Source of the DNA: Paracoccaceae bacterium
GTDB taxonomy: Bacteria; Pseudomonadota; Alphaproteobacteria; Rhodobacterales; Rhodobacteraceae
Direction: 5' to 3'
DNA length: 64,000 nucleotides
NCBI GenBank assembly: GCA_022822495.1
Contig: JAJEBQ010000040.1
Location: 1,905 to 65,904 of the forward strand
Part shown: positions 1-64,000 of the stretch, piece after piece
How positions within the stretch are numbered: position 1 is the first letter of the stretch
Layout: every line of letters begins with the position of its first letter
The notes under the pieces: generated by a model
What the model saw: only the letters and a program-made list of their open reading frames with translations
The model's database searches: none
Told to the model about the DNA's origin: nothing
Translations under genes and position numbers: made by a program

Positions 1-1056
1 TGAAAGGAACTGTAAAGCCGCAATAATGCCATCTCCCGTTGTAGAGTATTTCGAGATTATGATATGGCCCGAATTTTCTCCACCCAAACTAAGGCCGTTG
101 GTAAGTAACTCGTTAGAAATGTTTCGGTCACCAACAAAAGTCTTAACCAGTGAAATTCCTTGTTTCTCAAGATAGGTCTTTAGTCCCAAATTTGACATTT
201 TTGTGGCCACCACAGTGTTTTTATGCAATTGGCCATCTTTAGCCAATCGTGTCGCAAACAAAGCAAGCAGTTGATCACCTTCTACTACCCTGCCTTTTTC
301 ATCACAAACAAGGATCCTGTCACCATCCCCATCCAAGGCCAAGCCTACATCAGCTCTTGTTTCCTTGATTTTTTCAATCAGGAGAGTCGGATCGGTTGAG
401 CCACATTTTTGATTGATATTAAACCCATTGGGCGAAACTCCTATTGGGACAACTTCTGCGCCCAATTCCCAAAGTATTTCGGGCGCAACCTTGTATCCCG
501 CTCCATTGGCACAATCAATGACAATCCGCAAACCTGTAAGTCGTAAATTTTTCGGGAACGTCGTTTTGGCAAATTCAATATAGCGTCCCAAGCCACCATC
601 AATTCTTTTTGCCTTCCCAATATTCTCTGGTGTTTCCAAGGTGATATTGGCATCTATTAACTTTTCGATTTTGTTCTCGGTTTCCAAAGGAAGTTTATAC
701 CCATTGGGGCCAAAAAACTTCAAACCGTTATCCTGATAGTCATTATGAGAAGCGGTTATCATCACACCCAAATCTGCACGCATAGATCTGGTTAACAATC
801 CTATTGCAGGTGTTGGTATGGGACCAAGCAAATGAACGTTCATACCAGTTGCTGTAAGACCTGCGGTTAAGGCATTTTCCAACATATAACCTGACCGTCT
901 GGTATCCTTCCCTATTACAACACGGTGTTGATTGTTGGGTGTTTTACGAAAAAACTTGCCGGCTGCCATACCAATCTTCAGTGTAACTTCTGCTGTTAGT
1001 GGGAAGGAATTCGCTTCGCCTCTAATGCCGTCTGTACCAAAATAAGGATAACCCAT
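1..1056 (-). CDS. glmM: Phosphoglucosamine mutase, N-terminal part (3' end runs off the window)
   Basis: Absent from the ORF track because no stop lies in the window. Reverse-strand translation from the ATG at 1056 reads MGYPYFGTDGIRGEANSFPLT... and contains the phosphoserine loop TASHNDYQDNG typical of GlmM-type phosphohexomutases. Confidence 0.85.
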   Translation of the reverse strand, partial: MGYPYFGTDGIRGEANSFPLTAEVTLKIGMAAGKFFRKTPNNQHRVVIGKDTRRSGYMLENALTAGLTATGMNVHLLGPIPTPAIGLLTRSMRADLGVMITASHNDYQDNGLKFFGPNGYKLPLETENKIEKLIDANITLETPENIGKAKRIDGGLGRYIEFAKTTFPKNLRLTGLRIVIDCANGAGYKVAPEILWELGAEVVPIGVSPNGFNINQKCGSTDPTLLIEKIKETRADVGLALDGDGDRILVCDEKGRVVEGDQLLALFATRLAKDGQLHKNTVVATKMSNLGLKTYLEKQGISLVKTFVGDRNISNELLTNGLSLGGENSGHIIISKYSTTGDGIIAALQFLS

Positions 1057-1119
1057 TTTTTTCCTTTATTTACTCTATACCTGCAAGATTACAGGATTTT
1101 GAAGGGTTATAAAAGGCCG

Positions 1120-1887
1120 TTAGTGTGAATAGAAATAATGCTTGCCCGCCCGCCCCAGCAATTCAAAATCCGATACCCAGAATGGTTTTACATGGGCGGC
1201 ATGAAAATGTGTAGGATCATCAAAAATCTCGGGATAATGACCATCTAGAAACTTTATCGCCATGCGTTGTATTTCCAAATAGGTTTCTTTTTCATGGTAA
1301 ATTTCTGGGACCCCGTCACAAAAATAGCTGAATTGACAACGGGCTTTTTCAACGCCACCCTGATGGACTACGCCACAAATTGTATTCGGAAATTCAGAGG
1401 ATTTAACTCTGTGGATAATGACTTCAGCGACAGCTCTTTGACCTTCTAATGTTTCACCCCTAGCTTCAAAATATAACGCTTCGACAAGACAAGAAAAATC
1501 ACTTGCATAATCAGGCCTAGTTGTCGGAGCCCCCATTTGAATTAGTTGATTGCTCATGTTCCTTGAAAGTGAGACCATTACTTCAGGGTCAATCAAACTT
1601 TCTCCTAAACTTGGGACAGTACCAACTGTTGTCATAAGGTTTTCCCCGACAGAATTATTTGGTTTTCCTGGACTTGAATTTCCCAAAGATTTAAGTTGTG
1701 GGAATTGCTCAAATGAAGCTAACAATATCGCTTCGTCTGCAAACTGCATTAATTTTAATTCTGAGGGCTGTTTGTCGACTTCGTCGAAAGATTCGTCCGC
1801 AGTGGTTGTCAATGTGCTGCCACCCCAAATACCAATACCCATTATCAAGATAAATGGCATTTTGTATTTCTCCAAGATCTTAGTCAT
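1120..1887 (-). CDS. Cell wall hydrolase, SleB/Hydrolase_2 family, secreted
   Basis: N-terminal hydrophobic signal. The C-terminal domain EALYFEARGE...AVAEVIIHRV...CQFSYFCDG matches SleB-type lytic enzymes common in alphaproteobacteria. Confidence 0.75.
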   Translation of the reverse strand: MTKILEKYKMPFILIMGIGIWGGSTLTTTADESFDEVDKQPSELKLMQFADEAILLASFEQFPQLKSLGNSSPGKPNNSVGENLMTTVGTVPSLGESLIDPEVMVSLSRNMSNQLIQMGAPTTRPDYASDFSCLVEALYFEARGETLEGQRAVAEVIIHRVKSSEFPNTICGVVHQGGVEKARCQFSYFCDGVPEIYHEKETYLEIQRMAIKFLDGHYPEIFDDPTHFHAAHVKPFWVSDFELLGRAGKHYFYSH

Positions 1888-2057
1888 TAAACATCTCTAT
1901 AAATATAAAACACACACTGCCACTATAACCTCAAGTCTGTACGGATTGTCTTGTGACAGAATCAATTCGCTTTGCCTCATATTCCATCACTTTGGTTCGA
2001 ATCGTTATTATTTAATAATCCAATTCTTAATAGTGATTAATCTGTGTAATTCAAGAT

Positions 2058-4562
2058 TTAGTTTGCTTTAACTTGGTTGGCCGCTTCGTTGATAACACAT
2101 TGAGCTGCTGCCAAACGCGCTAATGGAATACGAAACGGTGTACATGAAACATAGGAAAAACCCGTTTCCCTGCAGAATTGAATAGTGCTGGGATCAGCTG
2201 AATGTTCACCGCAAATTGAGAGAATTAAATCCTTTCTGGCCGCCCTTCCCCTTTGCACCGCCATCAGCAAAAGTTCGCCAACACCTTCAAGATCAATACT
2301 CACAAAAGGGTCTGTCTGGAAGACACCCTGCTTTAGATATTCATCAATAATTCTGGAGGCATCATCTCTACTAATGCCAAACGCCAACTGAGTCAGATCA
2401 TTGGTACCAAAACTTAAAAAGGTGGATTTTTCTGCTAAATCTCCTGCTCGCATCGCAGCCCGCGGTGTTTCAACCATGACACCTATTTTATAGGATAAAA
2501 CGCATCCCATTTGATCTTGAATGTCCTGTGCGATTGTATCCACAAGCTCCTTGATTAATTCAACCTCCTTGTTGGCAGAAACCAGTGGGATCATAATTTC
2601 CGGTTTAGCCTGCATTCCATTGCTAATCAATTCCGCTGCTGCCTCAAATATAGCTCTCGCCTGCATTTCATAGATTTCAGGCATGGTAATTCCCAATCTA
2701 ACACCGCGCATCCCTAGCATGGGATTAAACTCCCTTAGTTCATCCATACGGGATACAATCTGACCAACGGGCAAATTGAAGGCTTCAGCCAACTCCCTGA
2801 TTTCATCATGATCACGTGGAAGAAACTCATGTAGGGGAGGATCCAAAAGTCTTATACAAACAGGAAATCCAGCCATTTCTACAAAGAGGTCTTTGAAGTC
2901 ACCCTTCTGCATTTCCTGAAGTTCCTTCAAAACTTCCCTTCGATCTTCAGCACTATCTCTGAATATCATTTCGCGCATGACGGTCAAACGTGATTGTGCA
3001 AAAAACATATGCTCTGTACGACACAATCCGATACCTTCGGCTTTGAATCCTTTTGCAACCGCAACTTCTTCCAAGGTGTCTGCGTTGGCCCTTACCCCAA
3101 TATCCTTGATTTCATCAGCCCAGTTCAAAAAGGTGTCAAAATCTCTATCAAGGCTAGGGCGTACTTTGGTAACAAAGCCATCAATGACAATCCCACGAGT
3201 TCCATCAATCGTTATTTCATCACCCTCCCGCAGAATTTTTCCACTTCTGGATACCAAAGTTTTCTCCCGGGGATTAAACTCCAAATCGGTGGCTGCAGCA
3301 ACACATGGGACCCCCAAACTACGGGCAATCACAGCTGCATGACTGGTCAAACCGCCCCGACCGGTTAACACACCCTTTGCTGTATACATACCCTTGATAT
3401 CTTCAGGACCAGTTTCAGGTCTTACCAGAATACACGATTGTTCTTTGGCTGCCATCTCTTCAGCAGCCTTTGATGAAAATACGATTACTCCTGAGGAAGC
3501 ACCAGGACTTGCTGCTATTCCATTGGATAGTATTCTGTCTTCGGAAAAATCATCCAATTGTGTATGAATAACTCTGGTAAGGCTTTCAGGTTCAATTCTC
3601 AATAAGGCTTCGGGTTTGGTTATGATTTGATCCTCCACAAGACCAATTAAAACATTTATCTCTGAATTGATTGATCTTTTCGGGATCCGGTAATCCAGAA
3701 TTACTGGCTGATTGTTATCCATGGCAAATACCATTTCAAACTCATCCTTTAATTCCTTTCGTAAGGTTATGTGATATCCCCTGAGGATATCCGCAACTTG
3801 TTTGGAGGTATCTTCCACCATGTGCATTTTCTTGAGGTTTGATAAATCAAAATACATAATTTGATGATCTGCTTTATTTTGACCAGATCCTTTATGACTA
3901 GTGCTTTTTCCTACTTTCAGGTAACCATTCCCCTTGTGATAAATCATTTCCTGAATGATCAGACCAAGGCCAGCATCTTCAGGTGCATCCTGTGCCCGTC
4001 TTAACATTCTTGAAGTTGTACCTTCCCATATTCTGGCCATAGATCTGATGCAATGATACAGTTGTTGGTTGGGATCTTGTGTAAATTCCTCATCACGTTC
4101 GGCCCTGTATCTCTCAAGGGCTTGCAGAATTTTTTCATTGGTTGGGATATTTTGGCTCTGGATATCTTCGAACTCTTCAGGGTCTAACCGGAAGACTCTA
4201 ATCGAATAGTCAATGATAAAATTCAAATAAATGTTTGCGGCGATCTCTTGTCCGTATTTGGCAATTTTTTCCTGAAAAATGGCTTCATTAATTCCAACAT
4301 TCAAAATGGTCGGCAAACCACCCCATTCGACATGCTCGGAACTGGGTCTGATCGAGAATAAACTGTCTTTGGAAAAATTTGAAAGAATCTCCTGAGTATT
4401 TAGTACAGACCCTTGCGCTACCGCCCTTACAGTTGAAATTGGCAGGACAACTGATTTTGGGGTTTTAATGCCCATAGCAGATAATTTTGAGAGCCTAGCC
4501 GCTTTTTTTCCATACTCCCTTGCGTCTAACACCAAGTCATTTTCGAGAGTACAAAATTTCAT
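2058..4562 (-). CDS. ppdK: Pyruvate phosphate dikinase homologue (PEP-utilising enzyme) with divergent N-terminal ATP-grasp domain
   Basis: The phosphohistidine swivel motif GGLTSHAAVIARSLG, the PEP/pyruvate domain GLCRTEHMFF, LDPPLHEF and FGTNDLTQ, and the catalytic Cys in ICGEHSADP are all present. The protein is 834 aa, shorter than canonical PPDK. Confidence 0.8.
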   Translation of the reverse strand: MKFCTLENDLVLDAREYGKKAARLSKLSAMGIKTPKSVVLPISTVRAVAQGSVLNTQEILSNFSKDSLFSIRPSSEHVEWGGLPTILNVGINEAIFQEKIAKYGQEIAANIYLNFIIDYSIRVFRLDPEEFEDIQSQNIPTNEKILQALERYRAERDEEFTQDPNQQLYHCIRSMARIWEGTTSRMLRRAQDAPEDAGLGLIIQEMIYHKGNGYLKVGKSTSHKGSGQNKADHQIMYFDLSNLKKMHMVEDTSKQVADILRGYHITLRKELKDEFEMVFAMDNNQPVILDYRIPKRSINSEINVLIGLVEDQIITKPEALLRIEPESLTRVIHTQLDDFSEDRILSNGIAASPGASSGVIVFSSKAAEEMAAKEQSCILVRPETGPEDIKGMYTAKGVLTGRGGLTSHAAVIARSLGVPCVAAATDLEFNPREKTLVSRSGKILREGDEITIDGTRGIVIDGFVTKVRPSLDRDFDTFLNWADEIKDIGVRANADTLEEVAVAKGFKAEGIGLCRTEHMFFAQSRLTVMREMIFRDSAEDRREVLKELQEMQKGDFKDLFVEMAGFPVCIRLLDPPLHEFLPRDHDEIRELAEAFNLPVGQIVSRMDELREFNPMLGMRGVRLGITMPEIYEMQARAIFEAAAELISNGMQAKPEIMIPLVSANKEVELIKELVDTIAQDIQDQMGCVLSYKIGVMVETPRAAMRAGDLAEKSTFLSFGTNDLTQLAFGISRDDASRIIDEYLKQGVFQTDPFVSIDLEGVGELLLMAVQRGRAARKDLILSICGEHSADPSTIQFCRETGFSYVSCTPFRIPLARLAAAQCVINEAANQVKAN

Positions 4563-4614
4563 GTTCCATTCTCAGATTATTTTGCAAATAACAGAATATA
4601 TTTAGCCTTAGTGA

Positions 4615-6771
4615 TCAATGAGTTGATATCAGTTGCAAATCAAAATCTTCGGCTAATATTCCTCGTATACTACCCAATAAACCAAGCCTGTTATGGCACA
4701 ATTTTTGGTCATCAACGAGAATCATTACATTATCAAAGTAATCATCAACGGCTTTGCGCAATTTTGATACTTCCTGTAATTTACTCAAGTAATCACCCTC
4801 ATTGATGTTGGAGATTTTTTTCAATGTATGTTCATAATTGTTAAACAATGACTTTTCGTAAGCCGAAACAAACAGATCGACATCAATTTTTTCTACACTG
4901 GATTCTGGATAAGGAGATTCAATTTCCCTTGCTTTATCAGAACTTAATATTTTAGAAATTCTCTTGTTGAGATGAAGAAGGTCCTTCCCTGGAGGTGTCA
5001 GCAAAATATTTTCCAACGATTCTATTCTTCGTGAGGTTTCGTAGAGATCATCGTTATTGGGAACATTGGTACAAGCCTCTATCTCCTCAGGTTTTTTTCC
5101 TTTATCTCCAAGATAAATTGTAAATCTACGCAGAATGAAATCCATTACTTTATCTATAACCACTCGCTTCTCGTCCCTGGAAGTCTTAAGGATCAGCCGC
5201 GAGGCTTCATCCGTCGTTGGAGATGCATTAAAATGCTGATCAATTGAATATGAAATAATATCGCGAAGGTGCAATCCACTAATCCTGTTTTCGAGAATTA
5301 ATCTAATTGCTCCCAAAACAGCTCTTCTAAGAGCATTGGGATCTCCCAAACCGGTGGGTATGTCCTTTCGAAGAAAGAAACCCACAAGATGATTAATCCT
5401 GTCTGCCAAACCCACAGCAATACTGGTTGGATTGGTTGGAACTGTATCGGAGGTCTTTACTGGTAGGTAATGTTCTTCAATTGCTTCACAAATACTGGGA
5501 GATACTTCCTTTTTTGAAGCATAATATCTTCCTATAATGCCCTGAAGTTCCGGGAATTCTTTAACCATAAGGGTTACAAGATCAAATTTTGAGAGTTGGG
5601 CAGCCAAGGCCGTTTTTTCTTCATCCCATGATAATTCTGATGCAATTTTACTTGCAAGAACCTTTATCCGGTCTACCCTGTTCTTTTGTGTTCCTAATCC
5701 ATAACTGTAACGTACGTTCTTCAACCCATTGGAAACATCTGTAAGGTTGGTCGGAAACTTGGATATGTCTTCATGCAAAAAAAACTGAGCATCCGAAAGT
5801 CTTGAGGCTAGTACACGTTGATTCCCACGGATGACGGTTTTTCCTTCATCTTCCGTCTGGATATTGGCAACAGAAATGAAGTTGGTTATTTTTCCGTTCA
5901 CAGAGTTTCTGACTGATAGATACTTTTGGTGAACCTTGATAGAGGTTTGCAGAACTTCATCAGGCAGGTCTTGAAACTCAGTATTTATATTACCAACGAG
6001 TGGAACAGGCCATTCAACCAGACCTGTTATTTCTTCCAACAAGTCTTCGTCTTGAACGAGTTCCAGGTTAGGAAAATGACTTAATTCTTGATCAATAGCC
6101 TTGAGTATGCTTTTTTTGCGATCTTCTGGGTCAATGATTACCAATGAGTTTAATAATTCTCTCCTGTAAGATTCAAATGAATGGATGGTAATTTCATCCG
6201 AACCCATGAACCTGTGCCCAAAGGTCGTATTTCCTGCCGTCAACCCAGCAAATTCGAAGGGAACAACTTCGGACTTGTCATGGTCATATAGAATACCTAA
6301 CAAGGATTTTATTGGCCGTATCCATTTTGTTCTTCCTGTCCCCCAATACATGGATTTGGGAAGAGACATTTTTCCAAGAACCGAAGACATTACTTGCTGG
6401 AGTAGAATATTAACATATGCACCCGGAACATTTTCAATTAGAAAATAATACTCTCCATTTCCAACAGTTTTGACTGTGAGGTCCTCCATCTGCTTGTTTT
6501 TGGCTTTTAAAAAGCCTTTAATCGCTTTTTCAGGTGCTCCTATTCGCGGTCCCCGAGTTTCAACCTTTTGCTTTTCTGTTATCCATGGAAGACCTTCAAG
6601 GACAAGACTAATTCTTTGGGGAGACGAGAATGTCTTTGAGTTGCCGCAAGGTATTTTTAATCCTTGCAACTCTTCAAGCAACCTGTTGTTAAACTGCTTA
6701 ACCAGGGGTTTCTGAAAACGTGAGGGAATTTCTTCAGAATATATTTCTATCAACAAATTGGGCATAATCAA
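4615..6771 (-). CDS. glyS: Glycine--tRNA ligase beta subunit
   Basis: 718 aa. The N-terminus LLIEIYSEEIPSRFQ is typical of GlyS, and the gene lies directly downstream of glyQ. Confidence 0.9.
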   Translation of the reverse strand: MIMPNLLIEIYSEEIPSRFQKPLVKQFNNRLLEELQGLKIPCGNSKTFSSPQRISLVLEGLPWITEKQKVETRGPRIGAPEKAIKGFLKAKNKQMEDLTVKTVGNGEYYFLIENVPGAYVNILLQQVMSSVLGKMSLPKSMYWGTGRTKWIRPIKSLLGILYDHDKSEVVPFEFAGLTAGNTTFGHRFMGSDEITIHSFESYRRELLNSLVIIDPEDRKKSILKAIDQELSHFPNLELVQDEDLLEEITGLVEWPVPLVGNINTEFQDLPDEVLQTSIKVHQKYLSVRNSVNGKITNFISVANIQTEDEGKTVIRGNQRVLASRLSDAQFFLHEDISKFPTNLTDVSNGLKNVRYSYGLGTQKNRVDRIKVLASKIASELSWDEEKTALAAQLSKFDLVTLMVKEFPELQGIIGRYYASKKEVSPSICEAIEEHYLPVKTSDTVPTNPTSIAVGLADRINHLVGFFLRKDIPTGLGDPNALRRAVLGAIRLILENRISGLHLRDIISYSIDQHFNASPTTDEASRLILKTSRDEKRVVIDKVMDFILRRFTIYLGDKGKKPEEIEACTNVPNNDDLYETSRRIESLENILLTPPGKDLLHLNKRISKILSSDKAREIESPYPESSVEKIDVDLFVSAYEKSLFNNYEHTLKKISNINEGDYLSKLQEVSKLRKAVDDYFDNVMILVDDQKLCHNRLGLLGSIRGILAEDFDLQLISTH

Positions 6772-6783
6772 TCTACATTCAAT

Positions 6784-7731
6784 TTAGCTGCAATCATTCT
6801 TTGGAGCACGTTCTGCAGTTTCTGATTCCAGAAATGCTTCCCCACATTTTTTTGCCAGATTTCTAACCCTTCCAATCATTGAAGCCCTTTCTATTGGTGA
6901 TATAACTCCCCTTGCATCCAACAAATTAAACAGATGTGAAGCCTTTATGCACTGGTCATACGCCGGGTGAACCATAATTATTTTTTGCCCATTTTTGGGA
7001 TCGTTTTGAGGCTGTGACAAAATGTTGTCACAAGCAGTTTCAGCATCCTTGAAATGCCGCAAAGCCATTTCGACATCACAAACATCGAAATTCCATCTGG
7101 AATATTCAGTTTCCAATTGTTTAAACACATCCCCATACGTCTTGGAAGAAGACGTACCAAGCTGATTAAAGGGCATTTTCATCACATGATCAATGCCTAG
7201 TACATACATAGCCAATCGTTCTAAACCATAGGTGATTTCACCCGATACCGGATTACATTCCAACCCACACACCTGTTGGAAATAGGTAAATTGGGAAATT
7301 TCCATCCCATCACACCATACTTCCCATCCAAGTCCAGCTGCCCCCAATGTTGGGCTTTCCCAATCATCTTCAACAAACCGAATATCGTGATACCGCATGT
7401 CAATACCAATTGCAGCAAGTGACTTGAGATAGATCTCTTGAAAATCCTGTGGTGAAGGTTTGAGGATTACTTGATATTGATAATAATGCTGTAATCTGTT
7501 CGGGTTATCACCATACCGACCATCAGTAGGTCGTCGACATGGTTGTACATAGGCAGCATTCCAAGATGCAGGGCCCAATGATCTGAGGGTTGTTGCCGGA
7601 TGAAAAGTGCCCGCTCCGACTTCCATATCATAGGGTTGAAGAATGAGACACCCATAATTTGCCCAGTAATTCTGAAGATTTAGAATGACTTCCTGAAAAC
7701 ATTCAGGTTTGGAATACGTTTTAGTTTTCAT
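6784..7731 (-). CDS. glyQ: Glycine--tRNA ligase alpha subunit
   Basis: [17 protein letters not shown]...[15 protein letters not shown] is the hallmark GlyQ N-terminus. The ATG at 7731 is preferred over the GTG-extended track ORF (7764) by alignment to the E. coli GlyQ start. Confidence 0.9.
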
Positions 7732-8225
7732 TGTAGGGGTTGTCCTAAGTTTTACCCATTCCACCCAGGAATTATTTTAATTAATTCCTAGGTGGTATCA
7801 AAAGAATAGGAAATCAATATGTTGATTATTGAGGGTACTGACTGAAGGGCACCTCTTTTTTATTATTGTTTGAGATTCCCTGATTTTCAAAAGTCGCTTT
7901 TTTAAATGTTCCATCCCCTTGAACTCTCATTTTCTGTTCACAATTCAAATTTATTCTACGGTGAACTTTAAGCCATTTTCAAATGGTATCGTGTATTTTG
8001 TTCCAGTTTAATGATCTTTGATGAACTCGGCCCAAATTGTCAGAGGTCACAAATTTAAATGGATTTTCTCAACAACCAATTCAAAGTTCGTTCTTGAACA
8101 CTAATCAAAAAATTTTCAATGAATGATTGGGTTAATATGAATTTTACCTAAACTCTTATATATTTGTTGTTTGGCAAATTAAAAATGACCACCTGAGCGG
8201 TGAACCAGAATTGATTAGACAGAAA

Positions 8226-10145
8226 ATGAAAGCTCCAAATATCCTATTCGTAATTTCTTCAATCCTGTTTCTGGGATCCGTTGGAAGTACTCAAGAGCAG
8301 AAAAAAAATACCTGGATCGAACTTTATGTCACGAATAATTACCTTGAAGCTCTCCCCATAGCAAATGTACTTAATTTTCAATTTAATGAGATCGGAATAG
8401 TAACCACGGAGAATGAGACCTATGCGGTCGTTAGTGGTCCTTTTGAATATAGTACAGCTAGAGAACAGTTAGAGCTAATTTACACTAGTCCTTATGGGGA
8501 ATCCTTGCCTGCAAAATTAACTGAGAGTTCGAATTATAGACTATTCGTTTGGTCAAAGGGAGCTGTCGTTGAAGAGGAAATCTTGCAAGAGGAAGAAGAA
8601 CCGGCAACAAATGAAGAGGACATTCGTATAACAGACTTTCTAGAAATGATGAGTGACCCTTCAAATCAGGAAACATCAGAAAATAGTGACAACAACAATG
8701 TTCCAATAGATATCTTTTCGAATGAAGATCAAATCGATAATGAATCTGATTTGATTGGTACACAAGAAAACCATTTTCAACCACAGGATGATGATATAAC
8801 AATTGATTCAGAGGAAATAGAATATCATCAATCACATACCCCGTTAGTGAATGAATTGAAATTTTCTTCAATCAATGAGAAAAAACAAATCCAACTGGCG
8901 CTAAGGATGGCTGGGTTGTATTCCGGAAATGTCGATGGCCTGTTTGGGCCGCAGTCCGAAGCAGCTGTTTCCTTATACCAAAAGCGATATGGTGACGAAG
9001 AAACCGGTACACTTACACCACAGCAACAGGCCCGATTGTTTTCAGAAACGGAAAATATAATTGGCTTTGCAGAGTCCAAGATGTTGACAGACGATAAGCT
9101 TGGACTCAAGATCATATTACCTACTGCCTTGTTACACCTGTCGGAAATAGCGTACCCCTATGTCATACTTTCTCCCGTAGGGTTTCGAGATATTAATGTC
9201 GTATTGATTAGCATGGATGGCGGCAAACCAGGTCTGAGAGCACTTTATTCAAGTTTATTAAGACATGGTGAAATTCCAAGTGAGGGAAATCAATTTGAAA
9301 ATGACAGATTCAGAATTTCTTATTCTAATTTTGAACATAATTTCGTTGCCAGTGCTAGATTATTTAGCGACAGAATCAGAGGAGTAATCATTTCCTGGCA
9401 TCCAGACCAGGATTATTGGATGAAAGAATATTCTCAAATCATTGCTGGCAGTCTTGGTGAAGTAAATAGAAGCACAAGATTTGAATTTGAGGATACAACC
9501 AATATGGTTAATAATCTCAGGTTACTTGACCAGAATAATAACCTTGAGCCAAAGCTAAGCTCATCAGGTTTTTTTGTTTCATCAGATGGGGATATACTTA
9601 CAAGTTATGGCAATGTTGAGGAATGTTCCTTTATTAGCGCTGATTTCAATCAACCAGTGCAGATCCACGATGTTTATCCAGATCATGATTTAGCTCATTT
9701 AAAGCCCTTAAATAGAATAATTCCTCTCAAGTTTGCCGAGTTGAAAAATAAACCCGAAAGACACAAAACCGATGTTGTATTAAGCGGATATTCATTTGGT
9801 GGGTTGGTTAAGGAGGCTTCAATTACCAGAGGGAAGTTAGTAAATTCAATTTCTGATTTAAAAAGCAGCGAACGTTATATCGTTGAGTTTGAAGTTACCG
9901 ATGGTGATTTTGGAGGACCGATATTAGATGATACAGGATCGGTAATTGGCATGTTATCCAGGGCACTTCCCCAAGGGAAAATTCTGCCAACCAATATCCA
10001 CATGGCTCAAACTTCAGAAACCATGGTCAATCTCCTGGGTGAAGGTGCTTTGGATACTGTTACGAGCACAAAATCAAGTTCACTGGATTTAAAACAAATC
10101 AGTAGATTGGCTCGTGACATGACTGTTTTAATCCGATGTTTTTAA
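8226..10145 (+). CDS. Secreted multidomain protein: SPOR-like region, acidic linker, PG_binding_1 domain, C-terminal degenerate trypsin-like (S1C) domain
   Basis: Signal peptide MKAPNILFVISSILFLGSVGS. PG-binding repeat LALRMAGLYSGNVDGLFGPQSEAAVSLYQKRYG. Chymotrypsin-fold motifs SSGFFVSSDGDILTSYGNV, HDLAHLKP and GDFGGPILDDTGSVIGM, with the catalytic Ser and His substituted. Confidence 0.6.
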   Translation: MKAPNILFVISSILFLGSVGSTQEQKKNTWIELYVTNNYLEALPIANVLNFQFNEIGIVTTENETYAVVSGPFEYSTAREQLELIYTSPYGESLPAKLTESSNYRLFVWSKGAVVEEEILQEEEEPATNEEDIRITDFLEMMSDPSNQETSENSDNNNVPIDIFSNEDQIDNESDLIGTQENHFQPQDDDITIDSEEIEYHQSHTPLVNELKFSSINEKKQIQLALRMAGLYSGNVDGLFGPQSEAAVSLYQKRYGDEETGTLTPQQQARLFSETENIIGFAESKMLTDDKLGLKIILPTALLHLSEIAYPYVILSPVGFRDINVVLISMDGGKPGLRALYSSLLRHGEIPSEGNQFENDRFRISYSNFEHNFVASARLFSDRIRGVIISWHPDQDYWMKEYSQIIAGSLGEVNRSTRFEFEDTTNMVNNLRLLDQNNNLEPKLSSSGFFVSSDGDILTSYGNVEECSFISADFNQPVQIHDVYPDHDLAHLKPLNRIIPLKFAELKNKPERHKTDVVLSGYSFGGLVKEASITRGKLVNSISDLKSSERYIVEFEVTDGDFGGPILDDTGSVIGMLSRALPQGKILPTNIHMAQTSETMVNLLGEGALDTVTSTKSSSLDLKQISRLARDMTVLIRCF

Positions 10146-10198
10146 ATTGAAATCTTACAACCTCCTAGTGTTGATCCTCTATTAAGTTGGAAAAATTT

Positions 10199-11116
10199 AT
10201 GAAAAACAAACAAATTATTGTTCTAGGTGTTTTTGTTGCTGATGCTGCATTCAGGGCCAATAGAATGCCAAAGATGGGCGAGACCCTTATCGGGAAAGAT
10301 TTTAAGTTGGGACCTGGAGGAAAGGGTTCCAATCAAGCAGTTGCAGCTGCACGCCTAGGCGCACCAGTTTCATTTATTTCAAAACTCGGTGAAGATGAAT
10401 TTGCCAAACTCGCGTTATCAACCTGGCAGAATGAAGGAATAACACCTCTGATACAGCGGGATAAGGATAATTTTACAGGTGCTGCTTTTATTTATGTTGA
10501 TGATAAACTTGGGGATAATGCCATAATAGTCGTTCCTGGAGCCGCACAAACGATTAGCAGCGATGATCTACGAAATTATAGTACTGAAATAGCCGATAGT
10601 TCAATTTTCATGACACAAATAGAAACACCGCTTGAGGCTGCGCATACAGGCCTTGCAATTGCCAAAAAAGCTGGCGTTACTACGATTTTTAACCCAGCAC
10701 CGGCAGTACCACTTCCACAAGGAGTTTTAGAGTTGTGTGACTATTTGACACCGAACGAAAGTGAAGCTTCCATTTTAACCGGAATGGAAGTGAATGATAT
10801 AGAAGATGCCAAGAAGGCTTCCGACAAACTTCGATCCATGGGGGGCAACAAAATAATTATCACTTTGGGAGAAAAAGGTGCCTTTTTTAACGATGGGGCA
10901 TCTTCCATGCACATACCATCAAAAAATATTGCCAAGGTTGTCGAAACAACTGGTGCAGGAGACAGTTTTTGTGGTGCGTTAGCTTACGCGCTTCTAAAAG
11001 AAATGGATCCAATTACAGCAACAGAGTTTGCCTGTACAGCTGCATCCATATCAGTCACAAGACCGGGGACAGCCCCTGCAATGCCAACTTTAGAAGAAGT
11101 TACACAATATCTGTAG
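10199..11116 (+). CDS. rbsK: Ribokinase / PfkB-family sugar kinase
   Basis: GPGGKGSNQAVAAARLG and the C-terminal TTGAGDSFCGALAYAL motifs of ribokinase. The ATG at 10199 is preferred over the TTG at 10187. Confidence 0.75.
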   Translation: MKNKQIIVLGVFVADAAFRANRMPKMGETLIGKDFKLGPGGKGSNQAVAAARLGAPVSFISKLGEDEFAKLALSTWQNEGITPLIQRDKDNFTGAAFIYVDDKLGDNAIIVVPGAAQTISSDDLRNYSTEIADSSIFMTQIETPLEAAHTGLAIAKKAGVTTIFNPAPAVPLPQGVLELCDYLTPNESEASILTGMEVNDIEDAKKASDKLRSMGGNKIIITLGEKGAFFNDGASSMHIPSKNIAKVVETTGAGDSFCGALAYALLKEMDPITATEFACTAASISVTRPGTAPAMPTLEEVTQYL

Positions 11117-11129
11117 GAAAAGGACCACA

Positions 11130-11744
11130 ATGACAGGGGACAAAACTCATCAGTATCACAGGCATTTACCGGAAGATCCAGAATATTCCGCAGAAAAGTT
11201 ACAAGAATTGTTAACTGAAAAAGGATTGGTTGATGAAGAAACTCTTGATGAAATCGTAAACATCTATGAACATAAAATTGGCCCCCAAAACGGTTCCAGA
11301 GTTGTGGCAAAGTCCTGGGTTGATAAGGATTTTAAAAAGCTTCTTTTTGAAAACACCTCCGAAGCGATCAGCACACTTGGCTATGGAGGCAGGCAAGGAG
11401 AGCATATAGTAGCCGTAGAAAATTCCCCCGAGATTCACAACATGGTTGTGTGTACACTTTGCAGTTGTTACCCTTGGCCATTATTAGGTATCCCGCCCAA
11501 TTGGTACAAATCTGATTCTTATAGAAAGAGAGCTGTCAAGGAACCAAGGACAGTGCTCCATGAATTTGGTGTTGAACTTTTGAATGGTCAGAAAGTCAGG
11601 GTTTGGGACAGTACGGCCGAGATCAGGTACCTTGTTGTTCCCATGCAACCTGAAAAATCGTTGGGACTGAAAGAAAATGACTTGATTCCCTGGGTCACTC
11701 GGAATTCCATGATTGGAACCGGATTACCAACAAGGCCACTATGA
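11130..11744 (+). CDS. nthA: Nitrile hydratase alpha subunit, cobalt type
   Basis: Metal-binding claw VVCTLCSCYPWPLLG (Thr in CTLCSC indicates Co type), plus VWDSTAEIRYLVVP and VTRNSMIG. Confidence 0.85.
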   Translation: MTGDKTHQYHRHLPEDPEYSAEKLQELLTEKGLVDEETLDEIVNIYEHKIGPQNGSRVVAKSWVDKDFKKLLFENTSEAISTLGYGGRQGEHIVAVENSPEIHNMVVCTLCSCYPWPLLGIPPNWYKSDSYRKRAVKEPRTVLHEFGVELLNGQKVRVWDSTAEIRYLVVPMQPEKSLGLKENDLIPWVTRNSMIGTGLPTRPL

Positions 11745-12418
11745 AAAAGATTCACGACATGGGTGGACAAAACTGTACCGATCCACTGCCTTCAGAAAAT
11801 GATAAAGCATTCGAAAAAGAATGGCACAAGACGGTTTTATCTTTAACCTTAGCGGTTGGTGCTCTAGGTCAATGGAACATTGATAGATCAAGATATTTTC
11901 GTGAACAGCTCCCTCCAGAAGATTATCAGAAATTTACATATTATGAAAAATGGCTCGCTGCCCTAGTCAATCTACTTGTGGACAGCGGTTTGATACAAGA
12001 ATCCGAATTGATCAACTTCAAAAGCAATGAGGCAATAACACCGCATTCGGGTATAACCAGTTCTGTCATGAAAAAAATGATTGATAATGGTGACCCTAGT
12101 GTGTGTGATGTCCAAGAGAGCAAACAAGTATTTGCAATCGGTCAAATGGTTAAAACAAGACAAGAGTCCTGCAACCCTTTTCTTCAAGGAGGACATACAA
12201 GGTTGCCGGCTTACTCATCAGGATTACAAGGCAGGATCGTTTCTTTTCACGGGTTTCATCGATTGCCTGACAGCCATGCCCATTACTTCGGCCCGAACCC
12301 TGAACCCCTGTACACCGTTACATTCAAAGCAAATACACTTTGGGGTAATGGTGTCGAGTTTCCAAATGATGAAGTAAACTTGGATCTTTGGCACAGTTAT
12401 CTGGAACCGCTCAACTAA
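11741..12418 (+). CDS. nthB: Nitrile hydratase beta subunit
   Basis: MKKIHDMGGQ N-terminus, WHKTVLSL...YYEKWLAALVNLL. The ATGA start/stop overlap with nthA indicates translational coupling. Confidence 0.85.
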   Translation: MKKIHDMGGQNCTDPLPSENDKAFEKEWHKTVLSLTLAVGALGQWNIDRSRYFREQLPPEDYQKFTYYEKWLAALVNLLVDSGLIQESELINFKSNEAITPHSGITSSVMKKMIDNGDPSVCDVQESKQVFAIGQMVKTRQESCNPFLQGGHTRLPAYSSGLQGRIVSFHGFHRLPDSHAHYFGPNPEPLYTVTFKANTLWGNGVEFPNDEVNLDLWHSYLEPLN

Positions 12419-12511
12419 AGATTGTGTTCATTCCTATTTGTATAACTTTGAAATTTGAAAGTCCTTGTTTACATTTATAAAATTATCCTTAAGTGCTAAG
12501 GGAATTTTTTA

Positions 12512-12601
12512 GGAGAGGTGGCCGAGTGGTCGAAGGCGCACGCCTGGAACGCGTGTAGGCGGGGAACCGTCTCCAGGGTTCGAATCCCTGTCTCTCCGCC
12601 A
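12512..12601 (+). tRNA. tRNA-Ser (anticodon GGA), CCA encoded
   Basis: Manual cloverleaf fold: acceptor GGAGAGG/TCTCTCC, anticodon arm CACGC-CTGGAAC-GCGTG, long variable arm, T-loop GGTTCGAATCC. Confidence 0.9.
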
Positions 12602-12758
12602 TTTGAAGAATTTATACACACAATCTGTTCCAGAATTCTTTATTTTGAGTAAGGTCTTACGGATCACGATACAGAATTTGGCGGTGCTGTCCCGAAAAAT
12701 AAATTATTTATTCAAACTCCCAACATTAATTGAAACCGGTTGATTTAACTGCTTCCAA

Positions 12759-15083
12759 TTAGGTAAGTTTGTTCATCCACCAAGCAGCAAGTGGTCTCAT
12801 GTTCAAAATGGCACGACAAGTCAGTTTTCCCTTATCAAAAGCGGCTGGGGTTTGAAAGACAAGGTTTCTTCGAACATGCAATTCACGATACAAGGCCTTG
12901 CGTAAATGTTCGGCCTCATCAAATAATTCCCATTCCTCCAACTGTGCAGCGAAACTAAAATTGAAACCAGGTTGGATTTCCTTCGTTTGAAAACTGGTAT
13001 CATTCTGGTGGGGAAGTGCCGCAATAGCTTCTGGTGAAATTCCGGCTAGTGAGACAGCACCCTCACCACCCCCTTCAGACAGAAAGTTATGCTCAAAAAT
13101 GCTTTTTAATGCGGTTCTCGCATTATCTATTGGCACAATGTTACCAAGCCCCAAACGACAAGCAAGAAAAGGACCTAAAAGTTGCTCTATAAAGCAGGCA
13201 TCAGAAAAATGACCATCCGTATCTACTCTGTACCAATAACCATTGAATAATTTGTCGTTATAAGCTTGTTTCGCTTGATTAGCCAACCTGTTCCACCGGT
13301 TTGACAAATCGTGTTGATCTGCTTCTTTTGCCAACTCAGAGGCAGCAAGCAAGGCAGCTATCCAAAGACCCCCACAATAACTTGATGCGCCTAGCATGGG
13401 GATATTATCAAAGGTTTGATCAGGTATACCCTCATTTTCAATTAACCCGTCTCCATCTTGATCAAAAACCTGTAAATATTCAATGGCAGATCGAACCGCG
13501 GGAAACCTTTTTACCCTCCAATCCTTACCCATTTCCTTACCCTCACGAAATAGACAGAGTATGAGGTCACAATTCAAATCCTTCCAAATTGTTGCGTCTC
13601 TGTAAGTATAGGAGTTGGCTGAATAAAATGGATCTTCGCCTGGTCCTCCCAAATCGTGTGGGCAAGAGTGCTTGGGATTAACCTGAAACAGATTTTTATC
13701 CCAGCGGTGACATCGAAAGCTATTGTCGACTGATAATAAATGATCTGCATAATCACTCGCTACACTTGCAGCAAGTTCGGGGAAGAAATTTGCTACAGCC
13801 TCTGCAGCATAAATCCAAAGATCCAAAGTGTTGTATAAGGCATAATCATGACACTCTATAATCCCGAAATGATGTTTTTGCTCGGGTGAATTTTCAGGAG
13901 TAGCAAAAACGGTAAACCCATCGACGAGGAAGTAGGATTCATTAATGACAACACCTGCCCTATGAGGTTTATTGCCAAACTTATTAATGATGGCATCATG
14001 CCAACTTGATATTTGACTTTCCCATACCTCAGCTGAAGAAAAGGCTAATTCAGTTAGGGCTTTTGAATTTTTCCCGTTTCGTCCCCACTCATTTGTATAG
14101 TACCTGTACCATTTGCGACCTTGACCAAAGGTAATTTGAGGCAAATCCCAAACCAAAGTCATGGTGATTATTTTTTCTTCTCCTGGTTTCAGTTCTGTTC
14201 TGGCACAAACTGCAGCTGTGGGATGACTAGGTGGAGTTTCTCGGAAACCACTTTCAGACAGCCATCCGTCACCGAGGTTGGGAGCATCACCGTTCTTAAG
14301 GAAAGGGCGCCAAAAAATTTCTCCATCACCCGTACCGTCAAAGCAGATTGTCTTGGACAATATTAGATCTTCATCGGAACGAATAGCAATACCCCATTCA
14401 CCTGTTCCTTCAGGTGGTATATCCCCAACCCGTCTCCGGTTAAGTATAATTCCTTCACCAAATTCCGTATTCATCGGTTGATTAAAGCAACCCGCTTCAA
14501 CGCGTTCTGGACAATCTTCCCGAAAGTCTCCAAACCAACCATTCATATTCGCAAAGTGAAACCCGAGTGACACCTCTGCATCGGTTTGTCCTTTGTTTCT
14601 TAGCCGCCACCGAAATACGGCTAATGGTAAAGTTGCACTGCGCAAATCACCTGCAATGACAGGTGAAAACGATAAACATTCAGGAACAATATAGTCTACC
14701 TCCTCATGTTTGTGCCATGCCAACGGAAATAAACCGTTCCATGCAGGTGAATTGGATTCGAAACTGAATGATGCCAGTTCTTTAGACCGGGGTGTAGGTT
14801 GCAAGGCACGGGCTTTGGGAGTTTTTTCCTCACGCTTAACACGAAGAACAAAACCGTTGGCAGGTAGATCAAAGGCCTTTACACCACCTCCTTTTAGAGT
14901 CCAGCGAGCAAATCTTCCATCCGATGAACGAGTTATACCACCAGTACCTATTCCCCCAAGCGGAACTCCTGTGGCTGAAAGTGGTGGAAACAGGCAGTCA
15001 ATTTTGCGTTCAGAAGCTACCAATTTATGCTTTGGAGGCCGAAATAAAGCTGATACGGGCGCAACAAAGGGATCATTGCGCAT
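12759..15083 (-). CDS. GH116-family glycoside hydrolase (GBA2-type beta-glucosidase / glucosylceramidase-like)
   Basis: 774 aa. The N-terminal GVPLGGIGTGGITRSSDGRFARWTL motif and the long (alpha/alpha)6-type C-terminal domain are characteristic of the GBA2/GH116 family. Confidence 0.7.
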   Translation of the reverse strand: MRNDPFVAPVSALFRPPKHKLVASERKIDCLFPPLSATGVPLGGIGTGGITRSSDGRFARWTLKGGGVKAFDLPANGFVLRVKREEKTPKARALQPTPRSKELASFSFESNSPAWNGLFPLAWHKHEEVDYIVPECLSFSPVIAGDLRSATLPLAVFRWRLRNKGQTDAEVSLGFHFANMNGWFGDFREDCPERVEAGCFNQPMNTEFGEGIILNRRRVGDIPPEGTGEWGIAIRSDEDLILSKTICFDGTGDGEIFWRPFLKNGDAPNLGDGWLSESGFRETPPSHPTAAVCARTELKPGEEKIITMTLVWDLPQITFGQGRKWYRYYTNEWGRNGKNSKALTELAFSSAEVWESQISSWHDAIINKFGNKPHRAGVVINESYFLVDGFTVFATPENSPEQKHHFGIIECHDYALYNTLDLWIYAAEAVANFFPELAASVASDYADHLLSVDNSFRCHRWDKNLFQVNPKHSCPHDLGGPGEDPFYSANSYTYRDATIWKDLNCDLILCLFREGKEMGKDWRVKRFPAVRSAIEYLQVFDQDGDGLIENEGIPDQTFDNIPMLGASSYCGGLWIAALLAASELAKEADQHDLSNRWNRLANQAKQAYNDKLFNGYWYRVDTDGHFSDACFIEQLLGPFLACRLGLGNIVPIDNARTALKSIFEHNFLSEGGGEGAVSLAGISPEAIAALPHQNDTSFQTKEIQPGFNFSFAAQLEEWELFDEAEHLRKALYRELHVRRNLVFQTPAAFDKGKLTCRAILNMRPLAAWWMNKLT

Positions 15084-15332
15084 CTAACAAACTTTCCAAC
15101 ATTATTATCTTAGCATCAAATTCTAAATTTCGAATTACCATGAACCGGAAGAGTCTATTCAGGCAAAGCTACCAATATACAAATGAATAAATTATTGCCT
15201 AATTTAAGTCAAGGAAGTGGTGATGCTGGAAAACTCGAACGGTTCAAACAAATTAGACCTCAGACCATCATGGCTTAACTTCTCAGTTTAACCATTCCAA
15301 GGGCACCCTATAAAACTCTCCAACGGAAGAAT

Positions 15333-15357
15333 ATGGGGATTGTTGTAGAATCCCCAT
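15333..15357 (-). terminator. Hairpin downstream of the peroxiredoxin gene (9-bp stem ATGGGGATT/AATCCCCAT, 7-nt loop)
   Basis: Read directly. It starts 21 nt after the prx stop and is followed on the minus strand by ATTCTTCC. See also the finding on its identity with the termini of the NYN cassette. Confidence 0.45.
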
Positions 15358-15377
15358 GCTATCGGGATTAAATCGAA

Positions 15378-16034
15378 TTAGTTTGGTTGCTTGGTCTTGC
15401 GCAGGTATGGAAGCACAGATTCAAAGTCACCAAATCGCTCTTTTGCATCCTCATTCGATACCGCTGGTGTAATTATAACATCTTCACCCTGCTTCCAATT
15501 TGCGGGCGTTGCGACTTGATGATTGATGGTAAGTTGGATAGAATCAAGCACACGTAGCAACTCATCAAAATTACGACCAGTTGTCATCGGATAAGTAAGC
15601 GACAACTTTACTTTCTTATCTGGTCCAATAATAAAAACTGAGCGAACAGTGGCATTATCTGCTGGGGTACGCCCTTCCGAAGTTGAACCCTCGGATGCAG
15701 GTAACATATCATACAACTTTGCCACTTTTAATTCTTTATCTCCAATCATTGGATAGGACACCTTGTTTCCAGAAAACGCTTCGATATCTGATTTCCAACG
15801 GTGATGGTCCTCGACCGGGTCTACCGAAATTCCAATAATTTTGGCATTTCGCTTGGCAAATTCTTCCTTCATTCCAGCCATAACCCCCAATTCGGTTGTG
15901 CATACAGGGGTAAAGTCCTTGGGATGTGAAAACAGGACTGCGTATCCATCTCCAATCCATTCATGGAAATTAATCTTTCCCTCAGTTGTATCTATAGTAA
16001 AATCCGGAGCAGTGTCATTAATTCGAAGTACCAT
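15378..16034 (-). CDS. 1-Cys peroxiredoxin (Prx6-like)
   Basis: SHPKDFTPVCTTEL peroxidatic Cys motif. 218 aa, a typical Prx6 length. Confidence 0.85.
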   Translation of the reverse strand: MVLRINDTAPDFTIDTTEGKINFHEWIGDGYAVLFSHPKDFTPVCTTELGVMAGMKEEFAKRNAKIIGISVDPVEDHHRWKSDIEAFSGNKVSYPMIGDKELKVAKLYDMLPASEGSTSEGRTPADNATVRSVFIIGPDKKVKLSLTYPMTTGRNFDELLRVLDSIQLTINHQVATPANWKQGEDVIITPAVSNEDAKERFGDFESVLPYLRKTKQPN

Positions 16035-16106
16035 AAGTCTTCTCTCCTTTTGAGATTTAAAATTCAGTCTAGTATATGAGATTTAATTGATTTATTTCCA
16101 ATGGTA

Positions 16107-16820
16107 CTAACCAATAAATAGATTGACTCGCCTGTTGTTCCGACCTTTTTTCTCAATTTTACCCAACCTTATCGCTCCAATTTCAACCGTGGAATTTACA
16201 TGTGTACCCCCGCAAGGTTGCAAGTCGACATGATCTGTGAATGATCCAATTCTTACCAAGCGTACTTGACCGGCTCCCGTGGGAGGCTTTACCGACATGG
16301 TTTTGACCAGTTCCGGCTTTTGAGCCAATTCCTCTGAACTAATCCATTCAAAGGTAACTGGCAAATCCCTGGTGATCAACTCATTCAGCTTATTCTCCAC
16401 CTTTTCTTTATCTTCAAGAGGATCAGGCATATCAAAATCCAGCCTTCCCTTTATTGTTGATATAGAGCCACCAGTAACCGGTAAAGGAATAACCACCGAA
16501 AGCAGATGCAATGAGGTATGGATCCTCATATGGATGTACCTTCTTTCCCAATCCAGTTTCTGGTGTACCACATCTCCCTTCACAGGACTAGCTGAATTCT
16601 CCGCTAGAATAACTTCAATTCCGTCTGTTTCAAATTTCTTGACATCCACTATCTCAACAGTTGTCCCATTCCAAGAAATAGTTCCTAAATCATTGGGTTG
16701 GCCGCCGCTGGTCGCATAAAATATCGTCTGATCAAAAACAATACCTCCATTAGGCCCAATTTCTGTAACTTTGGCCTCAGTTTCTGTTGTATACGGTTCT
16801 GCCAGATAAATCTTTTTCAT
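16107..16820 (-). CDS. alaX: Alanyl-tRNA editing protein AlaX-type (Thr/Ala-tRNA synthetase second additional domain)
   Basis: Zn-binding editing motifs HTSLHLL and CGGTHV. 237 aa. Confidence 0.75.
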   Translation of the reverse strand: MKKIYLAEPYTTETEAKVTEIGPNGGIVFDQTIFYATSGGQPNDLGTISWNGTTVEIVDVKKFETDGIEVILAENSASPVKGDVVHQKLDWERRYIHMRIHTSLHLLSVVIPLPVTGGSISTIKGRLDFDMPDPLEDKEKVENKLNELITRDLPVTFEWISSEELAQKPELVKTMSVKPPTGAGQVRLVRIGSFTDHVDLQPCGGTHVNSTVEIGAIRLGKIEKKGRNNRRVNLFIG

Positions 16821-16837
16821 AAACCAACTTTCATTAT

Positions 16838-19225
16838 TTATTTACTTGTTTTGATATTGATATGATCATTTCTCAGCCAAATATCCCTTTGAGAGAAGGG
16901 AATTTCGATTCCTTCCTCTTCGAAGCGCTTGGCGATAGTGACATTTAACTCAGATCTTGCACTGATCATGAAATTAACATCTGTCAACACGGCTCGAACA
17001 TCAAACTCTAGAGCATCAGCACCAAACCGCATAAAGGCCACACTTGGAGCCGGGTCATCAGAAACGGCGGGGTGTTCGGTGGCGATCTCCAATAGAATCT
17101 CTTGTACCTTACTCACATCCGATCCATAAGCCACACCAACTGGTAATATTATACGCCCAATTCGTGTTCCCAGGGTCCAGTTTTTAACGGCAGTCGCCAT
17201 TAAATCTTTGTTGGGAACGACGACTTCGGCGCGATCAAAGGTTTCAATTGTTGTTGATCGCACTGAAATTTTACGAACGGTACCTGAAGTTGAACCAACT
17301 TCAATCCAGTCACCTTCTTTGATCGGTCGTTCGAAAAGAAGGATGAGACCGGATATAAAATTGGAAACGACCTCCTGTAAACCAAAACCGATACCAACGG
17401 ATAAGGCCCCAATTACTATGGCAAGGTTGGTTAAATCAATTCCAGCAAGTGAAATCGCAACCAAAAAGGTAAGCCCTACTCCACAATAACTGACAATTTT
17501 AAGAGCCGAAGATTTTAATCCTTGGTCCATCTTGGTATGAGGGAAAACATATTGGTTCAAAATGACTTTACCAATGCGAGTCAGCAAATATCCAATTATC
17601 AGGACCATGAGGAATATCCAGACAACCTGTAAGGAAATCAACTGACCACCAACTTCTACCCCTTGGACGGCACTGTTCCAGAAAAAAGCGATCTCCTCTT
17701 GGCTATAGCCCCAGGAAAACAAAAGTAATATGGCGAAGGCGATGGTATCAATAAGCCCAATCAGGATGATAAAGGGGCCACTCCAACTATGCAGGATGTC
17801 GCTTCCTGTAATCTGGCACAACGCAAAATAAAATTTAATGAACACATTCATGGTAAACCAATACCCTGCGACGATCAGTAAGGTTGCCAACGTCGCCATT
17901 AATATGGTGTTAGCGCCTACAGTGAAACCTGCAGTACCAAATCCTATGGCGAGTATGGAAACAAACATCGAAAATCGTGCAAGTGCAGAAACCTGAAAGT
18001 TCAAGAACGATCGTGTTTCACCCTCAGAAGTTGTTTTGGGTAAATTATTTAGCATAACTCTGGCTGTGCGGTACAAAAGCACTCCACCAAGGATAATGAC
18101 AATATAGCTGAGAATAACATCAACTTCAGGCAAACTGCCTTGGAAATCCATAAACTCATTGAAAAAGACATCGAGTCCCAACACCCACCCAATAAAGAGT
18201 GACAAGCGGTAGATTTGGCTCTGCCATACCTGTGCTTTACCCTCTGAAGATTTTGATATGGTAAGCAAATACACCTCCTTGGCTAACCAATGCACGCCAA
18301 GTACGACAACCCCCAAAGAAAGCAGAGCATTAATCAGCAGTAAACTTTTGGCAAAAATTAACCCCGTCGAGACAATTGCCAGATAAAGGAGGTAAAGGCT
18401 GGCCAGAGGTAAAATCAATGTGTTGAAAACTGATATAAACCTTTCGAAAAATGGTTTCGTCTTGGGATCATCTTGATCAAGAAGTGGCAAAATAGTCCTG
18501 TTGACCACTCGCGTGCCAAAAAACATGATAAATATACTTGATAGAAGATAGATCAGGGTCAAACCAACACCTTGCCATGCCTGGGCTCTTTGGGCCTGAC
18601 TTCCAAGTGAAACTGACAATTCTTCACCCACATCACTGAAAAAGCTTCCAAAAAATATCAGTGCACCTTGCCAATTTGTAGGATTTAAGGGTGACGGACC
18701 AATCGAATAAAATCGTTCGTTACTCCGGGCCGACAGGATATGATTTATTTCATTGATCAAGGCCTTCGTTTCTTGTTGAACATCTCTTATCAGGCCATAT
18801 CGTCTTTCTGCTTCACTGAGATTGGCATTCAATTCTTCCAATAATTGATTTAAACTGGTTTGTTTATCAGTCGACGTCTGGCTTGCACCTTCAAGCGCTT
18901 CCAGCCGGCCTCTTAGCCTTGCCAGTTCTGCTTGTGTTGGCAGGAATTGATTTTGAGCACTATTTTTCCATTCCACCAATTGCGTTTGGAGATCAAGAAA
19001 TGCATCATCCGAGGCTGCCTGTCTAGCAACGACTTGTTCAGCCCGTGAAGAAAATTTAATCCAAGAATCTATATCAAACGAGATTTCCTCCTGTGCCGCA
19101 AGGTTGGATAACCACGCCGTTGAGAACCATATTGTCAAATTTAGAAGGATTAATACCTTTATGCAAAACCATCTTGTCATGGCTAAACTACTCAAATACA
19201 GTCGGAATACTTTTTGTCTTGCCAT
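16838..19225 (-). CDS. Large mechanosensitive channel, MscK/MscM-like (periplasmic coiled-coil, multi-TM region, MscS domain)
   Basis: The C-terminal MscS core reads GLQEVVSNFISGLILLFERPIKEGDWIEV...GTVRKISVRSTTIETFD. The start is set at the ATG at 19225, preceded by AAGGTGGA. An alternative ATG lies at 19180. The track start at 19309 would overlap the cysK-like gene by 122 nt. Confidence 0.75.
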   Translation of the reverse strand: MARQKVFRLYLSSLAMTRWFCIKVLILLNLTIWFSTAWLSNLAAQEEISFDIDSWIKFSSRAEQVVARQAASDDAFLDLQTQLVEWKNSAQNQFLPTQAELARLRGRLEALEGASQTSTDKQTSLNQLLEELNANLSEAERRYGLIRDVQQETKALINEINHILSARSNERFYSIGPSPLNPTNWQGALIFFGSFFSDVGEELSVSLGSQAQRAQAWQGVGLTLIYLLSSIFIMFFGTRVVNRTILPLLDQDDPKTKPFFERFISVFNTLILPLASLYLLYLAIVSTGLIFAKSLLLINALLSLGVVVLGVHWLAKEVYLLTISKSSEGKAQVWQSQIYRLSLFIGWVLGLDVFFNEFMDFQGSLPEVDVILSYIVIILGGVLLYRTARVMLNNLPKTTSEGETRSFLNFQVSALARFSMFVSILAIGFGTAGFTVGANTILMATLATLLIVAGYWFTMNVFIKFYFALCQITGSDILHSWSGPFIILIGLIDTIAFAILLLFSWGYSQEEIAFFWNSAVQGVEVGGQLISLQVVWIFLMVLIIGYLLTRIGKVILNQYVFPHTKMDQGLKSSALKIVSYCGVGLTFLVAISLAGIDLTNLAIVIGALSVGIGFGLQEVVSNFISGLILLFERPIKEGDWIEVGSTSGTVRKISVRSTTIETFDRAEVVVPNKDLMATAVKNWTLGTRIGRIILPVGVAYGSDVSKVQEILLEIATEHPAVSDDPAPSVAFMRFGADALEFDVRAVLTDVNFMISARSELNVTIAKRFEEEGIEIPFSQRDIWLRNDHINIKTSK

Positions 19226-20219
19226 CCATCCACCTTGGTACAGGTAATTCTTTCGAGAGCAAAAAATCCCTGTTGAATAATTTTGACTGGTACCTGGATC
19301 CATAGTCACATAGAATCGTGACTATTGTGTGTCCCGGTCCCATATCGTACGCCATTCGTACAGCACCTGCAACATTTATTCCTGAGCTCCCTCCGAGGCA
19401 TAAACCCTCATAAGCAAGCAAGTCAAATACTATCTCTAAAGCTTCAGAATCCTCAATTTGGTATGGGCAGTCTATCTTCAAACCTTCCAGGTTTTTAGTA
19501 ACTCTTCCCTGACCTATACCTTCCGTTATAGAAGTGCCCTCGGCTTTAAGTTCACCATGTGCATAATAATGATATAACGCCGCCCCCATTGGATCTGCCA
19601 GACCGATTTTTACTTTGGGATTCTTCGCTCTAAGGCCATCTGCAACTCCTGCCAACGTACCTCCAGTTCCGACAGCACATATGAAACCATCAACCTTCCC
19701 TTCCGTTTGATGCCAAATTTCTGGTGCTGTGGTTTCAAAATGGCCCCTTTTGTTTGCTATATTGTCAAACTGATTGGCCCAGACCGCACCATTCTTTTCA
19801 GTCTTGTTCAGTTCCCCTGCAAGTCGGTCAGAGTATTTGACGTAATTGTTTGGATCGCGATAGGGAACGGCCGGAACTTGAACCAAATCAGCACCTGCCA
19901 GGATCAGCATATCCTTTTTTTCTTGCGCTTGCGTTTCGGGAATAACAATAACCGACTTATAGCCAAGCGAAGCACCAACCAGGGAAAGACCAATCCCGGT
20001 ATTGCCAGCAGTGCCTTCAACTATGGTACCCCCAGGTCTCAAAGCACCAGTCTGCTCAGCATCACGGATAATCGCCAAGGCCGCTCTATCCTTGACCGAT
20101 TGACCTGGATTTAAAAATTCTGCCTTTCCCAGAATCGTGCAACCGGTTTCTTCTGACACCTTGTTAAGTTTGATTAAGGGAGTATTGCCGATAGAATCAG
20201 CAAGATTAGAGTAGATCAT
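19188..20219 (-). CDS. PLP-dependent cysteine synthase family protein
   Basis: IGNTPLIKL, the PLP-lysine context PGQSVKDRAAL, GTAGNTGIGLS, and GTGGTLAG. Confidence 0.75.
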   Translation of the reverse strand: MIYSNLADSIGNTPLIKLNKVSEETGCTILGKAEFLNPGQSVKDRAALAIIRDAEQTGALRPGGTIVEGTAGNTGIGLSLVGASLGYKSVIVIPETQAQEKKDMLILAGADLVQVPAVPYRDPNNYVKYSDRLAGELNKTEKNGAVWANQFDNIANKRGHFETTAPEIWHQTEGKVDGFICAVGTGGTLAGVADGLRAKNPKVKIGLADPMGAALYHYYAHGELKAEGTSITEGIGQGRVTKNLEGLKIDCPYQIEDSEALEIVFDLLAYEGLCLGGSSGINVAGAVRMAYDMGPGHTIVTILCDYGSRYQSKLFNRDFLLSKELPVPRWMDGKTKSIPTVFE

Positions 20220-20250
20220 CTTGTTGAATGAACCAAAAGAATAATAGTTG

Positions 20251-21357
20251 TTAAATTAATTTATCTGAAACTGATCGGGGAATAAAGACTTTTCCTTCAG
20301 CAATCAAACGGGCAGTTCTGACAACACCTGCTGAAATGAGGTTCAAATCGTCATTCTCGTAGTCGAAATTTGTGACAATTTTGATTTTTCCCATGGGATG
20401 TTCAATAACCATATCAAGGGGTGAGCTCTCCCTTTCTGATGCCAGGTTCTCGGTGATTGTTCCAGGCGAAAGAAAGCAGGCACCCAAACATTGTGAGCCT
20501 GTTATAGCCATTGAAGGGTGTGTGTGCCATGGCATAAAATATCTCGCGGAAAAATGCCCCCCGTTTATGGCCTTGGAAACCAAACCGATCTTGGGAGTGA
20601 CCCTATCACTTACATTACCCAATCCCATGCGTTGCCCTGCTTCAATCCTGATGGTTTCCATCTGTGCAAAAAGTTCGCGGTTTTCATCCAATTCCTGTGG
20701 TGTTTCATAACCGGTGATACCGAAATCGCCTGCCCGCGCGATGATCATGGGCATGGCAACATCAATACAGGTTACCTGAAGTCCCTGGATAATATCTATC
20801 TTCTTTCCGGTTGGAAACATTTTACCGGTGATGGAACCCACTGTATTCATAAAATTCAGAACAACAGGAGCAGAAGTCCCAGGAACACCATCAACAGTCT
20901 GATTGCCCTCATAATTCACTACGCCACCGGGTGTTTCAACGATTGATTCCACCAGGGCATTGGTATTGCTTGCTCTTATTCTTACTTTGGTTTGGTTACC
21001 CACGGCAGTAACCAGCCCCATCTCTATTGCAGCAGGACCAACACCAACAAGGATGTTGCCGCAGGTTGGGCCAAAGTCAACAAGTTTTTTGTCGACCCCT
21101 ACCTGGGCAAAGAGATACTCAACATCTGCATATTTTTCCTTTGACTTGCTTAAAATGGCAACTTTGGTCGTAACAGAACTCCCTCCCCCCAAACCATCAA
21201 TGTTTCGAATGTTGCCAGCACCTATCACCGAAATCAGAACTTCGGCGAGCAAATCTTTGTCCTGTGGAAGGTTTTCACTCAAGAAGTATGGACCACGTGA
21301 TGTGCCACCACGAAAGAACATGAATGGAATGCCGTGCTGTTTCAGGTTAGAGGCCAT
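20251..21357 (-). CDS. PrpF-family isomerase (2-methylaconitate isomerase / 4-oxalomesaconate tautomerase-like)
   Basis: N-terminal IPFMFFRGGTSRGPYF motif and the length are typical of PrpF/DUF453. It overlaps the end of the TTT permease gene by 16 nt. Confidence 0.7.
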   Translation of the reverse strand: MASNLKQHGIPFMFFRGGTSRGPYFLSENLPQDKDLLAEVLISVIGAGNIRNIDGLGGGSSVTTKVAILSKSKEKYADVEYLFAQVGVDKKLVDFGPTCGNILVGVGPAAIEMGLVTAVGNQTKVRIRASNTNALVESIVETPGGVVNYEGNQTVDGVPGTSAPVVLNFMNTVGSITGKMFPTGKKIDIIQGLQVTCIDVAMPMIIARAGDFGITGYETPQELDENRELFAQMETIRIEAGQRMGLGNVSDRVTPKIGLVSKAINGGHFSARYFMPWHTHPSMAITGSQCLGACFLSPGTITENLASERESSPLDMVIEHPMGKIKIVTNFDYENDDLNLISAGVVRTARLIAEGKVFIPRSVSDKLI

Positions 21358-23357
21358 GGTAATTTGAACAATTCTTGCAGTAACCCAGGAGGGAAGTCAC
21401 GGTTAAGTATATAGGCAAAAAAGCACATGAATGCTAAACCCAGCAATGTAAAAAAGCATACCCGAGGCCAAGTTAATCTTGTACGAATTCTAAAATAAAC
21501 CAACAGGAAAAAGCCAAGCGCTAAAATAAAACCCAGAAGTGAGGTCAAAAGTAATAAGAGACCCAACCATCCCAAAGTTCCCCATAGGCCATAAGGGGCT
21601 TCATGTCCTTCCTTGCCCGATTCACTATCCGCAAAAATAATATCACCCTCTGGGGCCATCATCATTTTTATCAATAATATCAACAAGGCAATTATACCAA
21701 CCACGGAGATGGTAACTGGAAAGATTTTATCAGAGGTGAGATCAATCAGTGCAGCATTAATCAAGGCAGTTGTTGTATATACCAACAGTACCAACAAGAA
21801 GATCAAGGGAGCTGTTTTTTTGCCGGTGCTCATTTCCCCTTCAGAAAAAATCTGTTTGGCCTGTCTGATTCCAATGACAACTGACACAATGGTTATAACA
21901 AGAAGGATCAATACAATTGGTGAGGCAATATACTCGAATCCCTGTTCCAAACTGCGTCTAAATTTAAAACTGGCAATCTGGTGTGCATTGTTGGAATAAT
22001 TTTCCGCTTGTGAAGATAAAACAAAGCCAATCAAAAAAGCAGGTCTTGACCAGTCAAATCGCTTGAGAAAAATGCCAAGTACACCAATTAAAAAGAGAGC
22101 AATTAAATCCCCTAGTGATTGTCTTGATTGAAAGGCTGCAAAGGAAATCATCATGAAAAGAAACGGGGCCAACAAGGCAAATCGGATGGTTGTCAACTTG
22201 GCAATACCACCTGAAAGGGCGATACAAAGCCCTGCCCCAAAAACATTTGCCAAAGCAAGTGACCACACAATAGTGTAGGTCAGACTTAATTCATTCTGTA
22301 TGAGTTGGGGGCCAGCATCAAATCCGAGTAAGGCCAATCCTCCAATGAAGATAGCCATGGAACCTGACCCCGGAATACCAAATATAAGGGTTGGTACAAG
22401 TCCTCCCCCTTCCTTGGCATTATTGGAACTCTCTGGACCGATGACACCTCTGATTTCACCTGATCCAAAAGCAGATTTATCTTTGGTTGTTTGTACAGCA
22501 TGACCATACGCAATCCAATCAACAACCGATCCTCCAAGGCCAGGAATGACGCCTACTATGACTCCAATGACTGAACATCGGATACTCAACCATATATTTT
22601 TCCACCAATCGGCAACACCGGTTAACCAGCCCGCTCCAAGGGTTGATTTTTCAGAAATAGATTTATCCTTTCGGAGAAGGGACACAATTTCCGGTATGGC
22701 AAAGATACCCAATCCAACAATGACAAGTTTTATACCATCAGTCAAATAGGGGATATCGTAAGTGGCCATACGCAAAGAACCGCCTGCACCTGCTTCCCCG
22801 ATTGTTCCTATCAATAAACCAAGACATGCCGCTGCCAAACCTTTTAAAGCCACCCGTCCAGCAAGAATTGCCACCATGGACAAACCAAGCAGGGTTATCA
22901 TGAGCATTTCGGGTGTACCAAAAGCCAAAACAATTGGTCGAGCGATCAAAATAAAGAAAGTTAGGACTATGGCCCCAATCAAACCGCCAAAAAGGGATGA
23001 TGCAAATGCCGCTGACAATGCGCGTGCCGCTTCACCCTTCTTGGCCAAAGGAAATCCATCCAGAACCGTGGCTTGGCTTGCCGATGAACCAGGTATGCCC
23101 ATCAATACACTAGCAAAGGTGTCTGAAGTGGGTACAACAGCAATTAAACCAACCATCAGAGCCAAGCCAGATACAGGCTCCATACCAAACATAAATGGTA
23201 GTACCAATGAGAGGCCGGCAATACCTCCCAATCCAGGAAAAACACCTACCGATAACCCTAAAACAACCCCTATAAAAAGATACAAGAGTTGGCTGGGGTG
23301 AAGAACTAATAAAACCGCCTCATCCAATGCGGTGATGGCAGTTACCAGAATATCCAT
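21342..23357 (-). CDS. tctA: Tripartite tricarboxylate transporter permease, TctA with C-terminal TctB-like 4-TM extension (fusion)
   Basis: About 500 aa of TctA-like polytopic sequence (GVFPGLGG...GIPGS repeats) followed by about 170 aa with four more hydrophobic helices. No separate tctB ORF is present. Confidence 0.7.
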   Translation of the reverse strand: MDILVTAITALDEAVLLVLHPSQLLYLFIGVVLGLSVGVFPGLGGIAGLSLVLPFMFGMEPVSGLALMVGLIAVVPTSDTFASVLMGIPGSSASQATVLDGFPLAKKGEAARALSAAFASSLFGGLIGAIVLTFFILIARPIVLAFGTPEMLMITLLGLSMVAILAGRVALKGLAAACLGLLIGTIGEAGAGGSLRMATYDIPYLTDGIKLVIVGLGIFAIPEIVSLLRKDKSISEKSTLGAGWLTGVADWWKNIWLSIRCSVIGVIVGVIPGLGGSVVDWIAYGHAVQTTKDKSAFGSGEIRGVIGPESSNNAKEGGGLVPTLIFGIPGSGSMAIFIGGLALLGFDAGPQLIQNELSLTYTIVWSLALANVFGAGLCIALSGGIAKLTTIRFALLAPFLFMMISFAAFQSRQSLGDLIALFLIGVLGIFLKRFDWSRPAFLIGFVLSSQAENYSNNAHQIASFKFRRSLEQGFEYIASPIVLILLVITIVSVVIGIRQAKQIFSEGEMSTGKKTAPLIFLLVLLVYTTTALINAALIDLTSDKIFPVTISVVGIIALLILLIKMMMAPEGDIIFADSESGKEGHEAPYGLWGTLGWLGLLLLLTSLLGFILALGFFLLVYFRIRTRLTWPRVCFFTLLGLAFMCFFAYILNRDFPPGLLQELFKLPWPLT

Positions 23358-23369
23358 AGTTTGTCGTTG

Positions 23370-23399
23370 ATTCCCCCGGGAGAGGAACCCCGGGGGAAT
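23370..23399 (-). promoter_or_regulatory. Intercistronic GC-rich hairpin between tctC and tctA (11-bp stem, 8-nt loop)
   Basis: ATTCCCCCGGG-AGAGGAAC-CCCGGGGGAAT read directly. It lies in the 51-nt tctC-tctA spacer. Confidence 0.6.
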
Positions 23400-23408
23400 T
23401 AATTCATA

Positions 23409-24515
23409 TTAATTGTCTAAGGTAACACCATAATCTTCAGCCAACCAATTGATAACAAACGCCTTTGCCACTGGATCAACCTGTGTACCGAGATTAAGAC
23501 TGGCTGCGGCAAGGGCACCCGTCATTTGAGGGTACATCCCCAACCGGGCAGCTGAAATCTCTGGGAAATCTGGCCGCGCTATGACAGCATCAAAAGCTTT
23601 GGTGTACGTGTCTATCGCATCTTGGTCTGCACCCTTGGGTAAGAAGACCATTTTCTGTGCAGGAAAACCGGCAATGAAAAATGCCTTCCAGGCATCCCAA
23701 GCTTCACCGCTGGTCTCGCATCCCGGAGTTGCATCACACACTTCCTTGAAGGAAGGAATATCAGGGAAAGTCGGATCCCTTACAACATTACCATTATTGT
23801 CCAGAGCCCCCCAAGTCATCATGGGCACAGCCTGGCCATTTTCAACCAGTGGGACAACACTCTTCAAGTAAGCGGAAGAAGTTTGATAATCGATATTTGC
23901 TTCGCCTCGTTCAAACATCAAACGTCCATCACCTCTTCCCTTGATACCAAAAACGGGTTCAACTGACATACCCAACATTTTCCAGGCTAACAAAGGAACC
24001 AGATCCAATCTGGTTGCACCTTGGCTTCCCCAGATAAAATCTGTACCAGCAAGAGCTGAAGCGTCCATTCCATTCATCATGCCGGCCAAATCAGGTGGAA
24101 GGTAGGCAACCCCACCTGTACCTGAAGCCAGGACAACATTCCAATCACTATATTCGTATTTCACGCGCGGATCACCCAACAAATAAGGGAATTGGGTCGA
24201 ACCTGAAGAACCAAAAATCAGGGTACCATTGGAATCTTCATAGCTTTGGTCCTGGAACCAATTGGCACCTTTAGTTGACCCCGCACCAGGCATAAATTTA
24301 ACAACTACAGTAGGTTGGCCAGGAAGTGCTTCACCAAGAAGTGGCGCATAGAAATTGGCCCATTTGGCAGAACCACCTGATTCCGAAAAAGGAATTACGA
24401 ATTCAACTGTTTTACCCGAAAGGTCCAACTCATCTGCCTGCAAAGAAACGATTGAAGATACGGTTGTGAACAAGGCCAGAATAATACTCAATCCAGCCAA
24501 CTTTAATTTGTGCAT
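23409..24515 (-). CDS. tctC: Tripartite tricarboxylate transporter substrate-binding protein (TctC/Bug family)
   Basis: Signal peptide MHKLKLAGLSIILALFTTVSS, periplasmic-binding-protein size, and position immediately upstream of the TctA permease. The ATG at 24515 is preferred over the track start at 24542. Confidence 0.65.
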   Translation of the reverse strand: MHKLKLAGLSIILALFTTVSSIVSLQADELDLSGKTVEFVIPFSESGGSAKWANFYAPLLGEALPGQPTVVVKFMPGAGSTKGANWFQDQSYEDSNGTLIFGSSGSTQFPYLLGDPRVKYEYSDWNVVLASGTGGVAYLPPDLAGMMNGMDASALAGTDFIWGSQGATRLDLVPLLAWKMLGMSVEPVFGIKGRGDGRLMFERGEANIDYQTSSAYLKSVVPLVENGQAVPMMTWGALDNNGNVVRDPTFPDIPSFKEVCDATPGCETSGEAWDAWKAFFIAGFPAQKMVFLPKGADQDAIDTYTKAFDAVIARPDFPEISAARLGMYPQMTGALAAASLNLGTQVDPVAKAFVINWLAEDYGVTLDN

Positions 24516-24709
24516 AAAATAACTCCCGAGAAATAATGGCAAAAGGCAAAATATTTATGCCTAAAGATTTCTAAAAAAAACCGACAATAAAGTCTTCCGG
24601 TAGAAAATAAAACCAGTTACATCGGCATGAATAAATTTAATTTTTGATAACAATTGGCTGGTTTGCTAACCGGGAGTCAAATTTTCCAAGATAAATTTTG
24701 AACCGGAAT

Positions 24710-26863
24710 TTATGCTCTCTCTCCAACTTTTCTTTCCAGCCTTCGCTGGTGAAGAATATGTTCGGTATAACCTGAGGATTGAATATCCCCTTTAAATACC
24801 AAATCGCATGCTGCCTTGAATGCTTCTCCCTCAAAATCTGGAGCCATGGGGGTATAGTTTGGATCGTTTTTGTTTTGTTGGTCAACAACATCTGCCATTT
24901 CCTTCATTACGCGCAACACGGTTTCTTTACTGACAACCCCATGATAAAGCCAATTGGCGACATGCTGCGAAGATATTCGACAAGTAGCCCTATCTTCCAT
25001 CAAACCAACATTGTTGATATCTGGTATCTTTGAACAACCAATTCCTTGATCAACCCACCTCACAACATAGCCTAGAATTCCCTGTAAATTATTTTTTATC
25101 TCATGGAGCTTTTCTTCTTCGCTCCAATTTGGATCCTCTGCCAAAGGAATCTCAAGGATAGTATCCCGCTTTGCTCTGGGGCCTTTAGCTACAATACAGT
25201 CTTGTATACTATTAACATTTACCTGGAAATAATGGATGGCATGCAGAGTTGCCGCTGTAGGGCTCGGAACCCAGGCGGTATTGGCCCCTGCCAGAGGGTG
25301 ATCAATCTTTTGTTCAAGCATTTCCTTCATTAGGTCTGGCATGGCCCACATGCCTTTGCCTATCTGGCTTTTGCCTTTTAATCCACACTGCAATCCTACA
25401 TCCACGTTCCAGTTTTCATAGGCGGCAAGCCAAGGGGCTTTTTTTAATTCTGCCTTACGCTTGAAAGGTCCCATTTTAAAAGAGGTATGGATCTCATCTC
25501 CAGTTCGGTCCAAGAAGCCGGTATTGATAAAAGCAACCCTGTTCGTTGCAGCCCGAATACATTCTTTCAAATTTACCGTGGTTCTTCTTTCCTCATCCAT
25601 GATACCGATTTTGACTGAATTTTGCTTCAAACCAAGGATTTCCTCTACCCGGCTGAATAACCTGTCAGCTGCAGCGACTTCATCGGGACCATGCATTTTG
25701 GGTTTAACGATATAAACCGAACCTGAAGTCGAATTGCTTTTTTTGCCCTTCAGGTCATGTAATGCAATGAGAGTGGTGCAAAGGGCATCAAGAATGGTTT
25801 CACAAACCGGCTCTCCTTCCTTGTTACAGACTATTTCCGTATTTATATGCGAAGCCGAATTCCTGATTAATAACAAGGCCCGCCCCTTGAGCGTCAATAG
25901 GTCCCCGCCAGGATCTTGGAATTCCTTATCACCCTTGATCATCCGGGTGATTTCCTTGCCATTCTTTGTAAATGTGGCAACAAGATTTCCTTTCATGATT
26001 CCAAGCCAGTTTCGATAAGCAAGAATTTTATCTTCTGCGTCGACAACAGCAACCGAATCTTCACAATCGAGAATTGTCGTGATAGCAGATTCCACGACCA
26101 CATCTGCTAAACCGGAATCATCGATTTTTCCGATAACACTATTCTTATCAAACTCAAGTATGAGATGAATGCCATTCTTTTTAAGTATTATACTTTCTGG
26201 CTCAGATTTATCCCCTGTGTAACCTTCAAACCATGATATATCCTTGAGCTGTGAGGTCTCTTTGGCTAAATGAACAACTAAATTCTTGTCTACAACACTA
26301 TACCCAGTTGCATCCTTGTGGTTTCCAGCCTTCAAAGGAAAAATTTCATCAAGGAACACCTTGGTTGTATCAACGACCTTTTGGGCATGTTCCATATCAA
26401 AGTCTGCCTTATCAGGTTTTCCGAGGACATTGGTTCCATAAAGAGCATCATAAAGTGAATTCCAGCGAGCGTTGATGGCATTAATAGCAAATCGAGCATT
26501 GGTTATGGGCACAACCAGTTGTGGACCGGGTATATGTGCGATTTCAGGATCAATCCCTGTCGTCTGAATTGTAAAGTCAGGGCCCTCCTTTACCAAATAA
26601 CCAATCTCTTTCAGAAAGGCTTTGTACTTATCCTTGTCAAATTTCTGATTTCTGGTTTTTTTATGCCAATCATCAATCTTCTTTTGAAGAACATTCCTGA
26701 CTTCAACAAATTCCTTGGTTCTGTCATCAAACTCTCTGATGAGTTGTGCTAATCCTGTCCAAAAGCTGGTCTTTGAAATACCGGTTCCAGGGAGTGCTTC
26801 ATTCTCAATAAAATCGGCGAAATCTTTGTCAACTGATAAGTCTTGGAAACTAATTCTTGTCAT
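24710..26863 (-). CDS. glcB: Malate synthase G
   Basis: 717 aa. MSG-type segments such as IGIMDEERRTTVNLKECI, FINTGFLDRTGDEIHTS and MPDLMKEM. Confidence 0.85.
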   Translation of the reverse strand: MTRISFQDLSVDKDFADFIENEALPGTGISKTSFWTGLAQLIREFDDRTKEFVEVRNVLQKKIDDWHKKTRNQKFDKDKYKAFLKEIGYLVKEGPDFTIQTTGIDPEIAHIPGPQLVVPITNARFAINAINARWNSLYDALYGTNVLGKPDKADFDMEHAQKVVDTTKVFLDEIFPLKAGNHKDATGYSVVDKNLVVHLAKETSQLKDISWFEGYTGDKSEPESIILKKNGIHLILEFDKNSVIGKIDDSGLADVVVESAITTILDCEDSVAVVDAEDKILAYRNWLGIMKGNLVATFTKNGKEITRMIKGDKEFQDPGGDLLTLKGRALLLIRNSASHINTEIVCNKEGEPVCETILDALCTTLIALHDLKGKKSNSTSGSVYIVKPKMHGPDEVAAADRLFSRVEEILGLKQNSVKIGIMDEERRTTVNLKECIRAATNRVAFINTGFLDRTGDEIHTSFKMGPFKRKAELKKAPWLAAYENWNVDVGLQCGLKGKSQIGKGMWAMPDLMKEMLEQKIDHPLAGANTAWVPSPTAATLHAIHYFQVNVNSIQDCIVAKGPRAKRDTILEIPLAEDPNWSEEEKLHEIKNNLQGILGYVVRWVDQGIGCSKIPDINNVGLMEDRATCRISSQHVANWLYHGVVSKETVLRVMKEMADVVDQQNKNDPNYTPMAPDFEGEAFKAACDLVFKGDIQSSGYTEHILHQRRLERKVGERA

Positions 26864-26923
26864 GATTTTTCTATGTTATAAGGAATCTTTTATTGCCAAA
26901 TTGCTGGGCATGTGCATAAGCAT

Positions 26924-27916
26924 CTAACCGTTAACATCAATAACTGTTCTTCCCCTTACTTCACCCTTAAGTATAGCTTTACCAAGATCTGGTAGATCAG
27001 CAAGCGTTTTGACCTCAGTTACCATATTAAGTTTTGACAAATCCAAATATTTATTGATTTTTGACCAAGCACGGTTGCGATCATTTATGGGTTTCATCAC
27101 GCTATCAATTCCCAACAGATTAACACCTCGCAAAAGAAATGGGATGACCGTTGCAGGTAATTGTGCACCACCTGCCAAGCCGACCGCGGCAACCGAAGTC
27201 CCATATTTCATTTGACCTAACAATCTAGCCAGCATTGCCCCCCCAACTGTATCTACGCATCCAGCCCAAAGTTCTTTTTCCAAAGGTCGTTTGGTTACTT
27301 CAGCAAGCTCTTTTCGCGGAATTATCTGACTTGCACCAAGTTCCTTGAGATAGCTTTCAGAGTTACTCTTACCCGTTACACCTGCGACTTCATATCCCAT
27401 CTGCGAAAGTAAAAGTGTAGCAATAGATCCAACACCTCCGGTAGCTCCGGTAACAAGCACAGGCCCATTATTCTTTTGCAAACCCTGTATTTCCAATGCA
27501 TCAATGGCCAGCATGGCCGTTAGTCCTGCTGTTCCTATTACCATCGCGGTTTTTGCACTCATGCCTTTGGGTATTTTTACCAACCAATCTGAATTAACCC
27601 GGGCAATCTGGGAGTAACCACCCCACCAAGTTTCACCCACTCGCCAACCTGTCAAGACAACCTTGTCTCCAGAGTTGAAATCATCCGATTGCGAATCCAT
27701 GACGGTTCCAGCAAAATCAATTCCTGGAACATGCGGATAGTTTCTTACCAAACCTCCGCCTGATCCGAGACAGAGACCATCCTTATAATTCAGGGTGGAA
27801 TAATCTACCTTTACCGTTACGTTACCTTGAGGTAGATCTTCAATACTAATTTCCTTGATGGAACTTGACGTTTTTCCATCTTCGTTCTTATCAACTACAA
27901 GTGCTAAAAATGCCAT
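26924..27916 (-). CDS. acuI: YhdH/AcuI-type NADPH-dependent acrylyl-CoA reductase (MDR family)
   Basis: Co-linear by eye with E. coli YhdH (SLNYKDGL, PGIDFAGTV, LTGW.VGE..WGGY, IGTAGLTAML). It lies directly downstream of dmdA, as described for Ruegeria pomeroyi. Confidence 0.75.
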   Translation of the reverse strand: MAFLALVVDKNEDGKTSSSIKEISIEDLPQGNVTVKVDYSTLNYKDGLCLGSGGGLVRNYPHVPGIDFAGTVMDSQSDDFNSGDKVVLTGWRVGETWWGGYSQIARVNSDWLVKIPKGMSAKTAMVIGTAGLTAMLAIDALEIQGLQKNNGPVLVTGATGGVGSIATLLLSQMGYEVAGVTGKSNSESYLKELGASQIIPRKELAEVTKRPLEKELWAGCVDTVGGAMLARLLGQMKYGTSVAAVGLAGGAQLPATVIPFLLRGVNLLGIDSVMKPINDRNRAWSKINKYLDLSKLNMVTEVKTLADLPDLGKAILKGEVRGRTVIDVNG

Positions 27917-27927
27917 AATATTTTCCC

Positions 27928-29037
27928 TTATATAAAGAATTTGTCTCTAACTTTAGCCTTCCTGGGATAATCAGGGGCATGAACCAGAACTTCTGTATTT
28001 GGGTTCCAAAACTCTTTTTCAATCATTCCAATGGCAACATTTGTTTTAAAACCTGGTGACCAGGTAATCGAAGTTACATTACCTGCAAATTCGCCATCTG
28101 CAGTAACTTTCCAGGGCACATGACAAAGAGGGACCTTATCACCTTCAACGTCAAGTGATCTTATTTCTCTTTCCCATCCATTCTCGAAAACCCTTTTTAG
28201 GGCTTCGTACCCCAAACATTTGGGTGTGGAGTTGACATCACAATACTTTCCCAGACCACTTTCAAAGGGATTGTTATTCAACGTAATGTCTGTTCCATAG
28301 GAAAGCAAACCGCCCTCAACACGTTCTGGGTAATTTGGCCCTCCTGCCCTTACAGACAAATCTTCGCCAGCCTCCATCAGTGTATCCCACATGGGTATCC
28401 CGTTTTCAAATCCCTCAACATAGATCTCAAAACCACCCTGCTTGGAATAACCTGATCTTGATACAAAATGTTCTTTGCCTGCGAATTCATAAGCTTGAAA
28501 TTCGAAAAATTTTAGGTCCATGATGCTTGACCCAAATACTCTTGACATAAGCTCATCTGATTTAGGACCTTGTACCCCCAAGGGTGATACATCGGGTTCA
28601 AAAACTTTAACATTCAGATTATAGGCTGCAACCAAGGCCAAAACCCAAAGGAGGTAATCGCTATCAGCAATGGAGATCCAATATCTTGTTTCGGATAATT
28701 TCAGCAAAACGGGGTCATTCAACATACCCCCATGTTGATCAACCACGGGAAAGTAGAGGCATTTACCAATCCTTAAATTTTTGATCGGTCTTGGTGATAG
28801 CAACTCAATCAATTTGGTTGCTTCTTGTCCGGTGACCTCAATCTGTCTTTCACAGGACACATCCCACAACTGGACATGTTCTTTCAAATGAAAATAGTCA
28901 ATATCATATGTTTCGAACCTGACCGGCATGAGCATGTGGTTATATACTGAGCATGATTTAACCCCGGCTTCAACCACCCGATCCCAAAAGGGTGTCTTTC
29001 TAATCCTTATGGAGGGGAATATGTCTGCCTTAAACAT
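27928..29037 (-). CDS. dmdA: DMSP demethylase (GcvT-fold aminomethyltransferase family)
   Basis: 369 aa. FPS.R.RKTPF, VYNHML, HLKEHVQLWDVSCERQ, GGMLNDPV, EPDVSPLGVQGP, SGYSKQGGFEIYVEG and RAGGPN..ERVEGGLLSYG match the DmdA sequences I recall from Ruegeria and Pelagibacter. The acuI linkage supports the call. Confidence 0.75.
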   Translation of the reverse strand: MFKADIFPSIRIRKTPFWDRVVEAGVKSCSVYNHMLMPVRFETYDIDYFHLKEHVQLWDVSCERQIEVTGQEATKLIELLSPRPIKNLRIGKCLYFPVVDQHGGMLNDPVLLKLSETRYWISIADSDYLLWVLALVAAYNLNVKVFEPDVSPLGVQGPKSDELMSRVFGSSIMDLKFFEFQAYEFAGKEHFVSRSGYSKQGGFEIYVEGFENGIPMWDTLMEAGEDLSVRAGGPNYPERVEGGLLSYGTDITLNNNPFESGLGKYCDVNSTPKCLGYEALKRVFENGWEREIRSLDVEGDKVPLCHVPWKVTADGEFAGNVTSITWSPGFKTNVAIGMIEKEFWNPNTEVLVHAPDYPRKAKVRDKFFI

Positions 29038-29045
29038 CGCTGGTT

Positions 29046-29747
29046 CTACCTCTCAGGACCTTTCCAGCTTATGCTACAGATTTCGGCTGAGCGGCCATCA
29101 AAATCCCATACTCGGCCAAAAGCTCGAACTCGTCCCTTATTGGCTGTTGCAACAGTGATATCGCTACCCATCCAATAATTGGTATTGACTGCGACAATAT
29201 CTGTGTTTTGGTCCTTCCCTTTAACTGGTATAACCTCACCATCAATTTTCTTGCCAACCTTGAGCTTTCGGGTCTTACCATCCTTTTCAAAACTGACCTC
29301 TGCTCGTTCAGCACCCAGAAATTCACTAACCAAATTCTTGAATAAACCTGTTGTTCCCTTAGCCTTGCCGGTAAAAATCTGAATTAATCCATGGTAGGCC
29401 TTATGGGACGCATTATCATCTATGAACGCAGCGGCTTTCCAGTTTCCTCTAGCCATGAGTCCTGGGATTTCAAGAATCAAACCAATATTCAAACCAGATA
29501 GTGATTCCTCGCCATAATTACCTTCGTCTATGCGTATTCCGGCCCAAGCTTGGCAATACCCCTCTGTTGGTGCATGTTTACCCAAACTTATGACACAGGG
29601 GCAAAAAACTGTACAATTGCAATTCAAAATTAATTCCCCCTTGATAACCCAGGGAATCAATCCTTGATCAGACTTCTCTGCACCTGGGTGCCGATTGTCA
29701 AGTCTTTTGGCGACTGTTAATCGATCGCGTGGCTTGCCCTTATTCAT
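29046..29747 (-). CDS. DUF1326-family Cys-rich protein
   Basis: LNCNCTVFCPCV signature of DUF1326. 8-nt gap to dmdA. Confidence 0.65.
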   Translation of the reverse strand: MNKGKPRDRLTVAKRLDNRHPGAEKSDQGLIPWVIKGELILNCNCTVFCPCVISLGKHAPTEGYCQAWAGIRIDEGNYGEESLSGLNIGLILEIPGLMARGNWKAAAFIDDNASHKAYHGLIQIFTGKAKGTTGLFKNLVSEFLGAERAEVSFEKDGKTRKLKVGKKIDGEVIPVKGKDQNTDIVAVNTNYWMGSDITVATANKGRVRAFGRVWDFDGRSAEICSISWKGPER

Positions 29748-29754
29748 TTTGAAC

Positions 29755-30552
29755 TCAATTAGATAAAGAAAAAAGATAGATTATCAGCGAACTGGCAATC
29801 AATACAATGCCCAAAGGCTTGGAAATGTATTTTCCTAAATCAGGTAGTTTTTCAAGAGTAATAATTAAAGTCATGAGTCCCATCCAGGCAATATTCATCA
29901 ACCCGGTAATTAGGCATAAAGCCATCAGAAAAAAACAACATCCCAAACACCAGACTGCAAATCTTGTTCCTGTGAAAAATTCTCTAAGCAACCCGACCTC
30001 ACCCCGTGCTAGAAATATCAACAATGGATTGCGGCAATAGGTTAAACACCGATCCTTGATACTGAGCAGCTGGTAAACCCCGGCTACAAAGAACAACAAA
30101 ACAATGGGATAAACCGTTGACTCGGCAGAGCTTGAAGACAGAATATTTGTCGAAATTAGAACCATCTGGAGGAATGTCATAATCACCGCATATGTTATCC
30201 ATACAGCGACATAACCTCCTATCAATAGCCAAAATCCTGCCAGTGAACCTGAACCAGTTGTCCTTAAATCCTCATAAACCTTTAATGTTGGTATAAAGCT
30301 CGGTAACATCATAGCCAGGGACATCATCCCCCACATACCAAAAAGAAATACGAAATCTATTTGATGATTATGGGGATAAATCAAGGCCGTAACAACACCA
30401 GTCCAATCAGTCAGGGGAAAATTATGGTGGAACTGAGCTGTGCTCAAAAGAAAAAGTCCAACCCAAGCACCTATAATCAGTAGGTAAACAACTGCCCAGT
30501 GAAGTTCAAATAACACGGGAAGCCAATACCTGGGGTTCATAGATCTAGTCAA
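29755..30552 (-). CDS. DUF2182-family predicted metal-binding integral membrane protein
   Basis: Polytopic membrane protein with the WGMMSLAMMLPS motif typical of DUF2182. 7-nt gap to the DUF1326 gene, its usual partner. Confidence 0.65.
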   Translation of the reverse strand: MTRSMNPRYWLPVLFELHWAVVYLLIIGAWVGLFLLSTAQFHHNFPLTDWTGVVTALIYPHNHQIDFVFLFGMWGMMSLAMMLPSFIPTLKVYEDLRTTGSGSLAGFWLLIGGYVAVWITYAVIMTFLQMVLISTNILSSSSAESTVYPIVLLFFVAGVYQLLSIKDRCLTYCRNPLLIFLARGEVGLLREFFTGTRFAVWCLGCCFFLMALCLITGLMNIAWMGLMTLIITLEKLPDLGKYISKPLGIVLIASSLIIYLFSLSN

Positions 30553-30593
30553 TTGCTACTTTCCCCAAGCATGTGGGTTTGAACAAAATTTAG

Positions 30594-30670
30594 TGGCGCG
30601 GCTGACGGGACTCGAACCCGCGACCTCTGGCGTGACAGGCCAGCACTCTAACCAACTGAGCTACAGCCGC
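30594..30670 (-). tRNA. tRNA-Asp (anticodon GTC), CCA encoded
   Basis: Reverse complement GCGGCTGTAGCTCAGTTGGTTAGAGTGCTGGCCTGTCACGCCAGAGGTCGCGGGTTCGAGTCCCGTCAGCCGCGCCA folds as a canonical cloverleaf. Confidence 0.9.
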
Positions 30671-30766
30671 ATATTTGTTTCGTGACTTTTCATAATTAAG
30701 GTTTAATCCTTTGTCAAGGTATTCCTTTTCTAAGGAATTTAAATCCTGAATATGATGCACGTCAAA

Positions 30767-30841
30767 TGGTGGGTGATGAGAGATTCGAACTCCCGGCCTC
30801 TTCGGTGTAAACGAAATGCTCTACCACTGAGCTAATCACCC
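30767..30841 (-). tRNA. tRNA-Val (anticodon TAC), CCA encoded
   Basis: Reverse complement GGGTGATTAGCTCAGTGGTAGAGCATTTCGTTTACACCGAAGAGGCCGGGAGTTCGAATCTCTCATCACCCACCA. Canonical fold with T-loop TTCGAAT. Confidence 0.9.
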
Positions 30842-30913
30842 TCCAACTCATTTTGCTTTGTGTTTTGTCTACACCATTTGGAACAATAAATTGGAATTTC
30901 AATACACTGATAC

Positions 30914-30988
30914 CGGTGGGTGATGAGGAGACTCGATCTCCTGACCCCTTCGGCGTGGACGAAATGCTCTACCACTGAGCTAATCACC
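30914..30988 (-). tRNA. tRNA-Val(CAC)-like, atypical copy, possible pseudogene
   Basis: The first 31 nt are identical to the neighbouring tRNA-Val. The anticodon loop TCCACGC has C instead of U at position 33. The T-loop is ATCGAGT. There is an extra C between the T-stem and the acceptor stem. The 3' end is CCG, not CCA. Confidence 0.45.
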
Positions 30989-31013
30989 CTCATTGTGGCT
31001 GAATTAAGAAAAT

Positions 31014-33389
31014 TTAGTTGATGGTAGCCTGATGGCTGGATTCAGCGCTTTCTATCTTGATTGTATCCAAAGGTCTTGGTTTTTCAGTCAACGCAATTTT
31101 CAGAACATCGAAAACATTTGCGACAGGAATGATTTCCAAGGGTTCCTTAATATCATCAGAAATCTCAAACAAATCTTTCTTGTTGCCTTCAGGTATTATG
31201 ACAGTCTTGATACCACCTCTGACGGCTGCAAGCAGTTTTGCTTTCAACCCACCTATCGGTAGGACACGTCCTCTGAGGGTAACCTCACCCGTCATTGCAA
31301 CATCTTTTCTAATGGGAATGCCGGTTAATACTGACACAACCGAAGTTACCATGCCAACGCCCGCTGAGGGCCCCTCTTTTGGTGTGGCACCTTCTGGAAC
31401 GTGGAAATGAATGTCAATTTTCTCATACTTCGAGGGTTCGACTCCTATTTGATGCGAGATTGACTGCACATAGGAAGTCGCGGCCGTAATGGATTCCTTC
31501 ATAACCTTGCCCAAAGTTCCAGTGGCATTCATCTTGCCACTACCTGGTACTACCGTTGATTCGATCAGTAACAAGTCACCGCCAGATTGGGTCCACGCGA
31601 GGCCGGTGGCAACTCCAATACTGTCTTTTTCTTCAGCAAGACCATATCGGAATTTTTCCAGGCCAAGAAAACTCTCAAGGTTTTTGAGATTGACACTGAC
31701 TTTTTTTGTATCGCCACGAACAATCATGGTCAGGGATTTTCGCATGGCCTTCTCGATTTCACGCTTGAGGTTTCGAACGCCAGCCTCACGCGTGTATTTG
31801 CGGATGATTTCTTCCACTGCCCGATCGCTGATTTTGAATTCACTCGACTTTATGCCCTGCGTTTCCTTTAATTCTGGAATTAAGTGGTTTTTGGCAATCT
31901 GCAGTTTTTCATCTTCGGTATACCCATCAAGATGAATAATTTCCATTCTGTCCCTCAGGGGTTCGGGGATATGATGCAGATAATTGGCTGTGGTAATAAA
32001 CATAACCTCAGAGAGGTCATAATCAACATCCAGGTAGTTATCATGAAATTTGCTGTTTTGTTCAGGATCAAGAACTTCCAACATGGCACTGGCGGGGTCA
32101 CCCCTTGCGGCACCCATTTTATCAATTTCATCCAAAAGAATAAGTGGATTTATTGAGTTTCTCTTGCGAAATGATTTGATGATTCGGCCGGGCATCGAAC
32201 CAATATAGGTTCTTCTGTGTCCCCTGATTTCTCCCTCATCATTCAAGCCACCCAGAGATATGCGAACAAATTCCCTTCCCGTAGCTCTGGCTACAGATTG
32301 ACCAAGCGAGGTTTTACCAACCCCCGGGGGTCCAACAAGACATAATATGGAACCTCCAACATTTCCTTTTCGTTTCTGGACGGCGATGAATTCAATAATT
32401 CGTTCCTTGACCTTTTTCAGACCGAAATGGTCTTCATCCAATACTTTCTCAGCCTTGGGTATATCACTCTGTATATCCTGTCTGATGCCCCACGGAAGTT
32501 CGAGCAGCCATTCAAGATAATTACGGGAGACCTGTACTTCGGGTCCATTGGAATTGGAGGTCTTTATTTTCTTCAACTCCCCTTTGGCTTTGGCCAGGGC
32601 TTCTTCGGAAAACTTTGTTTCATTAATTCTTTTTTCGAGCTCTGCAATCTCAGAAGTTTCTTCCTGCTCACCCAATTCCTTTTGAATAGCCCTCATCTGC
32701 TCATTTAGAAAATATTCACGATGGGTTTTTTCCATTCTTGATTTAACCTTGCTCTTGATGTCCATTTCGAAATCAAGTAGCGAGATTTCGGCTTCAAGCA
32801 TTTCCAGTATATTTTTCAGCCGATTCGTAACCTTGGGATCTTCCAGCAAAGTTTGCTTCACTGATACTTCAGAATGTATGGCACCTGCGACAAGATCTGA
32901 AAATCTGGCAGGATTTTGTTCTTCTGCTACCTGTTCTGCCAATTCGTTACTGATGGTTTTTTTTACAGATGCATATTTTTTGAATGATTCACGAGCAGTT
33001 TTCAAATAAACATTTTGCTTGGCCGAGTTGTCATTTATTTCCGGATATTGTTCAACGGCGACTTCAATGAAATTTCCACTGGTAATCCATTGTTTGACCC
33101 TGACCCTGTGAAGGGCTTGCACCATGACCTTGATCGTGCCTTCTGGCAGTCGCAGGAACTGGATGATATTGGCCAATACTCCGACATGATAAACCGAATT
33201 CTCATCAGGGTCTTCAGTTGTCTGTTCTTTCTGGGCACAAAGCACCAATTGCTTTTCGGTGTTAACAGCTTTTTCCAAAGCAACTATGGACATTTCTCTT
33301 CCGACATAGAGAGGAACAACCATATGGGGAAATACAACAATATCTCTTAATGGTAAGAATGGAATTGTTTTTTCTTCTAATTTCATCAT
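31014..33389 (-). CDS. lon: ATP-dependent Lon protease
   Basis: N-terminal LPLRDIVVFPHMV, Walker A GPPGVGKTS, and protease site PKEGPSAGV. Confidence 0.95.
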   Translation of the reverse strand: MMKLEEKTIPFLPLRDIVVFPHMVVPLYVGREMSIVALEKAVNTEKQLVLCAQKEQTTEDPDENSVYHVGVLANIIQFLRLPEGTIKVMVQALHRVRVKQWITSGNFIEVAVEQYPEINDNSAKQNVYLKTARESFKKYASVKKTISNELAEQVAEEQNPARFSDLVAGAIHSEVSVKQTLLEDPKVTNRLKNILEMLEAEISLLDFEMDIKSKVKSRMEKTHREYFLNEQMRAIQKELGEQEETSEIAELEKRINETKFSEEALAKAKGELKKIKTSNSNGPEVQVSRNYLEWLLELPWGIRQDIQSDIPKAEKVLDEDHFGLKKVKERIIEFIAVQKRKGNVGGSILCLVGPPGVGKTSLGQSVARATGREFVRISLGGLNDEGEIRGHRRTYIGSMPGRIIKSFRKRNSINPLILLDEIDKMGAARGDPASAMLEVLDPEQNSKFHDNYLDVDYDLSEVMFITTANYLHHIPEPLRDRMEIIHLDGYTEDEKLQIAKNHLIPELKETQGIKSSEFKISDRAVEEIIRKYTREAGVRNLKREIEKAMRKSLTMIVRGDTKKVSVNLKNLESFLGLEKFRYGLAEEKDSIGVATGLAWTQSGGDLLLIESTVVPGSGKMNATGTLGKVMKESITAATSYVQSISHQIGVEPSKYEKIDIHFHVPEGATPKEGPSAGVGMVTSVVSVLTGIPIRKDVAMTGEVTLRGRVLPIGGLKAKLLAAVRGGIKTVIIPEGNKKDLFEISDDIKEPLEIIPVANVFDVLKIALTEKPRPLDTIKIESAESSHQATIN

Positions 33390-33505
33390 TTGGCTTTCTT
33401 AATATTTTCCTGCCAAAATACTTGGTATGAAATTTATTTATTTCAACTTCAAATCCTCAGGAATTTTTGTCGACGTAATCAAATAAACAATTCACAATAG
33501 TCTTT

Positions 33506-34606
33506 TCATTCTCTGAAATTATTAGCGAATTCGGTAAACGTACCTTCTCTAATTTTATGGCGTATCTTGGACATCAACAGCTGATAGTACCGTAGATTAT
33601 GCCACGTCATTAACATTGACGAAATAATCTCATTTGATTTAAATACATGATGAAGATATGCCCTTGTATAATTGCGACAAGCAAGGCAATCACACTTCTC
33701 ATCCAAGGGTCGATTATCGTCCCTGTATCGAGCATTCTTTATATTGATCAACCCACTCTGGGTAAAAGCCTGGCCATTTCTTCCTGATCTGGTTGGCAGA
33801 ACACAGTCAAACATGTCAATTCCACGCTTTACGGCCCCCACGATATCTCCAGGTTTACCTACACCCATCAAATATCTTGGTTTATTTTCCGGCAGATCGA
33901 CAACTGAATAATCCAAAACTTCAAACATCTTTTCCTGGCCTTCACCAACAGCCAATCCGCCTACAGCATAACCATCAAACCCAATTTTTGTTAAATGGTA
34001 AGTACTTTCTTCACGCAACTCCTTGTAGACTGATCCTTGTTGGATACCAAAAAGGGCAAAACCTGGCCTGGAGCCAAAAGCTGTTTTACTCCTAACAGCC
34101 CAACGCATGGATAACTCCATTGATTTTCTTGCGACCTTTTCTTCTACTGGATATGGGGTACATTCGTCAAAACACATGGAAATATCAGACCCGAGCAGCC
34201 TTTGTATTTCGATTGATCTTTCCGGTGATAAAAAGTGTTTTGAACCATCAATAAAGGATCTGAATTCGACTCCCCTTTCACTTAACTTGCGGAGTTTTTT
34301 CAAACTCATTACCTGAAACCCTCCTGAGTCAGTCAAAATCGGTTTATGCCAATTCATAAACCTGTGTAAACCACCCAATTGTGATATCCGTTCAGCTGTT
34401 GGGCGCAACATAAGGTGATAGGCATTACCGAGAATAATCTGGGCACCTATTCCAGCAACATTTTCAGGCAGCATTGCCTTGACTGTAGCTGATGTGCCAA
34501 CGGGCATAAACACGGGTGTATCTATAAACCCCTTGGGGGTAGATAGCCGACCTAATCGTGCGAAGCCATCTGTATTGGAAGTTTCAAAGGTAATTGAACT
34601 TGTCAT
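33506..34606 (-). CDS. tgt: Queuine tRNA-ribosyltransferase
   Basis: [18 protein letters not shown], and the Zn site [16 protein letters not shown]. Confidence 0.9.
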
Positions 34607-34688
34607 CCAGAGTTTTCTCTTTCTATGGAAATTTTGAGAAATTAAGCTATTTTTACTATACCGATCAATAATCAGGGACTAAATAAAC

Positions 34689-35048
34689 ATGTTTGATGAT
34701 GGATTGATGGAAGGTGCTCCACTAATTAAGCCCTCAAGTGTTGACCATCCGTTATATGAATCAATAGTAAATGCCTGCAGGTCAGTCTATGATCCTGAAA
34801 TCCCTGTTAATATCTATGACTTGGGTCTGATCTACACCATTGAAATAAATCAGGAACAGGATGTTCACATTATTATGACACTTACAGCACCCGGATGTCC
34901 TGTTGCAGAGGATATGCCAGGATGGTTGGCAGAAGCGGTGGTTCCACTTGAGGGAGTAAATAAAGTGGATGTTGAACTGACCTGGGATCCGCCATGGGGT
35001 ATGGAAATGATGTCAGATGAAGCACGACTAGAACTTGGATTTATGTGA
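34689..35048 (+). CDS. DUF59/SufT-like Fe-S cluster assembly protein
   Basis: VYDPEIPVNIYDLGLIY and TLTAPGCP motifs of the MIP18/DUF59 family. Confidence 0.75.
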   Translation: MFDDGLMEGAPLIKPSSVDHPLYESIVNACRSVYDPEIPVNIYDLGLIYTIEINQEQDVHIIMTLTAPGCPVAEDMPGWLAEAVVPLEGVNKVDVELTWDPPWGMEMMSDEARLELGFM

Positions 35049-35078
35049 TTTTTTTGTTATTATTGAGCAATCGTACAG

Positions 35079-35426
35079 ATGTTTGAGATCCCTGGTAAAA
35101 AAGCTGTTTCCTTAACGCCTTCTGCAGTTACTCAAATCCTGAATTTGATGAATAAGACGGATACTTTGGGGTTGAAAATCGGGGTCAAGAAAGGTGGTTG
35201 TGCAGGGATGGAATATACCATGGAATATGCGACAGCAATTGATATACATGATGAAGTTGTCGAGCAAGATGGAGCAAAAGTCATTATTGCACCCATGGCT
35301 CAAATGTTTCTGTTCGGAACAGAAATTGATTATACTTCATCGGTACTTGAAAGCGGCTTCAGATTCAATAATCCCAATGTTGCTGAAGCGTGCGGGTGCG
35401 GCGAATCAATCAAATTCAAAGAATAA
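35079..35426 (+). CDS. HesB/IscA/ErpA-family iron-sulfur cluster insertion protein
   Basis: GLKIGVKKGGCAGMEY plus the C-terminal CGCGESF-like motif (ACGCGESIKF). Confidence 0.85.
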   Translation: MFEIPGKKAVSLTPSAVTQILNLMNKTDTLGLKIGVKKGGCAGMEYTMEYATAIDIHDEVVEQDGAKVIIAPMAQMFLFGTEIDYTSSVLESGFRFNNPNVAEACGCGESIKFKE

Positions 35427-35434
35427 ATTTTTAT
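35427..35434. repeat. Target-site duplication, left copy (ATTTTTAT)
   Basis: Identical 8-mer abutting the outer edge of each terminal inverted repeat (partner at 36434-36441). Confidence 0.7.
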
Positions 35435-35596
35435 GGGGATTACATACTTGAATATACAGAAAATTTTTAGGTCTATTCATAGGCATTCCCCCCTAAACAC
35501 TAATATTTTAATCCGAATATAGGTTTTAGGTATCAAACGTTATTACTGTGTATCACCAATTGGAATCCATTAATATTGGATTTAGAGGATAATACT

Positions 35597-36244
35597 ATGC
35601 AAAAAAATCCAAATAACGTTTTTGTATATTGGGACAACTCCAATATCTTTCATGAGGCCCAAAGATTGGCAGAAGAGAATAATGGATCTACAGATGCGCG
35701 ATATAGGGTTAGGATTCACTTTAACAATTTACTCAATCTTGCCTTAGCAAACCGAACATTACAATCAGCTTTTGCAGCAGGTTCAATTCCACCCGATCTA
35801 CAGAATTTATGGAATAGATTGGAAAATGAGGGCGTAGAGGTAAGACTATTTGACAGAGGAAATTCAAATCTGGGCGAGCAGCAAGTTCCCGATGGTTGGC
35901 TTCGAGAAAGAATGCTTGAAGATGCTCTTCGAAATGATAAAAACCCTGGAATCGTAGTTTTATTGACTGGTGACGGTTCTGGGTACAGCCAAGGGAGCGG
36001 TTTTCATACTGCTCTTGAACTTCTGCATGAAAAGGGGTGGGGAATAGAATTACTTTCATGGAGACATTCTTGTAAAAGATTGATGCGAGAGTGGGTTGAA
36101 ATAAACGGGGTGTTTATTGCATTGGACGATTTTTATAATTCAATTGCCTTTCTTGAACCCTCTCGACCAGGTCAACCTCTTGCACATCCACGTGATCCTG
36201 AACAATTGGATTTAACTCGTCGGCCAACTGTCAATATGGGTTAA
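35597..36244 (+). CDS. NYN-domain (PIN-like fold) predicted nuclease
   Basis: VFVYWDNSNI (first Asp strand), QQVPDGWL and VVLLTGDGSGY...GWGIELLSW fit the NYN/LabA-like pattern. The ATG at 35597 is preceded by AGAGGA, and the track start at 35576 is a TTG extension. Confidence 0.65.
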   Translation: MQKNPNNVFVYWDNSNIFHEAQRLAEENNGSTDARYRVRIHFNNLLNLALANRTLQSAFAAGSIPPDLQNLWNRLENEGVEVRLFDRGNSNLGEQQVPDGWLRERMLEDALRNDKNPGIVVLLTGDGSGYSQGSGFHTALELLHEKGWGIELLSWRHSCKRLMREWVEINGVFIALDDFYNSIAFLEPSRPGQPLAHPRDPEQLDLTRRPTVNMG

Positions 36245-36252
36245 GCAAAAAA

Positions 36253-36325
36253 AGGGATTACCTACTTGAATATACAGAAAATTTTTAAGTCTATCCATTG
36301 GCATTCCAGAAACCCTCTAAACACT
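36253..36325. repeat. Internal direct copy of the cassette's left end (vs 35435-35501)
   Basis: GGGATTAC(A/C)TACTTGAATATACAGAAAATTTTTA(G/A)GTCTAT(T/C)CAT(A/T)GGCATTCC matches 50/54. The match continues with an indel to CCCT(CT)AAACACT. Confidence 0.85.
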
Positions 36326-36433
36326 TTCAAATTTTTTCCTCCCTACCACTGTTCTCTAACAGTAGCACTAAAAGTATTACTAACAACGATGAAAAGGGAC
36401 ACAGCAAATTGTATATCCAAGTATGCAATCCCC

Positions 36434-36441
36434 ATTTTTAT
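36434..36441. repeat. Target-site duplication, right copy (ATTTTTAT)
   Basis: See the left copy at 35427-35434. Confidence 0.7.
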
Positions 36442-36509
36442 CCCTAACACTCCTTAATGCTCACTCATTAAAATTTCTAACCAAAGTAAATCAGAAAAAT
36501 AGAGGACGT

Positions 36510-37247
36510 ATGAAAAACCTTATTGCCGGAAACTGGAAGTTGAAAGGATCGCAAAATTTGGCGGATTCCTATCTTAACCATTTATCGGAAAACAAACCTG
36601 TGAATTGTACCTTGCTCGTATGCCCGACATTCGATCTCCTTGAGTATATCAGTGAAAAATGGAGCCAGGATTTTGGATTTTTGGGTGCACAGGATTGTTA
36701 TCATGACGACAGCGCATTTAACGAGGGATTGGCATCGGCGGATAAAGTTGCAAGGACGGGTGCTGGTTATATTATCCTCGGTCATTCAGATCGAAGACAT
36801 AAATGCCAGGAAACAAGTGGGCTTGTCCGTAAGAAGGTTAATCTCGCCTGGAAACATGGATTGCTACCAATAGTTTGCGTTGGTGAAAAAAGTGAAGAAC
36901 GCAAAAGCAATTTAACCCAGGAAGTTGTTAAAAAACAAATTATTGAAAGTATTGATTTTGATCATTTGGATGGTTCCTTCGTCATAGCCTATGAACCAGT
37001 TTGGGCCATCGGTTCCGGTAACATACCAACCATGGAAGAAATTGGTATTGTGCACGATGAAATCAGAACTTTACTTATAACCAAAATTGGATCCCATCAA
37101 GGTAAAAATATCCCGATCCTTTACGGCGGTTCAGCTGATTCCAACAATGCGGAACAAATCCTTGCAGTTAACAATGTAAATGGTTTGTTGATTGGCGGAG
37201 CATCACTGGATATCAAAGGTTTTGGGACCATAATAAACAAAGCATAA
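36510..37247 (+). CDS. tpiA: Triosephosphate isomerase
   Basis: MKNLIAGNWK (catalytic Lys), GHSDRR (His), and AYEPVWAIGSG (Glu). The ATG at 36510 is preceded by AGAGGA. The track's longer ORF starts inside the mobile element. Confidence 0.9.
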   Translation: MKNLIAGNWKLKGSQNLADSYLNHLSENKPVNCTLLVCPTFDLLEYISEKWSQDFGFLGAQDCYHDDSAFNEGLASADKVARTGAGYIILGHSDRRHKCQETSGLVRKKVNLAWKHGLLPIVCVGEKSEERKSNLTQEVVKKQIIESIDFDHLDGSFVIAYEPVWAIGSGNIPTMEEIGIVHDEIRTLLITKIGSHQGKNIPILYGGSADSNNAEQILAVNNVNGLLIGGASLDIKGFGTIINKA

Positions 37248-37345
37248 GAACAAATCTGTTGGATGAAATATGTATTTCAGATTGATGAGGATATATCAGC
37301 CTCGGCCCTTAATTCATTTGACCTGTTCGGTCGAACCTCAGTTTA

Positions 37346-38413
37346 TCAGCTTATTCTAATCCTTTTCTGATCGTATATTAGTGCGGCCATGCGATAAAAT
37401 CCGTGCATCATTTTGGAATAGGGTGTGAGCAGAAAAAATGTGAGTACTGTCCCAAGATGGATTGGCAAGAACCATTCCACAAGCGAACTCCCTGTGGCTG
37501 CATAGAGCATTAGCCCAGTTGCACTGACAGAAAAAAGTAAAAGGATGAAAGCCATTTCACTTCCCCAAATTTTGGCGTGTCCCAGATCACGATCTGCCTT
37601 GGTTTTTATCCATGCCAGGCCTGCTGTTCCCAAACACAACAAAACACCTCCTGGTACTCCCAATAATTTTGGTAAACTATACCAGGTATAAGGGGCTTTC
37701 AAGCCAAACCCATAATGAAGGATTGTACCAGAACACGTAGAACCAAAACACATCATAAAACCCCAGAAGGTCATCTTGTGCAAAACAGACCGTGTTTTGG
37801 TAAAACGATCCTCGTCTTCAAAATTACAACCATCCCCATGACCACCTTTTAGATTGCGTAACGATATGGCATTTAGACTTGCCTGCCACATCTCTGCCAT
37901 AGTAATACGGCCACCTCCAATAAAATGCCAATAACGCCTGATAGCAATTCCAACTGCCAAAAGAGGTACTAGAAATGCAGGTAAAAATATTATCACCATA
38001 AGCGTATGTGACATAAAAGTATAAAAACCCTCTCCGTTGGATGGTGGTAAAGCGCTTACCAGCCAAAACAGAAAGGTAAACGACACCACCATTAGTAAGG
38101 GCATGACAACACCTGCCCGATCAAACAAATAAGCAAACCCTTGCGGCCATGATAATTGTTTCCAACTTTCTTGCCGCAGTTCACCTAGGGCAGAGGGTAA
38201 ATTCAAGGCAAATTGATGGGGTGGTGTATATTGGCAGGCATAATAGCACCCCCGGCAGTTATGGCACAAATTCGCCAACTGTAAAAGACTGCCATCTGAG
38301 AAACTACGTTCGGCAAACATGGCAGGAAAAACCGAACAATAACCTTCACAATATCGACAAGCGTTACAAATTTCCACTTGCCGACGGGACTCAACCATGG
38401 CGCTATCGAACAT
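37346..38413 (-). CDS. tcuB: Tricarballylate utilization 4Fe-4S membrane protein TcuB
   Basis: CNACRYCEGYCSVFPAM and CHNCRGCYYACQY cluster motifs followed by multiple TM helices. It lies directly after tcuA. The ATG at 38413 is chosen because of the GAAGGGG upstream. Confidence 0.8.
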   Translation of the reverse strand: MFDSAMVESRRQVEICNACRYCEGYCSVFPAMFAERSFSDGSLLQLANLCHNCRGCYYACQYTPPHQFALNLPSALGELRQESWKQLSWPQGFAYLFDRAGVVMPLLMVVSFTFLFWLVSALPPSNGEGFYTFMSHTLMVIIFLPAFLVPLLAVGIAIRRYWHFIGGGRITMAEMWQASLNAISLRNLKGGHGDGCNFEDEDRFTKTRSVLHKMTFWGFMMCFGSTCSGTILHYGFGLKAPYTWYSLPKLLGVPGGVLLCLGTAGLAWIKTKADRDLGHAKIWGSEMAFILLLFSVSATGLMLYAATGSSLVEWFLPIHLGTVLTFFLLTPYSKMMHGFYRMAALIYDQKRIRIS

Positions 38414-39809
38414 ACTTTGCTGCCCCTTCTCCGGCAAGCCGGCCAAAAACTGTTCCTATGGTCATACCAAACCCCGCGAGATAACCCTCTCCCAATATAG
38501 AACCTGCCATGATCTCCCCTGCTGCCCAAAGATTTTTTACAGCACCATGCTCGCCCTGCACCTGGGCATTACAATCAACCTTCAAACCAAGGTAGGTAAA
38601 AGTAACCCCAGGTCGTAATTCGTACCCGTAGAACGGTGGTTCATTTATCGGGCGTGCCCAATTGGATTTTGGTGGACTTAGCCCATGGGTGGCAAGTCCA
38701 TCAAGTTCGGTAGGATGAAATTCACCAGGCCGGCAGGCCTTATTGAAATCATTCAGGGTACTGACAGTCTTTGATATAGGGAGTTTCATCGTTTGGGCCA
38801 ACTCTTTGATTGTAGCACCTTGCATTGGTGGAAAAACTGACGGCATAAACAATTCGACTGATTTTGCATCTATAAATGCATATCCAACCTGATCTGGTTG
38901 TTCTGCTATCAATCGTCCCCAAATGGCATAGCGTTTTGGCCATACATCTTCGCCTTCATCATAAAATCGTTCACCATTCTTATTCACGACGACTGAAAAG
39001 GGTACGCAATCAAGTCGAGTAACTATCCCCCCATCAAATTTTGGCGCTCGACCATCAATAGCCACCGCATGACATTGGGTTGGGTCGCCAACTGTTTTGA
39101 TGCCCTGATCTATCAGGTCTTTCAAAACCACTCCACGATTATAGGGTGTCCCACGTATCAGGAAATTACGAGCCGCTTCACCCCAAGCCTTGGCCAACCA
39201 ATCAATATCAGCTTGGAATCCTCCTGAAGCGACAACAACCGCCTTTGGTTTCAGGGTGATAATTTCATTATCAATTTGAACCGTCACCTCAGTAATCTTC
39301 TTTCCATCATAAGCAAGGTGCAACACATTTGCGTTATAAATTACTTGAACCCCAATGCTTTCAGCTGTGCGATAATATGCATTGACAAGCGCTTTGCCTC
39401 CACCCAGAAAAAAAGCATTTGTACGATTAAGAGAAAGCGTACCAGAAAGTGGAGGTTGAAATCGAGCACCATGTGAAGCCATCCAGTCATATGCCTCCTT
39501 CGAGGCACGTATACACAAGCGGGCAAGTTCTTCATCCGTTTTTCCTTTTGTCACCTTCAGGAGATCTTCAAAATATTCAGTCTCGCTATAAGACCCGGTC
39601 AAAACTCCCATAGGTTCCTTATGCATACAGCGAAAGTTTCTCGTATGACGGCTATTCCCGCCACGATAATGTTTGGGAGCGCTTTCCAATAGTAAAACGG
39701 ATGTGCCTTCTTCTTTGGCAGTTAGAGCAGAACAAAGTGCCGCATTACCGCCACCGGCAATCAATACATCTGGACTGGTATTGAGATTACTATTGGACAT
39801 GGCAGTCAT
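38403..39809 (-). CDS. tcuA: FAD-dependent tricarballylate dehydrogenase TcuA
   Basis: DVLIAGGGNAALCSALTAKEEG...RGGNSRHTRNFRCMH matches the TcuA signature as I recall it. 468 aa. Confidence 0.8.
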   Translation of the reverse strand: MTAMSNSNLNTSPDVLIAGGGNAALCSALTAKEEGTSVLLLESAPKHYRGGNSRHTRNFRCMHKEPMGVLTGSYSETEYFEDLLKVTKGKTDEELARLCIRASKEAYDWMASHGARFQPPLSGTLSLNRTNAFFLGGGKALVNAYYRTAESIGVQVIYNANVLHLAYDGKKITEVTVQIDNEIITLKPKAVVVASGGFQADIDWLAKAWGEAARNFLIRGTPYNRGVVLKDLIDQGIKTVGDPTQCHAVAIDGRAPKFDGGIVTRLDCVPFSVVVNKNGERFYDEGEDVWPKRYAIWGRLIAEQPDQVGYAFIDAKSVELFMPSVFPPMQGATIKELAQTMKLPISKTVSTLNDFNKACRPGEFHPTELDGLATHGLSPPKSNWARPINEPPFYGYELRPGVTFTYLGLKVDCNAQVQGEHGAVKNLWAAGEIMAGSILGEGYLAGFGMTIGTVFGRLAGEGAAKYVR

Positions 39810-39893
39810 GCCATTATCGGCAAAAGGAGGTAGAAAGGTTTAAGGTCTGGCCCAAAAACCTTTCTCCGGTCAATTTATTTTCAATTAAAGATT

Positions 39894-40871
39894 TTAGAGA
39901 GCACCAGCTTCACGGTAGTACCTTTCAGCTCCAGGATGAAGTTGAATCATGCCTCTTAGTTGAGCACCAAAATTTACATCCAATGCTTTGGCCCATGGCG
40001 CTGTGGATGTAACCTGTTCGATGTTTTCCCAGAATCCCTTTGTTATCTGATAGACTGTCTCTTCATCCAAATCGGCTCGAACTGCAATTCCTACAGCGGT
40101 ATTGAAGGAAGCAACCGCAGTGTCATTTTTCTGACCATCATATTGACCTGGTTCAACCATATCGACATATCTGAATGCTCCAAGCCATTTCGTGACCTGT
40201 TCGCCTTCGGAACTTTCAGGTCCAAGGAACCTTACATCTTCGGTTTCAGTAAACTGAATGAACTGTCCGCATGGATCAATACACCCATTTACGTAGACGT
40301 CAATTTTGCCATCAAGAAATGCCTGAAAACCTGTCTGCCAATTAGCCTTAATTGCTTCATAGTCCTCATTGGCTACTAGACCGGTAGTGGATTCTACCCA
40401 TCCTTTGGCGGCGTTATATGCTCCACCTCCTGCAGGACCCAGAAATACCGATGCGCCCTCAATATCATCCAATAGTTCGATATCACTCCCAGCCCTGACT
40501 GCAAAGTGGTATTGACCATAAGGATACCACATCAAGAGCCTTAGATTTTTTGCCAGCTCAGGAGCTTCCGCTTCCTTGGCATACATGGCCTTGCCTCCTG
40601 CCATCAAATTATAGACAACAGGTGAGGTCATGGACAAGTCCAGGTTTCCACGCCCAACTTCCATCATGTGGATTGTCGCCGCTCCTCCACCCGACACTTC
40701 AATTTCAATTCCCTCGACGTTATCTGTCACGATATTGGCAAAAGTAGCCATGGTAATGGCGGCCCCCAAACTTGGGGCAATGGTTGCCATCCTTAATGTT
40801 TGACTTTGAGCGTTGGCAGAAAATGCCATGCAAGAGATGGCGACGACCATCACAATAAATTTTTTCCCCAT
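39894..40871 (-). CDS. TAXI-family TRAP transporter solute-binding protein
   Basis: Signal peptide. About 325 aa, the size of a periplasmic binding protein. It lies immediately downstream of a 708-aa fused 4TM/12TM TRAP permease, an arrangement typical of TAXI-TRAP. Confidence 0.7.
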   Translation of the reverse strand: MGKKFIVMVVAISCMAFSANAQSQTLRMATIAPSLGAAITMATFANIVTDNVEGIEIEVSGGGAATIHMMEVGRGNLDLSMTSPVVYNLMAGGKAMYAKEAEAPELAKNLRLLMWYPYGQYHFAVRAGSDIELLDDIEGASVFLGPAGGGAYNAAKGWVESTTGLVANEDYEAIKANWQTGFQAFLDGKIDVYVNGCIDPCGQFIQFTETEDVRFLGPESSEGEQVTKWLGAFRYVDMVEPGQYDGQKNDTAVASFNTAVGIAVRADLDEETVYQITKGFWENIEQVTSTAPWAKALDVNFGAQLRGMIQLHPGAERYYREAGAL

Positions 40872-40881
40872 TTTTACTCCT

Positions 40882-43008
40882 TTAAAAATTCTTTCCCAGG
40901 GGTGAAAGACCCTTTGGTTTTGTAATTCTGTCGATCACAATTAAAGTAATGGCTCCCCCCAGTGCAATCAAGCCGATTGTCACATTGGGAACTAGGACTG
41001 CAATTCCTACGATGGTTCTAAACAATCGGTTAATAACTGATAATGACCTTTTATCGAACCCTGCCAGCGCGGAGGCCAACAACCACATCGCGATCGAAAA
41101 AGCCAAAATAATCCAACCTAATTCGCCCCAACTCACAGTTGAAATATCTATCATGGCTGGTGAATTTACAGGCTTTCCTTCGACCCACTCAAAGAGCACC
41201 TGAAGTTTGTAAATTGCTGCCGGATGATAAATAAAAATAAAGGGAATCAAGAATCCAGCTAATGATAACCGTGCAGCGCTCAAGCCTGTACTTATTGGAT
41301 CTGCCCCGGCAATAGGAGCTGCTGCAAAAGCAGCGAGCGCAACTGGGGGAGTAACTGTTGAAATCACGGCAAAATAGACAACGAAAAGATGAAGTGACAA
41401 AAGTGGAATTCCAACCGCTTCAATACCCGAGGAAAGAGCGATCACGATGATAAAATACGTAGCCCCTGGAGGAAGCCCCATACCAAGAATGATTGATCCC
41501 ACGGCTAGGACAATCAATACACTAAACAACGGCCCATTTGCTGCCTGAGCCAAAAGGAGCGATAATCTTCCGCTAAATCCGGAAACTTGAATCAATCCCA
41601 CAATTAATCCAATTCCAGCAACAATGATAATTATTGATGCTGCCATTCGGCCAGCTCTGACAAAAGCAGCATATACCCTTGACCAGGAACGAAATTCAGG
41701 AAACAAAACCAGTGAGGCTATTATGGCAGCGACGAAACCAAAAAATCCTGCCTTGGGAACCGATGGTTGGGCAAAGAGAAAATAGGATAGAACAGCCAAA
41801 GGTACTATAAATACCAGACACTTGATTTGTTCCTGCCGAGTTAAGTTTGGTCTGCTTGCACGTGGCAGAGGTCCTATACCTTTTTTTCGTGCTTCAAAAT
41901 ACACGGTCATAAATGTACCCATATAATAAAATAGTGCAGGGATTATGGCTGCAATGACAATGTAGCGATACTCAAGCCCTATCTGACCAGCCACAAAAAA
42001 AGCAACCACTCCCATTACAGGTGGCATAATTTGACCGCCGGTTGAAGCCGACGCTTCAACAGCACCAGCGAACGCTGGTTTAAAACCGGATTTCTTGATT
42101 ACCGGTATAGTCATTGTCCCGGTAGAAACAACATTTGAGATGGCTGCACCCGATAGCATCCCAAAGAGGGCTGAACTGGCAACGGCTGCATGGGCAGCAC
42201 CTCCTGTTAAACCACCGGTAAGTCGATTGGCTATTTTCAAGAGAAGTTCACCTGCACCGGAAGCCATCAGCACAGAGCCGAACACAATAAATACCAGGAC
42301 ATTACCTGACACAACCTGCAGGGGACGACCGAACATACCACCTGTCTGTGACCAGAAATTAAGGACCATGGCTCGCAAACTTTGCTCAAGTGTCGAACTG
42401 GAACCTGCAAAAATACCTGTCCATTCCGGCAGATAACCTCTTATAAAGAAATAAAGGATCCAAAAAATGCAAAAAGCAACTATGAATGAACCAAAATACC
42501 GATAGGTCACGTAAAGGGTGATGATTGTTGCTATGGGAAAAAGAAAATTATCTATTGGATTCGCTGTTGGCAACAATCCTGCATCTACGGAAAACAGTTT
42601 GGCAATCCAAAGAATAAATACAGATGTGGATAGAAGACCCAAGAACCAATTAACCCATTGGAATTGAGGGGATTTATGAAGTGTCAGGAGTGATATAGCG
42701 AAGGAAAGGATAATCGGCAGTCCCAAGATCAAACCAGTGGGTAACAAAAAACCACGTTCAAAAATTCGATATGCTGCCCCTAACCAATGTTCTCTGAAAA
42801 GGACCCTTTGTTCACGGCGTGATAATTCTGAAAAATCGGTTGTGGTCTGTTCAATTATCCACCGAACGAACTCTGACATTGGTCCTGAAGCTGCATAAAT
42901 CAGGATAATCAGGGCAAACCCAACACAAAGAAAATTTTCAACTCGGGTGGTTATATTGTTGGGACCAGCCAGAGGTGGAGTCATTTCAAGGTTTTTATTG
43001 ACAGCCAT
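40882..43008 (-). CDS. TRAP transporter fused permease (TAXI-type, DctQ/DctM-like fusion)
   Basis: 708 aa and highly polytopic. The size and adjacency to the TAXI binding protein support the call. Confidence 0.75.
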   Translation of the reverse strand: MAVNKNLEMTPPLAGPNNITTRVENFLCVGFALIILIYAASGPMSEFVRWIIEQTTTDFSELSRREQRVLFREHWLGAAYRIFERGFLLPTGLILGLPIILSFAISLLTLHKSPQFQWVNWFLGLLSTSVFILWIAKLFSVDAGLLPTANPIDNFLFPIATIITLYVTYRYFGSFIVAFCIFWILYFFIRGYLPEWTGIFAGSSSTLEQSLRAMVLNFWSQTGGMFGRPLQVVSGNVLVFIVFGSVLMASGAGELLLKIANRLTGGLTGGAAHAAVASSALFGMLSGAAISNVVSTGTMTIPVIKKSGFKPAFAGAVEASASTGGQIMPPVMGVVAFFVAGQIGLEYRYIVIAAIIPALFYYMGTFMTVYFEARKKGIGPLPRASRPNLTRQEQIKCLVFIVPLAVLSYFLFAQPSVPKAGFFGFVAAIIASLVLFPEFRSWSRVYAAFVRAGRMAASIIIIVAGIGLIVGLIQVSGFSGRLSLLLAQAANGPLFSVLIVLAVGSIILGMGLPPGATYFIIVIALSSGIEAVGIPLLSLHLFVVYFAVISTVTPPVALAAFAAAPIAGADPISTGLSAARLSLAGFLIPFIFIYHPAAIYKLQVLFEWVEGKPVNSPAMIDISTVSWGELGWIILAFSIAMWLLASALAGFDKRSLSVINRLFRTIVGIAVLVPNVTIGLIALGGAITLIVIDRITKPKGLSPLGKNF

Positions 43009-43274
43009 TAACTGGATAAGCTTTTATACCAGTCCCAAGACTGATTAACCTGGCGAACCGAAGAGTTCCAGAAAGTGAAATTCAACGGGATTTTACTGTA
43101 ATCATGCCAAAGGGAATAACAATTCATGACAGAACCTGTTGAGGTACATAGATGGAGTTTTCTTATGCAAAACCCCTACCTTTGTCAAAGCACTATTTTT
43201 TGGATATTCTTGTCAAGAATTCTGAGGGGACAAAATCAAATTGTCGTTCGTGAGAAAATTTTGACCCTTATGCA

Positions 43275-44669
43275 TTAGATGTGAATTGCCCTGCCATATG
43301 CCCCGAGAACACTTTCATGCATCATCTCGGACAAGGTGGGATGTGGAAAAACGGCATCCATTAACTCGGCTTCGGTTGTTTCAAGTTGTCTCCCTACGAC
43401 ATAACCCTGAATGAGTTCTGTAACTTCTGATCCCACCATATGGGCACCAAGCAATTCACCGGTTTTGTCATCAAAAATAGTCTTAATCATACCCTCTGAT
43501 TCACCCAAGGCTATAGCTTTACCATTACCAATAAAGGGAAAACGACCTACCTTGTATTTGATACCTGAACCCTTGCATTCATCTTCCGTAAGTCCTACGG
43601 ATGCTATTTGCGGCATGGAATAGGTGCAACCAGGTATCAATGTTGAAGTGACCTGATGCGGTTTGCCTCCTCCAATCAGTTCAGCAACCATTACCCCTTC
43701 ATGACTAGCTTTATGCGCCAACCAGGGAGGGCCAGCAACATCCCCTATGGCATAAACGCTAGGAACACCTGTCTGGCAAAATTCATCAACCACAATATGA
43801 CTCTTTTCAACCTTGACGCCAATTTGTTCAAGGTTGAGATTTTCGACATTACCGACAATACCGACAGCGGAAATAATCGTATCAAATGTAGCCTTGGTTT
43901 CACTCTTGGAATCGACTATGGTCGCCTCAACTCCATCTTTTACCTTTGTTATTCCTTTGACCTGCGTCCCTTCCAAGATGGTCATTCCATGTTTTTGGAA
44001 TTGCTTTTTGGCAAAGGCAGAAATTTCCTTATCCTCGACCGGAAGTATTGTATCCATCATTTCAACCACGGTGGTATCTGAACCGATCGAGTTGAAAAAA
44101 CTTGCAAATTCAATACCAATTGCACCTGACCCCACAACAAGTAATTTTTTTGGTACCCTGGACGGTTGCAACGCTTCCCTGTAAGCCCAGACATTTTTTC
44201 CGTCAACTTCTAATCCTGGCACCTGTCTGGCTCTTGCACCCGTAGCTATGACAATGTTTTTGGCTGTAATTACAGTTTCATTACCCTCGCTCTTGATCAT
44301 CAATTCATTTTTGGATTTGAATTCGGCATCGCCATTAAAGACAGTAACTTTATTCTTTCTAAGGAGATGAGTTACACCACCTGATAATTGTTTGGCTATA
44401 CTTCGTGAACGCTTGATTATTTGGCTGAGGTCAAAATCCACCTTTTCAGCTTTCAGCCCGAATTCTGAAGCTCTTTGCATAAGATGATACACTTCAGCAG
44501 ATCTGAGAATGGATTTTGTAGGGATACATCCCCAATTCAAGCAAATTCCACCTAAATCTTCTCTCTCTATCACGGCGACATTTAAACCCAGTTGACTACC
44601 TCTGATGGCTGAAACATATCCTCCTGGTCCTGAACCAATTACAATCATGTCAAATTGTTTTTTTGTCAT
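43275..44669 (-). CDS. lpdA: Dihydrolipoyl dehydrogenase
   Basis: GSGPGGYVSAIR FAD fold, redox disulfide GGICLNWGCIPTK, and the C-terminal HAHPTLSE-like FPHPTLSE. Confidence 0.9.
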   Translation of the reverse strand: MTKKQFDMIVIGSGPGGYVSAIRGSQLGLNVAVIEREDLGGICLNWGCIPTKSILRSAEVYHLMQRASEFGLKAEKVDFDLSQIIKRSRSIAKQLSGGVTHLLRKNKVTVFNGDAEFKSKNELMIKSEGNETVITAKNIVIATGARARQVPGLEVDGKNVWAYREALQPSRVPKKLLVVGSGAIGIEFASFFNSIGSDTTVVEMMDTILPVEDKEISAFAKKQFQKHGMTILEGTQVKGITKVKDGVEATIVDSKSETKATFDTIISAVGIVGNVENLNLEQIGVKVEKSHIVVDEFCQTGVPSVYAIGDVAGPPWLAHKASHEGVMVAELIGGGKPHQVTSTLIPGCTYSMPQIASVGLTEDECKGSGIKYKVGRFPFIGNGKAIALGESEGMIKTIFDDKTGELLGAHMVGSEVTELIQGYVVGRQLETTEAELMDAVFPHPTLSEMMHESVLGAYGRAIHI

Positions 44670-44714
44670 TTGATTACCTTTATTTCATAAAGTGTATTTG
44701 CAGATAGACTGATC

Positions 44715-45320
44715 TCATGAACGCTCTTTCTCGGCACCTTCTATCATTCCAACCACCTCACCATACCCCACATTTTCCAACCATGAAGATTCCTCAGGGG
44801 TATTTTGGCGTTTAAGGGCTTCATTTCGGTATGGGAATCTACCAAATTTTTCGATTATATGTTTATGTGCCTTGGCGTGTATCAAATTATTTTTACCATC
44901 ATCTCCGAGCCGGCTTGAAATCAGTTCAATACATTTGTTTTGATCATTCAAATCTTCCGAGTGCATAAATGGGAGGTAAAAAAAACCTCTCCTAGCAACC
45001 CCGTGTTGTAAATCAAAATCTTTTTCAATAGCTTCCCCAGCCAACTTTATAGCTACGGAATCCAATTCAAAGGATCGACCGTCACCCCGGAACATATTTC
45101 TCGAAAATTGATCTAATATCAAAATAAGTGCGAGGGATCCATTTGGTGTATCTTTCCACTGATCCAGTTTGCCATTTGTTGCATCTTCATAGGAGTTCAG
45201 GAACCTGTCACGAATCAGATTATCAACCTCCTCACCACCATTAAACCTTTGACTTGGCTCCAACTCATCAAACCAAAAATGCAATACATCTTCTACGGTT
45301 ACCATTGTTTCAATCTCCAA
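44715..45320 (-). CDS. DUF924-family protein
   Basis: VLHFWFDEL...RFNGGEEVD..IRDRF and FYLPFMHSE are typical of DUF924. Confidence 0.65.
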   Translation of the reverse strand: MEIETMVTVEDVLHFWFDELEPSQRFNGGEEVDNLIRDRFLNSYEDATNGKLDQWKDTPNGSLALILILDQFSRNMFRGDGRSFELDSVAIKLAGEAIEKDFDLQHGVARRGFFYLPFMHSEDLNDQNKCIELISSRLGDDGKNNLIHAKAHKHIIEKFGRFPYRNEALKRQNTPEESSWLENVGYGEVVGMIEGAEKERS

Positions 45321-45349
45321 AATTGATCATTACCTTTATTTCTATCGTT

Positions 45350-46009
45350 TCAAACATTGAGTTCCCTAACCAAAAAATGCAGGCCAACACCCAACCCTAC
45401 TGGAGAAATACTATGCTCTGAACCTGTTGAGGAATAAGTATAAACTTTGAATCCGTTACTCGTTAGATTTTTTTCTGCACTTGTAAGCTCACTGTAAGGA
45501 ACAACAGGATCATCGCGGTCATGAACTAGTAATACGGGAGGGCGGAATTTGATATCTTTCTCATTTTGATAGGGAAACAGGATCCGTCCAGAAAAGCCGA
45601 CAACTGCCGCCAGTTGATAAGAGCATTTTGGAGCATACTCCAAAGCAAGCATCGTGCCTTGCGAGAATCCAACCAGGGCTATGTTCTTTGGATCAACATC
45701 ATGTTCTTTTATGGTTTCTGAAATCAAGCCATCAAGGGCTACGAGAGACTGTTGCAACGTTTTGCCGACCTCAATGGCAGTGGAACCATCATATGTGGGT
45801 AGTGAAAACCATTGAAAACCTTCTGGATTGATCGGGCAGGGTTGCGGTCCATTGGGAGCCAGAAATAGGGTATCCCTTAAAGATGAATTCATATGTTCTG
45901 AAAGGTTGAGTAAGTCCTTACCGTTCGCACCATACCCATGTAAAAATATCACAATATTTTTGATGTTACCTGATTTTGGTTCAGTTCTTTCAATAGTCAG
46001 TTTTGTCAT
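45350..46009 (-). CDS. Alpha/beta hydrolase, phospholipase/carboxylesterase family
   Basis: IVIFLHGYGANGKDL and the nucleophile elbow GFSQGT. The start shares 1 nt with the stop of the upstream gene. Confidence 0.7.
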   Translation of the reverse strand: MTKLTIERTEPKSGNIKNIVIFLHGYGANGKDLLNLSEHMNSSLRDTLFLAPNGPQPCPINPEGFQWFSLPTYDGSTAIEVGKTLQQSLVALDGLISETIKEHDVDPKNIALVGFSQGTMLALEYAPKCSYQLAAVVGFSGRILFPYQNEKDIKFRPPVLLVHDRDDPVVPYSELTSAEKNLTSNGFKVYTYSSTGSEHSISPVGLGVGLHFLVRELNV

Positions 46010-46650
46010 TAACGGATTCCCTCCCGATTTTTTTCAACTCTGTAATAGGCCCAAAGAACTCTTGCCGCCACGCTTCTCCAGGGCGACCAGTTGTCGGACA
46101 TCTTTCTCAATTCCTTTTCTGTTGGTCTATTTGGCAACCCAAAGAGAATTTTTGTACTTTCCTGGAGAGCAAGATCACCTGCAGCAATGATGTCTCTCCT
46201 CCCCAGGGAAAACATTAGATATATTTCTGCTGTCCAAGTACCAATACCTGGTAGTGTCGTAAGCGACTTTATTACAACCTCATCAGGTTGATTGTGCAAA
46301 TAATCATAATCCAATTCACTTTTTGCCAAAGCGATCAAGTAACGCGTTTTTTGCCTCGATATGCCACAGGCTTTGAGTTGTTCCTCGGTCGCCTTGGCAA
46401 GTTTGGATTGATTCTTAAAACCCGCATCACCCAACCGTTTGCTGATGGCATTAGCAGAGGCAACTGAAACCTGTTGGCTTAAAATCATTTCCAGCAAGGC
46501 TTTGAATCCTCCCTCGCGTCTTCGCAGTGGTATTTCACCTGCAAGGGCTATTGCATCAGCGAATTTTGGTTCGACTTTTTCCAGGTAACCTAAACCTTCA
46601 AGAATATCCCTTTGGGTCTCAATCAAATCCTTTCTGGCTTTTAATGGCAA
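46009..46650 (-). CDS. DNA-3-methyladenine glycosylase II family (HhH-GPD)
   Basis: LPGIGTWTAEIYLMF HhH motif and the downstream catalytic Asp context AAGDLAL. Confidence 0.75.
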   Translation of the reverse strand: MPLKARKDLIETQRDILEGLGYLEKVEPKFADAIALAGEIPLRRREGGFKALLEMILSQQVSVASANAISKRLGDAGFKNQSKLAKATEEQLKACGISRQKTRYLIALAKSELDYDYLHNQPDEVVIKSLTTLPGIGTWTAEIYLMFSLGRRDIIAAGDLALQESTKILFGLPNRPTEKELRKMSDNWSPWRSVAARVLWAYYRVEKNREGIR

Positions 46651-46797
46651 TGTGTTCTCTTGACCTCATTTTTAGTTATCAGTGGTTTAATTTATACCGA
46701 ATTAGGTTATTTCAACTCATTGACGAAAAGAAAAAAGAGGAAACCATAGTTGAATTTGTTGAGTACTTCTCATCTTACGAAAGCGAAAGTAATTTGA

Positions 46798-48018
46798 ATG
46801 CAACTCCGTAGAGAATATAAAAATGTGTTGGTTCTGGTTATTGCCCAGGCCATAGTTGGTGCCCAATTACCGATTGCGGTTACCATTATGGGTCTGATCG
46901 GCCAAAATTTGGCTTCCAATTTATGTTGGGCAACTTTGCCTATTTCACTTATGGTTTTTGGTTCAATGACAACAGCGCCCTGGCTGGGTCTTGTCATGCA
47001 GAAATTTGGTCGAAGAGTCGGATTCTGGTGTGGTTGTTTTGGAGGTCTTACCGGTGGAGCTATAGGGCTTTTCGCCCTTAGTATATCATCTTTCGAACTC
47101 TTTCTGGTGGGCGCATACTTCACTGGTATTTATATGTCTACAAATGGTTTTCTGAGATTTGCAGCAGCGGATACGGCAAGCCCTGAGTTTCGACCTAAAG
47201 CTGTTTCCTATGCTTTGGCCGGTGGTTTGTTTGCAGCTATCCTGGGACCACAGTTGGTGAACTTTACGTATGAAATGGGTGCACAACAATACATGGGAAC
47301 ATATTTTGCTGTCATGATATTAAATTCACTGGGGTTTGTGATTTTTAATTTCCTTGATATTCCCAAAGTTGAGAAAGGCAAGGAAAACACATTTGTTGAT
47401 AAATCCTATTTGGATTTTTTGAAAAATCCAACCATCCTGGTTGCCATTATTTGTGGTAGTGTCTCGTACGCCCTGATGAATTTGGTTATGACCTCTACCC
47501 CACTCGCTGTCGTTGGTATGGGACATAGCCATTACAGTGCTTCGAATATTGTTTCTGCACATGTTTTGGCCATGTTCATACCCTCTTTCTTTACAGGACA
47601 TCTTATAGCCAGATATGGAGCCGAGAGAATAGTTTCCTATGGATTATTGCTGTTAACTTTTTCAGGTGCAGTAGGCCTTATGGGAATTGAATTGGGGCAT
47701 TTCTATGTAGCACTTATTCTTCTTGGTCTCGGCTGGAACTTTGGGTTTATTGGTGCCACCAACCTCTTACTGACTGCACACAAATCCCACGAAAGGGGTA
47801 AAGTTCAAGGTCTTAATGACTTTCTTGTATTTGGATCAGTAACCCTTGCTTCTCTAACCTCAGGAACCCTCATGAATTGCACAGGCGGGTCTGCACAAGC
47901 AGGCTGGTCGCTGGTAAATTGGGCAATGGTACCCTTCTTGATCCTGGCAGCAGGTTCGCTTGGATGGTTATACTTCCACAAGAAAAATCGTAAAGAGTCG
48001 GTTGAAAGAGTGTTTTGA
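46798..48018 (+). CDS. MFS transporter
   Basis: About 12 predicted TM helices, 406 aa, with an MFS-like loop GLVMQKFGRR. Confidence 0.65.
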   Translation: MQLRREYKNVLVLVIAQAIVGAQLPIAVTIMGLIGQNLASNLCWATLPISLMVFGSMTTAPWLGLVMQKFGRRVGFWCGCFGGLTGGAIGLFALSISSFELFLVGAYFTGIYMSTNGFLRFAAADTASPEFRPKAVSYALAGGLFAAILGPQLVNFTYEMGAQQYMGTYFAVMILNSLGFVIFNFLDIPKVEKGKENTFVDKSYLDFLKNPTILVAIICGSVSYALMNLVMTSTPLAVVGMGHSHYSASNIVSAHVLAMFIPSFFTGHLIARYGAERIVSYGLLLLTFSGAVGLMGIELGHFYVALILLGLGWNFGFIGATNLLLTAHKSHERGKVQGLNDFLVFGSVTLASLTSGTLMNCTGGSAQAGWSLVNWAMVPFLILAAGSLGWLYFHKKNRKESVERVF

Positions 48019-48077
48019 TCCCCTGTTGCCAGCCTCTTCCGATCAATACAAAACATGTCCGTTAGTACATAATAGAT

Positions 48078-49778
48078 CTAGGCCAATGTCAAAACCGAAT
48101 TCCGTTTTTCAGATGTGTCGTTTATATTGGAAATTGGTTCACTGACGAGTTGTTCCGCAGTAGGTGCACAATCATGATCAAGTTTCCAGATTATAGCTTC
48201 CACAAGGGCTTCAAAGGACGCTTCAATAATATTGGGCGACACACCTGCTGTTGCCCATCTAAGGCCTTCTGAATTGGTACTTTCTATGACAACTCTGGTT
48301 ACGGCCGAAGTTCCAGACCCCCTTATCCTTACCTTGAAATCAACCAGTTTCATATCGGATATAAATTTTTGATAGGGACCCAAATCCCTTTGCAGAGCCT
48401 TGGAAAGGGCATGTACAGGACCACTATCCAAATTATCTGTCAAACCCTCAGAGACTGAAATTTTACGCTCATTTCCGATCTTGATCACGACCACTGCTTC
48501 TGATTCACTCTTGGATACATTATCCGTCAGGTGATGGGATTCTACATTTACCCGAAACCTTTGAACCGTGAAGTAATTGGCAAGTGTTCCGAGTAATCTT
48601 TTCACAAGGAGTTGACAGGATTCGGGAGCAACATCGTAAGTATACCCTTTATCCTCACGGAGCTTAATCTCACGAACTATCATGCTGAGAGTATCATCAT
48701 CAATCGTACCCATATCTACCCCCAGCTCCTTTAACCAGGATCTAACATGCGATCTTCCTGCCTGATTTGAAAGCGGCATAATTCTTTTGTTACCAATATC
48801 TTCTGGGTCTACATGCTCATAGGTGGAAGGATCTCGTAAGACACCAGAACCATGCAATCCGGCTTTATGGGCGAAGGCCGATGTACCGACATAAGCCGCA
48901 TTTTTACTCGGAATACGATCAAGAATGTCATCAAGTATTCTAGAAAGATGTGTAAGTTTTTTGAGTTTCTCCAATGATACTCCCGTATCATAAAGCGATC
49001 TGTAAGGTTCTTTTAATCGCAGATTTCCCAGAATAGTAATAAGGTTGGCATTACCACACCGTTCACCAATACCATTTATAGTTCCCTGTACGTGCCGTGC
49101 CCCTGCATCAATAGCAGCCAACGAACCTCCAACAGCATTCTCAGTGTCATTATGCGTGTGAATGCCCAAACGATCACCGGGAATACCATACTCGATTACA
49201 GCCTTGGTAGCCGTACCTATGTCCCTAGGAAGGGTTCCACCGTTAGTATCACAGAGAACAACCCATCTGGCACCGGCATTGTAGGCTTCCTTGACACATT
49301 CAAGTGCATATTTTTCGTCAGCAAAGTAACCATCAAAGAAGTGTTCGGCATCAAAGATTACTTCCTTGCCTTTTGCCACCAGGTGTCTGATTGATTGGCC
49401 AATGTTTTCAAAATTTTTCTCCAGACTGATTCCCAATGCTTTCTGGACATGAAAAACGTGGGCTTTGCCAACAATACAAACTGTGTTTGTCTTGGAATTT
49501 ACAAGACTGGCCAAATTGTTATCGTTTTCAGCCGAATGGTCCGCTCGTTTAGTCATACCAAAGGCTGTAATTTTGGCAGAGTTGGTTGCCGGCAGGTTTT
49601 CAAAATACTGCCTATCTGTTTCATTGGCTCCAGTAAAACCACCCTCAATATAATCTATTCCAATATCGTCAAGTTCCTTGGTTAGCCTTATCTTATCTTC
49701 AAAGCCAAATAAAACACCCAACGTCTGGACACCGTCACGAAGCGTTGTATCATACAAATAAATTCTTTCCTTGGTCAT
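48078..49778 (-). CDS. cimA: Citramalate synthase-type LeuA-family enzyme
   Basis: LYDTTLRDGVQ, HTHND and the long C-terminal regulatory domain. The overall pattern resembles the CimA (LeuA_rel) clade rather than short LeuA. Confidence 0.65.
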   Translation of the reverse strand: MTKERIYLYDTTLRDGVQTLGVLFGFEDKIRLTKELDDIGIDYIEGGFTGANETDRQYFENLPATNSAKITAFGMTKRADHSAENDNNLASLVNSKTNTVCIVGKAHVFHVQKALGISLEKNFENIGQSIRHLVAKGKEVIFDAEHFFDGYFADEKYALECVKEAYNAGARWVVLCDTNGGTLPRDIGTATKAVIEYGIPGDRLGIHTHNDTENAVGGSLAAIDAGARHVQGTINGIGERCGNANLITILGNLRLKEPYRSLYDTGVSLEKLKKLTHLSRILDDILDRIPSKNAAYVGTSAFAHKAGLHGSGVLRDPSTYEHVDPEDIGNKRIMPLSNQAGRSHVRSWLKELGVDMGTIDDDTLSMIVREIKLREDKGYTYDVAPESCQLLVKRLLGTLANYFTVQRFRVNVESHHLTDNVSKSESEAVVVIKIGNERKISVSEGLTDNLDSGPVHALSKALQRDLGPYQKFISDMKLVDFKVRIRGSGTSAVTRVVIESTNSEGLRWATAGVSPNIIEASFEALVEAIIWKLDHDCAPTAEQLVSEPISNINDTSEKRNSVLTLA

Positions 49779-49808
49779 GATCCTACCTTCTATTGTTGTG
49801 AGGTGTGA

Positions 49809-51257
49809 TTAAATCCCATCCTCAAATCTACTCCTTAATATTGCCAATTTTTTTTGCTTGAAATTACTACCCACCTCCCATTTGGGGAGTTCTCCACCAG
49901 GTTGATCCTGCAATAAAATTCCTGCATCTTGCAGAGCATTCCTTATTTCGTCTGCCTTGCTGAAATTCCGACTTTGTCTGCATTCCTCTCTTGTTCTGAG
50001 TAACAACTCAAGGTCCTCTAATACCCCCGAATTATTGGAAGATATTTCAGACTGATTTGACAAGGTATCATTCTTTATGGCAAGATTTTCCAGCCCTATG
50101 ATTTTGAGCGCACCATAAAGAGAATCCAGGTCACCTTTTTTGGCGAATTCATGTAGAACTGGAAGAGCTTTTGGGATATTGAAATCTTCACATATTGCCG
50201 TCAAAAAATTTGTGGTTACTACTGGTTCAATATCTGGCTTGGATGATAATAACCTCTGCCATCTTTGAACTATCTCAGCTGCCTCATTGACCTTGCTTTC
50301 TGTCCAATCAATTTGGGCTCGATAATGAGTCCCAAGCATGACAAAACGAATAACCTCACCTGATATACCCCTATCCTGAAGGTCTTTTATGGTGAAAAAA
50401 TTCCCAAGGCTCTTGGCCATTTTCTGACCATTTACCCTAATCATTCCATTATGCATCCAATATTTTGCGAAGGTCTCATGTGGATAAATTGATTTGCTTT
50501 GTGCCAACTCATTTTCATGATGAGGAAAGCACAAGTCGGACCCTCCTCCATGAAGGTCAAAACTTGGGCCAAGCAATTCAGAGCTCATGGCAGAACATTC
50601 TATGTGCCAACCTGGTCTCCCTCTTCCCCAAGGGCTATCCCAACCTGGAAGATCACTACTTGATGGTTTCCAAAGGACAAAATCCAGATCATTCTTCTTG
50701 TATGGTGCAACTTCAACCCTCGCTCCAGCCCTCATGGTTTCCAAATTTCGTTGGGCTAGGGATCCATAGTTTGGTGATGAAGAAACATCAAACAGGACAT
50801 GGCCTTCAACTTCATAGCCATTACCATTGGAAATAATCTCTTCAATCATGGTGATCATCTGCGGAATAAAGTCTGTTGCCCTTGGTTCGTAAGTAGGTTC
50901 GAGGACGCCAAGTGAATGCATGTCTTCGTGATACCAATGTATGGTTTCGCCCGTAATTTGTTTGATTATGGTAATTAGATCTTGTCGATCACCATTGTCG
51001 CGCAAACTCTTGGCTCGATTATTAATTTTATCATCAATATCCGTGATGTTTCTGACATAAGTAACCTTTTCACTACCATAAAGGTGCCTCAACAAACGGA
51101 AAACGACATCAAAAGTAACTGCGGGCCGGGCATTACCTATATGAGCTCGGTCATAAACTGTAGGGCCACAAACATACATCCGTACATCAAGCGGATTAAA
51201 GGGTTCAAATTTTTCTTTCCTACGAGTTTGCGTATTCCAGATGTATAATGTTTTCAT
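49809..51257 (-). CDS. cysS: Cysteine--tRNA ligase
   Basis: CGPTVYDRAHIGNARP (HIGH) and KMAKSLGN (KMSKS). Confidence 0.9.
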   Translation of the reverse strand: MKTLYIWNTQTRRKEKFEPFNPLDVRMYVCGPTVYDRAHIGNARPAVTFDVVFRLLRHLYGSEKVTYVRNITDIDDKINNRAKSLRDNGDRQDLITIIKQITGETIHWYHEDMHSLGVLEPTYEPRATDFIPQMITMIEEIISNGNGYEVEGHVLFDVSSSPNYGSLAQRNLETMRAGARVEVAPYKKNDLDFVLWKPSSSDLPGWDSPWGRGRPGWHIECSAMSSELLGPSFDLHGGGSDLCFPHHENELAQSKSIYPHETFAKYWMHNGMIRVNGQKMAKSLGNFFTIKDLQDRGISGEVIRFVMLGTHYRAQIDWTESKVNEAAEIVQRWQRLLSSKPDIEPVVTTNFLTAICEDFNIPKALPVLHEFAKKGDLDSLYGALKIIGLENLAIKNDTLSNQSEISSNNSGVLEDLELLLRTREECRQSRNFSKADEIRNALQDAGILLQDQPGGELPKWEVGSNFKQKKLAILRSRFEDGI

Positions 51258-51707
51258 ATCAAACCATGAATGGCTTCGTCCCTACGGCCCGGAAGAAAAA
51301 TTTAGTGAACTAACAACGGGCCGACGAGGATGTCAGCCAATAATGCAAATGTATATTGAAAATACTTTCGTTGTCATAGGGCTACAAATTAACAAACATT
51401 TGAAATTATTCAAGTATCTTGGGTAAATTCCTTGTGGGTGTCAGGTTGGATATTAACTTGGTCACTGAAACCTGGTATACAATCTTGATATGCCTTAAAA
51501 TCGCGTTTTAATTACATGGAGCAGAAAGTCTTTGTAAAAAGTGCTGTACCGACAAACCAAAATAAAAGTTGTTAATATAAGGCGACTTATGAAATTTTTT
51601 GGCATAATAAAATTATCAGCATTTTCCAGATTGTTGCGCTATACGCATGGCCAAGCTTGTGTTCCTATGCTTTTAATGTGTTTCCTGTGTGAAGTGCTCA
51701 TCTGTAC

Positions 51708-52217
51708 TCAAGAATCCTTGCCATAATGATTTTCCTGACTTCGGAACCAGTCTGGTACTTCCCGCTTGGTCCATTTCATACTGAACTGAGTTGCTTTTGA
51801 TAGATAATATTCTCTGTAACTTTGGATGGGGCAATCCTTTTTGAATTGATCAGGAAGGGCCAAAACAAACGGAGTAAGACCTGAAAATTTAATATTGTCT
51901 GGGGGTACTGATAGATCATTTCTGAGCTTCATTTCTGTCAAATGCTTTTTGCCATACCTAAACGTATATTCCTCACATAACCCACAAAAATGATTGTATA
52001 ACCACATATAGTTTCCACTCGTTTCTCTGGTCCAAATCGCACAGGGATGATTCTGATGGGTCAAACGGTAGAACTTTTCGGTGATATGGCTACTGGCAAA
52101 GAGCCTATGAGCAGTACATAACATCTGGGCACTTTCCAGGGTCATTTTAACAACATGCTTATCACATTGTAATTGAGCGGCGACCTTCGGATCAGAATCC
52201 AAGCAGAAAATGTTCAT
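51708..52217 (-). CDS. Conserved hypothetical protein, 66 nt downstream of uvrA and co-oriented with it
   Basis: The N-terminal motif MNIFCLDSDPKVAAQLQCDKHVVKMTLESAQML recurs in phage and bacterial proteins of unknown function as far as I recall. GAGGTGG lies 9 nt upstream of the ATG. Confidence 0.5.
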   Translation of the reverse strand: MNIFCLDSDPKVAAQLQCDKHVVKMTLESAQMLCTAHRLFASSHITEKFYRLTHQNHPCAIWTRETSGNYMWLYNHFCGLCEEYTFRYGKKHLTEMKLRNDLSVPPDNIKFSGLTPFVLALPDQFKKDCPIQSYREYYLSKATQFSMKWTKREVPDWFRSQENHYGKDS

Positions 52218-52283
52218 AGCTCAAAACCACCTCTCTTGACGGTATAAATGAAACCTCCTTCCAGCGTTAAATGTCCGTTTAGA

Positions 52284-55133
52284 TCACGCTGCTTTTTTCT
52301 TACTCGCTTTACTTGTTGAACTCGTTTTCAAAATTTCAGCCAAATACCTCCCGGTGTAACTATTCGGATTGGCTGCAATTTTTTCTGGTGGGCCCGAAGC
52401 AACAATATTGCCGCCCTTGTCGCCGCCTTCAGGCCCCAAATCAATAATCCAGTCAGCCGTTTTGATGACATCAAGGTTGTGCTCAATAATGATAACGGTG
52501 TTTTCCTTATTAACCAGCTCCTGAAGGACTTTGAGCAAATTGTTGATATCTTCAAAATGAAGACCAGTTGTGGGTTCATCAAGCAGATAAATCGTTTCAC
52601 CACGAGTTACCTTGGAAAGCTCGGTTGCCAGTTTAACCCTTTGTGCTTCACCACCTGACAACAGAGGCGCTTGTTGACCCAATTTTATGTAACCAAGTCC
52701 AACCTTCGCCAAGGTATTAATTTTTCTGCTTACCAAAGGTATTTTATTAAAAAACTTGTTGGCTTCCTCCACAGTCATATCAAGCACATCAGCAATCGTT
52801 TTTTCACGATATTTGATTTCAAGTGTTTCTCGGTTGTATCTAAGCCCCTTGCAACTGTCACAAGTAACGTAAACATCAGGTAGAAAATGCATTGATATCT
52901 TCTTTACACCATCGCCCATACATGCCTCGCAACGCCCTCCTTCGACGTTAAAGGAAAATCTGCCGGATCTATATCCGCGAGCTCTGGATGCCGGGAGTTC
53001 TGCAAACAAGTTTCTTATGGGATCAAAAGCCTTGGTATAGGTGGCTGGATTAGACCGTGGCGTTCTTCCGATCGGTCTTTGATCAATGTGAATCATGTTT
53101 TTGAAATTTTCAAAACCCGTAATGGAATCATAATCACCTGTGAGTTCATGCCAAGCCTTATGAAGAGTTTCGAAGACCAGGGATGATTTCCCACTTCCCG
53201 ACACACCAGTTACACATATCAATTTGCCAGCAGGAAATGAAACCTTCACATTTTTCAAATTATGGCATCTGGCGCCTTCAATCTTGATTGCCCCATCATT
53301 CGGTTTAACCTTCCGCCGTCTTTTTGGAATGGAGATGGATTTTTCCCCACTCAGGTATTGGCCAGTAATCGATTCAGGCTTCGAAATGATATCACCAACA
53401 ACACCTTGTGCAACAATTTGGCCACCATGAATACCAGCTCTTGGACCTATATCGACAATATGATCTGCTTCCCTGATTGCTTCCTCGTCATGTTCAACAA
53501 CAATGACGGTATTCCCTTTATCTCTCAAGTTTTCCAAAGTGGCAAGAAGTCTTTGATTGTCACGCTGATGTAACCCGATTGAGGGTTCATCCAAGACATA
53601 TAAAACGCCCGTTAATCCTGATCCGATCTGGCTGGCCAATCGAATTCTTTGGCTTTCTCCTCCTGATAAAGTTCCTGACCTGCGTGAGAGAGTAAGGTAT
53701 TCGAGTCCTACATCAACCAGGAATTGTAATCTTTCCTTGATTTCCTTTAATACCAATGCCCCAATTTTATTTTGCTGTTCGGACAATTCAGATGGAATGT
53801 TCGTAATCCACCCCAGCACCTCATCAATTGGTTTATCGACCAACTCCCCAATATGGATCCCTCCAATTTTGACAGCCAAAGCTTCACTATTCAACCTGTG
53901 ACCCTGACATACATGACATGTTTCATTTTTCTGGTAAGCCTCCAACTGGTTACGTCTTCTGGTTGAGCTTGTGGAATGGTAGATCCGTTCCATGTAAGGA
54001 ATAACGCCTTCGAAATCCAAAGTTTCATTATAAGAATCCCAAAAGTTATCCACCTCATATTTTACTCTGCCACCGTAAAAGAACATTTTCTTAAACTTTT
54101 CAGGGGTGTCATTCCAAGAATCAGTAGGTGCAATATCAAAGCTTTGTAACAATACGATTATATTATCCCAGAGTTTTTGTGTCCTGGGAACTGCCATATT
54201 CGCAACATTGTTTAACGTTGATTGATCGGGCGCAGTAATTATTCCTTTTTCAGAAAAAACTACTTTTTCGCCCAAACCATCACAATTTGGGCAAGCCCCA
54301 GATGGGGCATTGAAGGAAAATAACCTGGGTTCTATTTCCCGGATGGTAAAACCGGAAACTGGGCATGCAAACTTTTCGGAAAAAAGGATGGATTCCTGTT
54401 TGTTCTTTCCAACAAATTCAATTTCTGCGGTACCTTCGCTAAGATCAAGTGCCGTTCTCAAAGATTGGGCAATTCTTTCCTCATTGCCTTTCCCAGCAAC
54501 CAATCTATCAACCAGCACCGATATATCGTGCCGAAGGTTCTTCTTGATTACCGGTATTTCCTTGTCCAGGGCGATTTGTTCACCATCTATTCTTACTCGT
54601 AGAAAACCCTTCTTTCTTAATTCAAGCAAATCTCCATAAAAACTACCTTTCCTCTGTTTAACTATTGGAGCAAGTATAAAATACTTGGTTCCCTCCTCAA
54701 AGGTAGCTATTCGATCAACCATGTCGGAGACCTGCTGCGATGTTATCGGCAAACCGGTTGTGGGTGAATAAGGAACCCCCACTCTTGCAAACAAAAGTCT
54801 CAGATAATCATAAATTTCGGTTATGGTTCCAACTGTCGATCTCGGGTTTCTGGATGTGGTTTTCTGTTCGATTGAAATGGCAGGTGACAACCCCGAAATA
54901 TTATCCACATCCGGCTTTTCCATGACGTTAAGAAACTGCCTGGCATAGGCTGAAAGACTTTCAACATATCGTCTTTGACCTTCAGCATATATCGTATCCA
55001 GTGCAAGAGATGATTTTCCTGACCCGCTCAAGCCGGTGAAGACAATTAATTTGTCTCTCGGTATTGTTACATTAATGGATTTCAGATTGTGTTCTCTCGC
55101 GCCAAGAACCTTTATTTCTTTTAATTCCGTCAT
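52284..55133 (-). CDS. uvrA: Excinuclease ABC subunit A
   Basis: 949 aa. Two ABC modules (GLSGSGKSS, GVSGSGKSS), zinc-finger Cys clusters, and LSGGE signatures. Confidence 0.95.
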   Translation of the reverse strand: MTELKEIKVLGAREHNLKSINVTIPRDKLIVFTGLSGSGKSSLALDTIYAEGQRRYVESLSAYARQFLNVMEKPDVDNISGLSPAISIEQKTTSRNPRSTVGTITEIYDYLRLLFARVGVPYSPTTGLPITSQQVSDMVDRIATFEEGTKYFILAPIVKQRKGSFYGDLLELRKKGFLRVRIDGEQIALDKEIPVIKKNLRHDISVLVDRLVAGKGNEERIAQSLRTALDLSEGTAEIEFVGKNKQESILFSEKFACPVSGFTIREIEPRLFSFNAPSGACPNCDGLGEKVVFSEKGIITAPDQSTLNNVANMAVPRTQKLWDNIIVLLQSFDIAPTDSWNDTPEKFKKMFFYGGRVKYEVDNFWDSYNETLDFEGVIPYMERIYHSTSSTRRRNQLEAYQKNETCHVCQGHRLNSEALAVKIGGIHIGELVDKPIDEVLGWITNIPSELSEQQNKIGALVLKEIKERLQFLVDVGLEYLTLSRRSGTLSGGESQRIRLASQIGSGLTGVLYVLDEPSIGLHQRDNQRLLATLENLRDKGNTVIVVEHDEEAIREADHIVDIGPRAGIHGGQIVAQGVVGDIISKPESITGQYLSGEKSISIPKRRRKVKPNDGAIKIEGARCHNLKNVKVSFPAGKLICVTGVSGSGKSSLVFETLHKAWHELTGDYDSITGFENFKNMIHIDQRPIGRTPRSNPATYTKAFDPIRNLFAELPASRARGYRSGRFSFNVEGGRCEACMGDGVKKISMHFLPDVYVTCDSCKGLRYNRETLEIKYREKTIADVLDMTVEEANKFFNKIPLVSRKINTLAKVGLGYIKLGQQAPLLSGGEAQRVKLATELSKVTRGETIYLLDEPTTGLHFEDINNLLKVLQELVNKENTVIIIEHNLDVIKTADWIIDLGPEGGDKGGNIVASGPPEKIAANPNSYTGRYLAEILKTSSTSKASKKKAA

Positions 55134-55159
55134 AAAGCTAAATCGTTTTGGTTTTATAG

Positions 55160-55180
55160 GAAAATGGAGTCTCCATTTTC
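55160..55180. promoter_or_regulatory. Perfect 10-1-10 palindrome GAAAATGGAG-T-CTCCATTTTC upstream of uvrA
   Basis: Read directly. It ends 27 nt upstream of the uvrA ATG. Confidence 0.4.
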
Positions 55181-55541
55181 TTCAGTTGATGTGTATTTCA
55201 AATCTGATCGACGTATCAGGGGGCTTGGTTAAAGGTAAGATTCGATTGGATAATTACAATTTAAACCAAATGAAAATTATACCCAGGATTAGTATGTATA
55301 CTGAACATAACGAACAAACTGCTTTTCTATCAGCCGCACTTCATAAATTCTTACATGAATTGCCACTTACTCAAGACCGGAATATTATGTTGTTTTGTTT
55401 GTAAGCCCTTCTCTTTCTTTTCTTGGGTTTAATGTCAATAAGTATCAATCCGGACCATCAGTAATGTTGAATTGTCGGTAGAAATCTGGAGTTGGTTGTA
55501 GTCATCTATAAAGCTTTGGGCAGCGGTTGGCATGAATTGAA

Positions 55542-55922
55542 TTACAAAATGTTTTTCCGTCTTTCTTCTCTGGCAAGCCAGAATTTCAAGGTAAGCCAAA
55601 CAAGCCAAGCAGGAATACTTGCTACCAAACAGTATAATATTATTCCGATGGGACCGAACAAACCACCTGTCAAAGAAAATAGGCAAGTAATTGGGGCAAA
55701 AACTATGAATAGGATTATAGAGGTGTAGTTATAACCCAAATCATAAATAAATCTGACTGCGATATAAAGAAACAGTCCTCCAAACATAACCGGGATAAGT
55801 TGAAGAAAACTTGCTAGGTCCCCTGCGGGTGAAAACCCACGCAATAAAGTCAATGCAATCAATAGGAGCGGATTCCACATCAACCCAATCAATATATCTT
55901 TTACTTTTGGTATTTTTCTCAT
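55542..55922 (-). CDS. Small 4-TM membrane protein, unknown function
   Basis: Hydrophobicity pattern only. The ATG at 55922 is preferred over the track start at 55967. Confidence 0.45.
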   Translation of the reverse strand: MRKIPKVKDILIGLMWNPLLLIALTLLRGFSPAGDLASFLQLIPVMFGGLFLYIAVRFIYDLGYNYTSIILFIVFAPITCLFSLTGGLFGPIGIILYCLVASIPAWLVWLTLKFWLAREERRKNIL

Positions 55923-56139
55923 TACAATCTCACATAACGAAACACTGAAATACGATGCTGAGAGCACACCCCATTCGAACTAAATAACTGTCATATCTGG
56001 TTGTTAATTTATAATTTTAGGGCGTTCATTACGTTAACAATTACAGACACAAAAGACTTGGTTATCATAGGTAAGTTTTATCTTCACCACCAATGATGAT
56101 GTCCATTTTGTCAAATATAATCTTCCTTATTGACGCTTC

Positions 56140-57417
56140 CTATCGTACTACAAATTCAGCTCTTAGTTTTATAACTTCGATAATATCATTAAAAACATTG
56201 GAGCAGATCCCGTCTGCTTCAAGCACAGACTTTAACCTTGTGGCAGCCTCTATAATGTTAGATTTAAAGTAATTAATCTGATCGTTCAATGTTGCCTGGG
56301 CTGCTTTTGTGTCTGGTACAAGCCTTTGGAAATGTCGTAAAAAAACATCATTTGGTCTGTACTTTCCGCCAATTTTCATCGCCATATTTTGATGTAAATC
56401 AGGGTAGATTGCTGTGCTCATAAGATCATATGCGGGTGCCAATTCTGGTTTATTACCAACATAAATTAATGAGAAGTTTTTTCCATGTGCATCTGAATTT
56501 CCAATGAGGTAGTTAAAAATAATCAAATGCAAGAATTTAATTTGATTGACGACTGGACGACTAAAGTTCTGATTTATCAACTCGAGACACTTTGTTACAT
56601 CGGGCCCACCTTCGCGTTGGTACTTGAAGCTAGGCATTATTCCTAATGCTTGACAGAAATCTTCTTGATGTATTCGCTCTACCATCCCGCTTTTAGCAAT
56701 CTTTCTATCATATCTTTCTATTAAATAGAAAGGTATTTGTTTAACCGAATGAATTGATACTTCAGGTACATCCAGGTGCATCATCTTTGCCAATTTCATG
56801 CAAAACAATTCATTATGAACACTATCAACCACCCTGTCTATAAGCGGTTTTAGGATATGAGTGGTTGGCATCCCTCCTTTATGCAAGAGTACACGCCCAT
56901 TCTTGAAACCGACAGCGAGTTTATGCTGTGCACCGGCCAGTGATAACCGATAACCATTATCACCTGCCAGCATTGGACGATTTTTTAATAAATCCAGTAT
57001 TTCTACTAATTTAGCATCGTCCAACACCTCAACATCCCCTTCATTGGTTGCAGGAGGTTTCGTACCCTGAGGATATAATGACAAAGCTCCTGCACAATCT
57101 CCTCCAACCACTTCCAATAAAGAAAAAGAGTTGCTACTAGATATACCTAAATTCTTTGCCAATCGAATGCGTATGCTCTCATCCGGCAATAGTCCTGAAA
57201 AGAAGGCTTCTACTCGTTTACCTCTATATTTTCCCTTGAAGAAATCATTTGAAAACGAGCTCGAAAAAATCTCCCCCAAAGGAAGCGATAAGGATATGCC
57301 CCCACCTCCAGATGCAAGGTGATTTTTGTCGTAAGTAAACTCTAATTCACCACTTTCCTCTTGAGTGAGGATTCCAACAAGTGTGTCATGAAGGTAAACA
57401 TCTAGATCGTTTTTCAC
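56140..57417 (-). CDS. hipA: HipA-family serine/threonine kinase toxin
   Basis: Catalytic loop GNSDAHGKNFS, with HipA N-terminal coupling-domain pattern VYLHDTLVGIL. The start is set at the GTG at 57417, which overlaps the hipB stop as GTGA. The track's 57489 start would overlap hipB by 76 nt. Confidence 0.8.
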   Translation of the reverse strand: MKNDLDVYLHDTLVGILTQEESGELEFTYDKNHLASGGGGISLSLPLGEIFSSSFSNDFFKGKYRGKRVEAFFSGLLPDESIRIRLAKNLGISSSNSFSLLEVVGGDCAGALSLYPQGTKPPATNEGDVEVLDDAKLVEILDLLKNRPMLAGDNGYRLSLAGAQHKLAVGFKNGRVLLHKGGMPTTHILKPLIDRVVDSVHNELFCMKLAKMMHLDVPEVSIHSVKQIPFYLIERYDRKIAKSGMVERIHQEDFCQALGIMPSFKYQREGGPDVTKCLELINQNFSRPVVNQIKFLHLIIFNYLIGNSDAHGKNFSLIYVGNKPELAPAYDLMSTAIYPDLHQNMAMKIGGKYRPNDVFLRHFQRLVPDTKAAQATLNDQINYFKSNIIEAATRLKSVLEADGICSNVFNDIIEVIKLRAEFVVR

Positions 57418-57629
57418 AGTTTTTTGCCGTTCAAATGTATATCTATCCCCAGCATAGAAACAATCTGGATTGCTTTGCCGATATGGCACGACTGTTTTCC
57501 ATTTTCCAGTTCGCGAACGAATCTAACTCCTACCCCTGAATAACCAGCTAATTGGAGCTGCGTCAACTTTTGTTCCTTACGAGCTTCCTTTAGAATTTTT
57601 CCTAATTTCATAATTTTATTCTCATTCAC
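57414..57629 (-). CDS. hipB: HipB-like XRE-family HTH antitoxin
   Basis: HTH LTQLQLAGYSGVGVRFVRELENGK. GTG start preceded by AAGGAAG. It is coupled to hipA. Confidence 0.75.
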   Translation of the reverse strand: MNENKIMKLGKILKEARKEQKLTQLQLAGYSGVGVRFVRELENGKQSCHIGKAIQIVSMLGIDIHLNGKKL

Positions 57630-57653
57630 AACTCTTCCTTTATGTATAAAAAT

Positions 57654-57818
57654 ATCACACCGAACGGGTTGAATACTATCAGATTACAGTTAAAAAGCCA
57701 ATATACCCCCGAACGGGATCAAATAATTTTTTTTGCACAAAACTAGTAATCACACCGAACGGGTTGATTGGCGTGTTATCATCCCTTATTTTTGATAAAA
57801 AACCCTATCGGGATGATA
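57654..57818. promoter_or_regulatory. Putative hipBA operator array (four CCC(G)-N2-4-(C)GGG-centred boxes about 47 bp apart)
   Basis: ATCACACCGAACGGGTTGA occurs twice exactly (57654-57672, 57749-57767), with a 14/19 variant at 57703-57721. A 9-bp inverted repeat TATCATCCC/GGGATGATA (57777-57785 and 57810-57818) encloses CCCTATCGGG. Confidence 0.5.
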
Positions 57819-58199
57819 TAATTATTAACTCTTCTTTATCAAAATTGATATTTCCATAAGTATGCTTTTGAAGAAACAAATGTCGATTTAACGCAAAATA
57901 ACTTATGAACAATCCTTGAGTTGAAGGGGTTTTCCTTTTCCACAAAGATTAAAATTAAAATAAACCTTGATTTATTACCTTTGTAAAGTAACTTCTTTTC
58001 ATACACCAGTTGAAACTATTTCTTGGCAAGGGAGTAAGCATATTTTTACCCATAATCTGGCTAATGGTATGTTAATTGCTTTTAAGTTAATGTATCCATT
58101 GTTTTGATGATTTCGTTATTGTAATAATAACTTCAGATGACGTTTTGGAATTGGTTTCGCCTACGAACATGAGATCAAATTAAATTAGGTAAAAAAGAT

Positions 58200-58715
58200 A
58201 TGATAAATAATACGGTTAACAGGGTAACAATAATTGGCTTCATAGATCGGGAACCAGAGATTAGGGAGTTTCCATCTGGCGGTCAGGTATGTAGTTTTAC
58301 CGTCAAGACATCAGAAAAATTCAAGGACCGTACAACTGGTGAAGATCGGGAAATTTCTCAAGTCAATAGAGTTGGCGTTTATGTTCCACTCTTTATCAAC
58401 GCCATTCAAAACGAGGTTGTTCAAGGCGATCTTGTCTACATTGAAGGAAGAATGGAAACACGAAAATCAACTGATCAAATGGGAAATGACAGATTCTGGA
58501 CGGAGATTTCAATCCGGCCTTACCATGGTTCCTTTGCCAAATTGAATGCCACAGGCGCTGGTGCCGAGAGCAGTTTTCCAGAGAACAAACCTTCCAACGA
58601 ACCAAGCCAATGGCGTAATTATAATACCAAAAATGACAATCCTAATTCGGATACCGGTACCTCACGCCGTGGGTTTTCATCCGATAACGAAGAGGACGAT
58701 AACATCCCATTCTAA
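58200..58715 (+). CDS. ssb: Single-stranded DNA-binding protein
   Basis: OB-fold N-terminus NRVTIIGFIDREPEIR, a Gly/Asn/Ser-rich linker, and the acidic tip DDNIPF. Confidence 0.9.
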   Translation: MINNTVNRVTIIGFIDREPEIREFPSGGQVCSFTVKTSEKFKDRTTGEDREISQVNRVGVYVPLFINAIQNEVVQGDLVYIEGRMETRKSTDQMGNDRFWTEISIRPYHGSFAKLNATGAGAESSFPENKPSNEPSQWRNYNTKNDNPNSDTGTSRRGFSSDNEEDDNIPF

Positions 58716-58817
58716 CATGCTATCTAAACACCCTCTGTTTCGGAGATTTCTCAATACCCGAAACGGTATAAATCTTTGTCCTGGAATCACTACCAAAGCT
58801 CTCAAAAAACACTATAT

Positions 58818-58848
58818 CTGTAAGAGGAAAACTTACAGGAATTTTTTT
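58818..58848 (+). terminator. Candidate rho-independent terminator after ssb
   Basis: CTGTAAG-AGGAAAA-CTTACAG followed by GAATTTTTTT. Confidence 0.5.
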
Positions 58849-58964
58849 CCTGAAATTTCTTCACTTGCTGCAAGAGATTTTGTACCTGAATACACGTTAA
58901 CTGGGGGGCATGATTCCTTATTTTGTAAAGAGTTTGTTTCCTGTAATTCAAGTAGGTTGAGGTT

Positions 58965-61739
58965 TTGACTTTGGACGAAAACAACATTGAAAATGATGAC
59001 GACTATATAGATCCACTTGAGGAGGCTCCAACCGTCTCGCTGACTGACGAGTTGGGATCTTCCTACTTGGATTACGCGATGAGCGTAATTGTGTCGAGGG
59101 CCTTACCAGACCTGCGCGACGGCTTGAAGCCTGTACACCGAAGAATTCTTTATGCCATGCATGAATCTGGAAATAGTCACGACAAACCCTATCGCAAATC
59201 AGCAAGACCAGTGGGAGATGTAATGGGTAAGTATCATCCGCATGGTGATGCTTCCATTTATGATGCTCTGGTTCGAATGACACAAGACTTTTCCATGTCC
59301 GCACCACTCCTTGATGGACAAGGTAATTTTGGTTCCATGGATGGTGATAACGCAGCAGCCATGCGATATACAGAAATACGTATGGAAAAAATTGCCCAGC
59401 AGCTCCTTCTGGATATTGATCGAAACACCGTAGATTTTCAGGATAATTATGATGGCAAAGATCAAGAACCTGTGGTTCTGCCGGCAAGATTTCCGAATAT
59501 TCTGGTTAACGGAGGGAGCGGTATTGCAGTAGGGATGGCCAGCAACATACCGTCTTATAATCTCGGTGAAATCATTGACGCAACCCTCGAATTAATCAAA
59601 AACCCCGACGTTTCCTCAGAAACCATTATGCAATTACTTCCTGGACCTGATTTTCCAACCGGGGGTGTGATCATGGGACGAATTGGTTCCATGCAAACGT
59701 TCCTGGAGGGCAAAGGCCGAGTTGTGCTTAGGGCCAAGACTCACTTTGAGGTGATGGGCAAGGATGGAACCCGTATCGTTATTGATGAGGTGCCTTATCA
59801 AGTCAACAAAGCCAGTTTGGTTGAACAGATTGTAGAAGTCGCTCGCAACAAACAAGTCATAGGTATTTCAAATATCCAGGATGAATCCAACCGGGAAGGT
59901 GTACGTGTAGTTATAGAACTTAAACGAGACAGTACACCTGAAGTTGTTTTGAACCAACTATGGCGCCATACCAAAATGCAATCTTCTATTGTCAGCAATC
60001 TGGTTGTTCTCAACAGGGGCAAACCCGAGTTGATGAACATTTCCCAGATTCTACAAGCCTTTATTGAATTCAGGGAAGAGGTTATAACCAGAAGGACAGC
60101 TGATAATCTTAGAAGAGCTCGCGAGCGAAGCCATCTTTTGTGCGGGCTTGCAGTGGCTATTTCGAATCTTGATGAAGTTGTAAATATAATTCGAAGGTCT
60201 AGTCAACCAAGCGAAGCAAGAGAAGCTCTGATGGCTAGAGATTGGCAAGCAGAACAAATCGCTGATTATATCAAGTTGATTGATGACCCTCAAAACAAAA
60301 TCAATCCTGATAACACCTATCGGTTAACCGAAACACAGGCCCGTGCCATCCTTGACCTTCGCCTACAAAGACTCACAGCCATGGGAGTAAAGGAAAATAC
60401 TGATGAATTGCAGGTGTTGGCTGGAAAAATAAAAGACTATCTTGATATCTTAAGGTCGGGTGATCGAGTTCGAACGATCATTTCCGAAGAGCTGTTGGAA
60501 GTCAAAGATAAATATTCCATCCCCAGAAGAACTTTGATTGAGGAATATGACGAAGAAATAGAAGATGAGGATCTCATACCCCAAGAAGAAATGGTTGTCA
60601 TCATTACCCAAGAAGGTTACATCAAACGTACCCCGCTTGATGATTACCGCCAGCAGTTAAGAGGTGGCAAGGGGCTAGCTGGCATGAATACCAAAGAAGA
60701 AGATTTTGTAAAAAATCTCTTTGTTGCCAACACCCATGATGAATTACTTTGTTTCACGACAAATGGATTAGCTTACAAAATCAAAACCTGGAAACTCCCC
60801 CTCGGGGGAAGAAATACCAGAGGCAAACCGCTTGTTAATGTTTTGAATGTCGAAAGTGGTGTTTCAATATCCGAATCTATTCTACTTTCTGAAAAGGATT
60901 TTGAAGATCCAGAAAAATTTCTGATTTTTGCCTTTTCAAATGGCAAGGTCCGTCGATCAGCGCTATCACACTTCCTGAAAATCCAATCAAATGGGAAAAT
61001 AGCCTTTAGTGATAAGGGAAAATATACCCTTATTGGTACGTGTTGTTGTACAGAATCAGATGATATAGTTCTAGCGTCGAATCGGGGCCAGGTAATCAGA
61101 TTTTCGACCAAATTGTTACGAGAAATCAAATCAAGAAAATCTAAAGGTGTCTGGGGCTTGAAGCTCAAGAAAAAAGACCATGTGATTGGCTTGGTTTCGG
61201 TTCCGGCAGATCAAATTACATCACCTCAACGTAGGACCGAATATCTCAAGTTCCGAAGGGCTGATGATGAGTTCGAGGAAGAAATTGAGGAGACTAGTTT
61301 AGACACTCAGTTTGAGGATCTGCCATTATTTTCTGAAGTTGCTCCCATTACCAATGAAGAATTGACCAAAATCGAAGAATTAATCCTGGTAATTACCAAG
61401 GATGGAGGTGGCAAACTTACTTCCAGTCATGAATTTCCAGCTAAACTCAATAGAGGTGGGTTGGGTGTCAAAGGCAATAAAGGCAAGGGGGTTATTGCCT
61501 TCATGAAAGTTACCCTTGAAGATCAGATCATTCTCGGTACAAATTCTGGCCAGGTCATTCGTTGTGGTGTCAGTGATGTATCGTACCGTTCCAGATCAGC
61601 AGGTGGTGTAAGAATAATGCGCCTTCCTGAGGATTCAGAAATTGTCTCTGTTGCCAAGATTGATTCCTCCAAATTACCAAACGAGGAGGAAGAAGAAATT
61701 GAAGAGGATACTCATGAGGACGTCGTACCCACTGAGTAA
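58965..61739 (+). CDS. gyrA: DNA gyrase subunit A
   Basis: YAMSVIVSRALPDLRDGLKPVHRR, active-site AAMRYTE, GyrA-box-like QQLRGGKG, and an acidic tail. The TTG start is preceded by GAGG, and no in-frame ATG lies nearby. Confidence 0.95.
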   Translation: MTLDENNIENDDDYIDPLEEAPTVSLTDELGSSYLDYAMSVIVSRALPDLRDGLKPVHRRILYAMHESGNSHDKPYRKSARPVGDVMGKYHPHGDASIYDALVRMTQDFSMSAPLLDGQGNFGSMDGDNAAAMRYTEIRMEKIAQQLLLDIDRNTVDFQDNYDGKDQEPVVLPARFPNILVNGGSGIAVGMASNIPSYNLGEIIDATLELIKNPDVSSETIMQLLPGPDFPTGGVIMGRIGSMQTFLEGKGRVVLRAKTHFEVMGKDGTRIVIDEVPYQVNKASLVEQIVEVARNKQVIGISNIQDESNREGVRVVIELKRDSTPEVVLNQLWRHTKMQSSIVSNLVVLNRGKPELMNISQILQAFIEFREEVITRRTADNLRRARERSHLLCGLAVAISNLDEVVNIIRRSSQPSEAREALMARDWQAEQIADYIKLIDDPQNKINPDNTYRLTETQARAILDLRLQRLTAMGVKENTDELQVLAGKIKDYLDILRSGDRVRTIISEELLEVKDKYSIPRRTLIEEYDEEIEDEDLIPQEEMVVIITQEGYIKRTPLDDYRQQLRGGKGLAGMNTKEEDFVKNLFVANTHDELLCFTTNGLAYKIKTWKLPLGGRNTRGKPLVNVLNVESGVSISESILLSEKDFEDPEKFLIFAFSNGKVRRSALSHFLKIQSNGKIAFSDKGKYTLIGTCCCTESDDIVLASNRGQVIRFSTKLLREIKSRKSKGVWGLKLKKKDHVIGLVSVPADQITSPQRRTEYLKFRRADDEFEEEIEETSLDTQFEDLPLFSEVAPITNEELTKIEELILVITKDGGGKLTSSHEFPAKLNRGGLGVKGNKGKGVIAFMKVTLEDQIILGTNSGQVIRCGVSDVSYRSRSAGGVRIMRLPEDSEIVSVAKIDSSKLPNEEEEEIEEDTHEDVVPTE

Positions 61740-61799
61740 TTCTTGAGCGAATACATAGGTATACTGCTTGTTATAATATTTGATATTTTATTCGGGCAC

Positions 61800-62669
61800 A
61801 TGACGACAATTGAGAGATTTGCCCCTTCTCCGACAGGTTATTTGCATTTAGGTCACGCCTATTCAGCCCTTATGGCCTGGCGATCAAGTCAAACAACAAA
61901 AGGTAAATTCTACCTCAGGATTGAGGATTTGGATTCAACCCGTTCCAAGGAGCAATTCACAATAGCCATTGTTGAGGACTTAAACAGATTGGGGATTAAT
62001 TGGGATCCTCCCGTAATATACCAGTCTAACCGCCATCCCATTTATACCGAACAACTTTCCAAACTTATTCGAATGGGGCTTTGCTATCCCTGTAAATGCA
62101 CCAGAAAAGATATTCAGGAATCATTAGAAGCGCCAAATATGCCACTCACTGGTCAAAATAGAAAGTTAATTTATCCAGGCACCTGTCGTAATCGACCGTT
62201 CTCGGAAATGACTAAAGGAGATGCAATTCGATTGAATATTTCTAAGGTAACCGATTATTTTGGTGGCTTGGCTTATTTTCCTAATCTGAACTTTACGGAG
62301 CTTGGCCCAACCAACATGGGTGTACATCGCGTAACACCTGATTTTTTACAGGGTAATTTTGGCGATATTGTGCTTGCTCGCAAAGATATTGGTACATCCT
62401 ATCATTTGGCTGTCGTTATTGATGATGCCTATATGGGCATCACGAATGTAACCCGAGGTGAAGATATATTTGATTCAACCTACATTCATCGTTTGTTGAT
62501 TGAGCTTCTTGAATTGCCTGTTCCTACATGGACACATCATCAGCTCATCCGCGACGAAGCAGGCAAAAGACTTGCCAAAAGAACTCCTTCCTGGACCCTA
62601 AGAACCTTATGGGATAAAGGTTTAAATACGGAAGAAATCATTGCCATAGCCAAAAAGCAGATCTCTTGA
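61800..62669 (+). CDS. gluQ: tRNA glutamyl-Q(34) synthetase
   Basis: RFAPSPTGYLHLGHA, SYHLAVVIDD and LAKR. About 290 aa with no anticodon-binding domain. The ATG at 61800 is preferred. Confidence 0.8.
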   Translation: MTTIERFAPSPTGYLHLGHAYSALMAWRSSQTTKGKFYLRIEDLDSTRSKEQFTIAIVEDLNRLGINWDPPVIYQSNRHPIYTEQLSKLIRMGLCYPCKCTRKDIQESLEAPNMPLTGQNRKLIYPGTCRNRPFSEMTKGDAIRLNISKVTDYFGGLAYFPNLNFTELGPTNMGVHRVTPDFLQGNFGDIVLARKDIGTSYHLAVVIDDAYMGITNVTRGEDIFDSTYIHRLLIELLELPVPTWTHHQLIRDEAGKRLAKRTPSWTLRTLWDKGLNTEEIIAIAKKQIS

Positions 62670-62774
62670 GAAGATAATGATTGTAAAATACATTCGTTTG
62701 ACTTGTAATTCATTTTAATTGACGCAGGTATTTACTCTAATGGTGATTGTAACTTTCTATTGATAACTTTGCTC

Positions 62775-63245
62775 ATGACTAATGTTGATGAAAAAGTAAC
62801 TAAACTTTATACCCAGAGGATTCTGGAACTAGCCAGTAATATTCCACTTAACTCCCGGCTTGAGCATTTCCAAGGTAGCTCGAAAGTACGATCTCCTCTT
62901 TGTGGCTCAACAGTCACTGTGGATCTTGTTGTCAAGGATGGCTTGATCTCCGATTTTGGGCAGGATGTTAAAGCGTGTGCCCTTGGACAAGCGACAGCTT
63001 CAATTGTTGGAAGTAGGATTATTGGTAGAAATTTCGGTGAAGTTAGCAAGGCTAGAGATCAAATGGAAGCCATGTTGAAAAAAAACGGGAACCCCCCAGA
63101 GATACCATTTGAAGAATTGGAAATCCTTTATCCTGCAAAGGATTATAAAAACCGTCATGCTTCAATTTTGCTGGTTTTTGATGCCACACTAAATGCTTTT
63201 GAAGACGCTATGTCATCGCCACAGCCTCATAATAAACTCAACTAA
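62775..63245 (+). CDS. NifU/IscU N-terminal-domain-like Fe-S scaffold family protein
   Basis: YTQRILELASN...SPLCGSTVTV...DVKACALGQATAS pattern of IscU/SufU-like proteins. Confidence 0.6.
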   Translation: MTNVDEKVTKLYTQRILELASNIPLNSRLEHFQGSSKVRSPLCGSTVTVDLVVKDGLISDFGQDVKACALGQATASIVGSRIIGRNFGEVSKARDQMEAMLKKNGNPPEIPFEELEILYPAKDYKNRHASILLVFDATLNAFEDAMSSPQPHNKLN

Positions 63246-64000
63246 TCAGCTCAAGCCAATCTTCTTCATTTATAACTTTAACTCCCAATTCATTGGCTTT
63301 TTTAGATTTGCTTCCGCTACCCGGTCCTGCAATGACCAAATCTATGTTTTTTGATACCGCACTGTAAACTCGTGCACCAAGAGATTCGGCCTTTATTTGG
63401 GCTTCCTTTCTGGTCATTTTTTCCAGCTTGCCAGTAAAAACAAGGGATTTGCCTGAAATGGCTGTAGCCTCTTGATCTGATGATTGGAGATCAAGTATAA
63501 CCAGTTCAGGTATTAGTGAATCGAGCCATACCTGAAATACCGGGTTTTGAAAAGATTCAATCAAAGAATTGGCGATTGTCTCACCTAGTCCACCGATACT
63601 GATTAATTCATCCCAGGCCTCACCTTCCCTAGATGACGCTTGGGAAAGAGCTTCTGAAAATTTGTCCCATGTTTGGTAATGGTCGGCAAGGTGTTGTGAA
63701 TTTTTAGATCCCAAATGACGTATGCCAAGTGCAGTCAACAACTTCGAGAGGCTAACAGTACGCTTTCGTTCAATTTCGGCAAAGAGTTCCTGGGTTGACC
63801 GTTCACCCCAATGCTCTTCATCGGCCAGAACGATGTTGTTGGTTATAAGGTTTTTCTCCAGCTGAAAAATATCACCTGGATTTTCAAGCCATCTTTGCCC
63901 ATTTCCTTCAAATTTGCGGTGATATAATTGCGTGATCATTTTGGTGCCCAAACCGTCGAAGTTCAAACCGTCGATGGAAACAAAATATTGCAGTTTTCCT
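63238..64000 (-). CDS. ligA: NAD-dependent DNA ligase, C-terminal part (HhH and BRCT domains; 5' end off the window)
   Basis: LGIRHLG HhH repeats and the BRCT segment GKSLVFTGKLEKMTRKEAQ...GARV..SVSKNIDLVIAG. The reading frame stays open to the window edge. Confidence 0.85.
   Translation of the reverse strand, partial: GKLQYFVSIDGLNFDGLGTKMITQLYHRKFEGNGQRWLENPGDIFQLEKNLITNNIVLADEEHWGERSTQELFAEIERKRTVSLSKLLTALGIRHLGSKNSQHLADHYQTWDKFSEALSQASSREGEAWDELISIGGLGETIANSLIESFQNPVFQVWLDSLIPELVILDLQSSDQEATAISGKSLVFTGKLEKMTRKEAQIKAESLGARVYSAVSKNIDLVIAGPGSGSKSKKANELGVKVINEEDWLELIS

Follow-up and report, generated by a model that had tools for sequence, protein, structure and literature searches.

The DNA analysed here, referred to below as the window, is a 64-kb stretch of the 3.18-Mb genome of a Rhodobacteraceae bacterium. 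In the spacer between its iscA-like gene and tpiA lies an insertion of 999 bp (35435-36433), the features of which are collected in Table 1 together with the host genes on either side. The left end of the insertion reads GGGGATTACATACTTGAATATAC(A) over 35435-35458, and an inverted copy with 2 mismatches (22/24 complementary) closes the right side at 36410-36433. The search for ends in the source genome covered the window, where 3 matches with at most 3 mismatches were found against 0 expected, the chance expectation being taken from 100 dinucleotide-preserving shuffles of the same 64 kb. Both outer edges are abutted by the same 8-mer, ATTTTTAT. The left copy of this 8-mer is located directly 3' of the iscA-like stop codon (35424-35426), and the ATG of tpiA at 36510 stands 68 nt beyond the right copy. 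A preliminary description of this DNA had already pointed out the terminal inverted repeats (TIRs) and the repeated 8-mer, with its left copy straight after the HesB/IscA stop. Both observations are borne out, the repeats (23-24 bp) as exceeding chance in the shuffles and the 8-mers by direct reading.

The element contains one recognisable gene, as had also been stated. Its NYN-domain gene (35597-36244) is the sole ORF recognised by Pfam; the same search gave no match for the remaining four ORFs of the insertion, all of them small or antisense, and neither the ORF list nor the Pfam search revealed a recombinase or transposase in the cassette. A scan of the cassette for promoters and terminators returned nothing above the shuffled expectation. 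The cassette is 100% identical across five assemblies. This identity was considered as a sign of recent arrival and then dropped, since the neighbouring kilobases are equally low in diversity.

Table 1. Coordinates of the insertion and its host flanks in the window, and of two elements with the same ends in other genomes.
Feature	Position	Strand	Evidence or remark
HesB/IscA-type Fe-S biogenesis gene (host flank, outside element)	35079..35426	+	Pfam PF01521
Left target-site duplication copy, 8 bp, ATTTTTAT	35427..35434	.	direct reading; single ATTTGTAT in L019
Left terminal inverted repeat, 24 bp, GGGGATTACATACTTGAATATACA	35435..35458	+	24 bp kept in L008, L009, L011, L012; interior diverges
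Left subterminal region	35435..35514	+	direct repeat at 36253-36342: 54 nt, 93%; 89 nt, 80%, one indel
NYN gene module: ribosome-binding region, ORF, A-run after stop	35571..36253	+	blastn to L005, L007
NYN-domain ORF, 215 aa, passenger	35597..36244	+	PF01936, 30.9 bits vs cut-off 24.2, E = 4.7e-7
Internal third copy of end, direct orientation, AGGGATTACCTACTTGAATATACA	36253..36276	+	repeat search; overlooked in the preliminary description
MITE-like unit, 181 bp: left-end copy, ~133 nt, right end	36253..36433	.	inverted pair of ends
Right terminal inverted repeat, GGGGATTGCATACTTGGATATACA on minus strand	36410..36433	-	inverted-repeat search
Right target-site duplication copy, 8 bp, ATTTTTAT	36434..36441	.	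direct reading; L019 alignment
tpiA (host flank, outside element)	36510..37247	+	Pfam PF00121
L012 element, 1,297 bp	L012 5989-7285		inverted partner with 3 mismatches; perfect 8-bp duplication AATTTTTT
L009 element, 1,237 bp	L009 5023-6259		inverted partner with one indel; flanks AATTTTTA / AATTTATA, 7/8 matching

Three ends in one element

It should be pointed out that the element has more than the two ends seen at its borders. The third, internal copy of the end begins right after the stop region of the NYN gene, and resemblance to the left end persists up to about 36325-36342. Since this left-end copy at 36253 is paired with the right end, the last 181 bp of the insertion constitute a MITE-like unit, and the architecture of the element is composite: a left end, the NYN gene, and then a second left end together with the right end. 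The outer TIRs and the target-site duplication of the preliminary description thus stand, while its simple two-ended layout, in which the repeat at 36253-36276 was overlooked, does not.

The 181-bp unit shares three properties with MITEs, namely TIRs, a small size and no coding capacity, the small ORFs within it having no Pfam match. Folded as RNA, it gives a long hairpin of -33.9 kcal/mol (z = -2.5). It has no target-site duplication of its own, the sequences on its two sides being GCAAAAAA and ATTTTTAT, in keeping with a latest move made within the 999-bp composite. None of the loci compared contains a second full copy of it.

The empty site and other carriers of the ends

The clearest view of the insertion is provided by genomes which lack it. 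Homologues of TpiA were collected, and the contigs encoding them were then compared at the iscA-tpiA junction. On one of these contigs, L019, both flanks match the window at 97.5-97.7% identity, the 999 bp are absent, and iscA and tpiA are separated by 80 nt with one 8-mer, ATTTGTAT, at the predicted junction. In the alignment, L019 1-3928 corresponds to window 31509-35434 and L019 3921-8738 to window 36434-41247, with L019 3921-3928 (ATTTGTAT) aligning to both 8-mer copies of the window. Because this one 8-mer matches both copies, the 999 bp are an insertion with an 8-bp target-site duplication. The preliminary description had predicted such an empty site in relatives, and would have taken an insert-free relative with no single 8-mer at the junction as evidence to the contrary; the spacer of L019, GAATAAATTTGTATCCCTAATAC, is the predicted site with its one 8-mer and three substitutions, one of which falls inside the 8-mer. 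The site is also empty in the more distant L020 and L021 (TpiA 72-75% identical), where tpiA comes directly after iscA.

The ends were also sought elsewhere, by scanning the species representatives of GTDB once for a degenerate version of the end. Five stretches were retrieved, every one from an Alphaproteobacteria MAG; the label was Rhodobacteraceae or Paracoccaceae in four cases. The end is nearly unchanged in four of the five stretches (L008, L009, L011 and L012), and these were judged genuine. L008 and L011 have solo ends. L012 and L009 carry whole elements, flanked by other 8-mers (Table 1), so that the further copies with different 8-bp flanks anticipated by the preliminary description do exist in other Rhodobacteraceae MAGs. 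The cargo of these elements is different in each case. L012 carries a protein of 153 aa whose N-terminus resembles a signal peptide, and a hydrophobic ORF of 76 aa, both without a match in Pfam; L009 carries two ORFs, of 59 aa and 87 aa (the latter a coiled coil), and a tRNA-like gene of 85 nt. No transposase was found in either element or beside any of the five GTDB stretches. When nine ends were aligned, conservation was limited to the terminal 24 bp and the interior sequence differed, a pattern that would be expected for a putative transposase-binding site. The 8-mers flanking the ends are all A/T-only. The copy number of the elements is very low, 1-2 per genome, so that any current activity is putative.

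Conservation of a 24-bp motif across several MAGs, with the neighbouring sequence not kept, is also how a protein-binding site of the host would look. One could therefore propose that the repeats are host regulatory or structural sequence, REP- or operator-like, surrounding an NYN gene of long residence, and that the locus has no mobile component. However, a 97.6%-identical relative lacks all 999 bp and shows a clean single 8-mer, and elsewhere the motif comes in inverted pairs with 8-bp direct repeats around unrelated genes. The empty site of L019 rules out the repeats as resident regulatory sequence, and we give this proposal next to no chance.

A different route of arrival might be suggested by the look of the insertion, a single-gene cassette in an intergenic spacer with a 181-bp unit 3' of the gene which folds into a long, imperfect and superficially attC-like hairpin. 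Under this scenario, the DNA came in by site-specific recombination (as an integron cassette, through Xer/IMEX, or with a tyrosine or serine integrase) or by homologous recombination with foreign DNA. The exact 8-bp host duplication revealed by the empty site, however, is not made by integron or Xer recombination. The same ends are found elsewhere at unrelated A/T-rich 8-mers, each with its own duplication, and the sites are without a common attachment core. In addition, neither an integrase nor a transposase was seen among the large ORFs of the window, which were inspected by eye. Recombination of any of these types appears extremely unlikely to us. The integron gene cassette, a class in which an integrase inserts the DNA at a GTT core, with an attC site at the 3' end and the target left unduplicated, was rejected on the 8-bp host duplication and on the A/T-only 8-mer junctions with no shared core.

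The NYN gene and its relatives

The assignment of the only recognisable gene to the NYN proteins is upheld by structure prediction. The AlphaFold2 model of the protein (mean pLDDT 81) has an NYN fold closest to the NYN domain of MARF1, the best Foldseek matches in the PDB being 6fdl and 5yaa, both MARF1 NYN RNase domains. With the NYN domain proteins in general (PF01936; LabA-like, MARF1-like, PIN-like superfamily) it shares the profile match, the acidic residues and the predicted fold. Among 29 NYN sequences, D13, D86, D99 and D177 are invariant and D126 nearly so. It differs from them in standing alone, at ~208 aa, without an OST-HTH or RRM domain as partner. Modules of a DNA-binding or integrase-like kind are likewise absent. 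Searches of NCBIfam, PHROGs and the PDB sequences gave no match, and PADLOC gave none at E <= 0.1.

The family to which this protein belongs has >2,000 homologues of ~208 aa, which are 60-70% identical across phyla. The dN/dS values of the NYN gene against its two closest homologues are as low as 0.055 and 0.10, and the gene is thus kept by purifying selection. The functions of bacterial NYN proteins are essentially untested (PMC5499597). In our view the protein here is probably a nuclease that targets RNA, its gene being retained as an accessory one and possibly serving in defence or as a toxin.

Nucleotide homology to NYN genes in other contexts is confined to the gene module at 35571-36253; the blastn identity is 89.6% with L005 (window 35583-36253) and 79.6% with L007 (window 35571-36250). 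The closest homologue, P0001 (94% amino acid identity, on L005), lies between valS and fur with no inverted repeats around it, and its homology to the window (35583-36253) starts no more than 14 nt ahead of the ATG and gives out 9 nt beyond the stop. P0009 (70%) is found in a cobalamin (cob) gene cluster beside a MazE-like ORF, and P0015 (69%, from a 60%-GC genome) next to genes for HicB and for a transposase of the IS630 type, both without these ends. P0054 (63%, labelled Gemmatimonadetes by its source) is accompanied by Fic, DNA methylase, HATPase_c_3, TIR_2 and AAA_15 genes. Two NYN paralogues on one 1.15-Mb contig are both truncated, and an IS5-like element with different ends stops 8 bp upstream of the ORF of one of them. 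In L007 and L030, an NYN gene of 82% identity is situated amid MITEs with related ends (GGGAATTAYATAC...).

The second of two readings offered in the preliminary description was that the NYN protein takes part in mobility. In its strongest form, this protein would itself be the mobility enzyme, a novel transposase or homing nuclease acting on the 24-bp ends. The idea has some attraction: NYN is the only gene in the element, the searches found no cognate transposase, and NYN genes turn up at high identity in many unrelated contexts, with homology in L005 that is precise to the ORF and, in L007 and L030, once again amid MITEs with related ends. Yet the same ends enclose other cargo and no NYN gene in L012 and L009, and the homologues of 94%, 70% and 69% identity do without these ends. 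It follows that the ends and the gene are separable, and that NYN is a passenger and not a mobility enzyme. The MARF1-like RNase fold and the missing DNA-binding or integrase-like module also speak against such an enzyme, and a staggered duplication of 8 bp is typical of DDE transposases. Furthermore, a survey of the PIN-like superfamily reports no NYN or PIN-like transposase (PMC5499597). A role of the NYN protein in mobility is unsupported, and we regard it as the mobility enzyme of the element with great scepticism, as highly unlikely.

Mobilisation in trans and comparison with known systems

The first of the two readings, IS-type ends with a passenger gene mobilised in trans, is supported by the empty site in L019, the other cargo within the same ends and the lack of a recombinase. 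It is the one that we prefer: the stretch 35435-36433 is very likely a non-autonomous mobile insertion cassette (MIC), moved by a transposase encoded elsewhere. The outer 24-bp inverted repeats would be the binding and cleavage sites of the transposase so supplied. This enzyme would make a cut with an 8-bp stagger in the 80 nt between iscA and tpiA, at the target ATTTTTAT, which consists of A and T only, and repair of the resulting gaps would leave the 8-mer doubled. From the length of the duplication we infer an enzyme of the DDE type, a class giving 8-bp duplications.

The composite structure may be accounted for by a capture in three steps, the order of which is our reconstruction. A 181-bp MITE of the same end family would have inserted in the A-run just past the NYN stop; a second left end would have been present upstream of NYN; and the outermost left and right ends would then have been used together, so that the whole unit became mobile. 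Two observations bear on the first step. The NYN homology ends at 36253, precisely where the internal end starts, and L005 has at the matching position the A-run GCAAAAAAATAAAT after the NYN stop, which would be a suitable A/T target. The 181-bp MITE was therefore probably inserted right after the NYN stop. The capture history also predicts that the 181-bp unit should have no duplication of its own, as is the case (GCAAAAAA versus ATTTTTAT).

An autonomous IS with these ends was found in none of the collections searched, which were the GTDB representatives, the JGI metagenomes, IMG/VR, PLSDB and the window itself. The 6 matches of the JGI metagenome scan were isolated ends of odd GC content, each with 3-5 mismatches, and they were judged to be due to chance; the 2 matches in IMG/VR are at chance level, and the best blastn matches in PLSDB had E values of at least 2. 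Candidate parents among the IS families that make 8-bp duplications are IS1595, ISL3, IS256, IS6 and IS66. They resemble the present case in the 8-bp duplication, the G-run starts of the ends and the A/T-rich target, and they differ from it in that none of their transposases was found adjoining these ends. One lead to IS1595 came from L008, in which an ISXO2-like (IS1595-like) C-terminal remnant of ~55 aa, with PF12762 below the cut-off, is located 2 kb from the solo end. A large ORF lies between the two; the remnant has no matching TIR and is not bounded by the ends. A homologue search with it gave one 44-aa fragment, and the lead ended there.

The sampled copies of the 24-bp ends are all without a transposase, and their cargo varies from NYN to a secreted protein to small ORFs with a tRNA-like gene. 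The host lineage is probably a sponge symbiont, as judged from the sample names. One may go further and imagine that the elements with these ends constitute an undescribed family of cargo-shuttling cassettes of sponge-associated Rhodobacteraceae, moved by an unrecognised or highly divergent transposase, and that such cassettes have contributed to the spread of the conserved ~208-aa NYN protein, which would then be a new stand-alone effector, serving in defence or as a toxin. This larger picture is speculative, and we think it rather unlikely to hold.

The locus is nonetheless instructive in several ways. With the site known in both occupied and empty form, and with several cargoes within the same ends, it serves as a clean natural example of the packaging of single accessory genes by IS-type ends, and such genes are seen here inserted into the housekeeping operons of streamlined, uncultured symbiont genomes. 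It also draws attention to a highly conserved (~63% identity from one phylum to another) and horizontally spread family of stand-alone NYN proteins, often encoded near defence or mobile-element genes.

Cassettes of this type have precedents. MIC231, for instance, is a MIC of Bacillus cereus with the ends of IS231. The name appears in the reference list of PMC2266710. MICs are passenger genes between IS-type inverted repeats which carry no transposase and are mobilised in trans, and the examples include the MICs of Bacillus cereus, those of Xanthomonas in which TnXax1 ends enclose TALE/T3SE genes, and the one that carries qnrS2 on IncU plasmids of Aeromonas (PMC4337579, PMC5444012, PMC2266710). 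The element in the window has all the structural features of a MIC. Like the known ones, it combines short IS-type TIRs with passenger gene(s), no transposase and target duplications, and the same ends are found with different cargo. Its internal complexity has parallels as well: the qnrS2 MICE of pAC3 has a MITE inside the cassette, as here (PMC4337579, PMC5444012), and the Xanthomonas MICs sometimes have more than two IRs, comparable to the third end described above. The differences lie in the ends, for which no matching IS was found in the collections searched; in the cargo, a predicted NYN nuclease in place of a resistance or virulence gene; in the host, an uncultured Rhodobacteraceae lineage; and in the duplication, which is 8 bp here and 5 bp in the Tn3-type MICs.

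A second comparison is with MITEs and integron mobilisation units, which the stretch 36253-36433 resembles in its TIRs, its absence of coding capacity and its potential to form a hairpin. It departs from MITEs in that no duplication flanks it, and in the loci compared it was found just once. As in MITE-flanked composites, a gene with a left end on one side and a full MITE on the other could be moved as one unit, and this is what is proposed here for NYN; a difference is that the upstream partner in the present element is only a left end of ~80 bp and not a full MITE. Set beside these systems, the element is ordinary in kind and reveals no new mobility mechanism; the novelty that is left resides in the family of its transposase and in its widely transferred, uncharacterised NYN protein.

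Stand-alone NYN proteins and their neighbours

The NYN protein of the cassette belongs to a family of stand-alone proteins of about 208 aa (homologues P0001-P0120; loci L022-L027, L031 and L034). Its members share 60-70% identity among Rhodobacteraceae, Gammaproteobacteria and Gemmatimonadetes MAGs, and their genes often lie beside defence or mobile genes, including those for Fic, DNA methylases, TIR_2, AAA_15, MazE-like and HicB proteins and an IS630 transposase. Taken together, this identity across distant groups and the company that the genes keep suggest that the stand-alone NYN protein is an uncharacterised effector that is frequently transferred horizontally.

Relatives of the NYN gene at other sites

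A homologue that is 94% identical to the NYN gene of the window is found in another assembly (L005, 5987-6660), 9 nt downstream of the valS stop codon, and L006 has it in the same position. Homology between L005 and the window covers the ORF, the 14 nt before it and the 9 nt after it but goes no further, and no repeats were found at the L005 gene. Judged from this alignment, the L005 gene is apparently a bare ORF that was relocated precisely.

A paralogue with 82% identity lies in a different genomic context, after a yjeF-like gene (L007, 5618-6973), and the same arrangement is seen in L030. Small elements with terminal inverted repeats (TIRs) and related ends are located on both sides of this paralogue, and no clean duplications were seen at those within 5618-6973. 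The layout of NYN gene and MITEs echoes that of the window cassette.

Two further paralogues, both truncated (169 and 173 aa), were observed on one 1.15-Mb contig (L033 and L032). In L033, the truncated ORF begins 8 bp downstream of the end of an IS5-like element.

Features near NYN paralogues and near the solo end
Locus	Feature	Position	Details
L007	MITE	5627-5785	ends GGGAATTATATCCTTGG / GGCGATTATATACTTGG
L007	TIR-like sequence	5912-5929	upstream of NYN
L007	181-bp MITE	6784-6964	downstream of NYN; GGGAATTAYATACATAACTACACA
L033	truncated NYN ORF	3001-3510	
L032	truncated NYN ORF	3001-3522	
L033	IS5-like element	1619-2993	DDE_Tnp_1; 25-bp TIR AAGGGAACCTCT...
L008	IS1595/ISXO2-like C-terminus remnant	within 3538-3935	minus strand
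L008	ISAs1-like N-terminal motif	within 3538-3935	plus strand; by eye only; FEGIEDPRTINAKFHDL...

The cassette and other carriers of its ends

Four other assemblies (L001-L004) contain the cassette with its duplications (window 35427-36441) at 100% identity, and their flanks differ from the window by 0.4-0.5%. This invariance carries no clear signal, because the adjoining kilobases are equally invariant. Elsewhere in the window, a 449-aa ORF (56140-57489, minus strand) has an N-terminus that resembles the HipA toxin, by eye only.

In L008, which has the 24-bp end as a solo copy, remnants of two different transposases stand side by side at a distance of about 2 kb from that end. The element that shares the cassette's ends in L009 (5023-6259) contains an 85-nt tRNA-like gene (5963-6047), which ARAGORN assigned as tRNA-Pro(AGG). 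This gene has a long variable arm, an unusual feature for a tRNA-Pro, and it is an odd cargo for an element of the mobile insertion cassette type.
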